Shown piece by piece: positions 1-64,000 of a stretch of 64,000 nucleotides of DNA. The stretch is from the NCBI GenBank assembly GCA_041648575.1, contig JBAZOT010000005.1:17161-81160 (forward strand), in the 5' to 3' direction. Made by a program: the position numbers and the translations under genes. The notes beneath the pieces were generated by a model. The model was given only the letters and a program-made list of their open reading frames with translations, was not told the origin of the DNA and did not search any database. Every line of letters starts with the position of its first letter. Within the stretch, counting starts at the first letter, position 1. The stretch comes from Patescibacteria group bacterium. Its GTDB lineage: Bacteria; Patescibacteriota; Patescibacteriia; Veblenbacterales; UBA10138.

Positions 1-208
1 TTTTCATATTCAAGATCCGCTAAGACAAACTTTAAAACTAATGAACCGCCCGCTTGTTTGTTTGAACTAACTTCCATGCAACTATCAGAAAATAATTAAA
101 GTAAAAATGCAACTAACAATAAAGCCACCACATTCAAAACTTTAATCACCCCGAACAATCCGCCATTGAACGGATATACGGGGCAAGACGATGCGTTGAT
201 AAACTTCA

Positions 209-2254
209 TTAAAGTAAAAAGGCTACTAGCAGTAAAGCGACTACATTCAAAACTTTAATCATTGGGTTCATGGCTGGGCCAGCTGTATCTTTGTAAGGAT
301 CACCCACGGTATCACCAGTAACCGCCGCCTGATGGGCAAATGACCCTTTGCCACCAAAATTTCCGGCTTCAATATATTTTTTAGCATTGTCCCAAGCAGC
401 ACCACCCGAAGTCATAGACAGCGCTAAAAACATTCCAGTAATAATACTGCCCACTAAAACTCCACCTAACATTACTCTGGCTACTGCTACATCTTGGAAA
501 ATAAAAATGCCAATCAAACTAATCACAATCGGCGCCAATACTGGAATCAACGCTGGAACAATCATTTGTTTTAAAGCGCCACGAGTTACAATATCTACTG
601 CCTGCCCATAATCCGGCTTGGCTGTACCGTCCATGATTCCTTTAATCTCATGAAATTGACGCCTGACTTCTTTAACCACACTAGCAGCTGCTTTACCTAC
701 TGCTTCCATAGCTAACGCCCCAAACCAATAAGGCAGCAAGCCACCAATAAATAAGCCAACTAATAAATATGGGTTGCTAAGCTCAAATTGCACCTGAATA
801 CCGTGACTGGCAAACTCTTGTACATAAGCAGCAAATAATACTAAAGCCGCCAAACCCGCTGAACCAATGGCGTATCCTTTAGTAATAGCCTTGGTAGTAT
901 TACCAACAGCGTCCAATGGATCAGTAATTTTTCTAACTGATTCATCAAGCTCTGCCATTTCCGCAATACCGCCGGCATTATCAGTAATTGGTCCATAAGC
1001 ATCAATGGCCACAATAATACCGGTTAACGACAGCATGCTCATGGCAGCAATAGCTACTCCATAAAGCTCAGCTAAACTGTAAGCGCTCAAAATTCCCGCT
1101 GCAATCACCACCACTGGCAAAGCTGTTGATTTCATAGACACTGCTAAACCTCTAATAATATTAGTTCCGTGACCGGTTTCTGAAGCTTGGGCAATTGATT
1201 TAACTGGCGCATATTTTGTTGAAGTGTAATATTCAGTAATCATTACTAATAAGAAGGTAACCACTAAACCAACCATGGCGCTTAAAAAAATATTCATTGT
1301 AGAATAAAGTCCATTACTTACCATAAATTTTTGAGAAACAAAATAAAAACCAATAGCTGCTAAAACACCGCTAACTATTAATCCTTTATATAACGCCCCC
1401 ATAATATTCTGTTTTCTTCCTAAACGAATTGCCCAACTACCAACAATAGATGCTAATACGGAAATACCGCCCAGCACCAGGGGGTAAAATATTGCCTGGT
1501 CAAAATTTTTAAATACCAATAACCCCAGCAGCATGGCAGCTACTGTGGTAATAGCATACGTTTCAAATAAATCTGCAGCCATGCCGGCACAATCACCAAC
1601 ATTATCACCAACATTATCAGCAATAACTGCCGGATTCCTGGGATCATCTTCGGGAATTCCTGCTTCTAATTTACCAACCAAATCAGCTCCCACGTCTGCA
1701 GCTTTGGTATAAATACCGCCACCCAGTCGCGCAAATACGGAAATTAAACTGCCACCAAAACCCAAACCAATCAAAGCTTGCATTGCTCCAGCCAAACTTT
1801 CACCCCAAACTTGAGTTAAAGCAAAAAAACCACTAACGCCTAATAGCCCTAACCCCACTACCAAAAACCCCGTCACTGCTCCGCCTCTAATTGCTACTTG
1901 CAAAGCTTGAGCTAAACCGCTTTTTGCTGCTTCAGCTGTTCTGACATTAGCTTTAACTGAAATATTCATACCAACAAAACCAGCCAAAGCTGAAAGTATG
2001 GCGCCCACCAGAAAAGCAAAAGCGGTCAACCAATTCAATAAAAATCCTAAAATCAAAAATAATATTATGGCAATTATACCAACGGTTCGATATTGACGAT
2101 TTAAATAAGCCCTAGCGCCCACCTGAATCGCCTTAGCAATCTCTTGCATACGTTCTGAACCAGCGGGTAATTTTAAAATCCAACGCGCTAAAAATAAACC
2201 ATAAATAATAACTACTACTGAAGAGATGATGGCAAAAATAACTGCGTTATTCAT
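209..2254 (-). CDS. hppA: K+-insensitive/membrane-bound proton-translocating pyrophosphatase (H+-PPase)
   Basis: 681-aa polytopic membrane protein with V-PPase signatures [17 protein letters not shown] and DNVGDNVGD and a conserved C-terminal region. Confidence 0.9.
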
Positions 2255-2289
2255 ATGATTAATGTTAATTATTATTTGTAAAAAAATTA

Positions 2290-3525
2290 TTATTTCTTAG
2301 CTGTTTCTTCAGTTGGTACTTCTTGTTTTACCTCTTCAACAGCCACCGCTGTATCAACAGTTTCTTCTGCCTTAGCTGGCTGTTCTACTTGATCAATTTC
2401 TGATGTAGCCACTTCCGCAACTGTGGCCTCGGGTTGCTCATCAGTTTCTTCGATAATATTTATTTCCTGTCCGCCGCTGCCGATAATATCTATTTTCCAG
2501 CCAGTTAATTTTACGGCCAATCTAACGTTTTGGCCGCCACGACCAATGGCCAAACTTAATTGATCATCAGTTACTTCTACTTTAGCTGAATGTTCTTCTT
2601 CATTAAGTGTTACATTTTGAACTTTAGCTGGTGACAACGCCGCAGTAATAAACTTAGCCATATCCGCGTTCCAAGCAATAATATCTATTTTTTCTCCACC
2701 CAATTCATTAATCACTGTTTGTACGCGCGTACCTCGCTGCCCCACACATGAGCCAATCGGATCAATGTTTTCATCTTTGGCCGCCACGGCAATTTTGGTG
2801 CGGCTGCCAGCTTCCCGAGCAATAGCCTTAATTTCTACAGCACCAGAAGCTATTTCTGGTACTTCCAAGATAAACAATTGCCTGACAATTTCCGGATGTG
2901 CCCGTGACACCAATACTTCGGGCCCCTTGGCTGCTGCGTTAACTGAAACTAAATAAACCCGCAACCTTTGGCCAGTGGAATAATGTTCGCGCGAAACTTG
3001 TTCTGAATACGGCATCACGGCTACAGTGTGGCCCAAATTTATAAAAACAGTTCGCCCCTCTATACGCTGTACCGTGGCAGGTATCACTTGTCCTTCTTTA
3101 GATTTATATTCAGAAAATACCACATCACGTTCGGCTTCGCGCAATCGCTGAATAATAACTTGTTTAGCAGTTTGTGCTGCCATTCGGCCATATTCAGCCG
3201 GCACATTCAATTCAGTTTTGATTTCATCGCCTACTTTGGCATCGGCTTTTACTTTTACTGCCTCGGCTAATAAAATTTCCTTTTTTTCATTAATCGTCTC
3301 TTCGCCTTCAGCTGGCCCCTCGACCACAGTTTTTACATCAAACACTCGCGAACTGGCAGTCGTTGGGTCAAAATTAACTTTAATATTCTCATTTTTTTGT
3401 CCAAAATCCTTGCGGTAAGCTGCAGCTAAGGCCTGCTCAATAGTTTCAATAACTGCCTCAAAAGGAATATTTTTTTCCTCGCAAATTTGCTCAATGGCTT
3501 GCTGAATTGGTGATGCTTGTTTCAT
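2290..3525 (-). CDS. nusA: transcription termination/antitermination factor NusA
   Basis: N-terminal NusA domain followed by S1 and tandem KH domains ([22 protein letters not shown]) and an acidic C-terminal tail. Confidence 0.9.
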
Positions 3526-3617
3526 AAGTATTTATGTTTAAGCTAAAAAAATAACTAGTAAAATTAACTACTAGTCTAGTATAGAGTATGAAGCTAATAA
3601 TAAAAGTTGTCAAGAGT

Positions 3618-3660
3618 AATAAAAAAGGTAAGTGTATTATATATTAAATACAACTTACCT
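3618..3660 (-). terminator. rho-independent terminator downstream of the radical SAM gene
   Basis: 8-bp stem AGGTAAGT/ACTTACCT, followed on the minus strand by a U-run (plus-strand AAAAAA at 3621-3626). Confidence 0.4.
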
Positions 3661-3678
3661 TTGTAAACGTTTGGTTAA

Positions 3679-5175
3679 TTATTTTTGTATTGAAGCGGCA
3701 ATTTTGGAAAAATGGAACCAGTAAATTGCCATAGTCATGGCTCGTGGAAACGACTTAAAATTAGTTACCAAGGTTTTTACTGTAAGTTTCCAATAATACC
3801 ATCGGGCTTCAGACAGCAAACCAATATGCCACATACTTAACACCATCGGCCGTAAATCGCGCCAGGAAAAATGTCCTTTGGTTTTAGACGGGCAATGCTT
3901 TAAAAATGTATCCACTCGTCCAAAATATTCTTTAGTAGAAGAATAAATAACCGCCAACACCCGCCGATAACCAGCAAGTAATTCTTCCCGGTCCATTTTA
4001 GGAATAAAGTTTAAACTGCCATTTACATTATCCACAGTAGTTTCGCTCACTATTCTTTTTTCAGCTTCAAGCCTTTTCCATAACTTGGTTCCTGGACAAG
4101 CAACTAATAATCCCACCATCGCCTGAATAATGCCGGTTTTTTGAATGTAAGTTATTAGTTTGTCAAAGATATTTGGCGGATCGCCATCCAGACCAACCAT
4201 AAATCCTCCCATTACCTCCAAGCCCTTACTCATAATCTTTTTAACCGCATCTTCTAAATCAAATTTAAGATTAACAACCTTGCCAATGCTAATTAGCGCA
4301 GCTGTATCAGGACTTTCAATACCAATAAACACTCCTGAAAAATTAGCTTTAACCATTAAATCCATTAGCTCATCATCAGCCGCTAGATTAATGCTAGCTT
4401 GAGTAGTAAATATAAATGGATAATTATGTTCTTGCTGCCAAATAATCAAATACCGCAACATTTCCTTGAAGCGTAGTTTATTACCAATTGGATTATCGTC
4501 AGCTAAAAATATTGTGCCTTCGTATCCAGCTTGATATAGTGATTCAACTTCGTTAATCATCTGTTGTGGTGTCTTAGACCGAAATTTTGTGCCAAATAAA
4601 ATATGAATGTCACAAAACTCGCAACTATCACCATTTATATCACCCAAAGGGCAACCACGAGAAAACTGAAGACTCATGGTGGCATAATCATTAATATTTA
4701 TTAATGACCACATTGGTACTGGCGTTGTGGTAACATCAGCCCACTTATCTGTTGTATAGATATGCTTAGCGGCCCCATTATTTAAATCTTCTAAAAATAA
4801 CGGCAGTGTGATCTCGGCTTCATTAAGCACAAAATGATCTACGCCTTTGTATTTCTCTGGTTCAGTAGTAAAAGCTGGACCGCCAGCTACTACTATTTTG
4901 TCGAGTTCCTTACAACGATTAATGATTTCTTGTGCGCTAGTTTTTTGTATAACCATAGCACTAATAAAAATCATATCTGCGCTCGTGATGTCCTGATCAA
5001 GTAACGGCTCAACATTAACATCTACTAATTTTTTCTCCCAATCACTTGGCAACATCGCCGCTACTGTTAATAAACCCAGTGGCGGAAAAGCTGCTTTTCT
5101 TCCTATGAATTTTAAGATATGCTTAAAACTCCAGAAAGTTATAGGATATTCTGGGTAAACTAACAATATTTTCAT
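3679..5175 (-). CDS. B12-binding domain radical SAM protein
   Basis: N-terminal cobalamin-binding-like Rossmann region (MKILLVYPEYP...) followed by a radical SAM core with a Cys cluster (RGCPLGD...CEFCD). This architecture matches class B radical SAM enzymes. Confidence 0.7.
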   Translation of the reverse strand: MKILLVYPEYPITFWSFKHILKFIGRKAAFPPLGLLTVAAMLPSDWEKKLVDVNVEPLLDQDITSADMIFISAMVIQKTSAQEIINRCKELDKIVVAGGPAFTTEPEKYKGVDHFVLNEAEITLPLFLEDLNNGAAKHIYTTDKWADVTTTPVPMWSLININDYATMSLQFSRGCPLGDINGDSCEFCDIHILFGTKFRSKTPQQMINEVESLYQAGYEGTIFLADDNPIGNKLRFKEMLRYLIIWQQEHNYPFIFTTQASINLAADDELMDLMVKANFSGVFIGIESPDTAALISIGKVVNLKFDLEDAVKKIMSKGLEVMGGFMVGLDGDPPNIFDKLITYIQKTGIIQAMVGLLVACPGTKLWKRLEAEKRIVSETTVDNVNGSLNFIPKMDREELLAGYRRVLAVIYSSTKEYFGRVDTFLKHCPSKTKGHFSWRDLRPMVLSMWHIGLLSEARWYYWKLTVKTLVTNFKSFPRAMTMAIYWFHFSKIAASIQK

Positions 5176-5380
5176 ACCATACCTCTTTTTTTATTATATT
5201 TTTAAAGAAATTTTTTTATTTTTCATTTATTTACATTTACTACTATTATAACTTAATGTCCAGCTATAAAAGTATACTCTGTTGCCCAGCGTTAGAGTTT
5301 ATATTTTTTATGGACATCCTTTCATACTCGTCCCGCACGTCGTAATCCCAATTTTTTATCGAGACGGAGGCGTGTCAAAA

Positions 5381-5743
5381 TCAAATAATATTACGAAAAT
5401 GTTTAATTTGATATTTACCACTTGCCTCAAAATAAATCGCTACCACGTCAAAACGATGATTATTGCTAAGCTGCGGATGAATTAATAAATAACTTTCTGC
5501 AGCTTGCCTGATTTTTTCTTGCTTAAGCTTAGTAACTGCCTCTTCGGGATAACCTTGCCCAAGCCCGCTTCTGGTTTTAACTTCAATAAAAACAACTTCG
5601 TCCTGGTCGCGACCAATTAAATCAATTTCCGCATATCGGCTAAAATGATAATTTTTATCAATAATAACCAAACCGTGCTGTTCTAAATAAACAGCGGCCA
5701 AAGCCTCTCCTTTCTGTCCTAATTGCTGCCGTAAATGTGGCAT
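5381..5743 (-). CDS. yraN: YraN family endonuclease (UPF0102)
   Basis: 120 aa with motif GEALAAVYLEQHGLVIIDKNY...EIDLIG...VFIEVKTR, typical of YraN. Confidence 0.8.
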   Translation of the reverse strand: MPHLRQQLGQKGEALAAVYLEQHGLVIIDKNYHFSRYAEIDLIGRDQDEVVFIEVKTRSGLGQGYPEEAVTKLKQEKIRQAAESYLLIHPQLSNNHRFDVVAIYFEASGKYQIKHFRNII

Positions 5744-5875
5744 AACTAATAAATCCTAAGCACTAATATCTAAATCTTAAATAAACCCAAATATCAAAAC
5801 CCGAATGACAATTCTTTTGGTATTTGAATTTTGTATTATGATATTATTTAGAAATTAGGATTTAGGATTTAGTAT

Positions 5876-6289
5876 TTAGTATTTTTTGGGTAGGTATTTT
5901 TCAAACTCCTGTCGCTCTTTTCCCTGAACAATTTCTTTGGGTAAACGCCACAAAGCATAACGCAAAATATATCCTAACCAAATAATAGCTACTAAAGTCC
6001 ACAACACAAACCACCAACGGGCTCCTAGCATGGGGGTTGAGGTTTGAGTAAATAATAAGCTAATACAATAAAATACGCCACTAGTAATAAATAAAGTGCC
6101 TAGCCGGCGGTACAATTTCTTTACTGGTGCAGTTTTAACTATCGCAGAAATAATTTTAAAAATAATTCCCACCACCACTAAACCAATAATCACACCCACG
6201 ATGATTTTAAAAGTATAATCCTGGAATTTAGGAGCATATGAAGAAAACAACCGCGACCAGGTAAAAAATGTTGTAAACCATTCCCACAT
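5876..6289 (-). CDS. hypothetical membrane protein
   Basis: 137 aa with several hydrophobic helices and no recognisable motif. Confidence 0.35.
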   Translation of the reverse strand: MWEWFTTFFTWSRLFSSYAPKFQDYTFKIIVGVIIGLVVVGIIFKIISAIVKTAPVKKLYRRLGTLFITSGVFYCISLLFTQTSTPMLGARWWFVLWTLVAIIWLGYILRYALWRLPKEIVQGKERQEFEKYLPKKY

Positions 6290-6295
6290 AAACTA

Positions 6296-6874
6296 TTATT
6301 TTATAAAAACAAAACCATAATGATAAGGACCCGCATCAAAAAATTTTTCCTCTTTCAAATTCAATTTAACAACCAACTCGCGCACTTTTTCTGGTGACAC
6401 ACGATTGGCAACTGCTGGACCAAACGGCGTGGGTTCTACTTTCCAATCAACCACCAACAGCTTTCCTCCTTGCTTAAGCAACCGCCTAGCTTCATCTAGC
6501 AGGGCCGCATTATTTCTTGACTGGAACATAATATTTATCAACAGGGCGCTATCTAAAGTATCGGGCGTGATTTTAGTTACGCCTACTCGCTCTAAATCTG
6601 ACCACACAGTTTCAATGTTTAAAATATTTTCCAATTTCGCTTTGCTTTTAACGCCTTCTAAAGCTGCTTTTAAAATATCCACAGCATAAACCTTGCCTCT
6701 ACTACCAACAATTTTAGCTGCCGGAATAGTAAAATAACCAGCACCGCCGCAACCCAAATCACCCACAAAATTACCAAATTTAACCTCTAGTTGTTTTTCT
6801 AATAACTCCTGGGGGTTTAAAAGTTTTGCTGGTACCAACTTACTTAACATATTTATATTATAGCACCAAATCAT
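6296..6874 (-). CDS. class I SAM-dependent methyltransferase
   Basis: Motif I VGDLGCGGAGYF and the post-I acidic residue pattern (LKQGGKLLVVDW). Confidence 0.7.
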   Translation of the reverse strand: MIWCYNINMLSKLVPAKLLNPQELLEKQLEVKFGNFVGDLGCGGAGYFTIPAAKIVGSRGKVYAVDILKAALEGVKSKAKLENILNIETVWSDLERVGVTKITPDTLDSALLINIMFQSRNNAALLDEARRLLKQGGKLLVVDWKVEPTPFGPAVANRVSPEKVRELVVKLNLKEEKFFDAGPYHYGFVFIK

Positions 6875-6993
6875 TAAAAATTAGAAGCTAGAATTTGGAA
6901 GTTGGAATTTAGAATCTAAAACCTGCCACTATCGCTATAATAAATAAAAGATTATGAGGTAGCTAAACACTATCTTTTTAAAAAATTGTCTTT

Positions 6994-7165
6994 CACCACT
7001 TTTTTAGAAAAAGTGGTGGGAAAAAGCGCCACACAGAAGCTTCAGGCAAGGCGGGTAGCAAATTCGTTTGCCCGTTCGTGGCGTTTTTAACTTGCGTGCC
7101 GGGTGTGGGGTGGTTAGGGGTAGAGGGCTCGGAGTTGCGAAGCCCGCTCTCTACCCCTAACAGAA
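6994..7165 (+). repeat. GC-rich structured repeat element, copy A (39-nt palindromic terminus plus hairpin-rich body)
   Basis: CACCACTTTTTTAGAAAAAGTGGTGGGAAAAAGCGCCAC is followed by an approximately 130-nt segment of about 60% GC with long hairpins. It is 39/39 identical (allowing one T indel) to the reverse complement of 17515-17553. Confidence 0.5.
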
Positions 7166-7169
7166 AAGA

Positions 7170-7802
7170 TTAAACTAATTTAAAACTCTTTCTATGAATT
7201 GCGCACAGTCCATGTTTTTTTATGGCTCGGCGATGAGCTAAGGTTCCATAACCTTTGTGTTGATGAAATCCGTAGCTTGGATATTTTTTATGATAATTTC
7301 TCATTAACTTGTCTCGCCAAACTTTGGCTAAAATTGAAGCACAGGCAATAGAAAAAACTTTTTGATCACCCTTAACCAAACAAGCAAATGGTAATTTAGA
7401 TTTGAATCCAGCAATATAATCTACTAATAAATAATTCGGTTTTATTTTAAGTTTAGCCACTGCCTGATTTACTACTTTAATATTCATGGCTTGAATACCG
7501 TATTTATCAATTTTTTTATTATCAATCTGGGCTACATCCCAAACTCGCACTGCTTTAGTAATTTTTTTATAAAGTTTTTCACGTAATGTCGGTGACAATT
7601 TTTTTGAATCCTTAACTTGTTTAATCCAAACTGCTTTGGGTTTTAAAATACTCGGAGAAAAAATAACTGCTGCTGCCACAATCGGCCCAGCCAAAGCACC
7701 CCTTCCTGCCTCATCTGCTCCTGCCACCAAATTAAAACCCCGCCGCCATAGCTTTTTTTCATATTTTAATGATATAACCATAGCTTTATTCTTAACCATC
7801 AA
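7170..7802 (-). CDS. rnhB: ribonuclease HII
   Basis: Motif DEAGRGALAGPIVAAAV and an RNase HII fold-length protein of 210 aa. Confidence 0.9.
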   Translation of the reverse strand: MMVKNKAMVISLKYEKKLWRRGFNLVAGADEAGRGALAGPIVAAAVIFSPSILKPKAVWIKQVKDSKKLSPTLREKLYKKITKAVRVWDVAQIDNKKIDKYGIQAMNIKVVNQAVAKLKIKPNYLLVDYIAGFKSKLPFACLVKGDQKVFSIACASILAKVWRDKLMRNYHKKYPSYGFHQHKGYGTLAHRRAIKKHGLCAIHRKSFKLV

Positions 7803-7876
7803 TCAAAATTTGCCAAGTTTTTTTAATATAATTTTTGACACACAACTAAACTTATAATAAACTAGTATAATTCACA

Positions 7877-8836
7877 TTGAACATTAAAATAATTTTGGAG
7901 AAAAAAATGTCATCACTTAATTTAACAATAATCAAAAGGATATTATATAAAACCCAATTACTAAAGGCACATAATCCGAATCATAAATTAATAAAATTAT
8001 TACTACTGATAGATTCCGGCGGGATGCGTGGCATTGTTAGTATGGGTAATTGCTTAGGACTTGAAAAACTTGAATTAACTGAGGTCTTTGACGATATAGT
8101 GACAATATCAGCTGGGACAGCTAACGGTGGATTTTTCCTAGCTAAACAATCTGCCCTTGCTTGCACTGTTTATACTGATGATCTAGTCGATCGCAGATTT
8201 ATCAATCCTCTACGTTTTTGGAAGGTGACCGATATTGACTACGTAAATGATATAGTATTCAGACACGTAAAAAAACTAGACACCGAAGCTATTAGAAAAT
8301 CGCGGCCAAATTTCTTTGCTTGTGTAACCAGGGTTGATGATGGTAATGGTGAATTTATGGACGTAAAAAAACAAGTCGATATTATCTCAGTGATTAAGGC
8401 TTCAATGGCTATGCTAGTGTTATATAATAAACCAATAAAAATTGGTAATAATTACTATGTAGATGGACTCACTAGTATGGGACTCCCTATTGATGAAATC
8501 ATTGATCAATTCTCGCCTACTGACATCTTAGTATTACTTAACAGACCTCTAGGCTATTGTCGCCCGAAACTATCGGTTATAGAAAAATCCATCAGTAAGT
8601 TGTATTTGAGAAAATTCCCTCAAGCATTAAAAAACTCTTTCTTTGACATGAATCGTAAATATTCTCATCAAATAAATACACTCCGGGAATGTGGCAATAA
8701 CTACCGTGGCGTAAATATTGGGATAATTCATCCAGATTACGAAGCTATCAAAAGAACAACAAAAAATCGTGACTTGCTATTACAAGCAGCACAAAAAGCA
8801 GAACAAGACATTTATAATATTTTGGGCAAACGCTAA
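7877..8836 (+). CDS. patatin-like phospholipase family protein (predicted catalytically altered: GTANGG instead of GTSTGG)
   Basis: Oxyanion-hole motif DSGGMRG and Asp motif YYVDGL are present. The GxSxG nucleophile elbow reads G-T-A-N-G (codon gct). Confidence 0.65.
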   Translation: MNIKIILEKKMSSLNLTIIKRILYKTQLLKAHNPNHKLIKLLLLIDSGGMRGIVSMGNCLGLEKLELTEVFDDIVTISAGTANGGFFLAKQSALACTVYTDDLVDRRFINPLRFWKVTDIDYVNDIVFRHVKKLDTEAIRKSRPNFFACVTRVDDGNGEFMDVKKQVDIISVIKASMAMLVLYNKPIKIGNNYYVDGLTSMGLPIDEIIDQFSPTDILVLLNRPLGYCRPKLSVIEKSISKLYLRKFPQALKNSFFDMNRKYSHQINTLRECGNNYRGVNIGIIHPDYEAIKRTTKNRDLLLQAAQKAEQDIYNILGKR

Positions 8837-8995
8837 GTTTGCCTTTTTTATTTTAATAAGGCTATCTACACAAAACCCATCTACTATTGCTCTCATATTT
8901 TAAACTAGAAAATCCTTTAATTGACATACCAATATTAGTGTATTAAGATATGCTAATTAAAGCAAAAATATAAACAATAAAAAAGGAGATTAAAA

Positions 8996-9379
8996 ATGCC
9001 GTTTACTAAAGATAGTCTACATAGACAGGCGCTGGGTCTTGCGTCTGGCGGATTAATTCTTTATGATCCGGAACGAATAGGATTTCAGCTACAAATCAAT
9101 TCGTCTATTGATATCACTGACTTATGCCCTAAACTGCCAGAAAAGAAAAAAAGAGGAATTAAGTGTGTGAGACTTGATTATGCTAAAACCTTTAAAGGAG
9201 AACTATATGTTCTCATTACCAAATGTCGTGGTGAAACAGATCACGGAAAATATGTTTATTACAATCTGTCTGACTTAAAAAAACCAGACTCAATATTTAA
9301 ACAATGGGCCAAGGACTTCGGCCTAACGCCGAAAAAACTCCGTGATACTATTCGGCAGTACGCCGAACGAATTAAATAA
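8996..9379 (+). CDS. hypothetical protein
   Basis: 127-aa ORF with an AGGAG ribosome-binding site upstream (aaaaaggagattaaaaATG) and a hairpin plus T-run terminator at 9403-9440. Confidence 0.4.
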   Translation: MPFTKDSLHRQALGLASGGLILYDPERIGFQLQINSSIDITDLCPKLPEKKKRGIKCVRLDYAKTFKGELYVLITKCRGETDHGKYVYYNLSDLKKPDSIFKQWAKDFGLTPKKLRDTIRQYAERIK

Positions 9380-9583
9380 AACAATCTAGTTTCAACAGTT
9401 TAAATCCTGATACTTAAATATCGGGATTTTTTATTTATTTAAAAAATACCCCGCTTGCAAATCCACCAGCCAGAGTTTAAACACAAACTACAGCTTTACC
9501 TATTGACTAATACATTATTTTAATATAAGATTAGGCAAAAGCAAAAATAATTAACTAATATAAAACAAAAAAAGGAGTTTACC

Positions 9584-10243
9584 ATGCCTACTACATATAT
9601 ATGGTTGGGTTTAATAATTTTGGCATTGCTATTGTGGATTTTATTTGCAACCCTCTTTTCTATACGTTTCAAACGCAAAAAAGGCAAAGACTATGATAGT
9701 GACGACGCTATGCTTGGTGGTGTTGCTGTGGCATTAATTGGCGTATTTATATTAAGAGGTATTATAGGATTAATCACCAGCCAGACCTTCCCCGCTCAAT
9801 CATTCCTAGTTACGTCCGAAGGTAAAATACTAGCTACATTTGAGGAAGAAAGCAGATTGTGGAATTGGGATAAACGCTTAGAGGGGATAATTTGTTTATC
9901 CTATGCACCGATTGAGCAAAATATTGTATTAAATCTCCATCCAGTCACAAAAAACCCTAAGGTACTCAATCTACAATATACAATACGTGTACTTGCTGGC
10001 GGAACACCCGAAGCTATAATGACACAACAATGCATCACTAAAAAATATGGTGGTTTACAAGAATTTATAGAATTTCACCTATATGAATTTAATCGCGAGC
10101 ACGGTGGTGAATGTGTTGCTTTTGATAATCCCCGTGACTATGAGCAACAAACAAAATTTCAATCTTTAATTAAGTCATTCTTAGAGCCACGTCTTGTTGA
10201 CACCGAAATAAAATTCCAAGATGCCTACTTTCTGCTAAACTAA
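9584..10243 (+). CDS. hypothetical membrane-anchored protein
   Basis: 219 aa with two N-terminal transmembrane helices and an RBS (aaaaaaggagtttaccATG). Confidence 0.4.
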   Translation: MPTTYIWLGLIILALLLWILFATLFSIRFKRKKGKDYDSDDAMLGGVAVALIGVFILRGIIGLITSQTFPAQSFLVTSEGKILATFEEESRLWNWDKRLEGIICLSYAPIEQNIVLNLHPVTKNPKVLNLQYTIRVLAGGTPEAIMTQQCITKKYGGLQEFIEFHLYEFNREHGGECVAFDNPRDYEQQTKFQSLIKSFLEPRLVDTEIKFQDAYFLLN

Positions 10244-10310
10244 TAATTACTCACATCCCCCGGCCTTGCATATTGCATAACGGGGGTTGGTTTTTGTATA
10301 CTATTCTATT

Positions 10311-11579
10311 CTAATACTTCCCCCTCGCCTCAATTGCTTTACCAATTCTTTCTATAGCTAATACAAAAGCTGCAGTGCGTAAATCAATTTTTAATTCCTG
10401 CACCTTGCTCCAAATATCATTAAAGGCACGAGTCATAATTGGTTTTAGTTTTTCCATCACTTCTTTCTCTTCCCAATAATATTGCCCGATATTCTGCATT
10501 AATTCAAAATATGATACCGTAACGCCGCCGGCATTGGCTAACACATCGGGCACTACTATAATTTTTCGCTTGGCGAGTTTAACATCTGCCTCGGGCGTAG
10601 TTGGTCCATTAGCCATTTCAAATACTACTTTAGTTTTTATGCGGCCGGCGTTTTTGGAAGTTATCTGATTTTCTAAAGCTGCCAACACTAAAATATCTGT
10701 TGGCAGTTCTAATAATTGCTTGTTAGTTACTTGTTTAAAATTCTTACAATCACAAACCGTGCCAATACAATAACAGCCAGCAATTAAGCCACGGGCTTTT
10801 TTATCTTGCATCACATGTTCCGGATCCATACTAATACCATTTTTGGAATAAATTCCACCTTGGGAATCAGACAAACCAATTATTTTATAACCAACTTGAT
10901 AAGCTAATTTAGCAAAATTAAAACCAACATTACCAAAACCCTGCACAATAATTCTGGTTTTTTTAGGATTTAATTTTAATTTTTTGGCCAGTTCAGTTAA
11001 AACAAACAAGCCGCCTTGACCTGTGGCTTCAGCGCGACCGGCCGAACCGCCTAATTCCAAAGGCTTGCCAGTTACCACCCCCGGCACCTTTTTACCAACT
11101 ACACGCGAGTATTCATCCACAATCCAACCCATCATTTCCGGAGTAGTATTTACGTCAGGCGCTAAAATATCTTGCTCTGGTCCAATAAACGGAACTAAAC
11201 GACGAGTTAAGGCGCGAGTTAAACGTTCCAGTTCGTTCTTGGATAATTTTTTTGGGTCAACTGTAATACCGCCTTTGCCGCCACCCAAAGGAATATCCAC
11301 TACTGCACATTTTATTCCCATCCAAAAAGCTAAAGCCTTAACTTCGTCCAAATTAGTTTGTGGATGATAACGTAAACCACCTTTATAAGGACCCCGAGCA
11401 GAAGTGTATTGTACGCGAAAACTTTCAAACACACGAGTTGCGCCGTTATCCATTACTACTGGCAAAGAAAACTGCACCACCCGCTCTGGGTGTTTTAATT
11501 GCTCTAAAGCTTCTGGGAATACTTTGGCATACCCAGCTGCTTTTTTAAGTTGTTGCATGGCATTATTGAATACGGACAT
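10311..11579 (-). CDS. gdhA: Glu/Leu/Phe/Val dehydrogenase family (glutamate dehydrogenase)
   Basis: Catalytic motif GGGKGG and an NAD(P) Rossmann domain (GFGNVG). Confidence 0.9.
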   Translation of the reverse strand: MSVFNNAMQQLKKAAGYAKVFPEALEQLKHPERVVQFSLPVVMDNGATRVFESFRVQYTSARGPYKGGLRYHPQTNLDEVKALAFWMGIKCAVVDIPLGGGKGGITVDPKKLSKNELERLTRALTRRLVPFIGPEQDILAPDVNTTPEMMGWIVDEYSRVVGKKVPGVVTGKPLELGGSAGRAEATGQGGLFVLTELAKKLKLNPKKTRIIVQGFGNVGFNFAKLAYQVGYKIIGLSDSQGGIYSKNGISMDPEHVMQDKKARGLIAGCYCIGTVCDCKNFKQVTNKQLLELPTDILVLAALENQITSKNAGRIKTKVVFEMANGPTTPEADVKLAKRKIIVVPDVLANAGGVTVSYFELMQNIGQYYWEEKEVMEKLKPIMTRAFNDIWSKVQELKIDLRTAAFVLAIERIGKAIEARGKY

Positions 11580-11590
11580 AAATAAATAAA

Positions 11591-12010
11591 TTAATTAATT
11601 AATTTACGATTTAGTACATAAAGCGCTCCGGCCAGTATTATCAACAAAACTCCTTCAACTAAGGCCTGGGTTTGTTTATATGCTGATGAATATTGTGCCC
11701 AGTTTATGGTATAAACCATATAAATTGTAAGCAAGCCATTAACTATAGCTACTAAAGATATTCCCTTGACCAAGGGGGAATATTTATCTGGATGACGGGC
11801 TATTAAAAAAATTATTACTGATAAAGCCAATGACGCCATGGCAATTATTGAATCATGATAGGAACTATACAAAGCGCTATCAAACCAGGGAAAAATTGTT
11901 AAACCAAAATAATGAGCTATTGATCCAATGAAATAAAACGCAGAGGCAAGGTAAAGAATTACTCTTAACAATTTTACTCTAAATAATGAACCGGAATTAG
12001 TATTAAACAT
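11591..12010 (-). CDS. hypothetical membrane protein
   Basis: 139 aa with four predicted transmembrane segments. Confidence 0.35.
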   Translation of the reverse strand: MFNTNSGSLFRVKLLRVILYLASAFYFIGSIAHYFGLTIFPWFDSALYSSYHDSIIAMASLALSVIIFLIARHPDKYSPLVKGISLVAIVNGLLTIYMVYTINWAQYSSAYKQTQALVEGVLLIILAGALYVLNRKLIN

Positions 12011-12053
12011 GAAATAAGCCTTAAATTAAAATTTAAAAATCAAAATGTAAAAT

Positions 12054-12290
12054 TTACTTCTTTTGTTTATTATCGATTAAAGTATTTTTATGTGGATAGC
12101 AACATAAAACATTATCTAAATATTGCACACCACAAAAATATTTACAAATTGAAACATTTTTTATAGCGCATTTATGATTATCCACTCCCTCGGCCTCATT
12201 CCAAGGACATTTCATTTGTTTCCATGAGGTTTTATCTTCTGAAGTAAGATCAATATCCATATTTGCCCCATCTAAAACTTTTGTTTTCAT
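12054..12290 (-). CDS. small Cys-rich hypothetical protein
   Basis: 78 aa containing 8 Cys (CPWNEAEGVDNHKCAIKNVSICKYFCGVQYLDNVLCC). It lies immediately upstream of, and on the same strand as, the HD-Nudix gene. Confidence 0.3.
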   Translation of the reverse strand: MKTKVLDGANMDIDLTSEDKTSWKQMKCPWNEAEGVDNHKCAIKNVSICKYFCGVQYLDNVLCCYPHKNTLIDNKQKK

Positions 12291-12333
12291 AAATATATTA
12301 ATTAAAATTTAAGAATACTTATTAGACTATTAA

Positions 12334-13494
12334 CTACAAATTACCTCGGTTTATGGTTCTTCTCCAGTCTTGTATCGCTTCCCTATGTTTATAGGCAATT
12401 AATTTTGGTAATGTATCCATCGAAAAATATCTAACTTCCGACGACTCTTTGTTAAGCCTAGACTCACCACCTATTATTGAACCGAAATAGATTATATCTA
12501 AGTTTATTCCCCGTGGATCGTTATCTATCTGGTAAACGCCAACCAATTTATCAACCTTAATATCCAGATTAGTTTCCTCCTTAACTTCCCTAATTAATGC
12601 AGACTCTGGTTTCTCTGAATAATTGACGTAACCACCGGGCAAACACCAAAAATTTTTAAGCGGTGTTTTTGCTCGTTTAATAAGTAAAATTTTCCCTTGT
12701 TTCTTGAGAATTACACTAACGACTGGTTTGGGATTGTTCCAAAAAACAAAATTACATTTTGGGCAGAATAATAACCTTTGTCTGTCCACTAATTTCCTTT
12801 TCAATTGATTAGAACAAGTAGGACAAAAGTTATATTCTTTCTCCCTCGGATTATTTTTTATGTAAAATTCTTTAATAATTTCATTCTTAAAACTATTAAA
12901 GATGTTGTTTTCTAACTGGTACTCCCAGAGAAAAATTCTTGCAGAATCAGGAAGCTTGCTCACCATAAATCTTATTTTATCCTTAATTCTCCCTCTTCCC
13001 TCTGCTTTAAATAATTTAGGCGCTATCGAAGTAAAAAATGCAAAGCTATCTGCCGTAACGAGATAATTTAAATCCTGGTCATTTAACTTTTCAACCTTAT
13101 CCCCAGTATCATCATGGTTGGTTATTAAAAAATTAATTCTCTTTATAATATCACTTTTTATATTATTTTTCTTCAAAATAGGAACGATAAATTTTACACT
13201 TCTTTTAGCATGCAACTTCTTATGTTCTAAGTATGCTCTACTACTCCTATCTCCTTTAAAACCACCTCCCACTTTAGGTGTTACCACCCTATCAATATCA
13301 TGAAACAAAGCAGCTAATTTTAAAGCGGTTGAAGCACTTGGATTCAATTTTTCAATCCAATCTAAAACATCTAAAGCGTGTAACCTTTCTCCCTTTACCC
13401 CCTGCATTATATCCTTATCATGACATTCGAATCTTCTACAAATTTGTTCTAATATTTTTTTAGCCTTTTCAATCGTATTATTCATAATACACAT
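12334..13494 (-). CDS. HD-domain / zinc-ribbon / NUDIX hydrolase fusion protein (NudC-like C-terminal half)
   Basis: An N-terminal HD motif (H...HDID) is followed by paired CxxC zinc-ribbon motifs (CPTCSN...CPKCNF) and a Nudix box (GGYVNYSEKPESALIREVKEETNL). Confidence 0.7.
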   Translation of the reverse strand: MCIMNNTIEKAKKILEQICRRFECHDKDIMQGVKGERLHALDVLDWIEKLNPSASTALKLAALFHDIDRVVTPKVGGGFKGDRSSRAYLEHKKLHAKRSVKFIVPILKKNNIKSDIIKRINFLITNHDDTGDKVEKLNDQDLNYLVTADSFAFFTSIAPKLFKAEGRGRIKDKIRFMVSKLPDSARIFLWEYQLENNIFNSFKNEIIKEFYIKNNPREKEYNFCPTCSNQLKRKLVDRQRLLFCPKCNFVFWNNPKPVVSVILKKQGKILLIKRAKTPLKNFWCLPGGYVNYSEKPESALIREVKEETNLDIKVDKLVGVYQIDNDPRGINLDIIYFGSIIGGESRLNKESSEVRYFSMDTLPKLIAYKHREAIQDWRRTINRGNL

Positions 13495-13521
13495 TAAATA
13501 CTCGCATCATTAACTATTAAA

Positions 13522-14505
13522 CTACTTTCCTGCCCTTCCCCAATCAATTTTAACGCCCCGCAGCCCCCGTACTTTTTGCAAATATTCATAAGCTTTAAGC
13601 GCAGCAGTAGCGCCCCAGCCAGCTGAAATTACAATTTGCTTATAAGAAATCGCAGTCAAATCGCCGGCAGCAAAAATTCCCGGAGCCGAGGTTTCTGCAT
13701 CCCAAGAAATTTTAATTTGCTTTCGCTCATCCAAATCCACCAACCCTTCTACCAATTTAGCATCCACCACAAAACCTACTTGAACAAATACTCCTTCAGT
13801 AATAATTTCCCTAGTTTTATTTGGGTCACGATTATCATAAATCACCACACTTTTAACCCTAGTATCACCCTTGATTTCCTTAACTTGGCTATTCATTATT
13901 ACCTCAATCTGCGGCTGTTTTAATTGCTCCACTAACACTGCTTCAGCATTAAAATTATCATTACGATTAACCAAATAAACTTTGGGACTGTTTTTAGCCA
14001 GGAGCAACGCAGCATCTATTGCTGAATTGCCACCACCCACCACCATCACCGGCTTATTTTTAAATAATGGCGCATCGCAGGTCGCGCAATAACCAACTCC
14101 TTTAGCACCAAATTCTTTTTCGCCCGGCACATTTAAATGCCGATGGGTTAAACCAAAAGCTAAAATCACACTATAGCTAGTATAATTTTCAGTATTAGTG
14201 GAAATCGTAAACAATGGCTTATTTTCTTTGTCTTGTTTACTCTCAATTTTTGTAACTTCAGCAAACACAAACTCTGTACCGAATTTTTCCGCTTGCTTTT
14301 TAAACTTATCCATCAATTCCGGGCCAGTAATCAACTCCACACCTGGATAATTTTCTATTTCATCAGTACTAGCTGCTTGCCCGCCAATATCTGGGGAGAT
14401 TAATAATGTTTTTAAAGCCCGGCGTGAGGAATAAATCCCGGCAGTGAGTCCCGCAGCTCCGCCACCAATAATAATTACATCAAATATCTTTTTGTCATCA
14501 GTCAT
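13522..14505 (-). CDS. trxB: thioredoxin-disulfide reductase
   Basis: FAD motif IIGGGAAGLTAG, redox-active CATCD, and an NADPH motif (VVGGGNSA). Confidence 0.9.
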   Translation of the reverse strand: MTDDKKIFDVIIIGGGAAGLTAGIYSSRRALKTLLISPDIGGQAASTDEIENYPGVELITGPELMDKFKKQAEKFGTEFVFAEVTKIESKQDKENKPLFTISTNTENYTSYSVILAFGLTHRHLNVPGEKEFGAKGVGYCATCDAPLFKNKPVMVVGGGNSAIDAALLLAKNSPKVYLVNRNDNFNAEAVLVEQLKQPQIEVIMNSQVKEIKGDTRVKSVVIYDNRDPNKTREIITEGVFVQVGFVVDAKLVEGLVDLDERKQIKISWDAETSAPGIFAAGDLTAISYKQIVISAGWGATAALKAYEYLQKVRGLRGVKIDWGRAGK

Positions 14506-14522
14506 AAATAATAAATTATTTA

Positions 14523-14846
14523 TTAAGAATGTTTTTCCAAAGCTTGTTTTAATTTATCCTTGGGTTGTACTCCATGAAATTGCTCTACCACTTTTCCTTG
14601 TTTAAAAATAAATAGTGTGGGAATACTCATCACATTATATTGCCCAGCCATAGTTGTATTTTCATCCACATTAATCATACCAACTTTAAAAGGTTTGCCT
14701 TCTAAATCTCGGGCTAGCTCTTCCACAATTGGCCCAAGCATGCGGCAAGGGCCACACCATGGCGCCCAAAAATCAACCAACACTGGTACCTCGCTTTTTA
14801 AAACCTCTTGCTCAAAATTTTGATCTGTTAAATTTATTTCTGCCAT
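14523..14846 (-). CDS. trxA: thioredoxin
   Basis: WCGPC active site in a 107-aa protein. Confidence 0.9.
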   Translation of the reverse strand: MAEINLTDQNFEQEVLKSEVPVLVDFWAPWCGPCRMLGPIVEELARDLEGKPFKVGMINVDENTTMAGQYNVMSIPTLFIFKQGKVVEQFHGVQPKDKLKQALEKHS

Positions 14847-14886
14847 AACATAAATTTAAAAATTAAAAATCAAAATATAAAATAAA

Positions 14887-15156
14887 TTAAGAAGTAATTT
14901 TAAACAATTGAGCAACTGTACGCTCAAGTTTTTTTATTTTATCTTGAGAGCCAGTCCCTGATCCAAAACATCCAGTAGCTTCGACTTCCAACAACAAACG
15001 CCCCAAACGTTCCAACGAAGCCCTAGCTGCCACAATTTGTTGCAGTACTTCAGAACAAGCGCGTTTGTCTTGTATCATTCCGCCTATACCTTGAATTTGT
15101 CCTTGAAGCCGATTAAAATGCTGACTGACTTCTTTAATGTCACATTCTATACTCAT
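14887..15156 (-). CDS. metal-sensitive transcriptional repressor, CsoR/RcnR/FrmR family
   Basis: 89-aa all-alpha protein with a motif similar to CsoR (RLQGQIQGIGGMIQDKRACSEVLQQIVAARASLERLG). Confidence 0.65.
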   Translation of the reverse strand: MSIECDIKEVSQHFNRLQGQIQGIGGMIQDKRACSEVLQQIVAARASLERLGRLLLEVEATGCFGSGTGSQDKIKKLERTVAQLFKITS

Positions 15157-15178
15157 ACTATATACTAGTATATAGTAT
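15155..15178. promoter_or_regulatory. 24-bp perfect palindrome ATACTATATACTAGTATATAGTAT overlapping the csoR-like start codon (candidate operator)
   Basis: The perfect dyad was verified base by base. It sits directly at the minus-strand ATG (15154-15156) and no Shine-Dalgarno sequence is visible. Confidence 0.3.
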
Positions 15179-15311
15179 TAACATAAATTTGTCAATATTT
15201 TAAAATAAACATGGCTGTGCACGGGCATAGTCGTACGTTCAATAAACAACCGTCAGGAAATTCCTGACCATTATTAATCACTATCGTGACACACCCAGTT
15301 TATAATTAACT

Positions 15312-15352
15312 GGAAAAACCCGATTCGTTTGTATTAGAATCGGGTTTTATTT
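15312..15352. terminator. bidirectional rho-independent terminator
   Basis: Stem AACCCGATTC/GAATCGGGTT with a 10-nt loop, flanked by an A-run and a T-run. Confidence 0.5.
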
Positions 15353-15416
15353 ATAACGACGCTTAATAATGGCTAAAATTAGCTATTTTTATTAATTTAA
15401 CGTCAAGATCTACTTA

Positions 15417-15438
15417 AATTGTTCCACGTGGAACAATT
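15417..15438. promoter_or_regulatory. 22-bp perfect palindrome AATTGTTCCACGTGGAACAATT (copy 1, 3' side of tRNA-Ala)
   Basis: Perfect dyad. A second copy lies at 15698-15717. Confidence 0.3.
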
Positions 15439-15521
15439 GTACTCAATTCTCCATATCATAATATACAATACTTAACCACGAGTAATTCTATATAATTACA
15501 CTTAAATAAAAATTAGGTACT

Positions 15522-15597
15522 TGGTGGACCGTACCGGATTTGAACCGGTGACCTCTTCCATGCCATGGAAGCGCTCTACCAACTGAGCCAACGGCCC
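15522..15597 (-). tRNA. tRNA-Ala (anticodon GGC)
   Basis: Manual cloverleaf: acceptor GGGCCGT/ACGGTCC with a G3:U70 pair, anticodon loop ATGGCAT, T-loop TTCAAAT, and encoded CCA. Confidence 0.9.
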
Positions 15598-15697
15598 GCT
15601 AAACACCCAATTTTGGGATATTTCTAAACTTGCTTGTATATTATAGCTAAATAATGAAAACAGTCAATTATATCAATAAAATCAAGGCTTTTTACCA

Positions 15698-15717
15698 ATT
15701 GTTCCACGTGGAACAAT
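15698..15717. promoter_or_regulatory. 20-bp perfect palindrome ATTGTTCCACGTGGAACAAT (copy 2, 5' side of tRNA-Ala)
   Basis: Identical core to the palindrome at 15417-15438. Confidence 0.3.
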
Positions 15718-15774
15718 ATTAACTTACTGCGTTAGTTTCACTATTTCAGGAATAAAATCCAGATATTTTACCCA

Positions 15775-16536
15775 TTACCCTTGTCCTGTTTTACGTGTTG
15801 GAGTATTGGCCATTTCATTTAAAATTGCTAATAAAGGAAAGATAATAACGGCATTTATAATCCGAAATATGCGCTTTGGTTGCTTAATTACCCGCCATAA
15901 CCATTCTAAGCCGAGTTTCTGTATATTTTTTGGCGCCCTAGATACTTGTCCACTTAAATAATCAAAACTACCTCCCACACCAATAGCTACTTTTACACTT
16001 GGTATTTGTTTTAAATAATAACTTATCCACTTTTCCTGTTTAGGAGCTCCAAAACCTACTAACAAAACCTGTGGCTGATGTTTATTTATTTCATTTATTA
16101 ATCGATCGTTATCATTGCTAGATAAAGGAAACTGATCATTATCATTAAAAAATGGTCCTACCAAATAATTAATATTTGTCTGGGTGTATTTTTGTTTAAT
16201 TTTATCTAAAACTTCACTGGATCCGCCAGTAATCAAAAATGAATAATTGCTATTTTGTAATAACTGATCAACTAAATCAACTCCGCGAACTAAACCGCTA
16301 TATAACGGTTTGCCTATAATGTAAGAAATGAATTTGATACCAAAACCATCTGGTACGCGTAAACTGGCTTGATTTAAAATATCAAAATAGTCGTGATGTT
16401 TTTTAGCGTATAATAATATTTCTGGATTAGCTGTAACTATTAACTGCTGACCCTGGCTATTAACTAACTCGTCAATTTTTTTCAATGTCTGGTCTAGAGA
16501 AATATCATCAATCGGTAAATTAAAAATCTTTAACAT
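15775..16536 (-). CDS. WecB/TagA/CpsF family glycosyltransferase (N-acetylmannosaminyltransferase-like)
   Basis: Conserved VTANPEI... and RVPDGFGI motifs in a 253-aa protein. Confidence 0.75.
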   Translation of the reverse strand: MLKIFNLPIDDISLDQTLKKIDELVNSQGQQLIVTANPEILLYAKKHHDYFDILNQASLRVPDGFGIKFISYIIGKPLYSGLVRGVDLVDQLLQNSNYSFLITGGSSEVLDKIKQKYTQTNINYLVGPFFNDNDQFPLSSNDNDRLINEINKHQPQVLLVGFGAPKQEKWISYYLKQIPSVKVAIGVGGSFDYLSGQVSRAPKNIQKLGLEWLWRVIKQPKRIFRIINAVIIFPLLAILNEMANTPTRKTGQG

Positions 16537-16609
16537 ACAGTGTTATTGTAGCACTTCAACGCTTTAACACTATAACAATATAACATTTAAACACCACGAA
16601 ATTTTAATT

Positions 16610-16690
16610 TAAAAAAGCGCGGCAGGGGTGGGGTTGTTAGAGGTAGAGGACGGCCTCCACAATTCTAAGTCGCCTGCCTCTAGCAAAAAA
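16610..16690 (+). repeat. partial copy C of the GC-rich structured element
   Basis: GGGGTGGGGTTGTTAGAGGTAGAGG...CCTCTAGCAAAAAAG aligns with the distal part of copy A (GGGGTGGTTAGGGGTAGAGGG...CTCTACCCCTAACAGAAAAG). Confidence 0.3.
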
Positions 16691-16706
16691 GTAGCCATTT
16701 GACTTA

Positions 16707-16730
16707 TTAAGTGTACTATAGTACACTTAA
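16707..16730. promoter_or_regulatory. 24-bp perfect palindrome TTAAGTGTACTATAGTACACTTAA ending 6 bp before the lexA ATG (candidate SOS/LexA operator)
   Basis: Perfect dyad with a TGTAC-N4-GTACA core. The position fits an autoregulatory operator. Confidence 0.45.
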
Positions 16731-16736
16731 TATACT

Positions 16737-17321
16737 ATGTCTCGACCACTTAGCAACAACTTAAGAACCAAAGAGCTAAAGAAGTTTTGGCAAGTTAATG
16801 AGCGTATGCCCAGTTATGCGGAAATTGCCGAGTTTTGTAAATTTAATTCCAAATTTGCCGCCTTGCGCCTAGCGCGTAAATGGCTGGCTTTAGGTTATGC
16901 TAAAAAAGATTATTCAGGAAAATTAATACCTGGAAAATTAATATGGCCAGTAAAACTTTTAGGCACGGTACAAGCCGGATTTCCCAGCCCAGCTGAAGAA
17001 GAAATGGCCGACACTATTTCGCTAGACGACTGGCTAATTAAAAAACGCGAAGCTAGTTTTATGTTAAAAGTTACTGGCGATTCCATGATTGACGCAGGAA
17101 TTCAACCGGGCGATATGGTGATACTCGAACGCGGCCGCGAACCGCGGCACGGCGATGTGGTGGTGGCTGAAGTTGATAGGGAATGGACTATTAAATTTTT
17201 TGAAAAGCGCAATCGGCAAATTGTGCTACGGCCAGCTAATAAAAAATATCAAACAATTGTGCCACGAGAAGAGTTAAAAATCGCCGGCGTAGTAACCGCG
17301 GTTATTAGGAAATATAAGTGA
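16737..17321 (+). CDS. lexA: LexA-like transcriptional repressor (S24 peptidase)
   Basis: N-terminal winged-helix region, an Ala-Gly cleavage site (VQAGFPSPA), Ser nucleophile GDSM, and a catalytic Lys (TIKFFEKR). Confidence 0.85.
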   Translation: MSRPLSNNLRTKELKKFWQVNERMPSYAEIAEFCKFNSKFAALRLARKWLALGYAKKDYSGKLIPGKLIWPVKLLGTVQAGFPSPAEEEMADTISLDDWLIKKREASFMLKVTGDSMIDAGIQPGDMVILERGREPRHGDVVVAEVDREWTIKFFEKRNRQIVLRPANKKYQTIVPREELKIAGVVTAVIRKYK

Positions 17322-17384
17322 ACACAAATTCTAAACTCTAATATCTAAATCCTAAACAAATTTAAAATACCAATACCAAAACAT

Positions 17385-17553
17385 TAATGCCACCATAGCG
17401 AGGGTAAGAAAACGGCGTGGAACCGAAGCGAGCGAAAAAGTAGCCGCGTGTTATGGTTGTTTTGCATAGCGGCTACAGCGAGCGACGGTAACGCCGTCTT
17501 ACCCGAAGCTCCTGGTGGCGCTTTTTCCCACCACTTTTTCTAAAAAAGTGGTG
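17385..17553 (-). repeat. GC-rich structured repeat element, copy B (inverted relative to copy A)
   Basis: The terminal 39-mer at 17515-17553 is the reverse complement of 6994-7032. The body (17385-17514) is GC-rich with long stems such as GTAGCCGC...GCGGCTAC. Confidence 0.5.
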
Positions 17554-17565
17554 AAAGAATTAAAT

Positions 17566-18885
17566 ATGTCAACCAATAAACCATTAACACTCTCCCACTG
17601 GCCGCGAGCAATTCTGCATGTAGACGGCGATGCTTTTTTTGCTGCTTGCGAACAAGCGCTTCACCCAGAATACCGCGGACTACCAGTAATTACTGGCAAA
17701 GAGCGGGGAATAGTAGCTGCGGCTAGTTACGAAGCTAAAAAACTCGGCATCAGCCGCGATGTGCCCTTATGGGAAGTAAAAAAAATATGCCCCAATGCTA
17801 TTATTTTACCATCGGATTATGAAACTTATAGTTTATTTTCCAAACGCTTGTTTAGTATTATGCGACGATTTACTTCACAAGTAGAAGAATACTCTATTGA
17901 TGAAGGTTTTGCTGATTTAACCGGCTTACAGCGACCAATGCACACTAGCTACGAAACCATTGCTAAAAAAATGAAAACAACAATTGAATCAGAGCTTGGA
18001 ATTACCGTATCAATTGGTTTAAGTTTATCCAAAGTACTGGCAAAAATCGGATCAAAATTTAACAAGCCATCGGGCTTTACTGCTATCCCCGGATGGGAAA
18101 TTCATAAATATTTGCAAGTAACTCCAATAGAAAAAATATGGGGCATGGGACCACGCACAACTGCTTATTGTTTAAAACTTGGCGTAAAAACTGCACTAGA
18201 TTTTGCTACTAAAAGCGAGGATTTTATAAAACAATATTTTACCAAACCGCACTGGGAAATTTGGCAAGAACTAAACGGCCATTCAGTTTATGAAGTTACT
18301 ACCGAAGAAAAAACCGACTACATTTCTATCAGTAAAACTAAAACTTTTACACCGCCGTCTGATAGCCCAGCTTATGTTTATGCGCAATTAGTAAAAAATC
18401 TAGAAAACGCCTGCATTAAAGCGCGACGCCATAATTTAGTGGCTCAAGGGTTAATTATTATTTTACGCACCCAGTATTATCACACAGCGGGCTTGAAAGC
18501 TAAACTTAACCGCGCCTCTAATTTTCCCCAAGATATAATTGGTATTACCCAGCGCTTGTTTAATCATTTGTTTAAATCTAAAAATCTTTACCGCGCCACG
18601 GGAATTGTTTTAACTAATCTAACTCCTTTGGAAGGACTGCAACGAACATTGTTTGAACCAACTGTTAAATTGGAAAAATTAAAAAGATTATACGAGGCAG
18701 TAGATTTAATGTCGGAAAAATTTGGCAAACATTGCCTGTATTCGGCTGCTAGTTTGCCAGCACAAAAAACACCGCAGCACGTGCGTGATCGGGGCAACGT
18801 GCCAGTTAGAAAATTAAACAGAATAACAGGCGAATCAATTAGAAAACACCTAAACATCCCTATGTTGATGAATAAGGTTAATTAA
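17566..18885 (+). CDS. dinB: Y-family DNA polymerase (DNA polymerase IV / DinB-like)
   Basis: HVDGDAFFAACE and SIDEGFAD catalytic motifs. The ORF track starts at 17515, but those 17 codons lie inside repeat element B, so the ATG at 17566 is the more plausible start. Confidence 0.85.
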   Translation: MSTNKPLTLSHWPRAILHVDGDAFFAACEQALHPEYRGLPVITGKERGIVAAASYEAKKLGISRDVPLWEVKKICPNAIILPSDYETYSLFSKRLFSIMRRFTSQVEEYSIDEGFADLTGLQRPMHTSYETIAKKMKTTIESELGITVSIGLSLSKVLAKIGSKFNKPSGFTAIPGWEIHKYLQVTPIEKIWGMGPRTTAYCLKLGVKTALDFATKSEDFIKQYFTKPHWEIWQELNGHSVYEVTTEEKTDYISISKTKTFTPPSDSPAYVYAQLVKNLENACIKARRHNLVAQGLIIILRTQYYHTAGLKAKLNRASNFPQDIIGITQRLFNHLFKSKNLYRATGIVLTNLTPLEGLQRTLFEPTVKLEKLKRLYEAVDLMSEKFGKHCLYSAASLPAQKTPQHVRDRGNVPVRKLNRITGESIRKHLNIPMLMNKVN

Positions 18886-18892
18886 AACTAAA

Positions 18893-19483
18893 CTATTGTT
18901 TTTCCCCAATAATTTCCAACACTGCCTCAAGCGCGGCTGGCAACTTTGTAATACCATCACCACCACTGAAGTGCCCCTGACCATGCTCTATTATAATTTT
19001 TGATTCCAATGCATTTATAAATTCATCTTTGTTATCAATAGGAACAAATGGATCATTGTCTGAGAATAAAGCAACACTCTTTTTAATATGCATCTTTACT
19101 GCTTTAAGATTTATTGGTGTCTTTAACCACTCATCAGCCACACTACACACAATATTGTCATCTTCTAAATTTGTTAATCTTTTAAAAAACCCGGCAACAA
19201 AAACAGCTCCACCAACTTTTGTATTTTCAAGCAAAGTTTCAAGGTAACGCGCTATTGCTTGACACCCCATACTATGACCAATAAAAAAAGTTTGTTCATC
19301 TGGTATTCCAACCACTTTTTTTAACTTCGATACCCAATTATTAATTCTTGGTTCACTTGGTTTTGGAAGTTGAGGCACAAAAACACTAAAGCCCTTTGCT
19401 TCCAATTCTTTCTTTAACCACGGGAACCACCCTTCCTCTGGGAAACCATCCCAGCCGTGAATTATGAATACTCTTTTTTTCAT
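18893..19483 (-). CDS. alpha/beta hydrolase, RBBP9/YdeN family serine hydrolase
   Basis: N-terminus MKKRVFIIHGWDGFPEEGWFPWLKKEL and a GHSMGC nucleophile elbow. Confidence 0.7.
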   Translation of the reverse strand: MKKRVFIIHGWDGFPEEGWFPWLKKELEAKGFSVFVPQLPKPSEPRINNWVSKLKKVVGIPDEQTFFIGHSMGCQAIARYLETLLENTKVGGAVFVAGFFKRLTNLEDDNIVCSVADEWLKTPINLKAVKMHIKKSVALFSDNDPFVPIDNKDEFINALESKIIIEHGQGHFSGGDGITKLPAALEAVLEIIGEKQ

Positions 19484-19508
19484 AGATACATATAGTTATG
19501 AACGAATT

Positions 19509-19582
19509 TGGTGGACCCAGGGAGAATCGAACTCCCGCCTGTGCAATGCGAATGCACCGTTATACCACTTAACTATGGGCCC
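19509..19582 (-). tRNA. tRNA-Ala (anticodon CGC)
   Basis: Acceptor GGGCCCA/TGGGTCC with G3:U70, anticodon loop TTCGCAT, T-loop TTCGATT, and encoded CCA. Confidence 0.85.
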
Positions 19583-19583
19583 A

Positions 19584-19658
19584 TGGTGCCCCCGGCGCGA
19601 ATCGAACGCACATCTATCCCTTAGGACGGGATTGTTCTATCCGTTGAACTACGGGGGC
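19584..19658 (-). tRNA. tRNA-Arg (anticodon CCU)
   Basis: Acceptor GCCCCCG/CGGGGGC, anticodon stem ATCCC/GGGAT with loop GTCCTAA, and encoded CCA. It is separated from tRNA-Ala by 1 nt. Confidence 0.8.
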
Positions 19659-19972
19659 ACAACTACGCTCTGGTTAGCGCCAGAGCTTCGATGGACAAGC
19701 AGTGCTTTGATTAGCGTTTGCTCGTCCGCCGGAGCTCGAGTGCAACGAGAGCATAGGAGAAAACTACGGGGGCGTAAATATTGAAAAACAACCATTTAAC
19801 ATCCCCAACAGACTCTATTAATTACTACACAAACACTAAAGTGTCAAGGTTTATAACTTAATAAATCACGACTTAAGACTACCTAAACTTGCGACTTATG
19901 ACAACAATTCTTTGACTATTCTCTCCAAAAATACTACAATAGCGTTGCTTTTCATTATTAAAAAATAAGCTT

Positions 19973-20374
19973 ATGTTTTCTAAAAATACATCATCCGACC
20001 AAGCTGAAACTATTATTAGTTCAGCAGTCAAAGTAGAGGGAGATCTTAATTCTGCCGGTGACATTATTATTGACGGCAAAGTGCATGGCACAATAATTAC
20101 CAAAGCAAATTTATTAGTCGGCGAAAAAGCTGAAATTACCGCCAATGTCAAAGCAGCTAATGCTAAAGTAGCAGGTCATATTAAAGGTAATTTGGATATC
20201 AGCGGCAAACTTGAGCTAAACGCTACTAGCAAAATAGATGGTGATATAACGGCCAAAGTATTGGTGGTTACTGAAGGTGCACAATTAAATGGTCATTGCC
20301 AAATGGAAATGCCAGTCAAAGAAGAAATAGCCACCGTTAATAATAAGGGTCCTAAAAAAGCACCCATCTTATAA
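19973..20374 (+). CDS. bactofilin family cytoskeletal protein
   Basis: Repetitive beta-helical DUF583-like sequence (GDIIIDGKVHGTIITKANLLVGEKAEITANVKAANAKVAGHIKGNLDISGKLELNATSKIDGDITAKVLVV). Confidence 0.75.
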   Translation: MFSKNTSSDQAETIISSAVKVEGDLNSAGDIIIDGKVHGTIITKANLLVGEKAEITANVKAANAKVAGHIKGNLDISGKLELNATSKIDGDITAKVLVVTEGAQLNGHCQMEMPVKEEIATVNNKGPKKAPIL

Positions 20375-20406
20375 ACTAAAAACTATTAACACCGGCTTTT
20401 TATTTT

Positions 20407-21177
20407 ATGCCGTACTTTTATTTATACGATACCTACACCAGCGACCGTACCCACGCCAATACTTTAGTAAGAATTGAAAATACTCTTACTGATCTTGGTA
20501 TTCAAGGTAAAATTGGCCGACTGACGATTTTAAAAAGCGCTAAAGATTTAATCGATTCAGCGTTTAAAGACGGAGCAGATACAATTGTAGCGGTGGGCAA
20601 TGACCTAACTATCAGCAAAGTAGCCGCGGCATTAGTTGGAAAAAAACAAGAAATTGCCATGGGTATTATACCTATTGGAGAAAAAGACCAGTCAATTGCG
20701 AGCCTTTTAGGTATACCAATTGGTGTTTTAGCCTGCCATGTTTTATCTAGCAGAATTATTGAGCAAATCGATTTAGGCAAAGTAAACAGCCAATATTTCA
20801 TTCGTTCGGTAACCGTATCAGGCACGCCGACGGTAACCTGTGATGATCGTTTCACTTTAGTTTTTAATCATCCACATGCTATTAAAATCTGTAACCTAGA
20901 TAGTTGGCAACTTAATGGTCAAACCAAGGTGGCAAATCCTAAAAATAGAATGCTGGAAACTGTACTAACACCACTACCACAAAAAGGGTTTTTGGGTCTG
21001 ACTAAAAAACATCATGCTAATGGCTCACAATTAATTATGGAGTCTTGTAAAATTACCTCTCCGGGTAATTCATTACCAGTAGTAGTAGACGGGGAAAGGG
21101 TTCTAAAAACTCCAGTTATTATTAAAATTGCCTCACAGCGAATTAAGGTTATTGTGGGGAAAAAGAGATTAATTTAG
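20407..21177 (+). CDS. diacylglycerol kinase catalytic domain (DAGK_cat/YegS-like) protein with a degenerate GGDGT motif
   Basis: TIVAVGNDLTISKVAAAL...MGIIPIGEKDQSIASLLGIP...IDLGKVN matches the DAGK_cat layout, but GGDGT is replaced by GNDLT. Confidence 0.5.
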   Translation: MPYFYLYDTYTSDRTHANTLVRIENTLTDLGIQGKIGRLTILKSAKDLIDSAFKDGADTIVAVGNDLTISKVAAALVGKKQEIAMGIIPIGEKDQSIASLLGIPIGVLACHVLSSRIIEQIDLGKVNSQYFIRSVTVSGTPTVTCDDRFTLVFNHPHAIKICNLDSWQLNGQTKVANPKNRMLETVLTPLPQKGFLGLTKKHHANGSQLIMESCKITSPGNSLPVVVDGERVLKTPVIIKIASQRIKVIVGKKRLI

Positions 21178-21327
21178 TTAAATTTTTAAAAAAGGCCTCA
21201 GTTGTGAAGCTTTTTTTATTTTGATAATAATTTATGTTTTTGGAATGCCGCTAACAAAAGCACCCAACCAAACAATCCATACTACTATTGACCATTTGTT
21301 AAATAATCTTTCAACTCTACCATGCCA

Positions 21328-21582
21328 TCAATATGCTCTAATAGCCCAAATCAAATGCAAACCCATAATTAGTAAGGCTGTATAACCACAAATACTGTGG
21401 GTGTTAAATTTAGCCCCCGTTGCATTGAACCACATAATTGATGTACCAATTAAATCGCTTACAAATCCTGATATAAATAACACCAGCATCCATGCTTTTA
21501 GACCCTTGTTTATCCTCTCTGACCAGATAGATATAGTGTATAAAACCAGAGCAAATATAATAAATACTATTGCAAAGAACAT
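21328..21582 (-). CDS. small hypothetical membrane protein
   Basis: 84 aa with three transmembrane helices. Confidence 0.3.
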   Translation of the reverse strand: MFFAIVFIIFALVLYTISIWSERINKGLKAWMLVLFISGFVSDLIGTSIMWFNATGAKFNTHSICGYTALLIMGLHLIWAIRAY

Positions 21583-21664
21583 TTTAACCTCCTGTTTTTA
21601 TTTTTTAGATAACACAAACTTACATCAATATAAATTAAGATGCAAGTATTTATTTAATCAATCA

Positions 21665-21934
21665 CTAACCAACCACTGAACCTGCTTCAACTGGTGTTTT
21701 TTCAGTTATTGACGAATCTTCCACTATCATGGCCGTAGCAGTTATGGAAATAACTTGTTGCCGCGCAATTAATAATCGCCCTTTCCATAAACCCGGAACG
21801 GCTGGCCAGTGCCCAACTTGATAACGCAAAACCAGCTGACTGACCGGATCAATTTCTATATCACAAATTTTGCCTAAATGTTTTCCGCTTTTAGTATAAA
21901 CCGGCAAATTTTTTAAATCAGTTAGTCGGAGCAT
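21665..21934 (-). CDS. PRC-barrel-like domain protein
   Basis: 89 aa with LTDLKNLPVYTKSGKHLGKICDIEID resembling a PRC-barrel. It overlaps the 3' end of yidC by 17 nt. Confidence 0.35.
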   Translation of the reverse strand: MLRLTDLKNLPVYTKSGKHLGKICDIEIDPVSQLVLRYQVGHWPAVPGLWKGRLLIARQQVISITATAMIVEDSSITEKTPVEAGSVVG

Positions 21935-22655
21935 TGGATGGATTAATTACTTCTTTTTTTCCACCAAACATTAGATACTGTTGAGCTATTGTTAAAACCG
22001 TATTAATAAACCAATAAAGCATTAAACCGCCCGGTAAACTAAAACCAAAAACTACAGTTAACACCGGCATAAAATACAACATTTGTTTGTTCATAGCTGC
22101 GGCCATATTTTCATCCTTGGCGCCTTCGCTTTTAATTGCCGCTTTCTTATGCATTAACATCTTAGTTTGCCAATACTGAGCCGCCCCAGCTAATACACCA
22201 AAAATCCATATCGGATGGCTTAAATCATAGGAAAAGATAAACGGATCAATATGCCCCGGGTTAGCTACAAATGGATACAATAAATTAAAGCCGTCAGAAT
22301 TCAATCCTTTTCTAAATACCTGAAAAACAGCAAACAAAAAAGGTAGCTGAATTAATAACGGCAAACAAGAAGAAAAAGGATTTACCTTTTCCTGTTTATA
22401 AAGAGCCATCATTTCTTTGGTCATTTTTTCCTTATCATCTTTATATTTTGTTTTTAATTCATTAATTTTAGGTTGTATATCTTGCAGTGCTTTTTGTGAT
22501 TTTAAAGATTGCTTAGAAAATGGGTATAATACTAATTTAATAATCACTGTTAATAAAATAATGGCTATAGCAATGTTACTGCCAGTAAGATTATAAAGCC
22601 AAACTAATAAATTAAATAATGGCTGATAAAAAATTGTAGTAAATATTTGAAACAT
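21918..22655 (-). CDS. yidC: membrane protein insertase YidC (short form)
   Basis: Conserved N-terminal QPLFNLL motif, five transmembrane helices, and its position in the rnpA-yidD-yidC cluster. Confidence 0.85.
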   Translation of the reverse strand: MFQIFTTIFYQPLFNLLVWLYNLTGSNIAIAIILLTVIIKLVLYPFSKQSLKSQKALQDIQPKINELKTKYKDDKEKMTKEMMALYKQEKVNPFSSCLPLLIQLPFLFAVFQVFRKGLNSDGFNLLYPFVANPGHIDPFIFSYDLSHPIWIFGVLAGAAQYWQTKMLMHKKAAIKSEGAKDENMAAAMNKQMLYFMPVLTVVFGFSLPGGLMLYWFINTVLTIAQQYLMFGGKKEVINPSNAPTN

Positions 22656-22682
22656 GAATAATAAATTAATTTTATAAGTTAA

Positions 22683-22940
22683 TTAAGGAACTTGATCAAA
22701 GCCGCCTTTTTGCCAAGGATGGCAACGGCTTATACGCTTTATTGACATTATACCACCCTTCACTGTTCCATACTTAGTAATTGCCTGGTAAGCATACTCA
22801 GAGCACGAGGGATAAAACTTGCAACCGCCATGAGGCAGTAATGACCGACCCCAACCATGATCAGGAGAAAATGTTTTTTGGTATAACCTAATTAATTTTA
22901 AAATTGTTGTTTGGACAGTTAATTTGATTATCTGCAACAT
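22683..22940 (-). CDS. yidD: membrane protein insertion efficiency factor YidD
   Basis: YPSCSEYAYQAI...HPWQKGGFD motif. Confidence 0.85.
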   Translation of the reverse strand: MLQIIKLTVQTTILKLIRLYQKTFSPDHGWGRSLLPHGGCKFYPSCSEYAYQAITKYGTVKGGIMSIKRISRCHPWQKGGFDQVP

Positions 22941-22943
22941 AAA

Positions 22944-23282
22944 CTACTTAATTCTCTGAAAAATTTGTCTAACAACCGCTTGTAACTCAGGCCATTTAGC
23001 TTTGATAATACCTTTATTTAAATTAAAAACAAACCAATAACCCGTTGCCGGTACTAAATTTAACTCTTTCCTTAATAAAGCCCATAAACGACGCCGGCCG
23101 CGGTTGCGCATTGTTGCTTTGCCCATTTTTTTTATTGAAGTGACTACGGCAAATTTACTTGGTTGCCCGCGATAAATAGGCAAGTACCATAAAACAAAAA
23201 AGTGACAAGCTAGGCGACGGCCGTATTTATAAACATGATTAAAATCGTGCTGATTCCTTAATTTTTGCCAAGCTGGCAACAT
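22944..23282 (-). CDS. rnpA: ribonuclease P protein component
   Basis: Basic 112-aa protein directly downstream of rpmH, containing the RNR motif region (RNRGRRRLW). Confidence 0.8.
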   Translation of the reverse strand: MLPAWQKLRNQHDFNHVYKYGRRLACHFFVLWYLPIYRGQPSKFAVVTSIKKMGKATMRNRGRRRLWALLRKELNLVPATGYWFVFNLNKGIIKAKWPELQAVVRQIFQRIK

Positions 23283-23285
23283 GAG

Positions 23286-23423
23286 CTAAACTGATAATCT
23301 CCGCCGACTTTTGTGCCTCCGCCTGGATAACACTCGCCGACCAGTGGCTTTTTTCATTCGGTTGCGAAAACCATGTTTCTTTGCCCTTTTTCTTTTATTT
23401 GGTTGATATGTTCTTTTAGGCAT
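23286..23423 (-). CDS. rpmH: 50S ribosomal protein L34 (missed by the ORF track, 45 aa)
   Basis: Manual translation of the minus strand gives [45 protein letters not shown]. This is classic L34, located immediately upstream of rnpA. Confidence 0.85.
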
Positions 23424-23597
23424 ATATAATTAAAGCTATTTTACTATACCAACCTCTTGTTTAAAGGTCAAAGGATTTATAATATCCCCAGATTATCAAC
23501 AATATATTAACACTTAATAAACTTTTCACTGGTTTTCCACTTTGGTTATTTATGGTATAAAAAATAGTGCTCCATATTTATCATAACAAATCTTACT
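23424..23597. promoter_or_regulatory. rpmH-dnaA divergent intergenic region (candidate oriC / dnaA promoter)
   Basis: AT-rich 174-bp segment between divergent rpmH and dnaA. It contains DnaA-box-like 9-mers TTATCAACA (about 23492) and TTTTCCACT (about 23546) but no perfect TTATCCACA. Confidence 0.3.
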
Positions 23598-24935
23598 ATG
23601 ACCAATGAACAACTTTGGCAATCCGCTTTGGGTGAATTAGAACTCCTTATTAGTAAAGCTAATTTTACTACCTGGTTTAAAAATACTTTTATTGAATCTA
23701 ACAACAATGGCTGTATTATTGTGGGTGTGCCCAATGCTTTTACCAAAGCATGGTTAGAAAAAAAATATCATGATTATATCCGCCAAGCTTTAAAAAACAT
23801 CAGTAACCAAGAAGTTAAAGAGATACTTTACCAAGTTAGTGCCAATAAACCAACGCTTGATTTTGCTAATCAAATAATCCCTTCTTCTCCAACATTAACT
23901 AACAATCATTATTTAGGATTAAATCAAAACTATACTTTTGATACTTTTGTTATTGGTAAAAATAATGAATTAGCAAAAGCAGCGGCCACTGCCGTAGTTG
24001 AATCATTGGGCCAAGTATATAATCCGTTGTTTCTTTATGGCGGCGCTGGTTTGGGAAAAACACATTTATTACAAGCCATTGGTAATGCTATATTAAAAAA
24101 ATACTCTGATAAGAAAGTTGTTTATCTAACTTGTGAAAAATTTACCAGCGAATTTATTGAAGCAATCAGTAAAGGAGGAATGGAAAAGTTTAAAAACACT
24201 TACCGCAATGTTGACGCCTTGTTAGTTGATGATGTGCAATTCTTAGCCGGCAAAGAGGGAACACAAGAGGAATTTTTTCATACTTTTAATACTCTGCACC
24301 AGGCTAATAAACAGATAATTTTAACTTCTGACCGCCCACCCAAAGCGATCCCTACCTTAGAGCACCGCCTAATATCCCGTTTTGAATGGGGAATGCTAGC
24401 TGATATTATAAGTCCTGATTTAGAAACCAGAATAGCTATTTTAGAAGCAAAATGCAAAGAAAAACATATTAATCTTGATTCTAAAATTATTAGCTATTTA
24501 GCTTCTACTATTCAAAGTAATATAAGAGAACTAGAGGGGGCTTTAAATAAAATTGTGGCTTACCATCAATTAAATAACCACGAACCAACAGTGGAGTCAG
24601 TTAAAAATATTTTACAAACATCCAGCTTACAAGAGCGCAGCCAGGCTGTAACTATTAAAAAAATCATAAATATCGTTGCTAAATATTATGATATAAAAAT
24701 GGACGACCTACTTGGAAGCAGCCGCAAAAAACAATTAGTCACCCCACGACAAATTGCTATGTATTTAATGCGCAATGAAATCAAAGCATCTTATCCTTCT
24801 ATTGGCCAAGAATTAGGTAATCGAGATCACACCACTGCTATGCATGCTTTTGTAAAAATAACTAATGAACTTAACAAAGGTGGCTTAATCCAACAAGATA
24901 TCCACTTAATTCGTCAGCAGCTTTACAACACTTAA
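23598..24935 (+). CDS. dnaA: chromosomal replication initiator DnaA
   Basis: AAA+ Walker A GGAGLGKTHL, Walker B LLVDDVQF, and a C-terminal DnaA-box binding HTH (IGQELGNRDHTTAMHA). Confidence 0.95.
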   Translation: MTNEQLWQSALGELELLISKANFTTWFKNTFIESNNNGCIIVGVPNAFTKAWLEKKYHDYIRQALKNISNQEVKEILYQVSANKPTLDFANQIIPSSPTLTNNHYLGLNQNYTFDTFVIGKNNELAKAAATAVVESLGQVYNPLFLYGGAGLGKTHLLQAIGNAILKKYSDKKVVYLTCEKFTSEFIEAISKGGMEKFKNTYRNVDALLVDDVQFLAGKEGTQEEFFHTFNTLHQANKQIILTSDRPPKAIPTLEHRLISRFEWGMLADIISPDLETRIAILEAKCKEKHINLDSKIISYLASTIQSNIRELEGALNKIVAYHQLNNHEPTVESVKNILQTSSLQERSQAVTIKKIINIVAKYYDIKMDDLLGSSRKKQLVTPRQIAMYLMRNEIKASYPSIGQELGNRDHTTAMHAFVKITNELNKGGLIQQDIHLIRQQLYNT

Positions 24936-25072
24936 ATTTTTTTTACTTAACCCCAAACTAAACACCATCCCCTCACTCTTATTCCCACAACCTAAACACA
25001 ACCAGTCAACAAACTTTTCTTAATAAACAATTGATTAAAAATATATTTTTATAAGTTTTACACCCCACTACT

Positions 25073-26188
25073 ATGATAACAACATGTACTAAAGATAATT
25101 TATATAAAGGTTTATTAATTACCGGAAGTATAGCGGGGCGTAATTCCGCCTTGCCTATTTTAAATAATGTATTATTAAAAACCGAGGCTGGTGGTTTAAC
25201 TATTTCTTCTACTAATTTAGAGGTTGGGGTAATTACTAAAATTAGAGCCAAGGTTTCAGCCGAAGGTTCTTTAACTGTGCAAGGAAAGTTGTTTACTGAA
25301 CTAGTTTCTTTATTACCAAACGAGAAGGTGGACTTAGAAGTGAATGGGCTTAATTTAAAAGTCAGTTGTGCAGGCCACCAGACAATTATTCATGGATTAG
25401 CAGCAGATGATTTTCCAGTAATACCAGAAGTTGTTTCAAAAAAAACAGCAACCGTTGTTGGTAAAGATTTAGCAGAAGCTTTTGAGCAAGTGGCTTTTGC
25501 TGTTAATGTAAATGAAAATAGGCCAGAAATTAGTGGCGTATTATTAAATATTTTGGATAATAAAAAAATAGCATTGGTTGCCACTGACAGTTATCGTTTG
25601 GCTGAAAAAATAATTGATGTTGTGAAAGGAGATTTAGGGACAGGACAATTAATAATTCCTTTAAAAACCGTTCAGCAGGTGATAAGGGTGGCCAATACTA
25701 ATGAAGAAATAAAGGAAATAAATGTACAAATTAGTGACAATCAAATAATGTGGAGCATTGGAGAAACAATAATTGTATCACGCATTATTTCTGCACAATT
25801 TCCGGATTATAAACAAATTATTCCTAAAAAATTTAATACTGAATTATGGTTGGATCGCAATACTATTTTGCAGGCTGTAAAAAGCGCCAGCTTGTTTACA
25901 CGGGCTGGTATAAACGATGTACGATTGCAGGTTAATCCAGGAGAAAAAACAGTCCAGATATCATCAGTTAATAGCCAATTAGGTGAAGATTCATCAACTT
26001 TGGCTGTTAATAAAGTTAGTGGTGAGGCAAATGAAATTGTTTTTAATTATCGTTATTTAATTGACGGGCTTAATGTAATTACCGACAAAGAAATAAAATT
26101 GTCATTAGTGGATACTAATAACCCTGGATTGTTAAAGCCAGCTGCCAATGGCGATTATAATTATATTATCATGCCGATTAGGCAATAA
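25073..26188 (+). CDS. dnaN: DNA polymerase III beta sliding clamp
   Basis: 371 aa with a three-domain clamp pattern, positioned directly after dnaA. Confidence 0.9.
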   Translation: MITTCTKDNLYKGLLITGSIAGRNSALPILNNVLLKTEAGGLTISSTNLEVGVITKIRAKVSAEGSLTVQGKLFTELVSLLPNEKVDLEVNGLNLKVSCAGHQTIIHGLAADDFPVIPEVVSKKTATVVGKDLAEAFEQVAFAVNVNENRPEISGVLLNILDNKKIALVATDSYRLAEKIIDVVKGDLGTGQLIIPLKTVQQVIRVANTNEEIKEINVQISDNQIMWSIGETIIVSRIISAQFPDYKQIIPKKFNTELWLDRNTILQAVKSASLFTRAGINDVRLQVNPGEKTVQISSVNSQLGEDSSTLAVNKVSGEANEIVFNYRYLIDGLNVITDKEIKLSLVDTNNPGLLKPAANGDYNYIIMPIRQ

Positions 26189-26205
26189 TTTATTGTTAAA
26201 TTAGA

Positions 26206-29022
26206 TTATTCAATAGTTACAGTAATGGGGCGGCTATTTTTTGTGCCGCCTGTTTTGTCAGTCAGAATAAGAAATAGTTTATAAACACCAGTAGAAGCAG
26301 GAGACCAGATTAATTGGTTGATAGTTTGTGGTTTGTTAATATAACCAAGCCAGTTTGAACCACCAGTTGTTGCTTGATAATAAAGATCAACTTTTGTTAA
26401 ATATTGAGGATTATCAAATTGTAATTTTATATTGATTGGGGTTTCGTTAATATTTAATCGCGCATTGTCCGTTGGGTTTAACCAAGAAACATGATAAGGA
26501 GATGACAGTAAAGTAGTTTGTAAATTAAAAGTTATTTTATCTTCAGCTGAATTATCAACATCATCATAAGCCTTAACTGTTAAATTATGAAAGCCATTAG
26601 TTAATTCGTCTGTGAATTGATAGTTTAAAGACCAGGGAAAAGATTTGGCTTCGCCTACCAATTGGTTATCAAGAAAGTATTCAACGCGACGTATACCGCG
26701 TCGAGCATTTGTAGCAACAGTAAAAATGGTTGGGTTTTGTTTAATGGTTTCATTGTCAGTGGGGGTAGTAAGATTAATAGTTGGTTTATTAATGGCAATA
26801 TGTACATCATCAAATTCAGTGGGTGGTTGTTCGTTAGTATAACCTTGTTCATTAGTCCACCTAGTAACCGCCGTTTCCCAATTTAAATATTGTGGATCGT
26901 CTTCGGGGCGAGAAGGAATCGTGCCCAAAGGATCATCTTTGTTAACGTAACGTAAGATAGAGTGATATTGTTTGTAACGTCGTCGTTCAATAAAATTAGT
27001 AGGAGTTAAGTCGGTAGCTAATTTACCACTAGCGCGGTCTATTAACACTTCTTCTCCGCTTAAATAACCATTAAGCATTGGTTTATCAACAGTGATTGTT
27101 TCTGACGGTGTAAAATTTTCTGCTGGTTTGTTAACTAAAGTTTTAGTCATAAAAGATTGCCAAATCGGTGCAGCCAGTACCGAGCCATCAGCACCGCGTT
27201 TCATTTCGCTATTATCACTGTTTCCCACCCAAACACCAGCAACTAATGATGGGGTATAGCCCAAAGTCCAAGCATCACGGTAATCATTAGTGGTTCCGGT
27301 TTTGGCCACTACTGGCCTAGCTGGTAAGGTTAGGTAATTGTTAGCACCAAAAATATATTCTCTAGCAGAATTATCTGATAAAATATTAGTAATTTGTCTG
27401 GCGGTTTGTTCGGCTAGTATTTTTTTAGCGACAGGTTGTTGGTATTCTTCAAGGGTTTTTCCAGTTGAATCTTCAATTTTTAAAATTCCGGTAGTTGGTA
27501 AAAAATTACCTTCTCGGGCTAGTGAGGCATAAGCATTGGTGTGTTCAATTAATTTAATTTCAGCGCCACCCAAAACTAAAGATAAACCAAAACGGCTTCG
27601 GTCTTTTAGCGTAGTATAACCCAATTGACTGGCTAAATCTAAAATATTATCTATGCCAACCAAATAAAGCAGTTTTACTGCTGGGATGTTTAATGAGCCA
27701 GCTAAAGCGGTTTTTAATGATACTGGGCCATGTTCGCGATCATCATAATTATGCGGTTCATAATCTTTGGTTTCTGTTTTAAAAGTGGTTACTACATCAA
27801 ATAAAATAGTATCGGGCGTATATCCTTTAGCCAGAGCAGCAGCATAGACAAAGGGTTTAAACGACGAACCGGGCTGGCGTGGGCGAGTTACTACATTAAC
27901 CTGGCCAGATATCGAATCATCAAAAAAATCACGCGATCCAACCATCGCCAGAATTTGTCCAGATTTAGGATCTAAAGCAACCAATGCGGCGTTACTAGCT
28001 TGGTAGGAATTATTTTTTTCTGCACTTTCGGCAATAGCAGTTTCAGCGTTTTTTTGCGCTTCAATATCTAAGGTGGTAATAATTTTTAATCCACCTTGTT
28101 CAACTGTCCGTTCGCCATATTTAGCAGCCACTTGTTCTTTTATAAAAAATATAAAATGCGGAGCAATGATATTTTCAGTTTTTGACACAAATTGTAATTT
28201 ATAATCCTTGGCCACCTGAGCAGTATCGGCGGTAATATAGTTTAAAGAAACCATTTCATCAATAATATATTGTTGTCGAGCCAGCAATTCATCTTTATGG
28301 GTTCCCCAGGGCGAGTAATAGCTTGGCGCTTTGGGAATGGCAGCCAGTAGTGCGCTTTCTGCTAAATTTAAATCTCTAACGCTCTTGCCAAAAAACATTT
28401 GAGCCGCAGCTTCTGCTCCATAAGCATTGGAGCCATAAGGTATTTCATTAAAGTATAGTTTTAAGATTTCATCTTTAGAGAATTTTCTTTCAATTTGATA
28501 GGCTAAAATAACCTCCTTTATTTTTCTGGTATATTTTTTTTCTCCACCGACAATAGCATTTTTTATAAATTGTTGAGTAATAGTTGAACCTCCTTGTGAT
28601 AGGCTGCCGCTTAAGATGTTAACCAGCAAAGAGCGAACCATAGAAGTAAAGCGAAATCCTTTATGGTTATAAAAATTTCTGTCCTCTGCCGTTAAGGTGG
28701 CTTGCTTAAGATAATCTGGTATATCGTTTAATTCAACACTAGTGCGGCGCTCTTCGCCGTGAATATCATAAAGTACAATTTGTCCGGTACGGTCATAAAT
28801 TTTGGTGCTTTGGGGAATAATTCTATGAGCAATACCTTCGGGGGTGGGTAGGTCGCGGCTGGCCCAAATAAATAAACCAAGCAAGCTAATAACGCCCAGT
28901 AAAAAAATTACAATAAACAAACGCCATAGTTGATTTTTATAATTGCGTCGTTTAGTAACATGATGAAGTTGGGGGCGTCGCCAACTCGGTTGGTTATAAG
29001 GAGATGAAATTTTTCTTTTCAT
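26206..29022 (-). CDS. mrcA: class A penicillin-binding protein (transglycosylase/transpeptidase) with an approximately 230-aa C-terminal extension
   Basis: GT51 motif EDRNFYNHKGF, and transpeptidase motifs SGSSFKP (SxxK), SLN and KTGT. It has an N-terminal transmembrane anchor and extra beta-rich C-terminal domains. Confidence 0.85.
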   Translation of the reverse strand: MKRKISSPYNQPSWRRPQLHHVTKRRNYKNQLWRLFIVIFLLGVISLLGLFIWASRDLPTPEGIAHRIIPQSTKIYDRTGQIVLYDIHGEERRTSVELNDIPDYLKQATLTAEDRNFYNHKGFRFTSMVRSLLVNILSGSLSQGGSTITQQFIKNAIVGGEKKYTRKIKEVILAYQIERKFSKDEILKLYFNEIPYGSNAYGAEAAAQMFFGKSVRDLNLAESALLAAIPKAPSYYSPWGTHKDELLARQQYIIDEMVSLNYITADTAQVAKDYKLQFVSKTENIIAPHFIFFIKEQVAAKYGERTVEQGGLKIITTLDIEAQKNAETAIAESAEKNNSYQASNAALVALDPKSGQILAMVGSRDFFDDSISGQVNVVTRPRQPGSSFKPFVYAAALAKGYTPDTILFDVVTTFKTETKDYEPHNYDDREHGPVSLKTALAGSLNIPAVKLLYLVGIDNILDLASQLGYTTLKDRSRFGLSLVLGGAEIKLIEHTNAYASLAREGNFLPTTGILKIEDSTGKTLEEYQQPVAKKILAEQTARQITNILSDNSAREYIFGANNYLTLPARPVVAKTGTTNDYRDAWTLGYTPSLVAGVWVGNSDNSEMKRGADGSVLAAPIWQSFMTKTLVNKPAENFTPSETITVDKPMLNGYLSGEEVLIDRASGKLATDLTPTNFIERRRYKQYHSILRYVNKDDPLGTIPSRPEDDPQYLNWETAVTRWTNEQGYTNEQPPTEFDDVHIAINKPTINLTTPTDNETIKQNPTIFTVATNARRGIRRVEYFLDNQLVGEAKSFPWSLNYQFTDELTNGFHNLTVKAYDDVDNSAEDKITFNLQTTLLSSPYHVSWLNPTDNARLNINETPINIKLQFDNPQYLTKVDLYYQATTGGSNWLGYINKPQTINQLIWSPASTGVYKLFLILTDKTGGTKNSRPITVTIE

Positions 29023-29073
29023 AAATCCGCTTATTCAATTATAGCAAGCCACGTGCTACAATGAAAATAGACT

Positions 29074-30276
29074 ATGGTAAAAAATATTAATAATCAAAAA
29101 ATTGATGAGTTATTAACCCGCAATGTGGAAGAGATTTTTGTAGCCAAACATTTGCGCAGCAGGCTGTTGTCAGGTAACAGTTTGCGTATAAAATTAGGTA
29201 TTGATCCAACTGGTCCAAAATTGCATTTAGGCAGAGCTATTCCGTTATGGAAATTGCGTGATTTTCAGGAATTAGGGCATCAAGTAGTTTTAATTATTGG
29301 TGATTTTACAGCTTTGATTGGCGACCCGTCTGACAAGCTTTCTAAAAGGCCATTTTTGACTATTGATCAAGTACGAGAAAATATGAAAGATTATAAAAAA
29401 CAGCTGGGCAAAATTTTAGATTTAGATAAAGTGGAGTGGCGTTATAATAGTGAGTGGTTACAAGCCATGACTTTTATTGATGTAGCAAAGCTGGCAGAAT
29501 CATTTTCAGTTCAGCAAATGTTAGCCAGGCGAAATTTTAAAGAACGTTTTAGTAAAGGTACAGAAATAAGTATTAGAGAATTGCTTTATCCTTTAATGCA
29601 AGGTTATGACTCGGCAGCCATTAAATGTGATGTGGAGGTTGGCGGAATAGACCAGTTGTTTAATTTAAAAGCCGGACGGGTGATTCAACAGCTTTATCAT
29701 CAGCCACCCCAAGATATTATGACTTTTGCGATGCTGGAAGGAACTGATGGCCGTAAAATGTCTACCAGTTGGGGTAATGTAATTAATATTACTGATCAAT
29801 CTCAAGAAATGTTTGGTAAGGTGATGTCTTTAGTTGATGAATTGATTATAAAATATTTTTATTTAACCACCCGTTTGCCAGTAGAGGAAATTAAACAAAT
29901 TGAAAAAGATTTAAACCAAGGAGCTAATCCACGCGACAGCAAGGCCCGTTTGGCGTATGAAATTGTAACGCTTTATCATGGTAAAACCATAGCTCAACAA
30001 GCAGTTAAGGAGTTTGATTTAATCCATCGGGAAAAAAAAGAGCCCAGTAAGATAGCTACTGTTCAACTAGTTAAGAGTAAAGCGCAGTTGCCAGCGGTTG
30101 AATTATTAACCTGGCTTAAATTAGCTACCAGTAAAAGTGAGGCGCGGCGTTTGGTAGAGCAAAAAGCAGTACAGATAAACAAGAAAAAAGTCACTGACTG
30201 GAAACAAATAATAAAATTAACAGCAAATATGGTGGTGCAGGTTGGCAGTCGGCGTTTTGTAAAGTTAGTTAAATAA
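29074..30276 (+). CDS. tyrS: tyrosine--tRNA ligase
   Basis: HIGH-type motif (PTGPKLHLGR), KMSKS-type motif (KMSTS), and a C-terminal S4-like domain. Confidence 0.9.
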   Translation: MVKNINNQKIDELLTRNVEEIFVAKHLRSRLLSGNSLRIKLGIDPTGPKLHLGRAIPLWKLRDFQELGHQVVLIIGDFTALIGDPSDKLSKRPFLTIDQVRENMKDYKKQLGKILDLDKVEWRYNSEWLQAMTFIDVAKLAESFSVQQMLARRNFKERFSKGTEISIRELLYPLMQGYDSAAIKCDVEVGGIDQLFNLKAGRVIQQLYHQPPQDIMTFAMLEGTDGRKMSTSWGNVINITDQSQEMFGKVMSLVDELIIKYFYLTTRLPVEEIKQIEKDLNQGANPRDSKARLAYEIVTLYHGKTIAQQAVKEFDLIHREKKEPSKIATVQLVKSKAQLPAVELLTWLKLATSKSEARRLVEQKAVQINKKKVTDWKQIIKLTANMVVQVGSRRFVKLVK

Positions 30277-30442
30277 AAAATAAATTGAATTATCACGCAT
30301 CTTGACCATGACGATTTTTCGTGGTAGTTTATAAAACGCTTACCTAAGAAGTAATAGTACTGAATAATTTATATTTCTAGGAAATATTTAAAGTGCTTAG
30401 TGCTAAACAAAGGAAGGCGATATTAATAATAAAATTCACATT

Positions 30443-31720
30443 TTGATTTTGCGTTTAATCCTAGTTGCTTTAACTGTAGGCCGATTTATAGTACGCACAT
30501 CCAGTCGCTTATCGGTAGCGCTTTTTAATAAAATTAAAAAACCAATAAGATTTTTGTGGCGAGTTTTAGTAGTGAAACCATCCGAGTATGCATGGTCAAG
30601 TCGGCGCTATAGACAGCAACTAATGCACAATTTGTTGCCATTTAAATTAATGCACCAACCATGGCTGCCAATTTTATTTATTACTATTGTTGCCGGGTTA
30701 GTACTGGTTAATAATATTCGTATCAGCCAAGTTAATGCTGGTGATTTTGGCCAGCATAGCCTGTTGATTGCTATAGTACAGGGAGAATTTGATGCCGTTA
30801 CTGAAGATGATTTTATGAACTTGTCTGATATTAATTATTTAATAGAAGAAACTGATCTTAGTTTAAGATCACAAATAGAAACTTTAAATAATAATCAAGA
30901 GATTGAACCAGCCACTACTGATGAGGGCAGTACTTTAATTAAACCAAATTTGGTAATAACAGCGAGAGGAGCCAGACAAAAAGCCGAGGATTATATTGTG
31001 GAAACAGGAGACACTTTATCATCTATTGCTGCAAATTTTGGAGTTTCTTTAGCTACTTTATTATGGGAAAATAGGTTAACCGAAAGAAATATTTTAAGAA
31101 TTGGGCAGAAGCTGACGATTTTACCAACCAGTGGCGTGTCGCATCGTATAGCCAAAGGTGATACCTTATCTCGCATAGCTAGTCGTTATGGGGTGACGGT
31201 AGATAAGATAAAAGAATTTAATAATATTGAAGGTGCTTTAGTGGTGGGGCAGGTGGTAATTATTCCGGGCGGCAAACCATATGTTGTGCCAGCACCGCCA
31301 TCAACCGCTACAACAAAAACGTTGTTAACGAATTTAGCACCCAGTACTCTTGATACTGGTACCAGATTAATGTGGCCAACGCCAACTAGAAGAATTACTC
31401 AATATTTTTCTTGGCGTCACGCCGGGCTTGATTTAGCCAGCAGTACCGGAACACCGATTTATGCAGCCGAGGAGGGTGTAGTGCAAGCCGCTGGCTGGAA
31501 CAGAGGTGGTTATGGTTATTATGTGATAATAGATCATGGCCAAGGTTTAAGAACACTTTATGGGCACGCCAGTAAATTATTAGTATCAGCTGGGGAACGC
31601 GTGCCACGGGGCCAGATGATTGCCTTAATAGGCTCTACTGGTCGTTCCACTGGTCCGCATTTGCATTTTGAAGTAATCGTCCAAGGTCAACGCGTTAACC
31701 CGTTGAATTACATTAGGTAA
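30443..31720 (+). CDS. LysM domain-containing M23 family metallopeptidase
   Basis: Two LysM repeats (GDTLSSIAANFGVS..., GDTLSRIASRYGVT...) and an M23 domain (HAGLD...HLHFE). The called start is TTG; an internal Met start is also possible. Confidence 0.8.
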   Translation: MILRLILVALTVGRFIVRTSSRLSVALFNKIKKPIRFLWRVLVVKPSEYAWSSRRYRQQLMHNLLPFKLMHQPWLPILFITIVAGLVLVNNIRISQVNAGDFGQHSLLIAIVQGEFDAVTEDDFMNLSDINYLIEETDLSLRSQIETLNNNQEIEPATTDEGSTLIKPNLVITARGARQKAEDYIVETGDTLSSIAANFGVSLATLLWENRLTERNILRIGQKLTILPTSGVSHRIAKGDTLSRIASRYGVTVDKIKEFNNIEGALVVGQVVIIPGGKPYVVPAPPSTATTKTLLTNLAPSTLDTGTRLMWPTPTRRITQYFSWRHAGLDLASSTGTPIYAAEEGVVQAAGWNRGGYGYYVIIDHGQGLRTLYGHASKLLVSAGERVPRGQMIALIGSTGRSTGPHLHFEVIVQGQRVNPLNYIR

Positions 31721-31811
31721 ATATCCCTAGTTCTAACATCCCTGCCTACTGGCAGGCAGGATCCACGATGCTCTGGGTTGATAATTTTTTTCAATAAATT
31801 AAACAAGTTGA

Positions 31812-33335
31812 TTATAAATTTTCATGTACCCGTGGGCGGTATTGTAGGGCTTCGGCTAAATGCTCAACTTCAATTGTGGGTTTGCCTGCTAAATCAGCAA
31901 TAGTGCGAGCGACTTTAATCATCCGATGATAAACCCGTGCTGACAAATGGAACTTATTTACTGCTTGGCGCAAAAGTTCTAAAGCTTGGTCAGCTAAAGT
32001 GCCAAATTCTTTTAAACCTTTCAAATCCATTTCCGAATTTATTTGGTAAGGCAAATTTTTAAATCTGGCGCTTTGTAATTTTCTAGCTTGTAGAATTCTA
32101 GTTTGAACGTGTTTTGAAGCTTCTCCTTCTAATCCTATTAATTTTTCAAAAGGCACGCGCGGTACTTCCACATGCAAATCAAAGCGGTCTAGTATAGGGC
32201 CAGATAATTTTCGCTGATATCTCCAGATCATGGATGGCGTGCAAGTGCACGGTTTTTGTGGGTCGCCAGCAAACCCGCAGGGACAAGGATTCATGGCAGC
32301 GACTAAAATAAATTGAGCTGGAAAAGAAACGCTGCCAGCAGCGCGCGAAACAATTATTTGGCCGCTTTCTAGTGGTTGGCGTAGATTTTCCAAAACCGCG
32401 CGGGAAAATTCTGCTACTTCATCTAAAAATAAAACACCCCTGTGTGCCAAAGAAATTTCTCCGGGCCGAGGATTAGAGCCGCCGCCTACCAGAGCGATAT
32501 CCGAAGCAGTATGATGCGGTGAGCGAAACGGGCGGTCAATTTTTGCCACTTCACCTGTTTTAAGCAAACCAGTAATACTATAGATTTCAGTAACTTCTAA
32601 AATTTCATTTCTGTCCAGTGGCGGAAGAATTGAAGCCAAGGCGCGTGCCAGTAAAGTTTTACCTGTTCCAGGCGGGCCGGAAAATAAAATATTGTGTCCG
32701 CCAGCAGCAGCAATTTCCAAAGCACGTTTAGCTTGCTCTTGTCCTTTAATTTCAGCTAGATCGGTTGAAAATTCTGCACTTGATTTTGATAATACAGTAG
32801 CTGTCTGAACAGGCAATTGGTTTTGCCCACTTAAGTGCGCTAGCAAATCCTTTAAATTTTTAATTCCGTAAACATTAATTTGGTCAACCAAAGCTGCTTC
32901 GGCGGCGTTAGCTTGAGGTACATATAATTTGGTAAAGCCATATTTAATGCAGTTTCTAGCGACGGCTAAAGTGCCAGGAATAGGCCGTAAAGTGCCGTCT
33001 AATGATAATTCTCCCAGGAAAAGGCTAGTATTTAAGGGTTCGGCCGGTTCAAGTTGTCCAGAGGCGATGAGCAAAGCTATGGCAATAGGTAAATCATAAG
33101 ATGAACCTTCTTTGCGTAAATCAGCTGGTGCTAAATTGACAGTAACTTTATTGCGAGGAAAATCTAAGCCAGTATTTTTAAGTGCTGATCTAACACGTTC
33201 TCTGGCTTCTTCAACTGCTTTGTCAGGCAGGCCGACAATAAAAATACCAGGTAGCTGTGATGATAAATCAGCCTCTACTTCAACTATTGAAGCTGATAAA
33301 CCAATAATTGCCGCGGTAAAAATTTTAGCTGACAT
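31812..33335 (-). CDS. comM: YifB/ComM family Mg-chelatase-like AAA+ ATPase
   Basis: Lon-like N-domain followed by AAA+ Walker A ILFSGPPGTGKT and the ChlI-like C-terminal region. Confidence 0.85.
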   Translation of the reverse strand: MSAKIFTAAIIGLSASIVEVEADLSSQLPGIFIVGLPDKAVEEARERVRSALKNTGLDFPRNKVTVNLAPADLRKEGSSYDLPIAIALLIASGQLEPAEPLNTSLFLGELSLDGTLRPIPGTLAVARNCIKYGFTKLYVPQANAAEAALVDQINVYGIKNLKDLLAHLSGQNQLPVQTATVLSKSSAEFSTDLAEIKGQEQAKRALEIAAAGGHNILFSGPPGTGKTLLARALASILPPLDRNEILEVTEIYSITGLLKTGEVAKIDRPFRSPHHTASDIALVGGGSNPRPGEISLAHRGVLFLDEVAEFSRAVLENLRQPLESGQIIVSRAAGSVSFPAQFILVAAMNPCPCGFAGDPQKPCTCTPSMIWRYQRKLSGPILDRFDLHVEVPRVPFEKLIGLEGEASKHVQTRILQARKLQSARFKNLPYQINSEMDLKGLKEFGTLADQALELLRQAVNKFHLSARVYHRMIKVARTIADLAGKPTIEVEHLAEALQYRPRVHENL

Positions 33336-33771
33336 GTTGTTTGTTTGTTAATAACGGTATTAGTAATAGTAATCCGACAAGTAAATAAATATCAGCTAAA
33401 TTAAAAATTGGTAAAAACCATAGATGCATAAAATCAATAATATATCCGTAAAGTAAACGATCCATTAGATTACTAATTCCGCCAATAAATATTAAAGTGG
33501 TAGCAGCAAACAGCTGGTAATTATTTTTATAATAAGCAAGGCTAATCAAATAAAAAATAAATATTAGTACAAGCGCAATCAAAGGTATAGAGAACCAACT
33601 AGGAACTGGTAAACCAAAAGCTAAGTTCTCGTTGGGATAATATGATAAATAAAAAAATCCCCCTTGGTCTGAGGTAGGATATATTTTTATGAATTCTTTA
33701 ATTAAGCGATCAGCCGAGGCCAGACAAATAAGTATACTAAACCAAACAGTGGTTCGGATAGTTAACATCAT
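33325..33771 (-). CDS. lspA: lipoprotein signal peptidase II
   Basis: Four transmembrane helices with conserved NLAFGL and FNLADIYL motifs. Confidence 0.8.
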   Translation of the reverse strand: MMLTIRTTVWFSILICLASADRLIKEFIKIYPTSDQGGFFYLSYYPNENLAFGLPVPSWFSIPLIALVLIFIFYLISLAYYKNNYQLFAATTLIFIGGISNLMDRLLYGYIIDFMHLWFLPIFNLADIYLLVGLLLLIPLLTNKQHVS

Positions 33772-34139
33772 TTTCCTGCTAAATGTTTTGTTTTACAATC
33801 CATGCAAGCACCAGATTCAGGGCGGGCACGCAAACGCCTTTCGTCGATTTCTTTTTTACAATATTTGCACACTCCATAAGATTTGTCTTGAATTCTAATT
33901 AAGGCCTGTTTAACATCTCGTAAATTACCCTCTAGTGTTTTTTCCAAGGACAGATTATCAGTGAAGGTGGCAACCTCGGCGGCATTTTCATCTTCCTTAT
34001 CGCCATATTGAGGGAAGCTAGTGGCGAAGCCTCCGTGAGTGGCAGGATTTTGGGTAGCAAAAATTTTCAGCTCGTTTTCTAGTTTAATTTGCTGTTGTTC
34101 CAATATTGCTTTCATTTCAGCAATAAATTGTTTTTTCAT
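33768..34139 (-). CDS. TraR/DksA family C4-type zinc-finger protein
   Basis: Coiled-coil N-terminus plus a C4 finger CKYCKKEI...CMDC. Confidence 0.6.
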   Translation of the reverse strand: MKKQFIAEMKAILEQQQIKLENELKIFATQNPATHGGFATSFPQYGDKEDENAAEVATFTDNLSLEKTLEGNLRDVKQALIRIQDKSYGVCKYCKKEIDERRLRARPESGACMDCKTKHLAGK

Positions 34140-34257
34140 AAAATTATAATAAAAAAAACCTAGTTAGCCCCAACGCCAAGATTATAGCATATTTAAAATT
34201 ACCAAACAATGGCGAACAAGTAGGTTGTTAGTTAGTGGATTTTATGATTATTTTGAA

Positions 34258-34293
34258 TACAAAAAAACGGGGCGATGAACGCCCCGCTTATTT
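34258..34293. terminator. bidirectional rho-independent terminator
   Basis: AAAAAAA-CGGGGCG-ATGAA-CGCCCCG-CTTATTT. The GC stem is flanked by an A-run and a T-run. Confidence 0.5.
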
Positions 34294-34807
34294 AAGCAAA
34301 ATGAATTTTTGAGCGCATCGCCCCGAGTATACGACACTTGCGCTACCTTCTTAGACTTCATTTAAGAAATCTAGGAAAGAATATATCCTCAAGTGCCTTG
34401 GGGGCGTAATCCTTATCAAATTGTTAATTATCACGCGTTATCCTCTACCACTCTAGTGGTCAGAACACATTTTTGAATATGTATCCCGCCTGTTTGTTTT
34501 TGTTTCCATTGTTTGGATGATCTTAGATAAGGGCAAGATCAGATAACAATAGAACAGTAGAGAAAGGGGTTGTTCCTAATTTTTTAATAAGAAACATCCC
34601 TTTTCTCTAATATTTCTTTATGATTTTTTAAATATCCACAAGTTCAGTACTTACAATATACCATATTTTAAAAAATAGGTCAATGTACACATTTTAGCTA
34701 AGATTAGAGCAATAAACACTAATACAGCTGAACACTCAACGTGCTCAGCATATTAGTTTTATACAAATTATCCACAGCTAATGCATTTCTCGCTATTTTT
34801 TACGGTT

Positions 34808-37024
34808 TTATCTGCGAAAGCGATTATTTGGTCGTGAATTATTATATCCACTAGAGCGTGGTCGGCGGTCCTGATAATTGTTTTCGCCACGGCTTTGGTC
34901 TTCTATTCCTTCTGGTTTGGGTAAGGTTTGCTTATGAGATAAATTAATTCTGCCTTGTTGGTCAATTTCAGTTACTTTGACTGGTAAAGTATCGCCAATC
35001 TTTACTACATCTTCAACTCGCTCTACTCGATGCCAAGTTAGTTCGGAAATATGAACCAATCCTTCCTGTTTGGGCAAAATTTCAACGAAAGCACCAAAAT
35101 TCATAAGTCGGGTTACTTTGCCTTGGAAAACTTCACCCACCACCACTTCTCGTGTAAGGTTTTTTATCCACTCAATGGCCTTAGTAGACGCTTCAGGATT
35201 GGTTGCCGTGATCATAACTAAACCATCATCTTCAATATCAATAGCCACACCAGTTACTTCAATAATTTCATTAATCATTTTACCGCCAGGTCCGATAACA
35301 TCGCGAATTTTATCCGGTGAAATACGGAAAGAGGTAATACGTGGGGCATAAGACGATAATTCCGGCCGCGGTTCGTTAATCGCTTGAGACATGGTTTTTA
35401 AAATAATTGATCTGGCTTCTTTGGCTTGAGTAATAGCTTCGCTTAGTATTTTTTGGCTTACTCCCCCGAGTTTAATATCAAGTTGTAGAGCGGTGATCCC
35501 TTCACTGGTGCCAGCGATTTTAAAATCCATATCACCTGAATGGTCTTCTATTCCCTGAATGTCGGTTAAAATTACATAGCGTGATTTATCTTTTAGATCG
35601 GTTAGCAACCCCATAGCTACACCAGCGACAGCGCGGGTAATTGGTACGCCGGCATCCATTAAAGCCAGAGAAGAACCACAGATGGAAGCTTGTGAAGATG
35701 AACCGTTGGATGACAACACTTCTGATACGACACGAATGGTGTAAGGAAAAGATTCTTTGTCTGGTAAGACAGGTAGTAAGGCTTTTTCTGCTAAAGCGCC
35801 ATGGCCGATTTCACGACGACCCGGTGAGCGAACTGGAGCAACTTCACCAACGCTAAAACCAGGAAAATTATAATGGTGCATGTATCTTTTTTTACCCTCT
35901 TCTTCCATGCCATCTAAAGTTTGTTCGGCTGAGGGCGAGGCTAAAGTAACGATAGATAATATTTGAGTTTCACCGCGTTCAAATAGACCAGTACCATGTG
36001 TACGGGGTAAAATAGCTACTGCCGCCGAGAGTGGTCTTATCTCATTAAGTTTACGGCCATCAACTCTGATTTTTTTATTCAATGCTAGTTGCCTGGCTTG
36101 GCCATCTAATATTTCCTCAAAGATTTTAATGCCCAAAGATCTCTCTTCTTTGTTTATTTCATTATCAGTTTTTAATATTTCGTCTAGCTCTATTTTTAAT
36201 TGTTCAATCATTTGGTGATATTCTTGGCGAGAAGGATGAGGAAACAGGTTTTTAAGTTTTGGTTCTAACCAAGATTCTACCTTATTCTTTATTTTGGTTA
36301 GTATTTCAGCATCCGCTTCGGCTGTTATAGTTTTTGGTTTGCCTGTTTTGCTAATAATTTCTTTAATAAAAGGTATAATCTGCTTTAAGTGTTTGTGGCC
36401 AAAGGCAATGGCGTCGGCTACTATTTGATCATTAACTTCTTTGCCCTGGCCTTCGATCATAACAATTTCCTCTTCTGTTCCGGTAATTATTAAATCCAGA
36501 TCGCTTTTGCCGCGATCTTCATAGGAAGGATTAATTACCCATTCCGCTGCAACTCGGCCAATTCTAACAGCAGCAATTGGTCCGTTCCAGGGAACAGAAG
36601 AAATACCCAAAGCTGTAGAGGCAGCAATTAATGCTACAATATCAGGGTCATTTTCATGGTCTACAGAAAGAACTGTCACCATTACCTGAACATCTTTCCT
36701 TTCAGTATCGCGAAATAAGGGCCTAATAGAACGATCAATTACGCGTGAAGTTAGAATTGCTTCATCAGTAGGACGTCCTTCACGTTTAATAAAACGTGAG
36801 CCTTTAATTTTACCTGCGGCATATAATCGCTCCTCGTAGTCTACTAGTAAAGGGAAATAATCTATTCCCTCTCTTGGTTCCGAAGCTTGAACTACAGTAG
36901 CCAAAACCACAGTATCGCCATATTGTACCGTGCAACTGCCATGGGCTTGGTTGGCTAGCTTGCCAATTTCTACAGTTAGTTGTTTACCCGCTACTTCCTG
37001 GGTAAATTTTTTTATTTCTGACAT
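34808..37024 (-). CDS. pnp: polyribonucleotide nucleotidyltransferase (PNPase) with a basic C-terminal tail
   Basis: Two RNase PH domains, KH and S1 domains, 738 aa. Confidence 0.95.
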   Translation of the reverse strand: MSEIKKFTQEVAGKQLTVEIGKLANQAHGSCTVQYGDTVVLATVVQASEPREGIDYFPLLVDYEERLYAAGKIKGSRFIKREGRPTDEAILTSRVIDRSIRPLFRDTERKDVQVMVTVLSVDHENDPDIVALIAASTALGISSVPWNGPIAAVRIGRVAAEWVINPSYEDRGKSDLDLIITGTEEEIVMIEGQGKEVNDQIVADAIAFGHKHLKQIIPFIKEIISKTGKPKTITAEADAEILTKIKNKVESWLEPKLKNLFPHPSRQEYHQMIEQLKIELDEILKTDNEINKEERSLGIKIFEEILDGQARQLALNKKIRVDGRKLNEIRPLSAAVAILPRTHGTGLFERGETQILSIVTLASPSAEQTLDGMEEEGKKRYMHHYNFPGFSVGEVAPVRSPGRREIGHGALAEKALLPVLPDKESFPYTIRVVSEVLSSNGSSSQASICGSSLALMDAGVPITRAVAGVAMGLLTDLKDKSRYVILTDIQGIEDHSGDMDFKIAGTSEGITALQLDIKLGGVSQKILSEAITQAKEARSIILKTMSQAINEPRPELSSYAPRITSFRISPDKIRDVIGPGGKMINEIIEVTGVAIDIEDDGLVMITATNPEASTKAIEWIKNLTREVVVGEVFQGKVTRLMNFGAFVEILPKQEGLVHISELTWHRVERVEDVVKIGDTLPVKVTEIDQQGRINLSHKQTLPKPEGIEDQSRGENNYQDRRPRSSGYNNSRPNNRFRR

Positions 37025-37156
37025 AAAGATAGTGTCCTTTAGTCAGGTGACAGGTAAGGTTGTTTATTTGAGAGGAACTTGAATCTTGAAATTAAAATTC
37101 AAATTCTCATCAAACAATGCAATCACCTGTTAGCCTGAATAATTATTAATAAATAG

Positions 37157-37663
37157 TTACTTTGTTTTGGTTAATAAAAATTTTCTAGCGTTAGTTGATA
37201 AGTCAAAAAAATCATCAGCGGATTCGATTAATTTTCCCGAAGCGGTTTTACCAAAAGCCACCACCTCTACTCGTTGGCCAAGAAATTGTAGATAATTAAC
37301 TAATGGTACATAATCGCCGTCGCCAGTAACCAGTACTACTACATCTAGTTTAGGTGCCATAGAAACAGCATCGATAGCTAAACCCACATCCCAATCGCCT
37401 TTTTTTGCCCCACCCCAAAAAATTTGTAGATCTTTCATTTTTAATTCAAAACCTTGATTGTCTAGAGCTTCAAAAAATTTTGTTTCCTCGGGGGCTTCCG
37501 CGCGTATCACATAAGCAATTGCTCTAATTAATTTTCTGTTTCCCACAGCATGATCTAAAATAGCGCCAAAATTAATTTTGGTATTGTATAAATTACGACC
37601 GGAATAATACATATTTTGCACATCTACGAATACGCCCACTCGTTGGTCTTTATGTTGTCGCAT
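37157..37663 (-). CDS. NYN domain (LabA-like) protein
   Basis: 168-aa NYN/PIN-like pattern (VFVDVQN...LVTGDGDY) between rpsO and pnp. Confidence 0.7.
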   Translation of the reverse strand: MRQHKDQRVGVFVDVQNMYYSGRNLYNTKINFGAILDHAVGNRKLIRAIAYVIRAEAPEETKFFEALDNQGFELKMKDLQIFWGGAKKGDWDVGLAIDAVSMAPKLDVVVLVTGDGDYVPLVNYLQFLGQRVEVVAFGKTASGKLIESADDFFDLSTNARKFLLTKTK

Positions 37664-37665
37664 AA

Positions 37666-38019
37666 TTAATGAATTTTTGTATCGCCGCCTTCTTCAGCAA
37701 TAATTTTTTCTTCATCAATTTCTTCGGGCAGTTCTTGTGCTACATCTGATATTTTGATATTCAATTTTAATCTTTTTACCAATTTTTCAAAGATTTTTTC
37801 ATCCTCACGCTTTAAATATTTTAACAAACGACGACGCTGACCGATTTTTTTTAATAATCCACGCCGCGAAGAAAAATCCTTTTTATGAGTTTTAAGGTGA
37901 TCACTTAAACGGGCGATTTCTTCAGTTAAAATAGCAACCTGGACTTCCGTTGATCCGGTATCTTGTTCATGAGTCTTAAATTTTTTGATTATTTTATCTT
38001 TAGTTTGTTTGTCTAACAT
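37666..38019 (-). CDS. rpsO: 30S ribosomal protein S15 with an acidic C-terminal extension
   Basis: S15 core ([48 protein letters not shown]) plus about 28 extra C-terminal residues. Confidence 0.9.
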
Positions 38020-38187
38020 ATATTTTCCTAATGTCGCTTGCCTAGTAGGGGGGACAAATCCTCAGCTACCAAGTCAAACGGATAATTAATTAACGTTGTT
38101 AGATTAGCATAAGTCTGATTATTTATCAATAGGCGAAAGGGGTGATTGCTATTTTTCGATAAGTGTCGTAAAATATAATTACTTATT

Positions 38188-39141
38188 ATGCCTTATCTTC
38201 ACGACTACATTCACGATTTTTTAGAATATTTAGAAATTGAACGCGGCCGTAGTAAACTAACTGTTCGTAATTATGATTTTTATTTAACCAGATTTTTGGT
38301 TTGGTTAAAAACAAAATTTAATCATAAACCAAAACCAGAAGATATTACCTCGGATCAAGTGCGAAATTTTAGGTTGTGGCTTAATCGTTTTCACACCAAA
38401 AGCAATTTAGAACTGTCGTCTACCACTCAAAATTATCACTTAATAGCTTTACGATCTTTTTTAAAGTATTTGCGTAAACGTGATCTGGAATCATTAGCTC
38501 CGGAAAAAATTGAACTAGCCAAACAAAAAGAACGACAGGTGGAATTTTTAGAAGGTGCAGATTTGGAAAAATTATTGGAGGCACCATTTAAAACCAAGGA
38601 GACGGAAATCATTAAACTACGGGACAAAGCAATTTTAGAATTATTATTTTCTACTGGTATGAGAGTTTCAGAATTGGTTGGTTTAAAGCGTGAACAGATC
38701 AATTTAAATAAAGACGAATTGTCGATACGGGGAAAGGGAGGAAAGGTACGTTTGGTTTTTTTATCCAATGAGGCGCGTAATCATTTAAAAAAATATTTAG
38801 ACAAAAGAATAGATGTAGATGAAGCGTTGTTTATTGGCCACGATCGCGCAGCTCGGGGGCGGGAAAAAGATACCAAAGCTACACATCCGTTATCAGCCCG
38901 TAGCGTACAGCGAGCTATTGAGTATTATCGAAAAGTAGCCGGGCTTACCAGAAAAATTACGCCGCACACTTTACGCCACTCTTTTGCTACAGATTTACTT
39001 TCTTCAGGCGCTGACCTTCGCGCTGTGCAAACGCTTTTGGGTCATGCTAGCATTACTACTACGCAAGTTTATACTCATGTAACTGATAAGCAATTAAAAG
39101 ATGTATATAAAGCCTTTCATTCGCGTCGCCGGAAAAATTAA
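38188..39141 (+). CDS. tyrosine recombinase XerC/XerD family
   Basis: N-terminal SAM-like core-binding domain and catalytic R...HxxR...Y (HTLRHSFATDLLSSGADLRAVQTLLGHASITTTQVYTHV). Confidence 0.85.
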   Translation: MPYLHDYIHDFLEYLEIERGRSKLTVRNYDFYLTRFLVWLKTKFNHKPKPEDITSDQVRNFRLWLNRFHTKSNLELSSTTQNYHLIALRSFLKYLRKRDLESLAPEKIELAKQKERQVEFLEGADLEKLLEAPFKTKETEIIKLRDKAILELLFSTGMRVSELVGLKREQINLNKDELSIRGKGGKVRLVFLSNEARNHLKKYLDKRIDVDEALFIGHDRAARGREKDTKATHPLSARSVQRAIEYYRKVAGLTRKITPHTLRHSFATDLLSSGADLRAVQTLLGHASITTTQVYTHVTDKQLKDVYKAFHSRRRKN

Positions 39142-39323
39142 CCCTCCTTCATCCAATTGATATTGGGACTACGGCGGGCAGGACGAGGATTTAAGATATT
39201 TGGAAAAATATACAAGTTGTGGTGTGAGGTATTGGTGAATATCGATTTTCTTGACAGGTAGATTAAAATAAGGCATAAGTTATTTGAAGATTAAAAAATT
39301 AGAAGTTGTTACTTTTTGTTTTT

Positions 39324-39395
39324 GCCCCTGTAGTTCAATGGATAGAACCGCGGACTTCTAAGCCGCTGATAGAGGTTCAATTCCTCTCAGGGGCA
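39324..39395 (+). tRNA. tRNA-Arg (anticodon UCU), CCA not encoded
   Basis: Acceptor GCCCCTG/CAGGGGC, anticodon loop CTTCTAA, T-loop TTCAATT. There is one A:G mismatch at the base of the anticodon stem. Confidence 0.75.
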
Positions 39396-39422
39396 GGAAT
39401 AAAAAGTAAGGAATAATAAAAT

Positions 39423-40310
39423 ATGATAATTAGTTTGGAACGAATTTTAACCAGCGATGGCTTGTGGTTAGACGGTTTATTTTTTAAACCACAGACAAAA
39501 ACAAACAAAGCTATTATTTGGGTTCACGGATTGCTTGGTAATTTTTACGGCGGTGGTGAGAGAGTTAGAATTTTGGGTAAAATTTGCACTGAGAATAATT
39601 TTTCTTTTGTTTCTTTTAATACGCGCGGAGCTGGTGTAATGTCTAGATTTTCTAAACAGACATCAGCTAATATTAAACATAAAAACAGGAAGACCATTGG
39701 TGGTGGATTGGAAAATTTTAAAGAGAGTATTTGGGATATTGAAGCTATGATTAAATTTTTACAGCGGCGAGGGTTTAAAAAAATTTATTTAGTTGGCCAT
39801 AGCACTGGCGCTAATAAAGTTTTGTATTATATGTATAAACGGTGTGATCGGTATGTAGCTGGAATTAGTTTGGTTGGTCCAATGAATGATTTTGCTGGTA
39901 AAAAACAAGAGCTAGGCAGTCGTTATAATTCGATTATTAAAAAAGTAAAAGTTTTAGCTAAAAAGAATCCCCATAAACTTTTACCTTATTTATTAAGCCC
40001 AGTACCCACGACCGCTGCCCGCTACCTAAGTTTGTACACCCCGGGCACACCAGAGGATGTTTTTCCGTATTATAATAAAAAGGCTAAATTTAAAGAATTG
40101 GCCAGTGTTCGAGCGCCTATTTTGGTATTAATAGGAGAACGGGACGAATATTTAGATAGGAGTCCGCAAAACTTTGTAAATATTTTTAAATCCAAGGCAG
40201 TCAAAACTAAAAAATTCGTTGGTCAAATTATTAAAAGTGCTGACCATGGATTTTATAATAAAGAGAAAAATTTAGCCGAGGCTATAGTTAATTGGATTAA
40301 AAAAATATGA
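39423..40310 (+). CDS. alpha/beta hydrolase fold protein
   Basis: GHSTGAN nucleophile elbow and an HG oxyanion motif (WVHGLLGN). Confidence 0.6.
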   Translation: MIISLERILTSDGLWLDGLFFKPQTKTNKAIIWVHGLLGNFYGGGERVRILGKICTENNFSFVSFNTRGAGVMSRFSKQTSANIKHKNRKTIGGGLENFKESIWDIEAMIKFLQRRGFKKIYLVGHSTGANKVLYYMYKRCDRYVAGISLVGPMNDFAGKKQELGSRYNSIIKKVKVLAKKNPHKLLPYLLSPVPTTAARYLSLYTPGTPEDVFPYYNKKAKFKELASVRAPILVLIGERDEYLDRSPQNFVNIFKSKAVKTKKFVGQIIKSADHGFYNKEKNLAEAIVNWIKKI

Positions 40311-40654
40311 AATATTTAGTATTAGCTGTAATTTTTGTAGGAGAGTTTCTGTTTATTTTTTTGGAAATATATTTTGCCAATAAATTTAAAGACAGCGGAA
40401 CAACAGCAGAAGTGTTTAAGTATTTACTATTGGCCATACCTTTCGCTGTAGTTTTTTCATTATTAATATTGTGGGGTTATATTTATGGCTATAGAGTATT
40501 CGAAAAAATTTGGGTAATAACTATAATTTCTTGGTCATCAATATTAATAATTGAGCCGACTTTAAATTATTTAATTTTTAAAGAAGTGCCAGCGGGCAAT
40601 ACTTTGATTGCTGGCGGCTTGGCAGTGGCAGCTATAATTATTTCTATTTTATGA
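40307..40654 (+). CDS. hypothetical membrane protein
   Basis: 115 aa with four transmembrane helices. It is translationally coupled on both sides by 4-bp overlaps. Confidence 0.35.
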   Translation: MKYLVLAVIFVGEFLFIFLEIYFANKFKDSGTTAEVFKYLLLAIPFAVVFSLLILWGYIYGYRVFEKIWVITIISWSSILIIEPTLNYLIFKEVPAGNTLIAGGLAVAAIIISIL

Positions 40655-40980
40655 AATTAAAATCTATCAATTTGCAAGTTAGTTGCAGTTCTTTAAAACA
40701 GGCAAAAATAATTGGTGACGCTTCGCTAAAACAAAGATTAGTTGCTTGTTATGAAGTGTATCCTAATATTAAAACAAAATATTTTTGGCCACCTAGAAAA
40801 AATAAAGTACAAAGTGATAACAGATCAACTTTAATACTTGTCACTCTACCCCAGTTTGTAAACAAGTTGCAAAAACTGATAAAATCAAAGCACTCAGATC
40901 AAGTTCCATTTATTGGTTTAATAGAAGTCATTAGTGTTAATCCGGCATATTACCGTTGGCTAAAACAAGAATTAAAATAA
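40651..40980 (+). CDS. CutA1-like divalent-cation tolerance protein
   Basis: About 109 aa with a CutA-like pattern (LVACYEV...; C-terminal ...VPFIGLIEVISVNPAYYRWL). Confidence 0.45.
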   Translation: MKLKSINLQVSCSSLKQAKIIGDASLKQRLVACYEVYPNIKTKYFWPPRKNKVQSDNRSTLILVTLPQFVNKLQKLIKSKHSDQVPFIGLIEVISVNPAYYRWLKQELK

Positions 40981-41003
40981 TAATAATTTAAGGAGGTAAA
41001 AAT

Positions 41004-42278
41004 ATGGCAAAAAGCAAGACTATAAAAACTGTTAAGCAGGCTAAAATTATTAAAGTTAAGGTAAAGAGAGCGCCGGTTATAAATAAGTTACAACAACAAG
41101 TAAAGAAAAATATAACTAGGATTGAGCCTCAAGTAGTAAAACAGCCAGCAGTTGTAGCAATGTCAAAAAATAAACCCAAATTATCTCATGTTACATTCTG
41201 GCAATATGTCACTTGGTTTTCAGGTTTGTTAGTAGTGATTATGTTGATCGGCACAATTATAGTAGTAAACAGGCCGGGTACCAAGGCTATTGGCATTAAT
41301 AATTTTAATCCATTAATTAATCAGACTAATCAGCAGGAACAAATACTGCCCAGTGCTTTTGTTTCCAGTTTAACCGGTGAAGGCGTGACTCAAGAAGTTG
41401 CCGAGCGCAGACCTCTGGCTGTAATGATTGAAAATTTTTATACAGTAAGACCGCAATCTGGATTGTCATTTGCCGATCTAGTATGGGAAGCGCCAACCGA
41501 GGGTGGCGTGACCAGATTTTTAGCAGTATTTCAAAAAGGATTGCCTTCTAGAATCGGACCAGTGCGCAGCGCGCGTTCGTATTTTATTGACTGGGCACGC
41601 GAATTAGAAGCTTTTTATGCTCATAGCGGTGGGTCGGACGACGCTTTAGATGAGCTAGCTAGGGGTGTTGAAAATTTACAAGATGTTAATGAGTTTTCAA
41701 ATGAGCAAGCATTTTGGCGCGACGACAGAGAAGCGAGGCCGCATAATTTATACACAGCAGCTGAATCATTTTACACTTATGCTGAAAATAGAAACTGGCG
41801 TACAATCAACGACCCTAGTCCTTGGCAATTTGTAAATTCAGATAATTTAACTAGTGTGCCACGGTTGATAATGGAACAGGCTAAGGAAATTTTGGTTCCT
41901 TATTTTCCGTTAGAATACGACGTGTTATGGAAATATCAAGTAGGCGACGGTGTTTATGAGCGATGGATGGATAACAAACCACATCAAGACAGAATTACTG
42001 GTGGAACACTGCAAGCTAAAAATGTTATTGTCATGTTCACTGATGTAGTACCAATTCCTCGCGATCCAAGATTAAGAGTTAATATTACCACTGTAGGCAG
42101 CGGGACAGCTTATTTATTTGTTAACGGCGTAGTTTATAAAGGTTTATGGCAAAAGAAAAGTTTAGAAAGTAGAACTGAATTTGTTGATGCTGGAGGAAAT
42201 TTTTTGCCTTTAAATCCTGGTGTTACTTGGATTTCGGTAGTGGATAAATCGTTAGAGCAGGAGCTTGAATATAAATAA
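41004..42278 (+). CDS. DUF3048 domain-containing membrane-anchored protein
   Basis: N-terminal transmembrane helix, then RPLAVMIENFYTVRPQSGLSFADLVWEAPTEGGVTRFLAVFQ, characteristic of DUF3048 (YerB-like). Confidence 0.55.
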   Translation: MAKSKTIKTVKQAKIIKVKVKRAPVINKLQQQVKKNITRIEPQVVKQPAVVAMSKNKPKLSHVTFWQYVTWFSGLLVVIMLIGTIIVVNRPGTKAIGINNFNPLINQTNQQEQILPSAFVSSLTGEGVTQEVAERRPLAVMIENFYTVRPQSGLSFADLVWEAPTEGGVTRFLAVFQKGLPSRIGPVRSARSYFIDWARELEAFYAHSGGSDDALDELARGVENLQDVNEFSNEQAFWRDDREARPHNLYTAAESFYTYAENRNWRTINDPSPWQFVNSDNLTSVPRLIMEQAKEILVPYFPLEYDVLWKYQVGDGVYERWMDNKPHQDRITGGTLQAKNVIVMFTDVVPIPRDPRLRVNITTVGSGTAYLFVNGVVYKGLWQKKSLESRTEFVDAGGNFLPLNPGVTWISVVDKSLEQELEYK

Positions 42279-42344
42279 TTTTTGTGTTAATATCATTTAG
42301 CTATAAATAGGAAAGGTTTTCTATTTATAATTTATAGTGGCTAT

Positions 42345-42419
42345 GGTGGGTGTAGCTCAATGGTAGAGCACCGCTCTGTGGCAGCGGCTACGAGGGTTCG
42401 ATTCCCTTCATCCACCCCA
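42345..42419 (+). tRNA. tRNA-His (anticodon GUG) with encoded G-1 and CCA
   Basis: Extra 5' G pairing with discriminator C73, acceptor GTGGGTG/CATCCAC, anticodon loop CTGTGGC, T-loop TTCGATT. Confidence 0.85.
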
Positions 42420-42550
42420 CCAAAATCACTCAGTGTTTACTGGGTGATTTTGTTATGCCCTAATGGGACATCAAAACTTTTTACTAAAATAAAAAAGGAG
42501 GTACCCGACATATGTCGAATACCTCCGTGTTACTTTTTGTAAACGAGCCT

Positions 42551-43750
42551 TTAATCCAGTTCCCCGACTTGATTTCTTTCCATAAATAAACGGAATTTGT
42601 CATAGTCTGGACCTTCTACTTTTTCGTCCCACGAGTAGGCCAGTGCTGCCATACACTTAACCTCAAGGAGGGCTCCTGTCGTACTACTACCAGAGATAGC
42701 GTTGCCATCTCCTTCTTTGACTGATACCGCCTTGGCACCTGATAGGTACGGGCTGTCGACGCTACCGTCCATCATTGGGCTACCCAATACCACAGGATAG
42801 TGGCGCTGATATAACTCCCACAAACAATTGATGTGGGTTCTCTCTGCTTCAATGATGCCTTCATCACGGACGTTGCCTGCGCCATAGGTAATCATTAGCA
42901 TGGCGCTACAAGTTGGATCATCAGCATCGTGAAGGATTGATTCCGATGGGGTAGCCGGGCTAATTTTTACAACCTTTATACCCTCTCGAAAGTGTGGCTG
43001 GTAGATCAAGCGTGATGAGGTCGCGATTGGGTTACGACGTGGTGCACGCGGGTAGAGCACGAGGTGATCATCATAGTGCCCGACTTGGTCCTTTTCAGGG
43101 CAGGAAAATGCCTGACGACGTTTGTCTTTGACCTTATGGATCTTACTACCGTCCATAAGCTCATCGTTGAACATCAACAATGGACCACTCAAATCGCTCG
43201 CCGCAGCCGTAATGGCAAAATACAGATTGTTGGTAGCGTCATCGCCAAGCTCAACCATTGGGATCTGTGCTCCAGTACCTACGATTGGTTTGCCGATGTT
43301 GGGGAACATGAAGCGCGTAGCTGCCAACATATGGGCCATGGTATCAGTACCGCCGCAAACGACAAAGCCAGTCGCAAAATCGTGAAGTAGACGTATAGCG
43401 TTGCCAATACTGACCCAGTGGACCCAACGACCATTCGTTGAGTCAATAGCTTTGCTGTATACAGGCACCCAAACAACCTGCACCTGGTTAGCGAGGCCTT
43501 TAACTGAGAGTGGTTCGAGCAGCCGCTCGGCATCGTCGGTCGGACCATAGACCTTCTTGTTGAAATCCTCTTTCAGCCTGACCATGCCGATAGTGCCACC
43601 GTAGTAGAGAATAAACACCACGGGGACATTCTTCTTAAGTTGGGCAATATGATCAAGGACCTGGCTGGGAAGTTCTTCCGTACTGGAGTATGGAATAACT
43701 GCGGCAGCCTGCTTCTGATGTCTCTCATTTTTTGAATAAGTGTTGTTCAT
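42551..43750 (-). CDS. L-asparaginase/glutaminase family protein (GC-rich, likely horizontally acquired)
   Basis: Asparaginase motifs YYGGTIGM (TGGTIAG-like) and CGGTDTMAH (HGTDTM). The gene is about 50% GC against about 33% background. Confidence 0.7.
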   Translation of the reverse strand: MNNTYSKNERHQKQAAAVIPYSSTEELPSQVLDHIAQLKKNVPVVFILYYGGTIGMVRLKEDFNKKVYGPTDDAERLLEPLSVKGLANQVQVVWVPVYSKAIDSTNGRWVHWVSIGNAIRLLHDFATGFVVCGGTDTMAHMLAATRFMFPNIGKPIVGTGAQIPMVELGDDATNNLYFAITAAASDLSGPLLMFNDELMDGSKIHKVKDKRRQAFSCPEKDQVGHYDDHLVLYPRAPRRNPIATSSRLIYQPHFREGIKVVKISPATPSESILHDADDPTCSAMLMITYGAGNVRDEGIIEAERTHINCLWELYQRHYPVVLGSPMMDGSVDSPYLSGAKAVSVKEGDGNAISGSSTTGALLEVKCMAALAYSWDEKVEGPDYDKFRLFMERNQVGELD

Positions 43751-44149
43751 TGGTAACCTTCTTTCTGAAATTGTTGTATGGTTTGTGGTTTACACTTGAA
43801 CGCCAAAAGACGGCCAAATGTGAACCACAAACATTTGTTAAAGAACAAGAAATAGTAGCTTATTTTAGTAATCTTGTCAAGTCTAAAACTTGGTCATTTT
43901 TAGCCTAAAGGCGTTTGTGAATAAAGATAGCTCATTAAGAACTTGGTGCCAATCCACTGTTCTGAAACTGGCCACCAATCCACCCCATCAAGAAGTCTCT
44001 CGTTCAAACGAGGGATTTTTTGTTTAAGTTAGCAAAGAACTACGGTTTGCAACTTTTGAACCAAAACACACTACCCCTAATGGGATGGAAAACTTTGTAA
44101 TAAAAACAGGAGTAGACGACTTATGTCTACTCACAGAATCAAAATAATA

Positions 44150-44983
44150 CTAGTCCACTCTACGAATATTAATCTTAGTAGAAAATGTATGTTGGGGCTT
44201 TATCAGTTCGGGATCATTTATTAGCCCACCAGCATCCCTCATAACTGGTTCTATACAAATGAAATTCTTACCTGGCTGCGTCCACACCCAAATTCTTTTA
44301 TATTCTTGTGAAACATCTAGAGCTAAGGTACCAAGCTTAGGTATCATTACCCGCAATACAACACTTGGGTCCTTTAATTTAGGATTGTCTATCTTGGCTG
44401 TTTGTCCTTGAGACCATGATGAAAAACTATTTTCTACTACTTCACCACCGGGAAAATCAAAACGGATATTCTTTTTTTCATTATCTGGTACTGGAAAATA
44501 TGGATGCAGGCCTTCTGAAACTGGCATATCTTTATCATGCTCCAAATTTGTTGTCTCCCTTAATAAAGTCATAGAACCATCTTCTTCAAGGATGGCCTTA
44601 GTGCGAGATAAAAAATTGAAAGGGTAAACCTCCTTAGTTGCTTCGTCCGATGATAATTCTTCAATAAACTCATTAGCAGGACTATCTTTAACTATCCAAT
44701 TTTCAGAATTACGAGCAAATCCATGCTGCCGCAAAAGGAATGGCCCTTCCTTCAAGGGTCCTGCGTTCGGAAAAAGTATCGGTATTCCACCTTTAACATT
44801 AACTTCACTATCATTAAAAGTATTTAGATCAAAATATAAAACCTCCTCTCCTTTTAATTTTAGGGAAGTAATGATTCCTCCCCTTTGGGGAGAGAATGAA
44901 ACCTCATTATTATTTGGACCAATTCTTTTTTCGATTGGAAATCTAAATAATTCATTTTTACTTAGCCGTTCAAATTCTTCCAT
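44150..44983 (-). CDS. aldose 1-epimerase family protein (hexose-6-phosphate mutarotase-like)
   Basis: GGIPILFPNAGP motif and an overall YeaD-like pattern. Confidence 0.65.
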   Translation of the reverse strand: MEEFERLSKNELFRFPIEKRIGPNNNEVSFSPQRGGIITSLKLKGEEVLYFDLNTFNDSEVNVKGGIPILFPNAGPLKEGPFLLRQHGFARNSENWIVKDSPANEFIEELSSDEATKEVYPFNFLSRTKAILEEDGSMTLLRETTNLEHDKDMPVSEGLHPYFPVPDNEKKNIRFDFPGGEVVENSFSSWSQGQTAKIDNPKLKDPSVVLRVMIPKLGTLALDVSQEYKRIWVWTQPGKNFICIEPVMRDAGGLINDPELIKPQHTFSTKINIRRVD

Positions 44984-45166
44984 AAATTATATGCATAGTA
45001 CTTATTAACTGAGCTTATTATACCTTTTTAATTGAGCAATCTCAAATGAATTTATACGTTCGGATTTACTATATTAGTTTTCCATCTCCTCTCGTTCAGC
45101 TATCCTAAAGATAGGAAGATGAGGATCGGTTTCCACTTAGTTCCGTTTTTTTGATATCATTAAGTT

Positions 45167-46150
45167 ATGGAGAAAGTTTATAGTAGTAAATCAGAAGCAA
45201 TTTTGGCTCGGGATTACATAGAGCAAAGATTAAAAGAGATTACTAATTTGGAAGTTAAACTAGACAAAAAACTGAGTGATTTTATCTTTGACACTATAAT
45301 GTCAAAGAAGTTTAGGAAATATTCTATAAACCCACTGGCCAACGATAAGGCTCGTAATGCAATTGAAATAAATATAAAAAACAATGAGCCAATTAAATTG
45401 GCAATTCCTTTTGGTACTTATAAATTATGGAGGTTAGGGGAAAGTCCAGAGCCTGATTGGGCAGAATTATTTGTTATGATTTATTATACTTACTGGTTGA
45501 GGCCAATTACTTGCGTTTACCAGCCAGGGGTTTGGTTTGATTTTTGTGGAGATGATGCGATATTAGAAATGATGAACAATATTCCAGAAGTAGATACTGA
45601 AAAGTACAAGTTAACTTTTAGATCCATAATTAAATTCATTCAACCTTATTTGCCAAGTAATTTTAAGTTCACTCTTAGTCCAGTAGGTGAAAGGTATAGT
45701 TCAAAAGACGAATTCCTGGCGGACTTAACGGGCAAAATAGAAGACTTAGAGAAAAAGGGTGTAGACCCATTAACTGAAAGACAAATTGAAATGATGAGAT
45801 TTAATATTAGACCCAAAGACGGTGTAGAAATAGATTTTCAAAAAAATCATCTGATTCATGATGCATATATGAATGTGAGTAAAAGAAGGCCCTACCACAA
45901 AGCCCTTGATAAGATTCTTGTTTCAGCAACTCCTTTTGGTGACAGGACTAGTCTGCCGGTAGGTACGACTAAAACCTCTGTGGTTAAATTTCAGACAGGA
46001 GCAGGGGTGTTGATTAAAAGAGGAGATAGTTTCATTGAAAGTGTACATTCGCCGTCACAATTAGAAGTGTGTAAATTTGACTGGGCAGAAGTTTCGATTG
46101 ATGGTTTGGTTGGAAAAAATTTCAAAATGATTAGAGTTGTATCTGAATAA
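45167..46150 (+). CDS. hypothetical protein
   Basis: 327-aa ORF with no motif I can assign. Confidence 0.4.
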   Translation: MEKVYSSKSEAILARDYIEQRLKEITNLEVKLDKKLSDFIFDTIMSKKFRKYSINPLANDKARNAIEINIKNNEPIKLAIPFGTYKLWRLGESPEPDWAELFVMIYYTYWLRPITCVYQPGVWFDFCGDDAILEMMNNIPEVDTEKYKLTFRSIIKFIQPYLPSNFKFTLSPVGERYSSKDEFLADLTGKIEDLEKKGVDPLTERQIEMMRFNIRPKDGVEIDFQKNHLIHDAYMNVSKRRPYHKALDKILVSATPFGDRTSLPVGTTKTSVVKFQTGAGVLIKRGDSFIESVHSPSQLEVCKFDWAEVSIDGLVGKNFKMIRVVSE

Positions 46151-46388
46151 TTGTGTTTACATTCTTCGTTATACGACCCCGCTAGGAAGTCGCTCGCCTG
46201 AACGAGAGATTTTGCATTATTAAAATCAAGAGATTATAATTTAATTACTGAAGTTTTTAAGTATTAATTAAACTATTTATGGAAAAAGCTAAATTATTTT
46301 ATTTTAGTGTATTAAGTTCTTTTGCCACATTTGTTTATGTGATATTGGTGGCTTGGATTATGATCAATGGTGATAAATATTTGGTCAG

Positions 46389-46613
46389 ATGAACACTTTA
46401 TTAGGCCCAGTGGCTTTTTTATTGTTATTTGTAGTGTCGGCAACTATTGTTGGGTTATTAGTTTTGGGCAAGCCAGTAACATTATTTTTGGAAGGTTTTA
46501 AAAAAGAGGCAGTAAGATTATTGTTTTATACAGTAATTTGTTTAATTGTAATTACAGCTTTAGCGTTAGTAGCCATGATGATAGTTAATACTGTGGCAAT
46601 TAAAAATATATGA
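46389..46613 (+). CDS. small hypothetical membrane protein
   Basis: 74 aa with two transmembrane helices, overlapping the downstream protease gene by 4 nt. Confidence 0.3.
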   Translation: MNTLLGPVAFLLLFVVSATIVGLLVLGKPVTLFLEGFKKEAVRLLFYTVICLIVITALALVAMMIVNTVAIKNI

Positions 46614-47551
46614 AAAAGTTTAATTTATTAATCATTTTGTTAGTTATAACTGGTCTAAATGTAGCAGCTTGGGTTGGCTTTACTAGTATTTATCAACATA
46701 AATTTAATCAGGACATTAATCAGTTAAAAAATGAACTGGTTCAGTTACAGCAAAAAGTTGCTGGTTATGATTTAGAACAGCAAAAATTAGTTCAGGCTAC
46801 CCAAGAAGCAGCTAACAGGGAAGCAGTTAAGCAAAGGTCTCAAGACGAATTATTACAGGCAGCTGTGGCTAAAGTAACGCCAGCAGTGGTTTCTATAGTA
46901 ATTTCTAAAGATGTGCCCAAGTTGGAAATTGTTTATGAAAATCCGTTTGGCAATGATCCGTTTTTCAAGGATTTTAATTTTCAAGTGCCCGTTTACCGAC
47001 AAAAAGGAACACTGCATGAAAAAGTCGGTGCCGGGACTGGATTCTTAGTTACTAAAGACGGTTACATTATTACTAATAAGCATGTAGTTGCTGATACAGC
47101 GGCGGATTATACTGTATTGTTGTCTGATGGTAGTCAAAAACCCGCACAGGTTATTTATAAAGATTCAGTGCATGATTTGGCTGTAGTCAAAATTGAAGGT
47201 AGTGGATTTACGACAGTAGAATTAGGTAATTCTGATAGTTTGAATTTGGGGCAAACTGTGTTTGCGGTTGGTAATGCTTTGGGTGAATATAGTAATTCAG
47301 TATCAGTGGGGATTATTTCAGGCTTAGACAGAACCATTCAAGCTTCAGGTTCAGCTGGAGTTGATCAGTTGAAGGGTGTGATTCAAACTGATGCAGCAAT
47401 TAATCCGGGAAATTCTGGCGGGCCACTTTTAAATTTAGACGGCAAGGCTGTTGGTGTGAATGTAGCTACAGTGGTGGGATCAAATAATATTAGTTTTTCT
47501 ATACCAATTAAACTGGTTAAGGAAATTATCAACTCGGTAATTAATAAATAA
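46610..47551 (+). CDS. trypsin-like serine protease (S1C/HtrA-like, no PDZ)
   Basis: Membrane anchor plus coiled coil, then the catalytic triad context (TNKHVV, D, and TDAAINPGNSGGPLLN). Confidence 0.75.
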   Translation: MKKFNLLIILLVITGLNVAAWVGFTSIYQHKFNQDINQLKNELVQLQQKVAGYDLEQQKLVQATQEAANREAVKQRSQDELLQAAVAKVTPAVVSIVISKDVPKLEIVYENPFGNDPFFKDFNFQVPVYRQKGTLHEKVGAGTGFLVTKDGYIITNKHVVADTAADYTVLLSDGSQKPAQVIYKDSVHDLAVVKIEGSGFTTVELGNSDSLNLGQTVFAVGNALGEYSNSVSVGIISGLDRTIQASGSAGVDQLKGVIQTDAAINPGNSGGPLLNLDGKAVGVNVATVVGSNNISFSIPIKLVKEIINSVINK

Positions 47552-47757
47552 CTATTTAGCAATTAATAATTATTTAATCTAAAACATCCCTGAAATCTTC
47601 GGGGTGTTTTATTTTTGAATTTTTTAAATAAAATTAAAGAGGAAAATTTTAAATAAAAAAGGTTGACAAAAGGCTATTTTTATGCTAAAATTAGTGTATA
47701 AATGCAATAAAATCAATATAATTTAACAAATAATTTTAACATTAAATACAAAAATAT

Positions 47758-50700
47758 ATGAAAAGATTTATTCAGGTTTTTAATAGCCTAGTTGGTATTA
47801 TGGCTATAGCTTTTTTATTTTCACAGTTTGCTAATGCAACTGTGGAAGTTATTATTCATGATTTGGAGCAAGCAAGTAAAAAAGCAGCGGTTACATTATC
47901 AACTAATAATATTGATCAAGGAAAAGTTCTTGGTGTTACAAACGAAGTGGTGTTAGCAGCAACCACCCCGATACCTTGTGCTGATTGTGATACGCCTACA
48001 TATTACACTTTGACTGTTGCCAAAACTGGTTCGGGTACAGTTACCAGCTCGCCTGTTGAAATTAATTGCGGCAGTACCTGTTCAGCTATTTATACTTCGG
48101 GTGTAGCCGTAACACTTACAGCTACACCAGCGTCAGGTTTTGTTTTTAGCGGTTGGGGCGGGGTATGTAGCGGGACTGGTTCATGTACACTAACGATGAA
48201 TAGTAATAAGAACGTGACGGCGACGTTTGGTACGGCGACCAAATTGGTCACGCTCAACATTGCTCGAATTACCTCGCCAGCATATGGGACAGTTACCAGC
48301 TCGCCTGCTGGTATAAACTGTGGTGATATTTGTGGCGCGGTTTTTCCTGTAGGTACTGCCGTTACGCTAAAAGCATCTCCCGGACAGGGGTATATATTTA
48401 CGGGTTGGCGCGGTTGTCAGCCAGAAGGCCTTCAGCTCACCTGCACTGTAACATTGAACAGCGACACAACGGTGTCAGCCAATTTTGCTACTAACACCTT
48501 TTCTATAGATGTTTATAAAACAGGCACGGGCTCGGGTACCATAGTTAGTTCACCAGTTGGTATTAATTGCGGATCGGATTGTAATTCAGCAACTTTTAAA
48601 GGCACACCCGGTTCTTCGGTCACTTTTACAGCCACCGCAGTAGCTGGTTCAAAATTTTTAGGTTGGGGCGGGGCATGTATAGGTAACCAAACTAGTTGTA
48701 CGGTTATCTTAGCAGATCGTCCTACTAATCATTATCCTCGAGTGATGGCTAATTTTATACCCACCGATGTTCCGTTGGCTGATTTAATTATTACATCAGT
48801 AGAGATAAAGGGAATCCCTAAAGTTGGCGATTTTGGAATTAATGGCTGGGTTACTATTAAAAATCAAGGTAGTGGTACGGCAAAATTTCAAGTTCCAGTG
48901 GGCACAGAACACTATTTTGCTCCAAGTATATTAAATGTTTCAGTATTTAAATCGCAATTGGCGTCGGATTATGTTATGGTAGCCGGTTCTGGACCAGCCG
49001 CAGTCAGCACGGGTGACGGAACTATTATTGCGCCAGGCGAATCAAAAGAATATGATTTTTTCACCATGACTGATTCCAGATTATATACCAGGGATGATTT
49101 TCTAGGCACGGCTGGCGAAAAAACGTTATATTTTATGGTTGATATAGAAAATCTAGTAAGCGAATCTGATATTATTAATAATATTTACACAAAAAAATTT
49201 ACTGTTAGTGCGACTACATCATCTATCAGTTTAATAACTCCAAAAAGTGGAGAGGTGTGGCGCATAGGGAGTACGTATACAATTCAGTGGCAGAATAGTG
49301 ATGTCGCGCCAACTACTCGGAGCGTCCAACTGTATACTAATCCAGTTGGATCAGCCACGGTTTGCTTAATAGCGAATAGCGTACCCGATAGAGGTTCATA
49401 TACATGGACTATACCAACGACCATAGATAGAAATTGTTGGGGTACACATGTTTTGACCGTACTGCGCTTGGACGGCTCAAATATCAAAGGCCAAAGCGAG
49501 GTCTTTACCATAAGCAGTACCCCCAGCTCGATGTTTAAGATCGCCGAAATATCAACTTTCGCGCCATCTTATGTGCCAGGAGCCAATGTTAACTTTAAGG
49601 TGCGTGGCATTGAGCCCGATGGCACAGCTACGGCATATGAAGAGGGGTTCAGGGTAAGTGGCCAGATTTATTTTGGTAGTGAGCCATATACACCCGCAAG
49701 TCCACAAACTGTATCGTACGAGCCAACCGGCTGGTGGCAATTAACTCTTATTGCGCCAAGCAGCAATGGTAGCTACAAAATGCGTGTCGTGTTAAGCTGC
49801 TCGTTTGATACCGGTGTGGCCTGTGCTGAAAAGTATGGTACAGGTGGGCCGCAAGTGGAGCAAATGGTGCCGTTTATGGTTGGTACAACCTCGTCGGGTA
49901 TTAATATAATAACCCCGAATGGCGGGGAGCGGTGGGTGGTTGATAAAACATATACTATTGGTTGGAGTACTAAGGGTGTGCCAACATCGTATTACAACTC
50001 GTACCCGTTAATTGAGTTGGTTAGCGGTGATAGTAGCGATAGCGCAGTACTCACAAATTGGCGTTCTCAAGATAAATTTGCTAACAGTGATGATAGTCGT
50101 TTTGGGAGAACAAGTTTTACTGTTTCCAAAACGCTAGCGGGTAAAAATTTTTATGTGCGAGTGAGCGTGGGTGATAACACTGGTGGTTTAAGTTTCCGCG
50201 GTACGACAGCTGGTCAAGTAACAGTAGTTACTAGTCCTCCTTGGCGGGTGTGCGCCGGCTCTCCGGAAATGGTTCGTCGTTCAGCTCTCGGTACAGATGA
50301 ATTTGGACGTTTGGGGCTAGATATTTCTTCTCATCCAGAAATTTTGCGTTATCGCATTCAATGGTTCTCTGGTGGTTGGTCAGATTGGTACATACCAGGT
50401 GTAGATGATGTTGATTGGAAGACAGATGACATTACTAAACCGCATCGTGTTTGGGCATATTTTGGCGATCATAATCATGAGTTTGAGAAGTGCAGTACTA
50501 CAGTAGGGAATAAACCGGATTTCATAGTAGAAGATATAAATGTTGTTAATCGTTCAACAAGCGGTGAAAAGGTATTTTCGGTGAGATATAAAAATATTGG
50601 TAGCATAGCATTAGCCCAAATGCTGACTGTTGAATTAGTAGATACGGATACTGGCGATATATACTCGCAATCAATTGGTGGTGGCGATATACCATCTGGA

Positions 50701-52872
50701 TTTTCATATGATCTAGAGATGGCGCAAGCTATTCGTGAGCAGACCCGTGCTCGTTTTTACGTAAAGGCAAAAGTCGATTCTACGAATAAGTTTGTCGAAT
50801 CAAATGAAAATAATAATGAATTAACAAAGACTATATCTTTTACTCCTGTTACTAGTGGCAAAATTATTGATGATTCTAAAGCTGATAATGATCCAGTATT
50901 ATTGCGACGGTCTAACGGTGATTTGATAGTAGTTTATACTAGCGAACAAGCTGGAGCGAACATTGGTGCTGCTTATTCCAAAATATCTAAGGATAATGGC
51001 AAAACTTGGCAAGGTCCATATAAAATAGTTGATAGTTGGGGTAAGATAGATTTAATTGAAAATATTTCCAAACAATTAGTGGTGATAGCCACTGATTTAA
51101 CGCCCGGTAGAATTGGCGGCGGTTCAGTAACTTTAGTTTCTATTGATGGAGTAACCTGGACCAACCAGCGCCCAGTAACAGTAACGTCCTTAAATGATGG
51201 TTATGGCTCCATTGAGCAGTCGAGTGATGGTAGTTATTATGTTACTTTTAATGTTTCAAGCGGAGTTTGGCAGTCTTATATAACAAAATCTACAGATTTA
51301 ATTACCTGGGAAGCGGCTTGGCCAGTATCCGTTGATGGTGCACCAATTTATGGCTCATCAATAATGCAAGCGTCTGATGGGACATATTATTTAGTTGGTT
51401 ATACTTCTGTATTAGCTGATGAATCAACTATAACTCCAGCATTGGTGGCTTTACGTTCAACCGATGTCAAAAATTGGGTGAAAGATAATTCGGTAAATAT
51501 TTTAGCACACTCTACTATGGGACAGCATATGATCGAGATGCAAGGAATTCCCACATTATTTTATGCATTTGATCCGGCTTTTGGACAAGCCAGATTATAT
51601 TATGCATCTAAAAAAAGCAGTTGGAATTCACCACAGGTGGCAGCACATGGCCCATTTCCTTTTGGTGTAAGTTCTGTGGTTATGTCCGATGGTAGCGTGG
51701 CAATAGCTTATATGAAAGAAGTTAATGGACAGCGGGATATTTTCTTCCAAAATATAGGAGGATTGATAGTTGGTGGTACACCTGATCTTGTTGTTAGCAG
51801 TATTTCATTAGAACCCTCAGTTCCGGTTGTGGGTCAGGAAGTTATTATTAAAGCTGTGGTTAAAAATATTGGTACAGTAGATGCATTCATTCTTAATTCC
51901 CAACCCTTATCAGGACCAACTGCCAACTTAAAAATTAGTGGTTTTGGATATAATTATGTTGAAGGAACAGGTGGAGCAATTGGCACAAACGATAATCCCC
52001 CCATTAAACCAGGAAGCACGGCAACATATATTTTTGGAAAGCATTCTACTATAAAATTATCCAATATTGGGCCTTATAGTATCAGTGTGACAGCTGATGG
52101 TGGCTCAAGTGACGCTGGTGGCATTGGTGTGATTGACGAATCAAATGAAGGAAATAATACTTTAGTTAAGACAATTATTGTGGATAATAAGAAAGTTGAT
52201 TTAAAATCTATATCAGCGGAAGAGTCTGTGCAGCAAAGAATTCAACAATTAGAATATAAAGTTTCTGAACTGGAGCGACAATTAGTAGAAAACGAAAAGC
52301 AACTTGCTCAAAAAATTGATCAGCAATTAACCAACCGTGTAGCTGGAAAAATTCTTTTGCAGGTAGAAGGAAACGGTGAAGCTTGGTATGTAGATAAAGA
52401 TACTCAGAAAAAGTTTTATCTAAAAGATGGCAATACTGCTTATACTGCCCTGCAAGCTTTTGGCTTGGGTATTTCTAATGAGAATCTAGCCAAAATTCCA
52501 GTATCTACTTCAGAACAAGTGGTAGCAAAAGACAGCGATGGCGATGGCTTGGATGATCAATTTGAAACAGCTATTGGTACTAATCCAATGAATAAGGACA
52601 CAGATAATGATGGATATGATGATGGCATGGAAATATCTAGTGGTTATTCGCCATTGGGACCAGGTAAAACAACAGTTGATGCAAGTTTAGTTAAAAGATT
52701 AGAAGGAAAAATAATTTTGGCAGTTAATAAGCACGGCGAAGCGTTTTATATTAGTAACGGAATAGCGCATTACTTAAAAGATGGCGCCTCGGCTTATCAA
52801 ATAATGCGTAATCAATCATTGGGTATTACTAATAACGATCTACGTAAAATTCAGGTGGGTGAATTTGAATAA
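47758..52872 (+). CDS. giant secreted/surface protein (1704 aa): divergent InlB B-repeat x4, CARDB-like, BNR/sialidase-like propeller, coiled coil, Ca-binding TSP3-like repeats and a duplicated C-terminal module
   Basis: Signal peptide; four repeats of GSGTVTSSPxxINCGSxC...GWxGxC (divergent InlB B-repeat); CARDB-like DLIITSVEIKG / DLVVSSISLEPSVPVVGQEV; Asp-box SKDNGKTW; DxDxDG repeats; C-terminal tandem roughly 40-aa motifs. Confidence 0.8.
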   Translation: MKRFIQVFNSLVGIMAIAFLFSQFANATVEVIIHDLEQASKKAAVTLSTNNIDQGKVLGVTNEVVLAATTPIPCADCDTPTYYTLTVAKTGSGTVTSSPVEINCGSTCSAIYTSGVAVTLTATPASGFVFSGWGGVCSGTGSCTLTMNSNKNVTATFGTATKLVTLNIARITSPAYGTVTSSPAGINCGDICGAVFPVGTAVTLKASPGQGYIFTGWRGCQPEGLQLTCTVTLNSDTTVSANFATNTFSIDVYKTGTGSGTIVSSPVGINCGSDCNSATFKGTPGSSVTFTATAVAGSKFLGWGGACIGNQTSCTVILADRPTNHYPRVMANFIPTDVPLADLIITSVEIKGIPKVGDFGINGWVTIKNQGSGTAKFQVPVGTEHYFAPSILNVSVFKSQLASDYVMVAGSGPAAVSTGDGTIIAPGESKEYDFFTMTDSRLYTRDDFLGTAGEKTLYFMVDIENLVSESDIINNIYTKKFTVSATTSSISLITPKSGEVWRIGSTYTIQWQNSDVAPTTRSVQLYTNPVGSATVCLIANSVPDRGSYTWTIPTTIDRNCWGTHVLTVLRLDGSNIKGQSEVFTISSTPSSMFKIAEISTFAPSYVPGANVNFKVRGIEPDGTATAYEEGFRVSGQIYFGSEPYTPASPQTVSYEPTGWWQLTLIAPSSNGSYKMRVVLSCSFDTGVACAEKYGTGGPQVEQMVPFMVGTTSSGINIITPNGGERWVVDKTYTIGWSTKGVPTSYYNSYPLIELVSGDSSDSAVLTNWRSQDKFANSDDSRFGRTSFTVSKTLAGKNFYVRVSVGDNTGGLSFRGTTAGQVTVVTSPPWRVCAGSPEMVRRSALGTDEFGRLGLDISSHPEILRYRIQWFSGGWSDWYIPGVDDVDWKTDDITKPHRVWAYFGDHNHEFEKCSTTVGNKPDFIVEDINVVNRSTSGEKVFSVRYKNIGSIALAQMLTVELVDTDTGDIYSQSIGGGDIPSGFSYDLEMAQAIREQTRARFYVKAKVDSTNKFVESNENNNELTKTISFTPVTSGKIIDDSKADNDPVLLRRSNGDLIVVYTSEQAGANIGAAYSKISKDNGKTWQGPYKIVDSWGKIDLIENISKQLVVIATDLTPGRIGGGSVTLVSIDGVTWTNQRPVTVTSLNDGYGSIEQSSDGSYYVTFNVSSGVWQSYITKSTDLITWEAAWPVSVDGAPIYGSSIMQASDGTYYLVGYTSVLADESTITPALVALRSTDVKNWVKDNSVNILAHSTMGQHMIEMQGIPTLFYAFDPAFGQARLYYASKKSSWNSPQVAAHGPFPFGVSSVVMSDGSVAIAYMKEVNGQRDIFFQNIGGLIVGGTPDLVVSSISLEPSVPVVGQEVIIKAVVKNIGTVDAFILNSQPLSGPTANLKISGFGYNYVEGTGGAIGTNDNPPIKPGSTATYIFGKHSTIKLSNIGPYSISVTADGGSSDAGGIGVIDESNEGNNTLVKTIIVDNKKVDLKSISAEESVQQRIQQLEYKVSELERQLVENEKQLAQKIDQQLTNRVAGKILLQVEGNGEAWYVDKDTQKKFYLKDGNTAYTALQAFGLGISNENLAKIPVSTSEQVVAKDSDGDGLDDQFETAIGTNPMNKDTDNDGYDDGMEISSGYSPLGPGKTTVDASLVKRLEGKIILAVNKHGEAFYISNGIAHYLKDGASAYQIMRNQSLGITNNDLRKIQVGEFE

Positions 52873-52893
52873 CACCTGATTAAAATTAAATAT

Positions 52894-55800
52894 ATGCATA
52901 AAAAACTTTTAATTATCCTAATATTTGGCGTTGTTTTGATTGGCGGTCTTTGGTTTGGTAATAATCCAGATTTTTGGTTTGCTTATAAAATAATTTTCCA
53001 ACCAAACGCACGGGTGGCGGGGGTGCAATTAGTGGTGGATACATCTGCAATTTCTATAATTAATCCAGCTAATGGTGTTAATTTTTTAGTTGGCACTGTA
53101 CCGGTTGTTATGGATATTACTAACACAACAAGCGTGAGAGAGTTTTTATGGAATTGGAATAATCAAAGCTATACCATATACAACAATTCTTTGGTGGCCA
53201 TGTTTAATTTTGACAACATTACCGCCTTAGGCGAAAGTTTATCATCTACTACCGTAACCGATGCTTCTTTGTATGCTAACAAAGGAACTTGTACTAATTT
53301 AGGTACGGGGTGCCCTTGGGCAACTGGGAAATATGGCCAGGCGATGAATTTTACAGGCACAACAGGAAATATTTTAATTAACACTAGCTCTAGTCTTAAT
53401 GCCTTGAGTAGACATACAGTAGAATTGTGGGTTAACTCTAGAAGCAATTCTCTTCTCTCTACTATATTTAATAAAATGGGAGAAGGTGAAGGATTTAGAA
53501 TTACTAAGCTTTCTGATGGAAGAATTGCTTACGATCTCGCCAATGGGCGGGGGTTAGGAGCCACTCAACTTATTTCCAATCAAGCAATTCCTATAAATAT
53601 CTGGACCCATATTGTAGTTGCCTATGATGGAACTGTACAACGTATGTATATTAATGGCGCTCTTCAATCTGGTTCTATTAACACCACAGCTTTTGTTTCC
53701 AATACCTTTAGTCCACTTGAGATCGGTTATGCTAGCTGTTGCGGAATTCTTAATGGATACAACGGGTTATTGGATGAAGTAAAAGTATGGAATAGGGCAC
53801 TAAGCGTAGCTGAAATTCAACAAGCCTACGCCTCCGCCCTTAGAAAATATGATACTAATAAATGGAGTTTTGAAAGTATACAAACAAATCTTTCCAGTGG
53901 TACTTATACACTCTCAGCTTCTGTGACAGATACTTTGGGTAATACAAACTCATCTAGTATACAAACTATTACAGTAAATTCTTCACTGCCTGCTGATACT
54001 CAATCCCCCTCTACGCCAACAGGATTAACCATAACAACCATATCCTCATCTCAACTTAATCTTGCTTGGGCTGCTGCTACTGATAATGTTGGTGTGGCAG
54101 GATATCGTATTTACCGAGGCGGCAGTCAAATAGGAACTTCAAATACTGCCTCGTATTCCAACACTGGCCTTACTGCCGCTACCACCTATAGCTATACTGT
54201 GTCTGCTTATGATGCGGCTGGAAATATATCTTCTCAATCTGCCTCTGTTTCTGGAACGACGCAATCAGTTTTGTTATCGGGAGCGATAATCGTGGATCAT
54301 GCTTCTGTTGATCGATTCAGCCAGATTCCTGCTTCAGTAATACAATCTGCTCGTAATTTAAGATCTCTGCTTAGGCACGCATCTGTTGGCGGAAATATTA
54401 ATGATGGGTTAAATGATTTATATAATCAAAATACGATTTATAATAGGAATCAATGGTCATTCCAGAATAGGGGTAATGATGGCGGGGTTGCAAAAATTAA
54501 CGATTTTATAAGCCAAGTTCAAATTCAAAGTGGAAATTATGATATTTTTGCAATGAAATTCTGTTTTATTGATATAGATGTGTCTACGCTTTATGCACAA
54601 TATAGAGACGCGATGTTGCAATTAGAAAGGAATTATCCTAATAAAAAGTTTGTGTGGTGGACACAGCCCTTGAGAGATGGTGGTCCGCCAGCTCAGGTAA
54701 TTCAGGCTTTTAACAATAACGTAAGAAGTTATGCGGCACAGAATAACAAGATACTTTATGATATAGCTGCTATTGAATCTCATCGCGCAGACGGAACTTT
54801 GTGTACTTCAAATGGTTATGAAGTGCCATGTACTGAATGGTCGCGTATTCCTGATGGTGTTAGTGATGGCAGTCACTTAGGAGTAGCTGGTCGTCAGAGA
54901 GCCGCAAAAGCACATTGGTATTTAATGGCTCGACTTACAGGGTGGAGCCCAGATTCGCTTTCTATCGACACCCAATCTCCTTCTACTCCCACGGGACTTA
55001 CTGTAACTCCCATCTCCTCGTCTCAACTCAATCTCTCTTGGACTGCTTCTACTGATAGTGTAGGTGTAGTTGGGTACCGTATTTATCGAAGTGGCACTCA
55101 AATAGGAATTTCAAATACTACCTCGTATTCCAATACTGGCCTTACTGCCGTTACCACCTACAGTTATGCTGTTTCTGCTTACGATGCCGCAGGAAATATT
55201 TCTTCCCAATCCGCCGCCGTTTCTGGAACAACACGGGTGGTTGCAAGCGATATTATAGCCCCAGTTGTTTCTGTTATTGCTCCTGTAAGCGGATTTACGG
55301 CCTCTGGAACAATTACATTATCTGCTTCCGCTACTGATAACGTAGGTGTGGCAAGTGTTCAATTCCGCGTAGCTGGCTTAAATGTTGGTTCTGAAGATAC
55401 TGTCTCGCCTTATTCTATTTCTTGGAATTCTGCTTCGATGGTTAATGGTTCTCATCTAATAACCGCTGTGGCACGGGATGCAGCAGGGAATTCTGCTGTT
55501 TCTCTTTCTGTTTCAATTATAGTTTCAAACACAATTGTCGCAGTAAATTTTAAAAACGTGAATCATACATATCCCCGTATCGGATTATTGCAATGGGGCG
55601 GAGGAAATGTGGATTGGTTTTGTCGGTATGATTTAGTGATGCTTCCAGAGGTAGAAACATATAAAGCACGGCAGATGCAGACGCGATGCCCGTCTACCTA
55701 TATGATCGCAACGAATGACTGGACACAAGGAGGTATTTTTCAGCCTCCGGGCCACGCGGATGTATTACCTGATGTATGGTATCAAAAACAATCTACTGGT

Positions 55801-58800
55801 GTACGCGTGCCTACCGGGACTAGGGGAATGATGAATTTTACTAAGTACACGCCGAAATACACGGGTTATATTAGTAGTCCAGCGTTTGTCGATTTTGAAA
55901 TGCCAACCAGTATTTATATTGATAATAAAACTTATACCGAGGCAATTTCCGATGCATTTTTGGATTATGTGGATTGGAGCGCATGGGATGGAATCAACAG
56001 TGATGGATCATGGCCATTCCCTTATAACAGTGGGGATATAGATCTGAATGGGAACGGTATCAACGATTGGCCCGAAAATGGTTGTGCAGTTCCATGCACA
56101 AGTGGTAGTACTGGTTTTGAGCAGGCGTATTTAGCGATTCAGAAAGAATGGATTATTGGCAACGAAGCGCTGGTTCAGTCCATTCGCGACAAAATGCAAC
56201 AAAAATTGGGTGGGCAGAAAATAATCACATACTGGACGATTAGTAATTCTGATCCAGCGCATGGTTCATTAATGAATGCAAGTCTTGTAAATGGTGTAGG
56301 ATGGGAAATGGCGTCCTATATGCCAGGGACCAATTGGAATAATTTTATTCGGAATAACGCTGCATTCAATACTTTAAGCAGGAGTCCGAAAATTAACTGG
56401 GTGAATAGTACAATTTTGGGAGATGAGGCAAACGCTCCTGTCGGAAATCCCAAGAATTATTTTAGATTTATGAGATATATGCTCACTCAGACACTACGAG
56501 GAGATAATTATTTCATGCAGGAAGACGGAGGGCGTTTTCTGGATCGTGTTGGATGGAACCCGTATAACGAACATTACTGGCAGAATTGGTATGACGAATT
56601 TGACACAAATCTCGGTTATCCCACAGGATCGGCACAGAGTCTTGGCAACGGTACATGGATCCGGTTCTTTGATAATGGTGTTTCAATAACGAACCCCACT
56701 ACTGCCACACAGACCGTAACGGACACAAATCTTCGGACACTTGCCGGATACAGCGGGCCCTACTATCGGTTCAGAGGAAATCAGGATCCCACCTGGAATA
56801 ATGGTCAATTATTTAGCTCGGTTACTTTGATTTCTAGTGCGGCCGCAGGAAGCGTTTCTCCGGTAGGTGACGGAATCTTGTTGTTCCGAACGCCCACAAC
56901 TGTTGTTTCTGATGTGATTATTGATAATGCATATACAGGGACTTCTCCGGGATCTCCAACTGCCGTTATGACTGGATTTTCATGGGATGAAGCAGCTAGC
57001 GTCAACTATAAGCATCCATCTTATTATGTTGGTTGGAGAACAGACGGGGATTCCATAACCCATAAACAGCATTATGCTTCCGCGGGTAGTGGTTCAGCGA
57101 CTGCAGTATTTCGTCCCACAATTAATGTACCGGGGCAATACCGTGTGTATGAATGGCACGGGTGGTATGGAGTCAATCAAACAAACATGGAAGCCACCAA
57201 TGTTCCTGCCTCGATTGTGCATTCTGGAGGAACTGCCAATCTGGCTATTAATCAACGCGTAAACCCTGGTCAATGGAATTTGCTCGGAACATATTCTTTT
57301 AATAACACCCACGCTTCTGTAACAATTACAAACAATGCCAATGGCTATGTTTTGGCGGATGCATTTAAATTTGTATACGCTGGTTCAACTAATAGTTCTG
57401 ATACCACCCCACCAACAATTTCTATCGCCAGTCCTGTAGCCAATCAATTTTTTACAACTAATTCAGCAGCTGTTTCAGGCACTGCGTTTGACAATACATC
57501 AGTTTCTTTAGTCCGAGTGCGTGTTAATGGAGGAACTTGGCAAACTGCTTCTGGAACAGCATCTTGGAACGTTACTCTGGCTCTATCTTCAGGTAGTAAC
57601 ATAATTGAAGCGCAAGCTATTGATGGTTCAACTCTTAATTCAGCCATACAGAGCGTAAACGTGATTTACAATGTGACATCATCACCAGTTGATACCACTC
57701 TACCAATCATATTTATTACAGCACCAACATCAAACCAAATATTTAGTACTTCAACTATTACAGTTTCTGGTACAGCCTCAGATAATATGGCAGTTTCATC
57801 TGTACGAGTTAGAGTGAATGGATCGGCCTGGCAAACTGCCACTGGCACAACCTCTTGGCATACTACTTTAACTTTATCTTCAGGTAGCAACATTATAGAA
57901 CTGCAAGCTATTGATAGTTCTGAATTAATATCAACAATTATCAGCCGGACAGTTATATACCAAATACTCGATACTGTTTCGCCAGAAGTTTCTATTACTG
58001 AACCTTTGACTGATTCTATAATTTCTGGCTCAAATGTAACTATATCAGCAACCGCTACTGATAATGTAGGTGTGGTTGGCGTTCAGTTTCAACTTAATGG
58101 TACTAATTTAGGAACTGAATTAGCAGTTAATCCTTATACTATAAATTGGGATACAACTGGTGCTATTGATAAAACATATACATTAATAGCAGTAGCCAGA
58201 GATGCTGCAGGTAATCAAACGGTATCTTCCGCAATTAGTTTTATAGTAAAAAATATTATACCAGTACGCCCTTTATTAGAAGACGAAATTCTACCAATAA
58301 TTATTATTTATTCACCTAAAACTGGCTCTATCGTGTCTAATATTATTACTCTGTTTGCTAAAGCGTTCGATAATGTTGGTGTAGCTGATGTTCAATTTAA
58401 ATTAAATGGTGTTGATATTGGAAATAAAATTACTACTAGCCCGTATACTATCAAATGGGACACAACTCAAAGTACTAATGGTCAGTATCCTATTACTGCT
58501 GTAGCCAGTGATGCTGTTGGAAATAAAGCCACTTCTACATCTGTAATAGTGGTAGTTAATAATATACCAATCAAAACAACCGGCGGTGGAGGTGGAAGTA
58601 TTACAGTTGATTCAAAGTCTAATATTTTTATTCCTGCGCCAGCTACTCAAAAAAATCCTACTTTTTTTGCTACTCCTGTTATTCCCGCAACATCAATAGC
58701 TGTTGTGGCGCAAGAAAAATTGGTTAGCAAGGCTATTGATACTAAACTCACCAATCGTCTTAAAGGGCGTATTTTGCTTCAAGTTGAAAATCATGGCTAT

Positions 58801-59292
58801 GCTTGGTATTTAGATCCTAAAACTGGTAAACGTTTTTACTTAAAAGATGGTAATACCGCTTATACTGCCTTGCAAGCTTTTGGCTTGGGTATTTCCAATG
58901 AAAATTTAGCCAAAATTCCAGTATCCACCTCAGAGCAAGTTATAGCTAAAGACAGTGATAGTGACGATTTGGATGATCAATTTGAAACAGCTATTGGTAC
59001 TGATCCAAATAATAAAGATACAGACGGCGATAGTTATGAAGACGGTATGGAAGTAGCCAGTGGTTATTCACCATTGGGCGCAGGCAAACCCGCGATTGAT
59101 GCTAATTTGGTTAAGAGGTTAGAAGGAAGAATAATTTTGGCAGTTAATAAGCACGGCGAAGCGTTTTATATTAGCAATGGAATAGCGCATTACTTAAAAG
59201 ATGGCGCTTCAGCTTATCAAATAATGCGCAACCAATCATTGGGCATTACTAATGACGATTTAAGAAAAATTCAGGTGGGTGAATTTGAATAA
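52894..59292 (+). CDS. giant surface protein (2132 aa): LamG/ConA-like lectin, Fn3 x2, a large TIM-barrel-like central domain, multiple bacterial Ig-like domains, TSP3-like repeats and the same duplicated C-terminal module as the upstream gene
   Basis: N-terminal transmembrane/signal sequence; LDEVKVWNRALSVAEIQ (LamG_3-like); two Fn3 repeats (PSTPTGLT...AYDAAGNISSQS); repeated Ig-like ATDNVGV...Q/F modules; the C-terminal 190 aa are about 90% identical to the C-terminus of the 47758-52872 protein. Confidence 0.8.
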   Translation: MHKKLLIILIFGVVLIGGLWFGNNPDFWFAYKIIFQPNARVAGVQLVVDTSAISIINPANGVNFLVGTVPVVMDITNTTSVREFLWNWNNQSYTIYNNSLVAMFNFDNITALGESLSSTTVTDASLYANKGTCTNLGTGCPWATGKYGQAMNFTGTTGNILINTSSSLNALSRHTVELWVNSRSNSLLSTIFNKMGEGEGFRITKLSDGRIAYDLANGRGLGATQLISNQAIPINIWTHIVVAYDGTVQRMYINGALQSGSINTTAFVSNTFSPLEIGYASCCGILNGYNGLLDEVKVWNRALSVAEIQQAYASALRKYDTNKWSFESIQTNLSSGTYTLSASVTDTLGNTNSSSIQTITVNSSLPADTQSPSTPTGLTITTISSSQLNLAWAAATDNVGVAGYRIYRGGSQIGTSNTASYSNTGLTAATTYSYTVSAYDAAGNISSQSASVSGTTQSVLLSGAIIVDHASVDRFSQIPASVIQSARNLRSLLRHASVGGNINDGLNDLYNQNTIYNRNQWSFQNRGNDGGVAKINDFISQVQIQSGNYDIFAMKFCFIDIDVSTLYAQYRDAMLQLERNYPNKKFVWWTQPLRDGGPPAQVIQAFNNNVRSYAAQNNKILYDIAAIESHRADGTLCTSNGYEVPCTEWSRIPDGVSDGSHLGVAGRQRAAKAHWYLMARLTGWSPDSLSIDTQSPSTPTGLTVTPISSSQLNLSWTASTDSVGVVGYRIYRSGTQIGISNTTSYSNTGLTAVTTYSYAVSAYDAAGNISSQSAAVSGTTRVVASDIIAPVVSVIAPVSGFTASGTITLSASATDNVGVASVQFRVAGLNVGSEDTVSPYSISWNSASMVNGSHLITAVARDAAGNSAVSLSVSIIVSNTIVAVNFKNVNHTYPRIGLLQWGGGNVDWFCRYDLVMLPEVETYKARQMQTRCPSTYMIATNDWTQGGIFQPPGHADVLPDVWYQKQSTGVRVPTGTRGMMNFTKYTPKYTGYISSPAFVDFEMPTSIYIDNKTYTEAISDAFLDYVDWSAWDGINSDGSWPFPYNSGDIDLNGNGINDWPENGCAVPCTSGSTGFEQAYLAIQKEWIIGNEALVQSIRDKMQQKLGGQKIITYWTISNSDPAHGSLMNASLVNGVGWEMASYMPGTNWNNFIRNNAAFNTLSRSPKINWVNSTILGDEANAPVGNPKNYFRFMRYMLTQTLRGDNYFMQEDGGRFLDRVGWNPYNEHYWQNWYDEFDTNLGYPTGSAQSLGNGTWIRFFDNGVSITNPTTATQTVTDTNLRTLAGYSGPYYRFRGNQDPTWNNGQLFSSVTLISSAAAGSVSPVGDGILLFRTPTTVVSDVIIDNAYTGTSPGSPTAVMTGFSWDEAASVNYKHPSYYVGWRTDGDSITHKQHYASAGSGSATAVFRPTINVPGQYRVYEWHGWYGVNQTNMEATNVPASIVHSGGTANLAINQRVNPGQWNLLGTYSFNNTHASVTITNNANGYVLADAFKFVYAGSTNSSDTTPPTISIASPVANQFFTTNSAAVSGTAFDNTSVSLVRVRVNGGTWQTASGTASWNVTLALSSGSNIIEAQAIDGSTLNSAIQSVNVIYNVTSSPVDTTLPIIFITAPTSNQIFSTSTITVSGTASDNMAVSSVRVRVNGSAWQTATGTTSWHTTLTLSSGSNIIELQAIDSSELISTIISRTVIYQILDTVSPEVSITEPLTDSIISGSNVTISATATDNVGVVGVQFQLNGTNLGTELAVNPYTINWDTTGAIDKTYTLIAVARDAAGNQTVSSAISFIVKNIIPVRPLLEDEILPIIIIYSPKTGSIVSNIITLFAKAFDNVGVADVQFKLNGVDIGNKITTSPYTIKWDTTQSTNGQYPITAVASDAVGNKATSTSVIVVVNNIPIKTTGGGGGSITVDSKSNIFIPAPATQKNPTFFATPVIPATSIAVVAQEKLVSKAIDTKLTNRLKGRILLQVENHGYAWYLDPKTGKRFYLKDGNTAYTALQAFGLGISNENLAKIPVSTSEQVIAKDSDSDDLDDQFETAIGTDPNNKDTDGDSYEDGMEVASGYSPLGAGKPAIDANLVKRLEGRIILAVNKHGEAFYISNGIAHYLKDGASAYQIMRNQSLGITNDDLRKIQVGEFE

Positions 59293-59505
59293 CACCTGAT
59301 TTAAAACAAAAAAACAAAACTGTTCCGACTAATTGGAGCAGTTTTGTTATAATTAGGACATAGGCGTTTAGCCTACTCTGCGTCATTGCGAGGATCCGCC
59401 AGTTGGCGGAGACGAAGCAATCTTAATAAAACACCAGTACCAACAAGAGATTGCCTCGCTGAAGCTCGCAATGACACTAAACGTGTAAATTCTAATAATA
59501 CTAAT

Positions 59506-60123
59506 ATGTATGGATTTAATAAAAGAGAATTGGCGATTTTTAGAAAATTGACTTCTCCGGTCAAAATTCAGGATTATTTAGAAACAATTCCTATAAATTT
59601 TGAAAAAAAAGGTGAAACTTGTATGTCGCCACGGCTAGTGTTGAGGGAATATAAAGCTCATTGTATAGAAGGCGCTATGCTGGCAGCTGTGGCCTTGAGA
59701 TTTTTAGGATATAAACCATTGGTTTTGGATTTAACAGTTTCTGTCCAAGATGATGATCACGTGATTACTGTTTTTAAACGAAATGGTTTATGGGGTGCAA
59801 TTAGTAAAATTAATCATTATGGTTTAAGATATCGTGATCCGGTATTTAGAGATATACGGGAGTTAGTAATGTCTTATTTTAATGAATATTTTATTGAAGA
59901 CGGTAGAAAAATCTTACGCAGTTATTCTTTGCCAGTTGATTTGTCACGTTTTGATAAGAGGGGCTGGATGACGAGTGAGAAAGATGTGTGGTATATTGTA
60001 GGGTATCTGGACCAAGTGAGACATTATCAGGTAGCGACTAAGACGGTTATTAAAAAATTACGATCGGCAGATAAATTAGAAATTAAGGCGAGTTCTTTAG
60101 TGCAGTGGCCGCCAAAAAAATAA
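59506..60123 (+). CDS. transglutaminase-like (papain-fold) domain protein
   Basis: AHCIEGAMLAAVALRFLGYKPLVL matches the transglutaminase-core Cys motif, followed by DDDHV (His) and downstream Asp. The ORF track starts at 59386, but that N-terminus lies inside a hairpin-rich leader, so the ATG at 59506 is preferred. Confidence 0.4.
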   Translation: MYGFNKRELAIFRKLTSPVKIQDYLETIPINFEKKGETCMSPRLVLREYKAHCIEGAMLAAVALRFLGYKPLVLDLTVSVQDDDHVITVFKRNGLWGAISKINHYGLRYRDPVFRDIRELVMSYFNEYFIEDGRKILRSYSLPVDLSRFDKRGWMTSEKDVWYIVGYLDQVRHYQVATKTVIKKLRSADKLEIKASSLVQWPPKK

Positions 60124-60126
60124 ATT

Positions 60127-60534
60127 ATGAACCATACACTTAACACTAAAATTGCGCCGTTTAAAGTAAGAATGTTTTATTTCGCCTTAGCTTTGCTTTC
60201 AATTATTGCTTACCGCAGCATAATTGTTCTTAATAATTTTAGCGGATTTTGGGTGTCGTTTGCTTGGTATTTAGGCACCATTACTGTAACTATATATTAT
60301 ATTCACAGATATCAAATATCTAAAAAACGTTTAGCGATTATTAAACAATATAAATTAGATGAAAAGGTGGAGTTACTAAGCGCTTTGGGTGTTCATGATA
60401 AAGAGGCACTGCATTATTTATTAGAATCATTAGAATCTTCAACCGAAAGGTGGAATTATTTATTTACATTTTCTACAACAATTCTAGCTTTAATTGCTGG
60501 TATTATTATTGATATTATTAATCATTTAAATTAA
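60127..60534 (+). CDS. hypothetical membrane protein
   Basis: 135 aa with three transmembrane helices. Confidence 0.35.
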   Translation: MNHTLNTKIAPFKVRMFYFALALLSIIAYRSIIVLNNFSGFWVSFAWYLGTITVTIYYIHRYQISKKRLAIIKQYKLDEKVELLSALGVHDKEALHYLLESLESSTERWNYLFTFSTTILALIAGIIIDIINHLN

Positions 60535-61281
60535 ATGGTTTGGTTATACACCTTAACTAGCGTTTTTATAATAAGTTTAGCTTCATTTGTTGGTTTGCTG
60601 ACCCTGTCTTTACGTCTAGATCAGCTAAAAAAATTATTGTTTTTTTTAATTAGTTTTGCCGCAGGTGCTTTATTGGGTGATACTTTTTTGCATATATTTC
60701 CAGAGTTGATAGCAGAATCTGGTTTTACCATTAGCTTGGCTTTTTATTTATTATTTTCCATAATATTATTTTTTATTTTGGAAAGATTTATTCGCTGGCA
60801 TCATTATCATCATGTAGAAGAAAAAGACCAGCACCCAGTTGGTTATTTAAATTTAGTTGGCGACGGTTTTCATAATTTTATTGACGGGATGATTATTGGC
60901 GCCTCTTATTTAGTAAGCATACCTTTGGGTTTAGCCACTACTTTGGCAGTGTTATTTCACGAATTACCTCAGGAAATTGGAGATTTTGCCATTTTGTTGC
61001 ATAGCGGTTTTAGTAAAAGAAAGGCATTATTTTTTAATTTCCTTTCTGCTTTATTGGCGGTATTAGGGGCGGTATTGATATTATGGCTAGGGGCTGGTAT
61101 AGGGGTGAAGATTACTTCACCGCTGTTAGCGTTAACTGCTGGTGGTTTCATTTATATTGCTACTGTGGATTTAATACCAGAGCTGCATAAAGAATCTAAT
61201 TTAGGCAAATCTTTAATACAGCTTGTTGCCCTATTGTTTGGCATAGGATTAATGGCTTTGTTTTTATTAATCGGTGAGTAA
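60535..61281 (+). CDS. ZIP family metal (zinc) transporter
   Basis: His-rich loop HHYHH, the conserved HELPQEIGDFAIL, and GGFIYIA transmembrane motifs. Confidence 0.8.
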   Translation: MVWLYTLTSVFIISLASFVGLLTLSLRLDQLKKLLFFLISFAAGALLGDTFLHIFPELIAESGFTISLAFYLLFSIILFFILERFIRWHHYHHVEEKDQHPVGYLNLVGDGFHNFIDGMIIGASYLVSIPLGLATTLAVLFHELPQEIGDFAILLHSGFSKRKALFFNFLSALLAVLGAVLILWLGAGIGVKITSPLLALTAGGFIYIATVDLIPELHKESNLGKSLIQLVALLFGIGLMALFLLIGE

Positions 61282-61413
61282 AAGTTTCAAAAAAATTAAG
61301 ATCTTGACAAAAAATGTATTTTTGCTATTATTAAAAATTAAAATAAAATTATAATAATTGTACTTTTCAATCAAAAAAATTAAAGTTCTCTTTAGAGAGA
61401 AAGGAGAGTATTT

Positions 61414-62040
61414 GTGTCAAAATCAGCATATTTTGAGTTGATAGAGCAGACAGGATCAGAGATGAGGGGACGGCACATATTACCGATCAATCGTGAAACT
61501 ATCATGCATCCAATTACGATGGAGGCTATGGATGATGAAAAAAGGGTTAATCGGAAGAATCCTTGTATTGTTCTTTTGGAACCAGGGATGCACCTTACTC
61601 ATTTGCGGGCTGGTACGTTGCTTGATTGGTTTGATGACAAGGCAGATGACATGTCCAGTAGCGGACCTAATGGTGGTTGTGTTTTTCCTGTAATTCCATT
61701 CTCAAAATGCCATGCGGCTTTTCCGCGGCATAAGGAGCAGTTAGCTGTTTTTTGTATGCTAGATGAAGATATGTTTTTTATTTCACCTAGCGGTCAAACA
61801 ATCGTTATTAGAAACAGCGAACCATTGGGTTCTTTGTTCGATAATATTGTAGGTGACAGCGCTGTGTTGTCTTCGTCGGTTGTTAAGTTGGTTAATAGTG
61901 GTGATGTTTTGCTAAATTGTGTTGGTATGAATCATCGCTGTCATCCTAAGCATTCCAAAGAGGTTTTTCCTAGGAAAGTAGTTAAACAACGGTTGATTCG
62001 ACAAGAAAGAATTCAATCTCTTAGACAAAAACTCCCCTAA
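61414..62040 (+). CDS. hypothetical protein
   Basis: 208-aa ORF with slightly elevated GC and no recognisable motif. Confidence 0.35.
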   Translation: MSKSAYFELIEQTGSEMRGRHILPINRETIMHPITMEAMDDEKRVNRKNPCIVLLEPGMHLTHLRAGTLLDWFDDKADDMSSSGPNGGCVFPVIPFSKCHAAFPRHKEQLAVFCMLDEDMFFISPSGQTIVIRNSEPLGSLFDNIVGDSAVLSSSVVKLVNSGDVLLNCVGMNHRCHPKHSKEVFPRKVVKQRLIRQERIQSLRQKLP

Positions 62041-62131
62041 ATCGGAGGTAAAAATACCAAACCCGCTTTGAAGCCATCAACATTCCTGTTGGTGGCTCTT
62101 TTTTAATATTTTAGTTAAAGTATAAGCGTAT

Positions 62132-63148
62132 ATGACAAATTATTTCTGGGGTCTAATACTATTTATTTTATCTTGGGTTTTTCCTCAGCCAGTTGATTTT
62201 GGTAATGAAATTATTAATCGTCCGCCTGATGAGGTAAAGGCGGTTTATGTTACCTCATATTCCGCACGTTCAGAGCGTATGGATGAGTTAATTCAACTAA
62301 TAGATGGTACAGAATTAAATGCTGTGGTAATAAATTTTAAAGAACCAAGTGACATATAAAATTGGTCAGGTTTGGGAGAGTTAATTTTAAAATTACAACA
62401 GAAAAATATTTGGACCATTGCTCGTATAGTAGTTTTTCAGGATGATGACTGGCCATTGCGAGACTCTGCCGTAGTTTTAAAATCGGCAGGGGGTGGATTA
62501 TGGCGCGATGGCGGTGGAAGGCTATGGTTAGATCCAGCTGCTCGGGAGGTTTGGCAATACAATGCCGAAGTTTCTAAGCAAGCCTTGGCTTTAGGATTTG
62601 ATGAAATTAATTTGGATTATATCCGTTTTCCTTCTGATGGTGTAGTTAGTAATATTAAATATCCGGTTTGGGATAGACAGCAAAGCAAAGAACAGATAAT
62701 TGCCGAATTTGCCCATTGGATTGTAAATGATATAAAAAAATTTAAGCCCCACGCTATAGTGTCAGCGGATTTATTTGCATTTAGTTTTGTGCAGGATTGG
62801 GATTTAGATATTGGTCAGCGGCTTAGTTTGCTAGCGCAGGATTTTGATGTATTAGCGCCGATGGTTTATCCTTCGCATTATAGTTCAGGAAATTTTGGTT
62901 TTACTAATCCAGCCGAGCATCCTAAGGAAGTGGTAAAGGAAACTTTGAATAAAGGTAAAGAAATTTTAGGAGATAGCCAAGTAATTATTAGGCCCTGGCT
63001 TCAAGATTTTAATATGGGCGCGCAATATACAGCCCCAATGGTGCGGGCACAAATTCAAGCAATTCAAGAATCAGGTTATAATTCAGGATGGATGTTATGG
63101 AATCCAGCTAATAAATATACAACCCAAGTTTTATATGCAAATCCTTAA
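62132..63148 (+). pseudogene. putative glycoside-hydrolase-like (DUF4015-like) gene interrupted by a single in-frame TAA (62357-62359)
   Basis: ORFs 62132-62359 and 62372-63148 are in the same frame. Reading through the TAA gives a continuous protein (..NAVVINFKEPSDI*NWSGLGELILK..) that I recognise as a DUF4015-like glycoside-hydrolase-family pattern. Confidence 0.5.
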
Positions 63149-63470
63149 CGAAGGAATCGAGCTGCTTTATACCAGGGAATGCCATAATTGGCAGCAGACG
63201 TTACAAAATCTAAAACAGGCACTGGAAATGGAAAAGGTTAAAGAACAGCCCAAAATAATTATCATGGATACCATGGAACAGGTTTATGCTTATAATTTTT
63301 TTGGGTCGCCCACCATTCACATTAATGGCCAGGACGTTGATCCCCGGGTGCGTCGCACTGGTAAGCGTGGTTTAGGTACAGATCGTCCTTATTTTTATCA
63401 AAGACGAAGTTGGGCTTTTCCTTCGGTAGAAATGATTAGAAAGGCCATTAAAGAGCTATATTATCTTTGA
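63135..63470 (+). CDS. hypothetical protein (possible thioredoxin-like fold)
   Basis: 111-aa ORF overlapping the upstream gene by 14 nt. It has a single Cys in TRECHNW, so the assignment is weak. Confidence 0.3.
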   Translation: MQILNEGIELLYTRECHNWQQTLQNLKQALEMEKVKEQPKIIIMDTMEQVYAYNFFGSPTIHINGQDVDPRVRRTGKRGLGTDRPYFYQRRSWAFPSVEMIRKAIKELYYL

Positions 63471-63528
63471 GGGTTAAAATTTTTTTTGACAAGTTTTAAA
63501 AGCAACGTTAATCTTAATATATAACAAT

Positions 63529-64000
63529 ATGACTTTAGAACAACTTTTTATCGAAGCCAAAGAAGCGGGCGCTTCTGATCTCCATTTAGTGGTTGGTAGA
63601 CCGCCGATTATTCGTTTACATGGTGAATTGAAACCATTAAATTATCCGGAAATGACGCCTAAGAAAATCGAGGAGCTAGTAATGGTTTTATTAAATCCGG
63701 CGCAGAAAGATAAGTTTTTAAAACTGTTAGATTTGGATATTTCTTATCAAGTCAAGGATTTAACTCGTTTTAGGATAAATCTTCATTTTGAAAGGGGTAA
63801 TATTGGTATGGTGGCTAGGGTAATTCCTTCGCAGATTCCCACCATGGAAGAAATTGAAATGCCGCCAGTGGTTTATGATGTAATACGTATGGATTATGGG
63901 TTGATTTTAGTTACTGGCCCCACTGGTTGTGGTAAATCTACTAGCTTGGCAGCAATGATTGATTTAATCAATCATGAGCGAACAGCTAACATTATAACTT
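63529..64000 (+). CDS. pilT: type IV pilus twitching-motility ATPase PilT (5' partial, continues beyond the window)
   Basis: Not in the ORF track because it is truncated by the window end. MTLEQLFIEAKEAGASDLHLVVGRPPIIRLHGEL... and Walker A GPTGCGKST are typical of PilT. A TTGACA -35-like hexamer sits at 63485. Confidence 0.8.
   Translation, partial: MTLEQLFIEAKEAGASDLHLVVGRPPIIRLHGELKPLNYPEMTPKKIEELVMVLLNPAQKDKFLKLLDLDISYQVKDLTRFRINLHFERGNIGMVARVIPSQIPTMEEIEMPPVVYDVIRMDYGLILVTGPTGCGKSTSLAAMIDLINHERTANIIT

Follow-up and report, generated by a model that had tools for sequence, protein, structure and literature searches.

A modular family of palindromic repeats, probably selfish, in intergenic spacers of a narrow Patescibacteria clade

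Two GC-rich elements in inverted arrangement, bracketing about 10 kb of DNA from a Patescibacteria group bacterium, probably belong to a new family of modular palindromic repeats of the REP/BIME, BOX or RPE kind, selfish in character and made of hairpins that resemble bidirectional terminators. Its distribution is restricted to one narrow Patescibacteria clade near the named Veblenbacteria and Kerfeldbacteria MAGs, and it occupies intergenic spacers, mainly directly 3' of genes, in varying orientation relative to its neighbours. Its copies are repeated and modular, polymorphic in presence and orientation, internally inverted in one case and conserved in their pairing, while the 10-kb block between the two elements is syntenic in relatives. 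Gain, loss, truncation, fusion and inversion between close relatives point to selfish, recombining behaviour. We infer the mechanism of mobility; neither a transposase nor a RAYT-like gene was found in the window (the whole 64-kb stretch of DNA analysed) or in the relatives' loci examined. The hairpins are predicted, from their sequence, to act probably as bidirectional transcription terminators or 3'-end stabilisers.

A repeat search of the window recovered a 44-nt inverted repeat shared by the two elements, copies A and B (Table 1), with 100% complementarity and no indel. The inverted pair with an identical palindromic end described by an earlier, sequence-only reading is therefore real, and longer and cleaner than the 39 nt then claimed. 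The 11-bp-arm palindrome noted within it is the hairpin of module M1, CACCACTTTTT-CTA-AAAAAGTGGTG, and the supposed one-T indel is an artefact of reading its asymmetric 3-nt loop on the opposite strand. Neither the M1 25-mer nor the 20-mer GTGGCGCTTTTTCCCACCAC occurs elsewhere in the window (chance expectation 0). The adjoining bodies do have elevated GC, at 57% (7033-7165) and 55% (17385-17514) where the window averages 37.5%, rather than the roughly 60% against 33% first given, and rank in the top 0.05% and top 0.5%, respectively, of the window's 130-nt windows. They are also packed with stems, as had been proposed, both copies folding far beyond shuffles on both strands (z from -3.6 to -7.2). 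A suspected third, partial copy matching the distal part of A (copy C) holds up against the family profile, whose distal module it matches at 16608-16690. Two substantial copies and a partial one thus make only three in the 64 kb, all inside 10.5 kb. The A and B bodies share about 70% identity or cannot be aligned, and two further copies, L035 and L045, share 78%; diverged in this way within one genome, the copies are not recently amplified.

The full element, about 340 nt, strings together four imperfect palindromes through A/T-rich linkers. M1 is a 25-nt hairpin (CACCAC-T5/A5-GTGGTG). M2 and M3 form longer hairpins, of about 125 nt and about 85 nt respectively, and the apex of M3 repeats that of M2 as its reverse complement. 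M4 has a leader and a hairpin of about 75 nt. This four-module form is complete in L045, L035, L064, L146 and L151-154. Copy B comprises M1 and M2 (profile 3-176 at 17558-17381), with the linker GCTTTTTCC forming a U-run right behind M2 when read from lexA toward dinB, and copy C is M4 only (profile 262-344), an intact M4 occupying its site in the relative L159. Copy A joins M1 to a chimeric M2/M3 hairpin and to an M4 whose hairpin is flipped (profile 4-58 at 6990-7045 and 234-346 at 7056-7169); the flipped hairpin matches the profile on the minus strand (7162-7113) and is identical to other copies at 41-43 of 47 positions as the reverse complement, against 33-37 of 47 read directly. A tentative M2 relic beside copy A was compared with CGCGATAGTGGCA / CGCGATGGCGGCA, its profile match in the identical contig L157 being weak (E=0.075). 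Copy B almost certainly does not overlap the start of dinB, contrary to the earlier call: GTG 17515 is merely the first start codon of a stop-free frame crossing the element, and the IMS domain begins at residue 19 of the form starting at ATG 17566, which is thus almost certainly the true start and lies beyond the element.

Table 1. Coordinates of copies A, B and C and associated features in the window
Feature	Position	Strand	Description
Copy A 44-nt block	6989..7032	+	TCTTT + M1 hairpin + linker GGAAAAA + M2 5' arm GCGCCAC; perfect reverse complement of 17515-17558
Copy A M1 hairpin	6994..7018	+	CACCACTTTTT-TAG-AAAAAGTGGTG, 11-bp arms
Copy A chimeric hairpin	7026..7083	+	M2 5' start (profile to 58) joined to M3 3' arm (profile from 234); closing stem GCGCCAC/GTGGCG
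Copy A chimeric hairpin flanks	AAAAA 7021-7025, TTTTT 7084-7088	+	Shape like a bidirectional terminator
Copy A M4 leader	7094..7113	+	GCGTGCCGGGTGTGGGGTGG
Copy A M4 hairpin	7114..7160	+	'Flop' orientation, opposite to that of its own leader and of all other copies
Copy A A-rich tail	7161..7169	+	CAGAAAAGA; conserved YRAAAAG tail
rnhB stop codon	7170-7172		Adjoins copy A tail
Possible M2 3'-end relic (tentative)	6924..6936	-	AGCGATAGTGGCA; between copy A and methyltransferase promoter
Copy C	16606..16690	+	M4 alone, stem decayed; divergent wecG-lexA spacer; profile E=8.5e-14
Copy B M2	17389..17519	-	Single long hairpin, plus-strand reading GCCACCA...TGGTGGC
Copy B linker	17520..17528	-	Plus-strand GCTTTTTCC
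Copy B M1 hairpin	17529..17553	-	Ends 12 nt before dinB ATG 17566
Copy B 44-nt block	17515..17558	-	Partner of 6989-7032

Recurrence of the palindromic end in relatives, a check that the sequence-only reading had set, was found in L027, L035, L045, L064 and others, the 44-mer being identical at 41-42 of 44 positions in other species. The spacer between rnhB and the methyltransferase gene varies among relatives, ordered here by identity of the methyltransferase to that of the window. It holds a complete element in the window's orientation in L146 (90%), nothing in L147 (88%; 61 nt), M1-M2 in reversed orientation in L027 (85%), M4'-M3' alone in L148 (83%) and a complete element, reversed, in L064 and L151-154 (81%); it is again empty in L150 (76%; 63 nt) and L155 (72%; 21 nt). 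Family copies also lie 3' of htrA and clpB in another genome, and independent assemblies break at the element, L157 beginning exactly at M1 and L159 inside M4. The two ends of the composite M1-M4 are unrelated to each other, and no terminal inverted repeat or target-site duplication of the composite could be defined among filled and empty sites, which are diverged and poorly alignable. 'MITE-like repeats' was the nearest of the explanations first offered.

Pairing is conserved across these copies. Of the cells, 93% are paired, and double changes affect 22 of 47 pairs, whereas shuffles give 8.8 +/- 2.0 and slid controls 2-7; over the whole element, covariation is seen in 27 of 102 pairs. Compensatory changes, another check proposed at the outset, are thus numerous, and the M1 variants GCTACTTCTTT/AAGAAGTAGC and GCTATTTCTTT/AGAAATAGC likewise retain the hairpin. 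The consensus folds of the two strands are similar (-107 and -118 kcal/mol). M2 is flanked as AAAAAG-GCGCCAC...GTGGCG-CTTTTT and M3 as AAAC-GCC...GGC-GTTT; with GC-rich stems bordered by an A-run at one end and a T-run at the opposite end, both would present a hairpin followed by a U-tract in either orientation. A simple terminator scan of the window did not call these long hairpins.

Because a perfect 44-nt inverted repeat marks the outer ends, and the family undergoes inversions across inverted repeats (the M4 flip and the spacer orientation flips), the two 44-mers might be taken for the inverted termini of a composite transposon of 10.5 kb, or for sites of crossover in an invertible segment. 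We regard this as extremely improbable. The element-free L155 keeps dinB-lexA / wecG ... rnhB-methyltransferase arranged as in the window, and L150, also element-free, shares the gene order and orientation of the block, which is therefore ancestral housekeeping DNA and not a transposon or invertible segment. It contains GDH, thioredoxin, thioredoxin reductase, a CsoR-like repressor, tRNA-Ala and wecG; every ORF named by Pfam is housekeeping, four have no match, and no transposase or recombinase was found among the block ORFs by Pfam. The 44-mer is moreover the best-conserved part of every family copy, so that its identity between A and B needs no special cause, although, given the inversions within the family, rare RecA-mediated inversion of the block might occur. 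Very unlikely, too, is control of dinB and the methyltransferase gene by a cis-regulatory leader, a riboswitch or a common operator; in one form of this idea, M1 would occlude the dinB ribosome-binding region while GTGG/CCAC segments pair alternatively. M1 does end just ahead of the dinB ATG, the segments GCCACCA / TGGTGG / CCACCAC / GTGGTG could form mutually exclusive helices, and A and B are, as had been observed, oriented alike toward the downstream gene in the window. Yet relatives have the same genes without the element (L147, L150, L155) or with it inverted (L027, L064, L151-154), and the spacing differs, the hairpin lying 12 nt from the dinB ATG as against 115 nt 5' of the methyltransferase ATG, upstream of a conserved TGCTATAAT promoter that includes TATAAT. 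In addition, lexA is preceded by a separate conserved LexA-type palindrome (AGTGTAC-N4-GTACACT), and dinB and the methyltransferase are functionally unrelated.

Near-invariance of the 44-mer and of long M2 stretches between species, combined with strong covariation, would also be expected of a functional RNA or a protein-binding site. An undescribed class of independently transcribed, structured noncoding RNA genes (trans-acting or structural), with paralogues and pseudogene fragments, would account for the very strong folding relative to shuffles, the extensive covariation and the near-invariant unpaired M2 stretches and M3 apex, and an independent gene would be unharmed by variable orientation. 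TATAAA-like hexamers stand in the AT-rich linker ahead of M3, and M2 non-pairs on the M1-to-M4 strand, mostly A.C (12 cells) rather than G.U (3 cells), hint at one preferred strand. This bias, however, reflects few, phylogenetically linked events, and the two strands fold near-equally; no Rfam family matches the elements even at E<=10, the unit is framed by neither a conserved promoter nor a conserved terminator, some copies are truncated, chimeric or reduced to one module, the flipped M4 of copy A would swap its loop sequence for the complement, and close relatives do without the element. A discrete sRNA family is hence disfavoured, and we consider it unlikely. Ordinary lineage-specific intrinsic terminators, immobile and alike through convergent selection or local duplication, would fit the hairpin and U-tract geometry in both orientations and the placement at gene 3' ends, but convergence cannot produce homology over about 340 nt between unrelated loci and genomes, copy C sits among divergent promoters, and module makeup differs between copies. 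The window's normal terminators are short hairpins of 17-28 nt. We give such terminators little credence.

As selfish repeats, the elements would recombine much as REP/BIME, BOX, Correia or RPE repeats do, with their inverted arms and the M1 palindrome (a direct and inverted repeat at once) serving as substrates for flips and deletions. In the window, copy B has come between lexA and dinB, an ancestral pair, and copy A lies behind rnhB. Putative bidirectional termination or 3'-end stabilisation would explain why they are tolerated at gene ends.

REP/BIME repeats of Enterobacteria and Pseudomonas can have side effects as terminators or mRNA stabilisers. Like the present family, they are mosaics of clustered imperfect palindromes with short linkers and alternating unit orientation (here the M3 apex as the inverted M2 apex), occupy intergenic spacers and gene 3' ends, and vary in unit number between strains. 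The family differs in several respects: M2-M4 are longer (75-125 nt versus 20-40 nt), a GTAG-type 5' tetranucleotide is missing, a RAYT (TnpA-REP) gene was not identified in the window or examined loci, sequence similarity is absent, copy number appears low, and the host is a small-genome CPR bacterium. BOX elements of Streptococcus pneumoniae (boxA-boxB-boxC) and Correia/NEMIS elements of Neisseria, which influence transcription of neighbouring genes, likewise combine intergenic modules variably and have strong predicted secondary structure. They share no sequence homology with the family; BOX modules are shorter, with boxB tandemly repeated, and Correia elements are marked by clear TIRs and a duplicated TA, both absent from the composite M1-M4. 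Bidirectional intrinsic (Rho-independent) terminators resemble M2 and M3 in their GC-rich stem, upstream A-tract and downstream T-tract, whereas the element stems are 4-6 times longer than the genome's normal terminators and its units are homologous between loci, the terminator role here being putative, from sequence shape.

Separately, the core of the M1 hairpin recurs as a mini-palindrome across genomes of CPR, Omnitrophota and DPANN, and is present at 53 loci of the genome collection (about 43 from these groups). Of the 29 loci whose outer stem reaches 5 bp or more, 13 carry 4-nt T-N-N-A flanking direct repeats (control mean 1.4). This M1-type palindrome recalls the Rickettsia palindromic elements (RPE), small repeats that have invaded coding regions, non-coding regions and RNA genes of a reduced genome; R. 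felis has 728 of them, of which 85 lie in ORFs and 3 within RNA genes (PMC1166351). RPE are longer (100-150 bp versus about 35-40 bp) and unrelated in sequence, and the M1-type palindrome is distinguished by its T-N-N-A repeats and its occurrence in several phyla and DPANN archaea. In gatB it forms an in-frame insert missing from homologues of 80-82% identity, and further sites lie in frame in prepilin leaders, inside RNase P RNA and inside a group I intron.

The inverted pair that the sequence-only reading had described as 39-mers differing by one indel is real, yet it was underestimated in length: the repeat is perfect over 44 nt and contains no indel. It holds a hairpin, CACCACTTTTT-CTA-AAAAAGTGGTG, with arms of 11 bp, and this 25-mer together with an adjoining 20-mer has no further occurrence in the 64 kb, where none is expected by chance. 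The bodies are indeed GC-rich, at 55-57% G+C versus 37.5% for the window (the earlier values, 60% and 33%, were not quite right), and, whichever strand is taken, those of copies A and B fold much more stably than shuffles (z -3.6 to -7.2). A profile match confirms the partial third copy, copy C in the wecG-lexA spacer, and the identities of the flanking genes agree with those first given. By contrast, the claimed overlap of copy B with the start of dinB is an artefact: because the element is stop-free in that frame, the longest ORF runs back to a GTG at 17515 inside it, whereas the true start lies downstream. The element thereby misleads gene callers, which may mis-annotate genes adjoining these repeats (window 17515-17565).

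A hairpin-core scan with one genome per species yielded 53 loci (handles beginning with L denote loci of other genomes or metagenomes compared with the window). Three of them (L027, L035, L045) share with the window a common extension, GTGGTG-NN-AAAAAGCGCCAC-N5-GCTTCRG, showing that the 39-mer recurs in relatives. A metagenome scan with GTGGTGNNAAAAAGCGCCAC returned 92 stretches, only six of which are true members (L064, L065, L068, L091, L112, L113); the others are mostly unrelated, such as SufC-like GGEKKRHE coding matches and a human-gut GTGGTGGCAAAAAGCGCCACCA repeat. Look-ups of homologues of the methyltransferase beside rnhB added family loci L146, L148 and L151-154. In passing, GTGGTGGCAAAAAGCGCCACCAC hairpins were seen in arrays, with a spacing of ~20-60 nt and a conserved 'GGGTTCAAGGGAAAAATCCCT' motif downstream, in L059, L066, L067, L070 and ~40 other human-gut metagenome loci; this family is unrelated and was found only because of a matching 20-mer pattern.

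Compared together, the family loci define a complete element of ~340 nt composed of four hairpin modules, M1 to M4, in which the apex of M3 is the reverse complement of the apex of M2. A family profile built from four full copies was mapped onto the window copies, each of which carries a different selection of modules (see the table; a prime denotes reversed reading). The divergence of the A and B bodies after 17 nt, remarked on earlier, is borne out and arises because A and B contain different modules. Copy A is further rearranged: its fusion of the M2 start with the M3 3' arm has re-closed as a new hairpin, and its M4 hairpin is turned around with respect to its own leader and to every other copy (41-43/47 identical as the reverse complement, 33-37/47 directly).

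Coordinates of genes, repeats and compared loci, and module content of the element (window positions unless a locus is named)
Feature	Position or length	Strand	Methyltransferase identity	Content
SAM methyltransferase	6296-6874	-		
RNase HII	7170-7802	-		
LexA-like S24 peptidase	16737-17321	+		
DinB				real start ATG 17566
CsoR-like repressor gene	14887-15156			
tRNA-Ala(GGC)	15522-15597			
44-nt repeat, copy A	6989-7032			
44-nt repeat, copy B	17515-17558			
Copy A				M1, M2 5' start fused to M3 3' arm, M4; profile 4-58 joined to 234-346
Copy B				M1+M2; profile positions 3-176
Copy C	16606-16690			M4 alone; profile 262-344
M1	25 nt			hairpin, then RNAAAAAG linker
M2	~125 nt			hairpin, GCGCCAC...GCTATGC-loop-ACACGC...GATGGTGGCA, then AT-rich linker
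M3	~85 nt			AAACGCC...GCGTGTTATGG...GCATAGC...GGCGTTT
M4				leader GCGTGCCRGGWGYGGGG, hairpin TTAGGGGTRGAGG...CCTCYACCCCTAA, YRAAAAG tail
rnhB-methyltransferase spacer, window	295 nt		100%	copy A: M4'-chimeric M3/M2'-M1', gene direction
rnhB-methyltransferase spacer, L146	398 nt		90%	full element, window orientation
rnhB-methyltransferase spacer, L147	61 nt		88%	empty
rnhB-methyltransferase spacer, L027	267 nt		85%	M1-M2, opposite orientation
rnhB-methyltransferase spacer, L148	246 nt		83%	M4'-M3' only
rnhB-methyltransferase spacer, L064, L151-154	~490 nt		81%	full element, opposite orientation
rnhB-methyltransferase spacer, L150	63 nt		76%	empty
rnhB-methyltransferase spacer, L155	21 nt		72%	empty
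Palindrome AGTGTACTATAGTACACT	16710-16727			
Palindrome ATTGTTCCACGTGGAACAATTG	15418-15439; 15696-15717			
Phased short repeats	5751-5785; 5847-5884; 6860-6925; 17326-17360			
In-frame palindrome, L001	5099-5125			
In-frame palindrome, L036	2557-2581			
In-frame palindrome, L003	5736-5761			
In-frame palindrome, L013	4976-5000			
In-frame palindrome, L039	2999-3024			
RNase P RNA, L017 (Saccharibacteria)	3679-4082			hairpin 3703-3726
RNase P RNA, L044 (Parcubacteria)	1-647			second hairpin 513-536
P3 arms, L044	1-16; 278-294			within 1-294
Group I intron, L004	172-382			hairpin 210-232
Candidate diversity-generating retroelement, L158	8106-9950			
tRNA-like 5' half, L160	~14830-15044			

The window comes from a patescibacterium whose nearest named relatives are Veblenbacteria and Kerfeldbacteria, and among the loci with methyltransferase homologues the spacer to rnhB ranges from empty to fully occupied in either orientation. 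L155 is collinear with the whole window block (dinB, lexA 11 nt apart, wecG, CsoR-like repressor, thioredoxin, thioredoxin reductase, GDH ... rnhB, methyltransferase) and devoid of the element anywhere within it. This collinearity and the housekeeping content of the block indicate that the 10.3-kb segment is ancestral and that the elements are later insertions into its spacers. Elsewhere, the family follows htrA and clpB in another genome (L035, L045), and in L159 the position that copy C holds in the window, upstream of lexA, is taken by an intact M4; no further copy is present in the 1.6 kb of the window's contig beyond the window. The lexA-dinB spacer is an insertion hotspot, occupied in L159 by an unrelated ORF. 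In L158, from the same MAG as L027, this spacer holds a 3.4-kb insertion that encodes a 370-aa reverse transcriptase (RVT_1) alongside a short Avd-like ORF and two unknown genes; it also includes an AAC-rich stretch (~9520-9640) resembling a template. The insertion has the look of a diversity-generating retroelement, placed at the hotspot that copy B occupies in the window. It shares no sequence with the element, and a retroelement link was therefore rejected in favor of separate insertion at the same hotspot.

The element was compared with several known kinds. The proposal that the inverted pair forms the termini of a 10.3-kb unit, as in a composite transposon or invertible segment, is contradicted by the element-free L155 and L150, where gene order and orientation are the same as in the window; moreover, all Pfam-named ORFs of the block are housekeeping genes, none of them a recombinase or transposase, and four ORFs have no match. 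MITE-like repeats, also suggested earlier, fare better in part. Copies are dispersed, and presence varies at orthologous sites (empty in L147, L150 and L155; filled in the window, L146, L027, L148, L064 and L151-154), a polymorphism that points to mobility of the composite. However, terminal inverted repeats are lacking at the composite ends, the M1 side and M4 tail being unrelated, and only M1 on its own has the form of a TIR-TIR palindrome. Divergence between the occupied spacers (L146, window) and the empty one of L147 is too great to define the element's edges or a clean target duplication, and no transposase was found for the composite M1-M4 element. As a composite without TIRs and without a demonstrated duplication, it falls outside the strict MITE definition. 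There is a likeness to REP/BIME repeats, which are likewise intergenic mosaics of imperfect palindromes in alternating orientation 3' of genes; all copies here are intergenic, and the M3 apex inverts that of M2. Unlike REP units of 20-40 nt with a conserved 5' tetranucleotide, M2-M4 span 75-125 nt and show no GTAG-like motif. On this comparison, the composite behaves like REP/BIME, BOX or Correia repeats and M1 like RPEs, although by sequence it belongs to none of them. An integron attC site (core-gene neighbors, orientation not fixed, no integrase) and a TIGR-Tas array (no tandem array, no Tas-like gene) were also considered and set aside.

The main rival is an undescribed sRNA family, and the folding itself would suit it. 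All four helices are backed by compensatory changes (27/102 pairs over the full element), so the stems covary, as a structured RNA would require. For M1-M2 with the window copy included, pairing holds in 93% of cells, and 22/47 pairs show double changes, compared with 8.8 +/- 2.0 in shuffles (0/500 reaching the observed value) and 2-7 in slid controls; M1 alone exists in three stem-keeping forms, CACCACTTTTT, GCTACTTCTTT and GCTATTTCTTT. Yet such changes are not proof of RNA, because paired arms also co-evolve in a DNA palindrome, and the consensus fold of the reverse strand is equally good, with alifold energies of -107 and -118 kcal/mol on the two strands (reverse -118). M2 non-pairs show a weak excess of A.C (12 cells) over G.U (3 cells), representing few independent events, and neither these counts nor the alifold energies gave a decisive strand preference. 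At the gathering threshold Rfam matched only tRNAs in the window, and even at E<=10 neither the window copies nor the full elements of L045 and L146 gave anything credible. The element takes no fixed orientation relative to flanking transcription units, copies occur in truncated or chimeric form, and one hairpin, copy A's M4, is flipped. The sRNA interpretation thus does not hold up in the form first proposed, and we regard it as distinctly improbable; the same points argue against a cis-regulatory leader. We favor, with some confidence, a family of intergenic mosaic palindromic repeats that is new to the phylum in the literature searched, where nothing relevant on CPR palindromic repeats or MITEs was found.

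CPR/Patescibacteria genomes are tiny and usually described as repeat-poor, and the organisms are uncultivable. A modular repeat turning over between close relatives would give a handle on genome dynamics in such organisms, bearing on recombination, operon splitting (lexA, dinB) and transcription termination. The element also breaks short-read assemblies: L157 begins exactly at M1 and L159 inside M4.

The GC-rich stems of M2 and M3 are each flanked by a run of A on one side and a run of T on the other, which gives them the shape of an intrinsic terminator, a GC-rich hairpin with an immediate U-tract. On the lexA strand of copy B, the M2 hairpin (...TGGTGGC-GC-TTTTT) lies 3' of lexA; on the rnhB strand of copy A, the chimeric hairpin follows rnhB as GTGGCG-C-TTTTT, with GTGGCG-TTTTT on the other strand; and in relatives that carry M2 the other way round, T-rich linkers come after it. 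Judged by this shape, the element would probably serve as a bidirectional terminator or 3'-end stabilizer in either orientation, an action that would make it tolerable at gene ends. Ordinary terminators in the window are much shorter than the element hairpins, so termination would be a side effect and would not account for the family's existence. One probable outcome here is the separation of dinB from lexA by copy B; the 11-nt spacing of these two genes in L155 suggests an SOS operon. The palindrome AGTGTACTATAGTACACT, 10 nt upstream of the lexA ATG, is the only LexA-type box in the window, and L158 and L159 have near-identical counterparts before lexA. The site probably represents this lineage's SOS box, of GTAC-N4-GTAC type. 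M1 was rejected as the LexA operator, since this distinct conserved palindrome precedes lexA and M1 is absent upstream of dinB in L155, L158 and L159.

Beyond the window, the 53 core-palindrome loci are distributed over Patescibacteria (36), Omnitrophota (3), Aenigmatarchaeota (4) and others (10). The M1 palindrome is absent from 2.9 million viral contigs and the M4 motif was likewise not found in viral contigs, indicating no phage link. The core is usually set as A(C/T)CCNN-core-NNGG(G/A)T, and a 4-nt T-N-N-A direct repeat lies just outside the outer stem at 13/29 loci whose outer stem is at least 5 bp (controls: mean 1.4, maximum 7 in 2000 trials). Stricter flanking repeats of at least 5 nt occur at 4/53 loci versus 0.48 in controls, the same four remaining at 6 nt or more (control 0.38); the signal is clear only for the 4-nt repeat outside the 5-bp outer stem and weak at 5 nt and above.

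Palindromes with a 5-6 bp GC-rich outer stem also lie in frame within protein genes at five loci. Those in L001 (MRLQTKKGIYPAPLFNVKSGAG/FTLIE) and L036 (...KGFTQHHFLKKSGAG/FTLVE) fall in prepilin leaders just before the G/FTLIE cleavage motif, with 'GFT' codons duplicated. Other long ORFs, including a TatD-like one, contain the palindrome as well, and in the gatB C-terminal domain it encodes a 12-residue insert, DVAPHHFFEKSG, missing from homologues of 80-82% identity. Structured RNAs are further hosts: the hairpin forms P3 of the Saccharibacteria RNase P RNA, constitutes a second peripheral hairpin in that of Parcubacteria, and is also contained in a group I intron of L004. An 84-aa GIY-YIG ORF (Pfam E=2.6e-17) lies between the P3 arms CCCCCCACCACTTTTT ... 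AAAAAGTGGTGGGGGGG of L044, so that the P3 loop of this RNase P RNA houses a protein gene; in L034 the arm-bracketed cassette occurs as a 110-bp form that lacks the ORF and has a TAAA duplication. The GIY-YIG link, seen at one locus, is a lead only.

The mini-palindrome matches the behavior of Rickettsia palindromic elements as described (PMC1166351), which supports a view of M1 as a putative selfish palindrome and of M1-M4 arrays as mosaics of such units. Because the palindrome counts as a direct and as an inverted repeat at once, a pair of copies can bring about deletion or inversion, which fits the flips at the rnhB-methyltransferase spacer. We tentatively put forward a broader proposal, itself rather unlikely, in which the M1 hairpin (CACCAC-T5 / A5-GTGGTG) is an undescribed mobile mini-palindrome of CPR, Omnitrophota and DPANN that inserts with 4-nt T-N-N-A duplications, in frame (gatB, prepilin leaders) and in peripheral loops of RNase P RNA or the group I intron, may derive from hairpin-flanked GIY-YIG cassettes, and has gathered M1-M4 arrays around it as palindromic accretions. 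In a bolder variant, its CACCA/UGGUG stem, resembling a tRNA 3' end, would be a functional RNA motif that conserved machinery in these ultra-small organisms recognizes. Both the family and the wider mini-palindrome are new and open to testing. If mobility in CPR and DPANN were confirmed, the mini-palindrome would represent RPE-like selfish DNA in proteins and ribozymes and a marker of DNA exchange between co-occurring lineages of the two.

Some further observations concern hairpins of related design. The Aenigmatarchaeota copies (L011, L032, L033, L053) read [GC-rich hairpin ending GCCTCC]-CTTTTGACC-[CACCAC hairpin], an architecture that parallels the window's [..GTGGCGC]-TTTTTCC-[CACCAC hairpin], and L032 and L033 also hold hairpins built alike from other 6-mers (CACAGC-T6-CAAG-A5-GCTGTG, TAACC-T5-GGT-A5-GGTTA). 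In the same organism as the window, ~1.3 kb past its right end and after a tRNA-Arg/Lys/Pro cluster, L160 contains a tRNA-like 5' half, GGGCCTGGGTAGCTCAGCGG...TAGAGCG, which a GC-rich hairpin of 39 nt breaks up and which ARAGORN does not call as a tRNA; a GIY-YIG ORF follows directly and runs off the contig end.

AT-rich spacers by elements and promoters contain phased short repeats (TTCTAA / TTTAGGA / TTCTAG, e.g. TTTAGGATTTAGTATTTAGTATTT), in the window and also in L064, L148 and L150. They recur upstream of the conserved methyltransferase promoter TGCTATAAT, where the ATG lies only ~7 nt past the -10 box, so the methyltransferase mRNA may be leaderless. Finally, two copies of a perfect 22-nt palindrome, ATTGTTCCACGTGGAACAATTG, lie on either side of tRNA-Ala(GGC), with no other in the window (chance expectation 0.05); the pair could be operators, e.g. 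for the adjacent CsoR-like repressor gene, or a site-specific recombination or insertion mark around the tRNA.

Follow-up and report, generated by a model that had tools for sequence, protein, structure and literature searches.

An asparaginase islet without an integrase, part of an accretion array at tRNA-His in a Patescibacteria genome

Introduction

The genomes of Patescibacteria (CPR) are very small, and gene gain in them is little documented. In the 64,000-nt stretch of Patescibacteria DNA analysed here (the whole of which is called the window), one asparaginase-family gene lies directly beside tRNA-His, and the last 10 nt of the tRNA gene, ATCCACCCCA, recur on the far side of it. This arrangement raises two questions. 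Does the gene come from elsewhere? And by what route does a single gene settle at the end of a tRNA gene with no integrase of its own? We conclude that the segment is a real integrase-less islet within an accretion array at tRNA-His, and that the asparaginase module is the newest member of that array. The features concerned are collected in Table 1.

Table 1. Features of the tRNA-His slot, in window coordinates
Feature	Position	Strand	Basis or remark
tRNA-His(gtg), anticodon GUG	42346-42419	+	ARAGORN; Rfam RF00005 at 66 bits; insertion hotspot anchor
Core repeat ATCCACCCCA, left copy (attL-like)	42410-42419	+	Exact match
tRNA-proximal arm of asparaginase module	42420-42489	+	U0 + V0
U0, hairpin and T-run, present tRNA-His terminator	42421-42452	+	Inverted repeat
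V0, CCCTAATGGGA and A/T-rich box	42458-42489	+	Reciprocal best match with V1
Intrinsic terminator of asparaginase gene	42497-42526	-	13-bp stem, then TTTTTTATTT
Asparaginase-family gene, 399 aa	42551-43750	-	PF00710, E=1.8e-33; type I-related, foreign composition
Long hairpin in asparaginase mRNA 5′ leader	43781-43832	-	MFE z=-4.5
Promoter-like site TTGACA-17-TACTAT, asparaginase gene	43852-43880	-	-35 and -10 conserved in L002
Core repeat ATCCACCCCA, right copy (attR-like), far boundary of asparaginase module	43978-43987	+	Exact match
U1, orphan terminator, no plus-strand gene upstream	43989-44022	+	Right after far ATCCACCCCA copy
V1, CCCTAATGGGA box, arm of older module	44075-44105		Reciprocal best match with V0
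Epimerase terminator, arm of older module	44110-44132	-	Terminator call
Aldose-1-epimerase-like gene, older slot cargo	44150-44983	-	PF01263; host-like composition
ORF327, function unassigned, older slot cargo	45167-46150	+	Host-like composition
U2, decayed tRNA-His 3′ fragment (46155-46178) and terminator hairpin (46185-46213)	46155-46213	+	L026 homology

The asparaginase transcription unit and its composition

The asparaginase gene has a GC content of 0.493 and a GC3 of 0.515, against 0.370±0.033 and 0.290±0.031 for the 43 other ORFs of at least 120 aa, whose GC3 reaches a maximum of 0.374. It is the strongest outlier among the window ORFs, with z=+7.2 for GC3 and z=-6.0 for synonymous-codon likelihood. 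When GC is taken over 1 kb at a time, the asparaginase segment forms the top peak (0.512; the runner-up is 0.476). Over 300-500 nt, parts of the giant surface-protein genes come close to that total GC, yet their GC3 is normal; the compositional break is thus real and seated in third codon positions. The preliminary description had pointed to a GC-rich break at this gene, and the shift persists in the windowed GC and codon checks.

The 399-aa protein resembles the type I (cytoplasmic, AnsA-like) L-asparaginases in its N-terminal domain, its GGT and GTDT threonine motifs and its Thr-Asp-Lys triad, and its nearest solved relatives are the asparaginases I of E. coli, Yersinia and Vibrio. The top PDB hit is E. 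coli L-asparaginase I (8e-23), with which the GGTIGM and GTDTMA motifs align, and the motifs align to 6NXC/2P2D. The catalytic residues T53, T135, D136 and K206 are intact and unchanged across 32 homologs. It differs from the type I enzymes in that it is ~27-30% identical to those characterised, carries an N-terminal extension of ~40 aa, belongs to an essentially Patescibacteria-specific family, and falls short of the NCBIfam type I cutoff (TIGR00519, 107 bits against 260; 99 against 376 for the equivalog threshold). The match to the C-terminal asparaginase domain PF17763 is weak (21.7 bits, under cutoff). Judged from these motifs and scores, the protein would represent a divergent type I asparaginase subfamily with a predicted substrate, and its probable function is that of an L-asparaginase, releasing aspartate and ammonia.

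The gene is a self-contained transcription unit, with a predicted promoter, a structured leader, the CDS and a terminator. The hairpin and U-run that had been described as closing the gene were confirmed on the minus strand (42526-42497), and parts of this terminator can be aligned both with that of L002 and with the one behind the epimerase. Identity to L002 is 95% in the leader (43751-43849), compared with roughly 83% for the CDS as tallied from the alignment, and the leader hairpin is kept in L008 with compensatory changes (G-C to A-U and A-U to G-C). The nucleotide homology with L002 is confined to the asparaginase unit, beginning at the -35 element and stopping at the terminator.

Origin of the gene

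All close homologs of the asparaginase, from 92% down to 45% identity, are found in Patescibacteria-labelled MAGs, a few oddly binned contigs excepted, whereas ordinary asparaginases are 27-30% identical to the window protein. A donor outside the CPR, as had been expected, is therefore not supported. In the nearest clade the gene GC is 0.42-0.62, and the donor, as far as homology and GC can tell, was probably a different, more GC-rich Patescibacteria lineage. L005 and L006 share homology over the asparaginase gene only, and the gene appears to move as a unit.

The 92% relative (P0002) is known here as a protein. Among metagenome contigs, no asparaginase relative with flanking sequence exceeded 76% identity, and the predicted empty junction CCCTTCATCCACCCCATCAAGAAGTC had no match. 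No viral carrier was found for the gene, nor for the 30-mer from the contig branch described below, and a literature search found nothing specific on such a locus.

The tRNA-His end and its displaced trailer

The tRNA-His gene is intact despite the adjoining insert, according to ARAGORN and Rfam, and a reading of its sequence shows that G-1 (at 42345) and the CCA end are both encoded. The same call bears out that the asparaginase gene sits directly beside the tRNA, with the insert at its 3′ end: the module starts at 42420, the first base past tRNA-His. An Rfam scan of 42200-46500 returned nothing except this tRNA. The left copy of ATCCACCCCA covers the acceptor stem's 3′ strand together with the discriminator and CCA. 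The direct repeat reported earlier was found at both places, one at each flank of the module and with no further exact copy in the 64 kb, and the match reaches 14 nt with one mismatch. However, the chance figure of 0.003 given for it overstated its weight, since that figure presumes a 10-mer chosen beforehand. When shuffles are scored for any exact match of at least 10 nt between the final 35 nt of the tRNA and the 5 kb that follow it, the probability is ~0.05 (0.047). The repeat by itself is marginal evidence.

That the repeat marks the far junction is borne out by the displaced trailer behind the far copy. The segment 43980-44029 shares 45 of 50 positions (90%) with the sequence right after tRNA-His in L047 (9356-9405), compared with 64% for the tRNA-His genes, 74% for the Xer-like genes and 78% for the 135-aa genes of the same two loci. 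U1 and the L047 trailer begin at the same base past CCACCCCA. U1 is therefore a displaced tRNA-His trailer. Across ~0.6 Mb of loci, U1-like matches occur at tRNA-His slot boundaries only. L047 also has a counterpart of the arm made of V1 and the epimerase terminator, placed after its U.

The tRNA-proximal arm has its own counterpart in another genome: 42401-42483 is 77% identical to an inner slot boundary of L027 (12246-12325; score 85 against 25±4 in shuffles), where the U0-V0 arm adjoins an M20 peptidase cargo. Within the 64 kb, U0, U1 and U2 are reciprocal best matches, all in one orientation, and so are V0 and V1 (score 57, where the background is 18.6±4.1); U2 is the best match of U1. Three core-plus-terminator units thus stand in register, at 42410, 43978 and 46169. 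At the last of them, backbone homology with L026, whose slot is empty, restarts, and 46155-46388 aligns to the real tRNA 3′ end and flank of that locus (10316-10543) with a score of 182. The far and right tRNA-like remnants, tested alone against 34-nt tRNA 3′ ends, are not individually significant, so the case rests on the trailers and on position; since U-type hairpins are also plain terminators, some of the U similarity could reflect function. It is unlikely that the tRNA-epimerase spacer simply underwent a recent tandem duplication, because the U0 and U1 hairpins are unrelated and each has a closer counterpart in another genome.

The same site in relatives and the older cargo

The backbone of PNPase, NYN, S15, Xer, tRNA-Arg, hydrolase, CutA1, DUF3048 and tRNA-His is common to the window and the relatives L025, L026, L027 and L047, and partly to L045; tRNA-His follows the DUF3048 gene in all five. 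In keeping with the idea that relatives would lack the gene at this site, asparaginase is absent from the slot in 5/5 of these syntenic relatives. The slot is empty in L026 and L045 and holds unrelated cargo in L025, L027 and L047, with no integrase in any of the filled slots. The tRNA-His genes of L045 and L047 are identical, and homology between the two loci stops at the last base of the tRNA and restarts past a 1.45-kb insert. That insert in L047 comprises a single gene, no integrase and a terminal ...TCACCCCA remnant, and it occupies the same insertion nucleotide as the window module. The alignment of L045 with L047, and that of the window with the L026 flank, place the insertion break at the last base of the tRNA. 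In both L025 and L027, 3′ fragments of pseudo-tRNA-His lie behind the genuine gene (p<=0.004). Near asparaginase genes that neighbour other tRNA genes (L012, His; L015, Ile; L016, Gln), no convincing tRNA-end repeats were found.

The closest relative at DUF3048 is 73% identical; with none above this value, the pre-insertion order of tRNA-His, U1 and epimerase is a reconstruction rather than an observed arrangement. The empty site that had been predicted, with the epimerase gene coming straight after tRNA-His, was not found, and the epimerase is itself variable-slot cargo. Neither it nor ORF327 has a counterpart in the slots of the five relatives, and the nearest epimerase homologs (69% and 60%) adjoin ftsZ or SIMPL genes, without tRNA-His.

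The absence of an integrase from the islet held up: between 42420 and 46154, Pfam, PHROG and PDB searches revealed no integrase or recombinase domain. ORF327 was considered as a hidden recombinase and dropped, having no Pfam, PHROG or PDB match. The nearest recombinase is a 317-aa Xer-like tyrosine recombinase (38188-39141), a syntenic core gene that lies 3.2 kb from the array, beyond five genes, and also stands beside the empty slot of L026. The earlier picture of a minimal or decayed integrative islet was thus right about the missing integrase and needs revision as to extent, since the segment is not an isolated 1.6 kb but the tRNA-proximal module of an array that reaches at least to 46154.

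Proposed mode of insertion and its alternatives

Foreign composition, absence from syntenic relatives, a displaced terminator, and conserved arms with different cargo are all observed at this locus. The most probable explanation, in our judgement, is that the module was acquired horizontally by a Campbell-type crossover in the end of tRNA-His, at a hotspot that stacks modules in tandem. The asparaginase unit, gained from the higher-GC Patescibacteria lineage, would have entered as a small circular module without an integrase, the circular intermediate being presumed. A crossover within ATCCACCCCA, the last 10 nt of tRNA-His, would then have given the tRNA the new trailer U0-V0 brought in by the module, and would have moved the old trailer (core and U1) downstream by 1.57 kb, together with the epimerase/ORF327 module that follows it. 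The predicted attB junction joins ...GATTCCCTTCATCCACCCCA to TCAAGAAGTCTCTCG, and the predicted junction of the circular attP joins ...CTGGCCACCAATCCACCCCA to CCAAAATCACTCAGTG; neither an empty-site nor a circular junction was found. Catalysis may have been supplied in trans by a tyrosine-type site-specific recombinase, from an element outside the window or since lost; we infer this from a slot that holds no integrase. In this reading, the 3′ end of tRNA-His is a recurrent hotspot in the clade, with modules in tandem and the newest beside the tRNA.

The same geometry could also arise without a site-specific recombinase, if DNA from a related cell, as a circle or in tandem and bearing a tRNA-His 3′ end with its trailer, were integrated within the conserved tRNA-His end and trailer by a RecA-dependent or homology-facilitated process. 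The filled slots all lack an integrase, arms are common to different genomes, and the repeated arms run beyond the tRNA (42458-42516 aligns to 44075-44127; flanks z=9), as would be expected after a homologous Campbell insertion of homeologous DNA. However, exact identity at the junction amounts to only 10 nt in the window and 7 nt in L047, far under the usual minimum for RecA-mediated exchange. Moreover, L047 and L045 diverge precisely at the last base of the tRNA, and several lineages carry insertions at the same few nucleotides, as is typical of site-specific recombination, so that we consider this route unlikely. Still less probable is a coincidental 10-mer, with an illegitimate intergenic event and hairpins that are ordinary look-alike terminators. 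The marginal p of the 10-mer alone and the non-significant tRNA-fragment tests of the window would fit such a view, but it is hard to reconcile with an orphan terminator that is oriented like the tRNA and 90% identical to a true tRNA-His trailer elsewhere, from the same start base past CCACCCCA, with units that are reciprocal best matches across the 64 kb and all loci, and with the parallel insertion in L047.

A last alternative dispenses with horizontal transfer, the gene being native, with a GC content set by amino-acid content or selection, or else the product of an assembly chimera. The asparaginase gene is GC-richer than its flanks in 17/20 other genomes, and part of the excess could therefore be intrinsic; yet the excess extends to GC3 (0.515, where other ORFs reach at most 0.374) and is not limited to GC1 and GC2, and the gene is missing from the five syntenic relatives. 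As to a chimera, two Logan contigs of the sample do meet at a de Bruijn branch (43956-43985). However, the independent Logan contig L001 spans the tRNA-side junction, and on the far side the overlap with L028 is exactly k-1 (30 nt) and the two are joined in the 85-kb MAG contig. We regard both forms of this alternative as highly improbable.

The crossover into the tRNA-His end, if correct, may be one instance of something broader. It is conceivable, although we think it doubtful, that the 3′ end of tRNA-His in this clade docks a whole family of tiny (~1.5 kb), integrase-less, single-gene cassettes with a conserved arm, exchange between lineages, serial stacking and a recombinase in trans. The arm would be the core, the terminator hairpin U and the V box, and at least two arm types each occur in two genomes with different cargo; the recombinase could be the conserved Xer-like enzyme whose gene lies 3 kb upstream. 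Were this so, reduced symbiont genomes would possess an integron-like system of gene capture anchored on a tRNA.

Horizontal transfer at tRNA hotspots is well known, and the value of this locus is therefore mainly that of a clean example with clear boundaries, from a little-studied group. It offers a concrete route of gene gain, by which whole transcription units would pass between CPR lineages to one nucleotide-precise hotspot and pile up at the 3′ end of tRNA-His with no recombinase of their own. Arm identity across genomes is 90% and 77%, against 63-78% for neighbouring genes, and the reused arms provide a searchable signature for a mobile gene pool of the CPR and for the missing recombinase. 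The slots carry metabolic cargo (asparaginase, epimerase, HAD/aldolase, deaminase and peptidases), which suggests that the hotspot serves nutrient-scavenging adaptation.

Comparison with known systems

Three kinds of known system resemble the array in part. It shares with integron cassette arrays the serial single-gene modules, the cargo that differs between genomes, and the imperfect units of about 120-160 nt, each with a hairpin, that bound the modules. Unlike those arrays, it has no intI/attI platform and is anchored on a tRNA gene, and the asparaginase module has its own predicted promoter, which typical cassettes lack.

The resemblance to tRNA-targeted islands of the tyrosine-integrase type with 3′-end sublocation is extensive. 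In both, the insert lies at the extreme 3′ end of the tRNA gene, whose end is restored, a short direct repeat of that end marks the distal boundary (attL/attR), composition is atypical and presence varies among relatives, and several modules are stacked with the newest beside the tRNA. The window module differs from such islands in lacking integrase, excisionase and transfer genes, and in its size of ~1.57 kb, its single gene and its core of 10 nt.

Cis-mobilizable elements (CIMEs) of streptococci are att-flanked remnants without an integrase, which are mobilised via accretion by a related integrative element. In contrast to CIMEs, the window modules have no cognate, integrase-bearing partner in the 64 kb or in any locus examined. 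Like CIMEs, they are flanked by att-like repeats, carry no recombination genes and stand in tandem at one att site, and their conserved arms enclose different cargo from one genome to another.

Composition and coding content of the islet

The only long ORF between tRNA-His, which encodes both G-1 and CCA, and the next gene is that of an asparaginase-family protein, and it is the clearest compositional outlier of the window. Its GC and GC3 are 0.493 and 0.515, the latter compared with 0.290±0.031 (maximum 0.374) for the 43 other ORFs of at least 120 aa, so that it deviates by +7.2 SD in GC3 and by -6.0 SD in synonymous-codon likelihood. It also forms the highest GC peak at the 1-kb scale; some short segments within the giant surface-protein genes have comparable total GC, yet their GC3 is normal. 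The preliminary description had placed the tRNA, the ORF, the repeat copies and the terminator correctly (see the table).

All members of the family have T53, T135, D136 and K206, which correspond in the alignment to the catalytic residues of E. coli asparaginase I; the enzyme is probably active. Its substrate is presumptive, since the protein does not reach the curated thresholds for type I. The 5′ leader of the gene is 95% identical to that of the homolog in locus L002 (134-233), with the CDS at roughly 83% as tallied from the alignment. The leader folds as a long hairpin (z=-4.5), which is preserved in L008 (9415-9519) through compensatory replacements of G-C by A-U and of A-U by G-C and had no match in Rfam; a GTTCTTT box lies 3′ of the -10 in several homolog loci. 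The hairpin may stabilise the mRNA or have a regulatory role, moving together with the gene.

Features of the tRNA-His region and of compared loci
Feature	Position	Strand	Remark
Xer-like gene	38188-39141		317-aa tyrosine recombinase, beside tRNA-Arg
tRNA-Arg(TCT)	39323-39396; L047 6665-6738		3 kb from tRNA-His
DUF3048 gene	41004-42278
tRNA-His(GUG)	42346-42419; L047 9290-9363	plus (window)	ARAGORN and Rfam (window)
U0-V0 arm	42401-42483		tRNA end, U0 hairpin, V0 box
Core repeat ATCCACCCCA	42410-42419; 43978-43987		only exact copies in 64 kb
CCCTAATGGGA	42458; 44075		only exact copies in window
Asparaginase terminator	42526-42497	minus	intrinsic, closes the gene
Asparaginase gene	42551-43750	minus	399 aa; Asparaginase N-terminal domain, E=1.8e-33
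Asparaginase 5′ leader	43751-43850	minus
U1 hairpin	43989-44022	plus	strong intrinsic terminator, directly 3′ of far core
ORF327	45167-46150		divergent from epimerase gene
U2	46155-46213
Surface-protein block	46389-60126		74-aa gene, trypsin-like protease, giant surface proteins (1704, 2132 aa), 205-aa ORF
ATCCGCCAGTTGGC	59394-59407; L047 10851-10864		exact 14-mer
135-aa and Zip genes	60127-61281
tRNA genes adjoining asparaginase homologs	L012 9769-9843; L015 11332-11406; L016 1611-1683		His; Ile; Gln

Three repeat units bound two modules

For the 10-nt core repeat, a chance value of 0.003 had been proposed, which is too generous: when any exact match of at least 10 nt from the last 35 nt of the tRNA, within 5 kb downstream, is counted in shuffled sequence, the value becomes 4.7%. 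The 10-mer belongs, however, to a larger repeat. The terminator beyond its far copy points the same way as tRNA-His, and no plus-strand gene that it could serve lies within the module. Each core copy is followed by a shared block made up of CCCTAATGGGA, an A/T-rich box and the hairpin terminator of the asparaginase or the epimerase gene, and the flank-to-flank similarity of the two copies reaches z=9 against shuffles.

When the whole window was scanned on both strands, the best non-self matches of the unit at 43978-44022 were 46141-46260 and then the true tRNA end (42361-42480), all on the plus strand, and the best match of the V box at 42458-42527 was 44041-44160 (score 57; runner-up 37). There are therefore three in-register units of tRNA-His end plus terminator (U0 with the true tRNA, U1 at 43978, and U2), and they bound two modules, one with the asparaginase and an older one with the epimerase and ORF327. 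The latter ORF has no match in Pfam, NCBIfam, PHROG or PDB. Across all fetched loci (~0.6 Mb, both strands), U1-like matches are confined to tRNA-His slot boundaries, and the pseudo-tRNA-His 3′ fragments just past the real gene in the relatives L025 and L027 are significant (p≤0.004).

Two Logan contigs of run SRR8449827 end at the far core, one (L001) beginning at 43985 and the other (L028) stopping at 43956. The overlap is 30 nt, exactly k-1, which indicates a de Bruijn-graph branch within or beside the far core repeat. It could be a structural variant in the population, but simple attB/attP junctions would have put the breaks at a distance of 2 or 22 nt.

The slot in syntenic relatives

Five relatives (L025, L026, L027, L045 and L047) were found through the DUF3048 neighbour gene, with protein identities from 73% to 51%. 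The backbone of PNPase, NYN, S15, Xer-like gene, tRNA-Arg, hydrolase, CutA1, DUF3048 and tRNA-His is common to four of them, and in L045 it is common from the hydrolase onward. The slot 3′ of tRNA-His is empty in L026, where ~200 nt separate the tRNA from the counterparts of the window's genes from 46389 onward (72-aa and trypsin genes), and in L045, where the 135-aa and Zip genes follow directly. The others hold two unrelated membrane ORFs (L025), a deaminase with M20 peptidases (L027) or a single HAD/aldolase gene (L047). Asparaginase, epimerase and ORF327 are absent from all five slots.

Window positions 46155-46388 align with L026 from the 3′ part of tRNA-His through its downstream flank (score 182), so the ancestral flank is today 3.7 kb away from the tRNA. 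In the window the surface-protein block stands between tRNA-His and the 135-aa and Zip genes, which adjoin the tRNA in L045, so ~17.7 kb 3′ of tRNA-His varies within the clade. The 14-mer ATCCGCCAGTTGGC occurs in a palindromic intergenic region past the giant genes and in the hairpin that closes the L047 insert on the right (back-of-envelope chance ~0.03); it may mark the outermost, oldest trailer remnant or be a coincidence. In L025 an insertion of ~60 nt (11350-11409) separates the conserved leader GTGGCTATGG from the tRNA-His start, and two stacked tRNA-His 3′ pseudo-fragments lie after the gene (11483-11660), the second nearer to the window's tRNA allele than to L025's own.

Between L045 and L047 the tRNA-His genes do not differ, and the flanks are 73-77% identical. 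Homology breaks off with the final tRNA base (9353 and 9363, respectively) and picks up again 60 nt on in L045 and 1,510 nt on in L047. The L047 insert carries one gene, without an integrase, and ends with the remnant ...GTTCGTTTAATCACCCCA, after which comes a hairpin matching the trailer of L045. It thus shows the architecture of the asparaginase module, against an empty site in L045.

Mobile arms and the mode of insertion

Window 43980-44029, which takes in CCACCCCA, the hairpin and the T-run, matches the tRNA-His end and following sequence of L047 at 45 of 50 nt, and U1 is therefore a displaced tRNA-His trailer. This 90% identity exceeds that of the tRNA-His gene itself (64%) and of the DUF3048 (63%), Xer-like (74%) and 135-aa (78%) genes between the same two genomes. 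Since the trailer is more conserved than its tRNA, it presumably moves together with the inserted DNA. The U0-V0 arm of the asparaginase module behaves likewise; it is 77% identical to the inner slot boundary of L027 (12246-12325; score 85 vs shuffles 25±4), where its counterpart sits before the M20 peptidase cargo. The acceptor and T stems of tRNA-His differ across the clade, while tRNA-Arg shows 97% identity in the comparison of the window with L047; the tRNA-His gene itself seems subject to turnover, for which repeated insertions are a possible cause.

We propose that circular molecules would be inserted, Campbell-type, at the last few bases of tRNA-His, because the tRNA is intact, the core stands at both ends, a new trailer lies at the tRNA with the old one displaced, and the newest, least ameliorated module is the one closest to the tRNA. 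Such insertion might also be of RecA type, between homeologous DNAs. Site-specific recombination, typically catalysed by a tyrosine-type enzyme, is favoured over this rival because the target is nucleotide-precise and recurrent and the identity spans only 7-10 nt. Tyrosine-type integrases commonly use the 3′ ends of tRNA genes. None of the filled slots examined encodes a recombinase, so the enzyme would act in trans or have since been lost. The sole recombinase near the hotspot, and the only candidate there, is the Xer-like one. It is syntenic and 80-87% identical in L025, L026, L027 and L047, is present also beside the empty slot of L026, and is missing from the equivalent place in L045; it belongs to the conserved core genes.

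Source and mobility of the asparaginase gene

Three homologs come closest, at 92%, 86% and 76% identity, and some 90 others exceed 43%. Nearly all carry the label Patescibacteria, Uhrbacteria, Moranbacteria, Kaiserbacteria or Paceibacterota, whereas ordinary asparaginases reach only 27-30%, so the expectation of a donor outside the CPR does not hold. In a neighbour-joining tree the protein joins its homologs P0002 and P0003 within a clade whose genes, where nucleotide sequence is at hand, have a GC of 0.42-0.62.

The L002 homolog (86% aa identity) shares nucleotide homology only over the stretch that begins with the -35 box and ends with the terminator; the flanks are unrelated and AT-rich. 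Two further loci, L005 and L006 (both 9995-11183), are 83% identical over exactly the asparaginase gene in unrelated contexts, with only short repeats shared otherwise. Together with the deviation of the gene's GC3 from its flanks in many genomes, this shows repeated movement as a single transcription unit. One of these two contigs is binned as Methylobacter sp., either by mis-binning or through transfer beyond Patescibacteria, and L006 has several copies of a ~55-nt repeat. Among 20 other genomes, three have the homolog no more than ~170 nt from a tRNA gene (rough expectation ~3% per gene), in L012 again beside tRNA-His, with the gene in opposite orientation; none of these three loci yielded tRNA-end repeats.

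Relation to known systems

The asparaginase locus is a tRNA-linked genomic islet within an accretion array. Classic tRNA islands carry their own integrase, which this islet lacks, and it has neither the intI nor the attI of integrons. Its interest lies in its occurrence in Patescibacteria and in the joining of conserved arms to exchanged cargo, a combination that hints at a small cassette family. Nearest in concept are the CIMEs, which are integrase-less and flanked by att sites.

Follow-up and report, generated by a model that had tools for sequence, protein, structure and literature searches.

Organisation of the locus

The window (the whole stretch of 64,000 nucleotides that was analysed, from a Patescibacteria group bacterium) harbours two large, adjacent genes on the same strand, ORF A and ORF B, the second of which starts 21 nt downstream of the stop codon of the first (Table 1). 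The Pfam assignments of the two proteins bear out the preliminary description, in which their N-terminal bodies were regarded as unrelated. Both proteins nevertheless close with the same module and end in a charged tail (...KIQVGEFE) devoid of a hydrophobic stretch. Neither a promoter nor a terminator was found between the two genes; the sole strong candidate promoter for the pair lies upstream of ORF A, and a strong hairpin terminates the unit downstream of ORF B. The two genes are apparently co-transcribed. Foreign composition of ORF B was considered and set aside, as its GC3 is normal and the tetranucleotide correlation (0.85 for ORF A, 0.80 for ORF B and 0.94-0.98 for control regions) is uninformative, since the low values probably reflect amino-acid composition.

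Table 1. Features of the ORF A-ORF B locus (positions in the window).
Feature	Position	Strand	Description
Promoter-like site	47663..47691	+	TTGACA, 17-nt spacer, TG, TAAAAT; 11/12 consensus matches; upstream of ORF A; consensus match only
ORF A	47758..52872	+	1704 aa; signal peptide, InlB-B repeats, Kre9_KNH, CARDB, BNR-like propeller, module at end; identical to NCBI MFA4937086.1
Lead-in	52216..52323	+	Helical, coiled-coil-like; QQRIQQLEYKVSELERQLVENEKQLAQKIDQQL; AF2 helix at module residues 8-14
D1 domain, copy A	52324..52503	+	D-domain HMM E 9.8e-28; AF2: three strands, helix, strand, short helix
Direct repeat H, left copy	52420..52884	+	465 bp; D1 C-half, linker, D2, stop and 12 nt beyond; 86.5% identical to right copy
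Calcium-binding linker, copy A	52525..52689	+	Two TSP3_bac repeats (DSDGDGLDD..., DTDNDGYDD...); Pfam PF18884, 34.9 bits, two stretches
D2 domain, copy A	52684..52857	+	D-domain HMM E 3.7e-22
ORF B	52894..59292	+	2132 aa; N-terminal hydrophobic segment, LamG, fn3, Big_7, Golvesin_C, GHL15-like, module at end; identical to NCBI MFA4937087.1
D1 domain, copy B (chimeric)	58744..58923	+	D-domain HMM E 5.6e-28
Recombination breakpoint in ORF B module	58833..58842	+	Codons FYLKDG; upstream follows ORF B lineage, downstream ORF A locus lineage
Direct repeat H, right copy	58840..59304	+	Continuous with ancestral 3' flank of ORF A locus
D2 domain, copy B	59104..59277	+	D-domain HMM E 1.1e-21
Intrinsic-terminator hairpin	59313..59348	+	16-bp stem; RNA fold -30.9 kcal/mol, z = -6.4; ends ORF A-ORF B unit

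The preliminary description had raised the concern that the duplication of the module might be an artefact of assembly. The source contig does stem from a short-read metagenome assembly (MEGAHIT, k141), in which a repeat could be collapsed or a chimeric join created, and the contigs of a related MAG (L002 and L003) break inside the module with a 141-nt overlap, hinting that this MAG, too, contains a second, nearly identical copy. However, 13.5% of positions differ between the two copies in the window, and they share no exact run longer than 45 nt; as this is far below k = 141, the assembly graph is unambiguous at the repeat. Furthermore, both reading frames are intact, and the two proteins carry consecutive accessions on the 85-kb contig of the NCBI MAG, with additional records in JGI and GEM. 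An artefact is hence highly improbable.

Architecture and distribution of the terminal module

The tail common to ORF A and ORF B comprises ~180 residues arranged as a D domain, two TSP3 repeats and a second D domain, and only four copies of the D-domain motif (two per ORF) occur in the window. The arrangement had been recognised beforehand as two copies of a ~40-aa motif separated by TSP3-like repeats; the motif proves to be ~55 aa long, and the linker is assigned to TSP3_bac with a score above the cut-off of 25 bits (Pfam E 1.4e-8). In structure prediction, the pair of D domains attains an AF2 pLDDT of 89.8, as compared to 66.5 for D1 alone. The module is preceded by a lead-in that has counterparts in many homologs (consensus, n=67: RIxxLxYxxSxxExxVxxxEKxL...DxxLxxRLxG). 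The closest structural parallel to the linker is provided by TSP3 of Staphylococcus aureus Bap region B (PDB 7c7r, 7c7u), with a profile match at E 4e-6 and, for 7c7u, a Foldseek probability of 0.99 with an rmsd of 0.9 Å over 45 columns. The likeness is confined to the 55-aa linker, as Bap is devoid of D domains; OmpA-family linkers likewise carry TSP3-type calcium-binding repeats.

The D domain itself matches no named domain, as had been anticipated from the sequence. No significant hit was obtained in Pfam, NCBIfam, PHROGs, PDB sequences or by Foldseek against PDB and BFVD; the D regions gave no Pfam or NCBIfam hit at E ≤ 1, and scanning of 44 D-domain sequences at E ≤ 10 yielded no recurrent family. 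The possibility that the module would map to a known anchoring domain was likewise not borne out, there being no sequence match to the SLH, CWB2, LysM, PG_binding_1-3, SH3b, GW, choline-binding, SPOR or PASTA models. The best Foldseek hit for a D domain, the binding domain of endolysin LysIME-EF1 (6ist), is not significant (E 4.3, probability 0.09), so that neither sequence nor structure comparison yielded a relative of the D domain that would speak for wall binding. A phage origin or an endolysin-type binding domain was rejected, the best PHROGs match being non-significant (E 0.026) and INPHARED and IMG/VR giving none. Nothing relevant on the motif or on surface anchors of Patescibacteria came to light in literature searches. 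So far encountered only in Patescibacteria, the D domains form an undescribed family, and the module has no name in the domain databases or in the searchable literature.

The family is large (3242 representative clusters at 50% identity) and all of its named members belong to Patescibacteria. Exactly two D domains are present in 263 of 264 proteins, in which the module is C-terminal (175), N-terminal just after the signal peptide (86) or internal (3), and a hydrophobic N-terminus is found in 192 of the 248 module proteins that start with M. Its partners include CARDB, Fn3-like, PKD, trypsin-like proteases, Kazal, DsbA/thioredoxin, PG_binding_1, S-layer and YkuD L,D-transpeptidase domains. The most frequent architecture, which is conserved in many Parcubacteria, places the module at the N-terminus of a small protein of ~320 aa; no peptidoglycan hydrolase was found among 139 partner architectures. 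The attachment of the module to dozens of architectures on unrelated proteins agrees with the module shuffling proposed earlier. A C-terminal sorting signal (LPXTG/sortase, T9SS CTD or PEP-CTERM) was discarded as a candidate, considering the N-terminal modules (86/264) and the charged, non-hydrophobic tails of the window proteins.

The direct repeat and the chimeric module of ORF B

At the DNA level, the segments 52300-52884 and 58720-59304 align without gaps at a constant offset of 6420 bp, and the sequences flanking them on both sides fall to 28-35% identity, which is the level of chance (random ungapped pairs in the window: mean 26.5%, maximum 35%). The near-identical 3' module reported in the preliminary description is thus a genuine repeat, albeit a more diverged one: identity amounts to 79.8% overall instead of ~88%, and to 91.5% in the final 200 bp instead of >95%. 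Homology begins at ~52324 (codons LTNR), remains at only 58% as far as 52419 and rises to 86.5% across 52420-52884 (repeat H). The claim that identity extends 12 bp beyond the stop codon holds in part; it runs through the TAA and the next 9 nt (CACCTGATT), after which a single mismatch (A against T) is followed by AAA, so that 12 of 13 nt agree. This match reflects nothing more than where the duplicated segment ends on its right side. A 7-bp hairpin over the stop codon was dismissed as a functional element (z = -2.2); it is retained in L001, where it contains a wobble pair, but lost in L003 and L049, and is probably incidental. An exact pattern search of JGI metagenomes for the 3' end of the module gave no match. 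Querying with the exact ORF A protein was likewise negative, although contig L048 carries the gene.

Comparison with related loci, namely a syntenic relative with an ORF A ortholog (L001), an ORF B ortholog (L049) and another relative (L003), revealed that the module of ORF B is a chimera, in agreement with the recombination suggested at the outset. To the left of 58833, ORF B follows L049 (92% identity) and not copy A (48%); to the right of 58842, its identity is highest with copy A (86.3%), ahead of L001 (78.4%) and L049 (63.6%). Informative sites (165) were classed as O, where ORF B matches its ortholog in L049, or as A, where it matches ORF A/L001, and they segregate sharply between the left (41 O, 3 A) and the right side (10 O, 111 A; Fisher p = 1.2e-25). 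The rest of ORF B is ~85% identical in nucleotides to the L049 gene. Within repeat H, copies A and B share 86.5% identity, as against 78.9% (A) and 78.4% (B) with L001. The paralogs thus resemble one another more than either resembles the ortholog, the pattern expected of concerted evolution or gene conversion, and its boundary coincides with the breakpoint. Blastn of modules from neighbouring genes in other genomes detected no similarity; thus, the nucleotide identity between copies A and B is specific to one event.

The relatives also differ from the window in gene content. In L001, the order is trypsin, ORF A ortholog, p59386, p60127, ZIP and DUF4015; ORF B is absent. The terminator that follows copy B in the window has its ortholog in L001 and L003 after the module of a single ORF A-type gene. 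In L049, the ORF B ortholog is flanked by HisRS and rpsU and has a terminator, a promoter and an RBS of its own.

The preliminary description had considered the conversion to be recent, which the divergence of the copies contradicts. Instead of the near-zero dS of a recent conversion tract, dS reaches 0.38 in D2, 0.63 in the C-half of D1 and 1.12 in the linker; with such values, the event is not recent. With 13.5% divergence, the two copies of the repeat are ~60% as far apart as they are from the orthologous module of L001. At the protein level, 133 of the last 150 residues are identical, and dN is 0.01-0.14 overall and 0.01-0.02 in the D domains; hence the near-identity of the proteins stems mainly from purifying selection.

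Origin of the repeat and role of the module

The account considered probable, albeit far from certain, is that the module is a self-contained envelope-retention unit and that the repeat in the DNA was left behind by a single capture of ORF B downstream of ORF A. An ORF B, of which the ortholog occupies another locus in a different genome, would have been placed directly behind ORF A through one crossover or template switch within D1, at the conserved FYLKDG codons, with a second joint 9-12 nt past the ORF A stop codon. Such an event would have duplicated the 465 bp, left ORF B with a chimeric module, removed its own promoter and brought both genes under the promoter and terminator of ORF A. 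Strong purifying selection would since have kept most of the divergence between the copies to synonymous sites. That ORF B was inserted in the window, and not deleted elsewhere, is suggested by a single syntenic relative together with a single ortholog that occupies a different locus, and the exact mechanism is likewise a proposal; the same picture would result had L001 lost ORF B while the copies in the window evolved in concert. Moreover, a single clean duplication may be too simple, considering the uneven dS (D2 against linker) and the linker, which is 78% identical between the copies and 82-84% identical to L003.

These irregularities would fit a history in which ORF A and ORF B were long-standing tandem paralogs whose 3' ends have been repeatedly homogenised by ongoing or recent gene conversion, L001 having lost ORF B through recombination between the repeats. 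Accordingly, copies A and B share 88.6% identity in the C-half of D1 (orthologs 81-83%) and 92.3% in D2 (orthologs 82-84%), which together with the linker forms a patchy pattern; direct repeats favour easy deletion, and the second copy suggested for the MAG of L002 and L003 points in the same direction. Nevertheless, the dS range excludes anything recent, the locus of the ORF B ortholog is unrelated and includes a promoter of its own, and the sharp, single breakpoint, along with the continuity of the 3' part of copy B with the ancestral flank, fits one event; the linker gap (78% against 83%, 150-165 sites) lies within sampling noise. Repeated conversion is thus regarded as distinctly unlikely. 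Constraint on the protein alone, with neither recombination nor duplication, could draw on the low dN of the D domains and the strong conservation of the family, but it is refuted by the chimera breakpoint and by the blastn result for neighbouring modules; the identity continuing into non-coding sequence and the greater proximity of copies A and B to each other than to the ortholog also oppose it, so that it merits hardly any credence. An integron-type or site-specific gene cassette was rejected as well, with a recombinase domain in none of the 10 neighbouring ORFs and the stop-codon hairpin not conserved in L003 or L049.

As regards function, non-covalent, calcium-stabilised retention of secreted proteins on the envelope (via the wall, an S-layer or a docking partner) is plausible and the most likely role, because the module is terminal, at either the C- or the N-terminus, on secreted proteins with diverse partner domains. 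Like the anchors of monoderms (SLH, CWB2/Cwp, LysM, choline-binding and GW repeats), it consists of non-catalytic repeats found at either terminus of unrelated secreted passengers, including proteases and peptidoglycan-acting enzymes, without a membrane anchor or sortase signal. Unlike these, its D domain gave no significant match in the sequence searches or in Foldseek against PDB and BFVD, it forms a two-domain unit, usually with a TSP3 insert, and its named members are from Patescibacteria.

The module might instead be a calcium-dependent docking or adhesion unit that binds a scaffold, as dockerins do, or the surface of a host cell, rather than anchoring to its own envelope. Similar to type I dockerin, which is small, terminal and present on many extracellular proteins, it has a central pair of calcium-binding loops resembling the duplicated repeats of dockerin, and Pfam Dockerin_1 is matched by 2 of 139 relatives. 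The loops of the module, however, are of the TSP3_bac type and flanked by two beta/alpha D domains, no Dockerin_1 match was found in either window protein at E ≤ 1, and no cohesin-like partner is known. Its partners are mostly adhesin-like Ig folds (CARDB, Fn3, PKD), and one relative also carries PG_binding_1, which would be superfluous were peptidoglycan the ligand of the module. An adhesive role would also suit the life of cultivated Patescibacteria, described as attached to other microbes (PMC11623550). On the other hand, the fusions to YkuD L,D-transpeptidase, DsbA/thioredoxin and trypsin-like proteases, which act on the cell's own envelope, and the prevalence of the ~320-aa architecture across many Parcubacteria argue against it, rendering a docking or adhesive role unlikely.

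A tandem repeat by itself is an ordinary recombination product. In Lactobacillus acidophilus slpA/slpB and the Campylobacter fetus sap homologs, variable bodies are joined to a conserved anchor-coding segment that supplies the homology for recombination between genes. The window pair resembles these systems in bearing variable surface-protein bodies on a conserved segment that serves gene-gene recombination, but differs in that both genes are intact and apparently co-transcribed. At ORF A/B, a single, old event is documented, and neither a silent copy or invertase nor signs of ongoing switching were found. Since exact runs of up to 45 nt persist, the repeat could still mediate the loss of ORF B.

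Patescibacteria are abundant, mostly uncultured and dependent on contact with other cells, and, to our knowledge, the surface display of their proteins is largely unknown. With its 3242 clusters, the D-TSP3-D module ranks among the units most often found at the termini of their secreted proteins. Its definition offers a handle for predicting surface proteomes and a candidate, open to testing, for an anchoring mechanism specific to this lineage. The locus further provides a documented case of anchor-coding DNA as the substrate for capture of a 6-kb surface-protein gene. It is tentatively proposed, as a possibility more doubtful than the capture itself, that D-TSP3-D constitutes a hitherto unrecognised, Patescibacteria-specific envelope-targeting system, which may bind a lineage-specific wall polymer or S-layer and whose conserved coding sequence doubles as a portable homology handle for gene capture and loss in expressed operons. 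If true, such a handle would give these episymbionts a means to vary their surface repertoire.

The tandem repeat and its age

The 3' ends of the adjacent giant surface-protein genes ORF A and ORF B encode the same type of module, a D domain (D1), a TSP3 calcium-binding linker and a second D domain (D2), and 52300-52884 (copy A) aligns without gaps to 58720-59304 (copy B) at an offset of 6420 bp. Identity is 79.8% across this pair, 86.5% in the direct repeat H and 91.5% in the last 200 bp, against a mean of 26.5% for random ungapped pairs drawn from the window and 28-35% in the 100-bp flanks on each side; the match crosses the TAA stop codon and CACCTGATT, followed by one mismatch and AAA. The repeat is real and far above chance, as the preliminary description had held, but the percentages given there (88% overall, more than 95% near the end) were too high. 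The protein bodies were also said to be unrelated, which is upheld by their differing domain content (InlB-B, Kre9_KNH, CARDB and BNR-like in ORF A; LamG, fn3, Big_7, Golvesin_C and GHL15-like in ORF B).

Coordinates of the features in the window
Feature	Position	Strand	Remarks
Promoter-like site	47663-47691		start of the ORF A-ORF B transcription unit
ORF A	47758-52872	same as ORF B	1704 aa
ORF B	52894-59292	same as ORF A	2132 aa
Segment H (465 bp)	52420-52884 and 58840-59304		duplicated
Breakpoint	58833-58842		conserved FYLKDG codons of D1
Terminator hairpin	59313-59348		after ORF B, end of the same unit; -30.9 kcal/mol, z = -6.4

The concern that the duplication might be an assembly artefact proved unfounded. 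The window derives from an ENA MEGAHIT k141 contig (64.5 kb), and the exact runs common to both copies are of 45, 36 and 33 nt; since the longest is 45 nt, a 141-mer graph cannot mix up the copies. Furthermore, identical NCBI proteins with consecutive accessions (MFA4937086.1 for ORF A, MFA4937087.1 for ORF B) lie on an 85-kb contig of a Patescibacteria MAG, and are found in JGI and GEM records too. In the related MAG JBDRTU01, contigs L002 (4838-4978) and L003 (1-141) have exactly 141 identical nt in common within the linker of the module, where L002 ends with an ORF A-like body and L003 begins and runs into the flank with p59386 (downstream of ORF B in the window) and ZIP. Branches of this kind are typical of MEGAHIT k141 graphs, and the overlap hints that this MAG may have another near-identical copy of the module or a strain variant. 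Both copies in the window also carry a 7-bp hairpin (UCAGGUG...CACCUGA) over the stop codon (52851-52879 and 59271-59299; -10.1 kcal/mol, z = -2.2), which is present with a G-U wobble in the syntenic contig L001 and is probably incidental, as it is absent from L003 and from L049, the contig with the ORF B ortholog.

The copies share 133 of their last 150 residues, and these near-identical proteins reflect purifying selection, with dS (dN) of 0.38 (0.021) in D2, 0.63 (0.013) in the C-terminal half of D1 and 1.12 (0.137) in the linker; in the N-terminal half of D1, where the lineages are non-homologous, dS is saturated (dN 0.46). Segment H differs by 13.5% between the copies and by 21% between copy A and L001; the event thus postdates the L001 split, yet is not recent, so that the recent conversion proposed earlier is not borne out by these values. 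The linkers of the two copies (78% identical) are no closer to each other than to that of L003 (82-84%), which, together with the uneven dS, may reflect later patchy exchange or sampling noise. Constraint alone as the source of the 86% nucleotide identity is ruled out by a control from other genomes (L005, L013, L011/L019), where the modules of adjacent genes have no blastn-detectable similarity.

The chimeric module and the proposed capture of ORF B

In an alignment with 165 informative sites (A7), ORF B sides with its ortholog left of 58833 (41 vs 3 sites; 92% nucleotide identity to the ortholog, 48% to copy A) and with ORF A and L001 right of 58842 (111 vs 10 sites; 86.3% to copy A, 78.4% to L001, 63.6% to the ortholog), a contrast with Fisher p = 1.2e-25. 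The ORF B module is a chimera.

L001 (CAZGYI010000005.1) is syntenic with the window, in the order trypsin-like protease (81% aa identity), ORF A ortholog (1497 aa, module 81% identical), p59386, p60127 (also downstream of ORF B in the window), ZIP and DUF4015; ORF B is absent from the locus in this one syntenic relative. The flank behind copy B, including the terminator hairpin, is orthologous to that behind the single module in L001 and L003, and the ancestral 3' flank now appears to lie behind ORF B. The sole ORF B ortholog compared (P0266; 63% aa identity in the best local alignment, about 85% nucleotide identity where alignable) is encoded in GCA_020057885.1 between HisRS and rpsU/YqeY, preceded by its own terminator, TTGACA/TAAAAT promoter and GGAG ribosome-binding site (L049 9800-10000). 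In the window only 21 nt separate the ORF A stop from the ORF B ATG; as this gap (52873-52893) is AT-rich with no obvious Shine-Dalgarno sequence, ORF B must depend on read-through from ORF A.

ORF B, carrying along the 5' portion of its own module, would have been joined into the ORF A locus by one homologous joint inside D1 and another 9-12 nt past the ORF A stop codon, which would have duplicated H and left ORF B promoterless within the ORF A transcription unit. Two template switches in replication or repair would be the most parsimonious route, as they leave copy A wholly resident in type. The structure also fits the Campbell-type integration of a 6.4-kb circle in which the 3' end of the module was already similar to the resident one, or a double crossover with a donor already carrying the tandem, and the data do not separate the three. 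In the opposite direction, which is less likely, the tandem would be ancestral, with deletion in L001 and concerted evolution in the window. With exact runs of up to 45 nt left between the copies, repeat-repeat recombination deleting ORF B is still conceivable. A tandem repeat in itself is ordinary. The event would resemble S-layer gene systems, e.g. Lactobacillus acidophilus slpA/slpB and Campylobacter fetus sap, in which anchor-coding DNA serves as recombination homology.

Several further features of these loci were observed. Residues ~930-1340 of ORF A (50545-51780; second CARDB region and BNR/sialidase-like propeller) are missing from the L001 ortholog (6077-10570), which looks like a domain-level insertion/deletion in an otherwise orthologous surface protein. 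The giant-gene bodies (47758-52323, 52894-58743) have 41% GC against a window average of 37.5%, and tetranucleotide correlations with the rest of the window of 0.85 and 0.80 against 0.94-0.98 for controls; GC3 is normal, and the deviation probably stems from amino-acid composition, not from a foreign origin. On L049, a gene two positions downstream from the ORF B ortholog (16505-25502) encodes a giant protein of >3600 aa with T4SS_pilin, Big_5, TIG and InlB-B domains; its InlB-B region resembles that of ORF A (36-38% aa identity). The record title "uncultured Gammaproteobacteria bacterium", borne by L001, L006, L008, L009, L017, L020 and L023, looks like a placeholder or mislabel for L001, given its synteny (66-81% aa identity) with the window, whose proteins NCBI labels Patescibacteria.

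The module: domains, distribution and proposed function

In the last ~183 residues, a D domain (~55-60 aa) is followed by a pair of TSP3_bac calcium-binding repeats and then by another D domain. Pfam assigns the linker to TSP3_bac (PF18884, 34.9 bits), and it resembles the calcium-binding region of Staphylococcus aureus Bap (profile match to 7c7r and 7c7u, E 4e-6; Foldseek to 7c7u, probability 0.99). The D domains have no relative in Pfam-A or NCBIfam, nothing significant in PHROGs (best E 0.026), no match to PDB sequences with a 44-sequence profile or to PDB and BFVD by Foldseek, and no mention found in the searchable literature; the earlier failure to name the 40-aa motif thus holds. Membership tests for known wall-binding domains (by sequence), for dockerin and for sorting signals failed as well, with no match to a known anchoring domain, and the D domain appears to be an undescribed family. 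AlphaFold2 predicts three strands, a helix, a strand and a short helix for each D domain, with a helix before each (whole module: pLDDT 89.8, pTM 0.78). The pair is read as one interdependent unit, since D1 modelled alone falls to pLDDT 66.5 and loses its fourth strand.

When 1.84 billion representatives were searched by phmmer with D1, there were 3242 clusters at E ≤ 1e-3 (2634 at E ≤ 1e-10), and the source-named organisms are all Patescibacteria lineages (Falkowbacteria, Uhrbacteria, Buchananbacteria, Komeilibacteria or Parcubacteria). Exactly two D domains occur in 263 of 264 retrieved proteins, with a TSP3-sized linker in 233 and a short one in 28. The module lies at the C-terminus of 175 proteins, at the N-terminus of 86, immediately behind a segment that is hydrophobic and signal-like, and inside the chain of 3. 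A hydrophobic N-terminus is found in 192 of the 248 proteins beginning with M. Among 139 proteins scanned, partners include CARDB (27), Fn3-like Pur_ac_phosph_N (23), fn3 (14), InlB-B (7), trypsin-like protease (6), Kazal inhibitor (about 5) and DsbA/thioredoxin (3), besides PKD, TIG, PG_binding_1, C39-like peptidase and S-layer domains; no peptidoglycan hydrolase was seen among them. In a YkuD L,D-transpeptidase family the module is N-terminal. The commonest architecture among the closest matches (P0059, P0103, P0108 and about 60 more) is a conserved ~320-aa protein with a signal peptide, the module and a C-terminal ~110-aa domain without Pfam match (...LGGYKVTINFYLDKQPDGKWLISKI), possibly a core envelope protein of Parcubacteria.

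Non-catalytic, always paired and terminal, the module is carried by secreted proteins whose unrelated passengers include enzymes working on the cell's own envelope. Its distribution is that of a surface-retention or docking module, unlike that of C-terminal sorting signals, since it occurs at either terminus and bears no hydrophobic tail. As this distribution matches the SLH, CWB2, LysM or dockerin pattern, calcium-stabilised, non-covalent envelope attachment is proposed, with peptidoglycan, another wall polymer, the S-layer or a protein partner as candidate ligands; the likeness to monoderm anchoring modules would lie in function and architecture. A dockerin-like or host-binding role is possible. 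The interest of the locus lies in an abundant unnamed module and a clean case of module-mediated gene capture.
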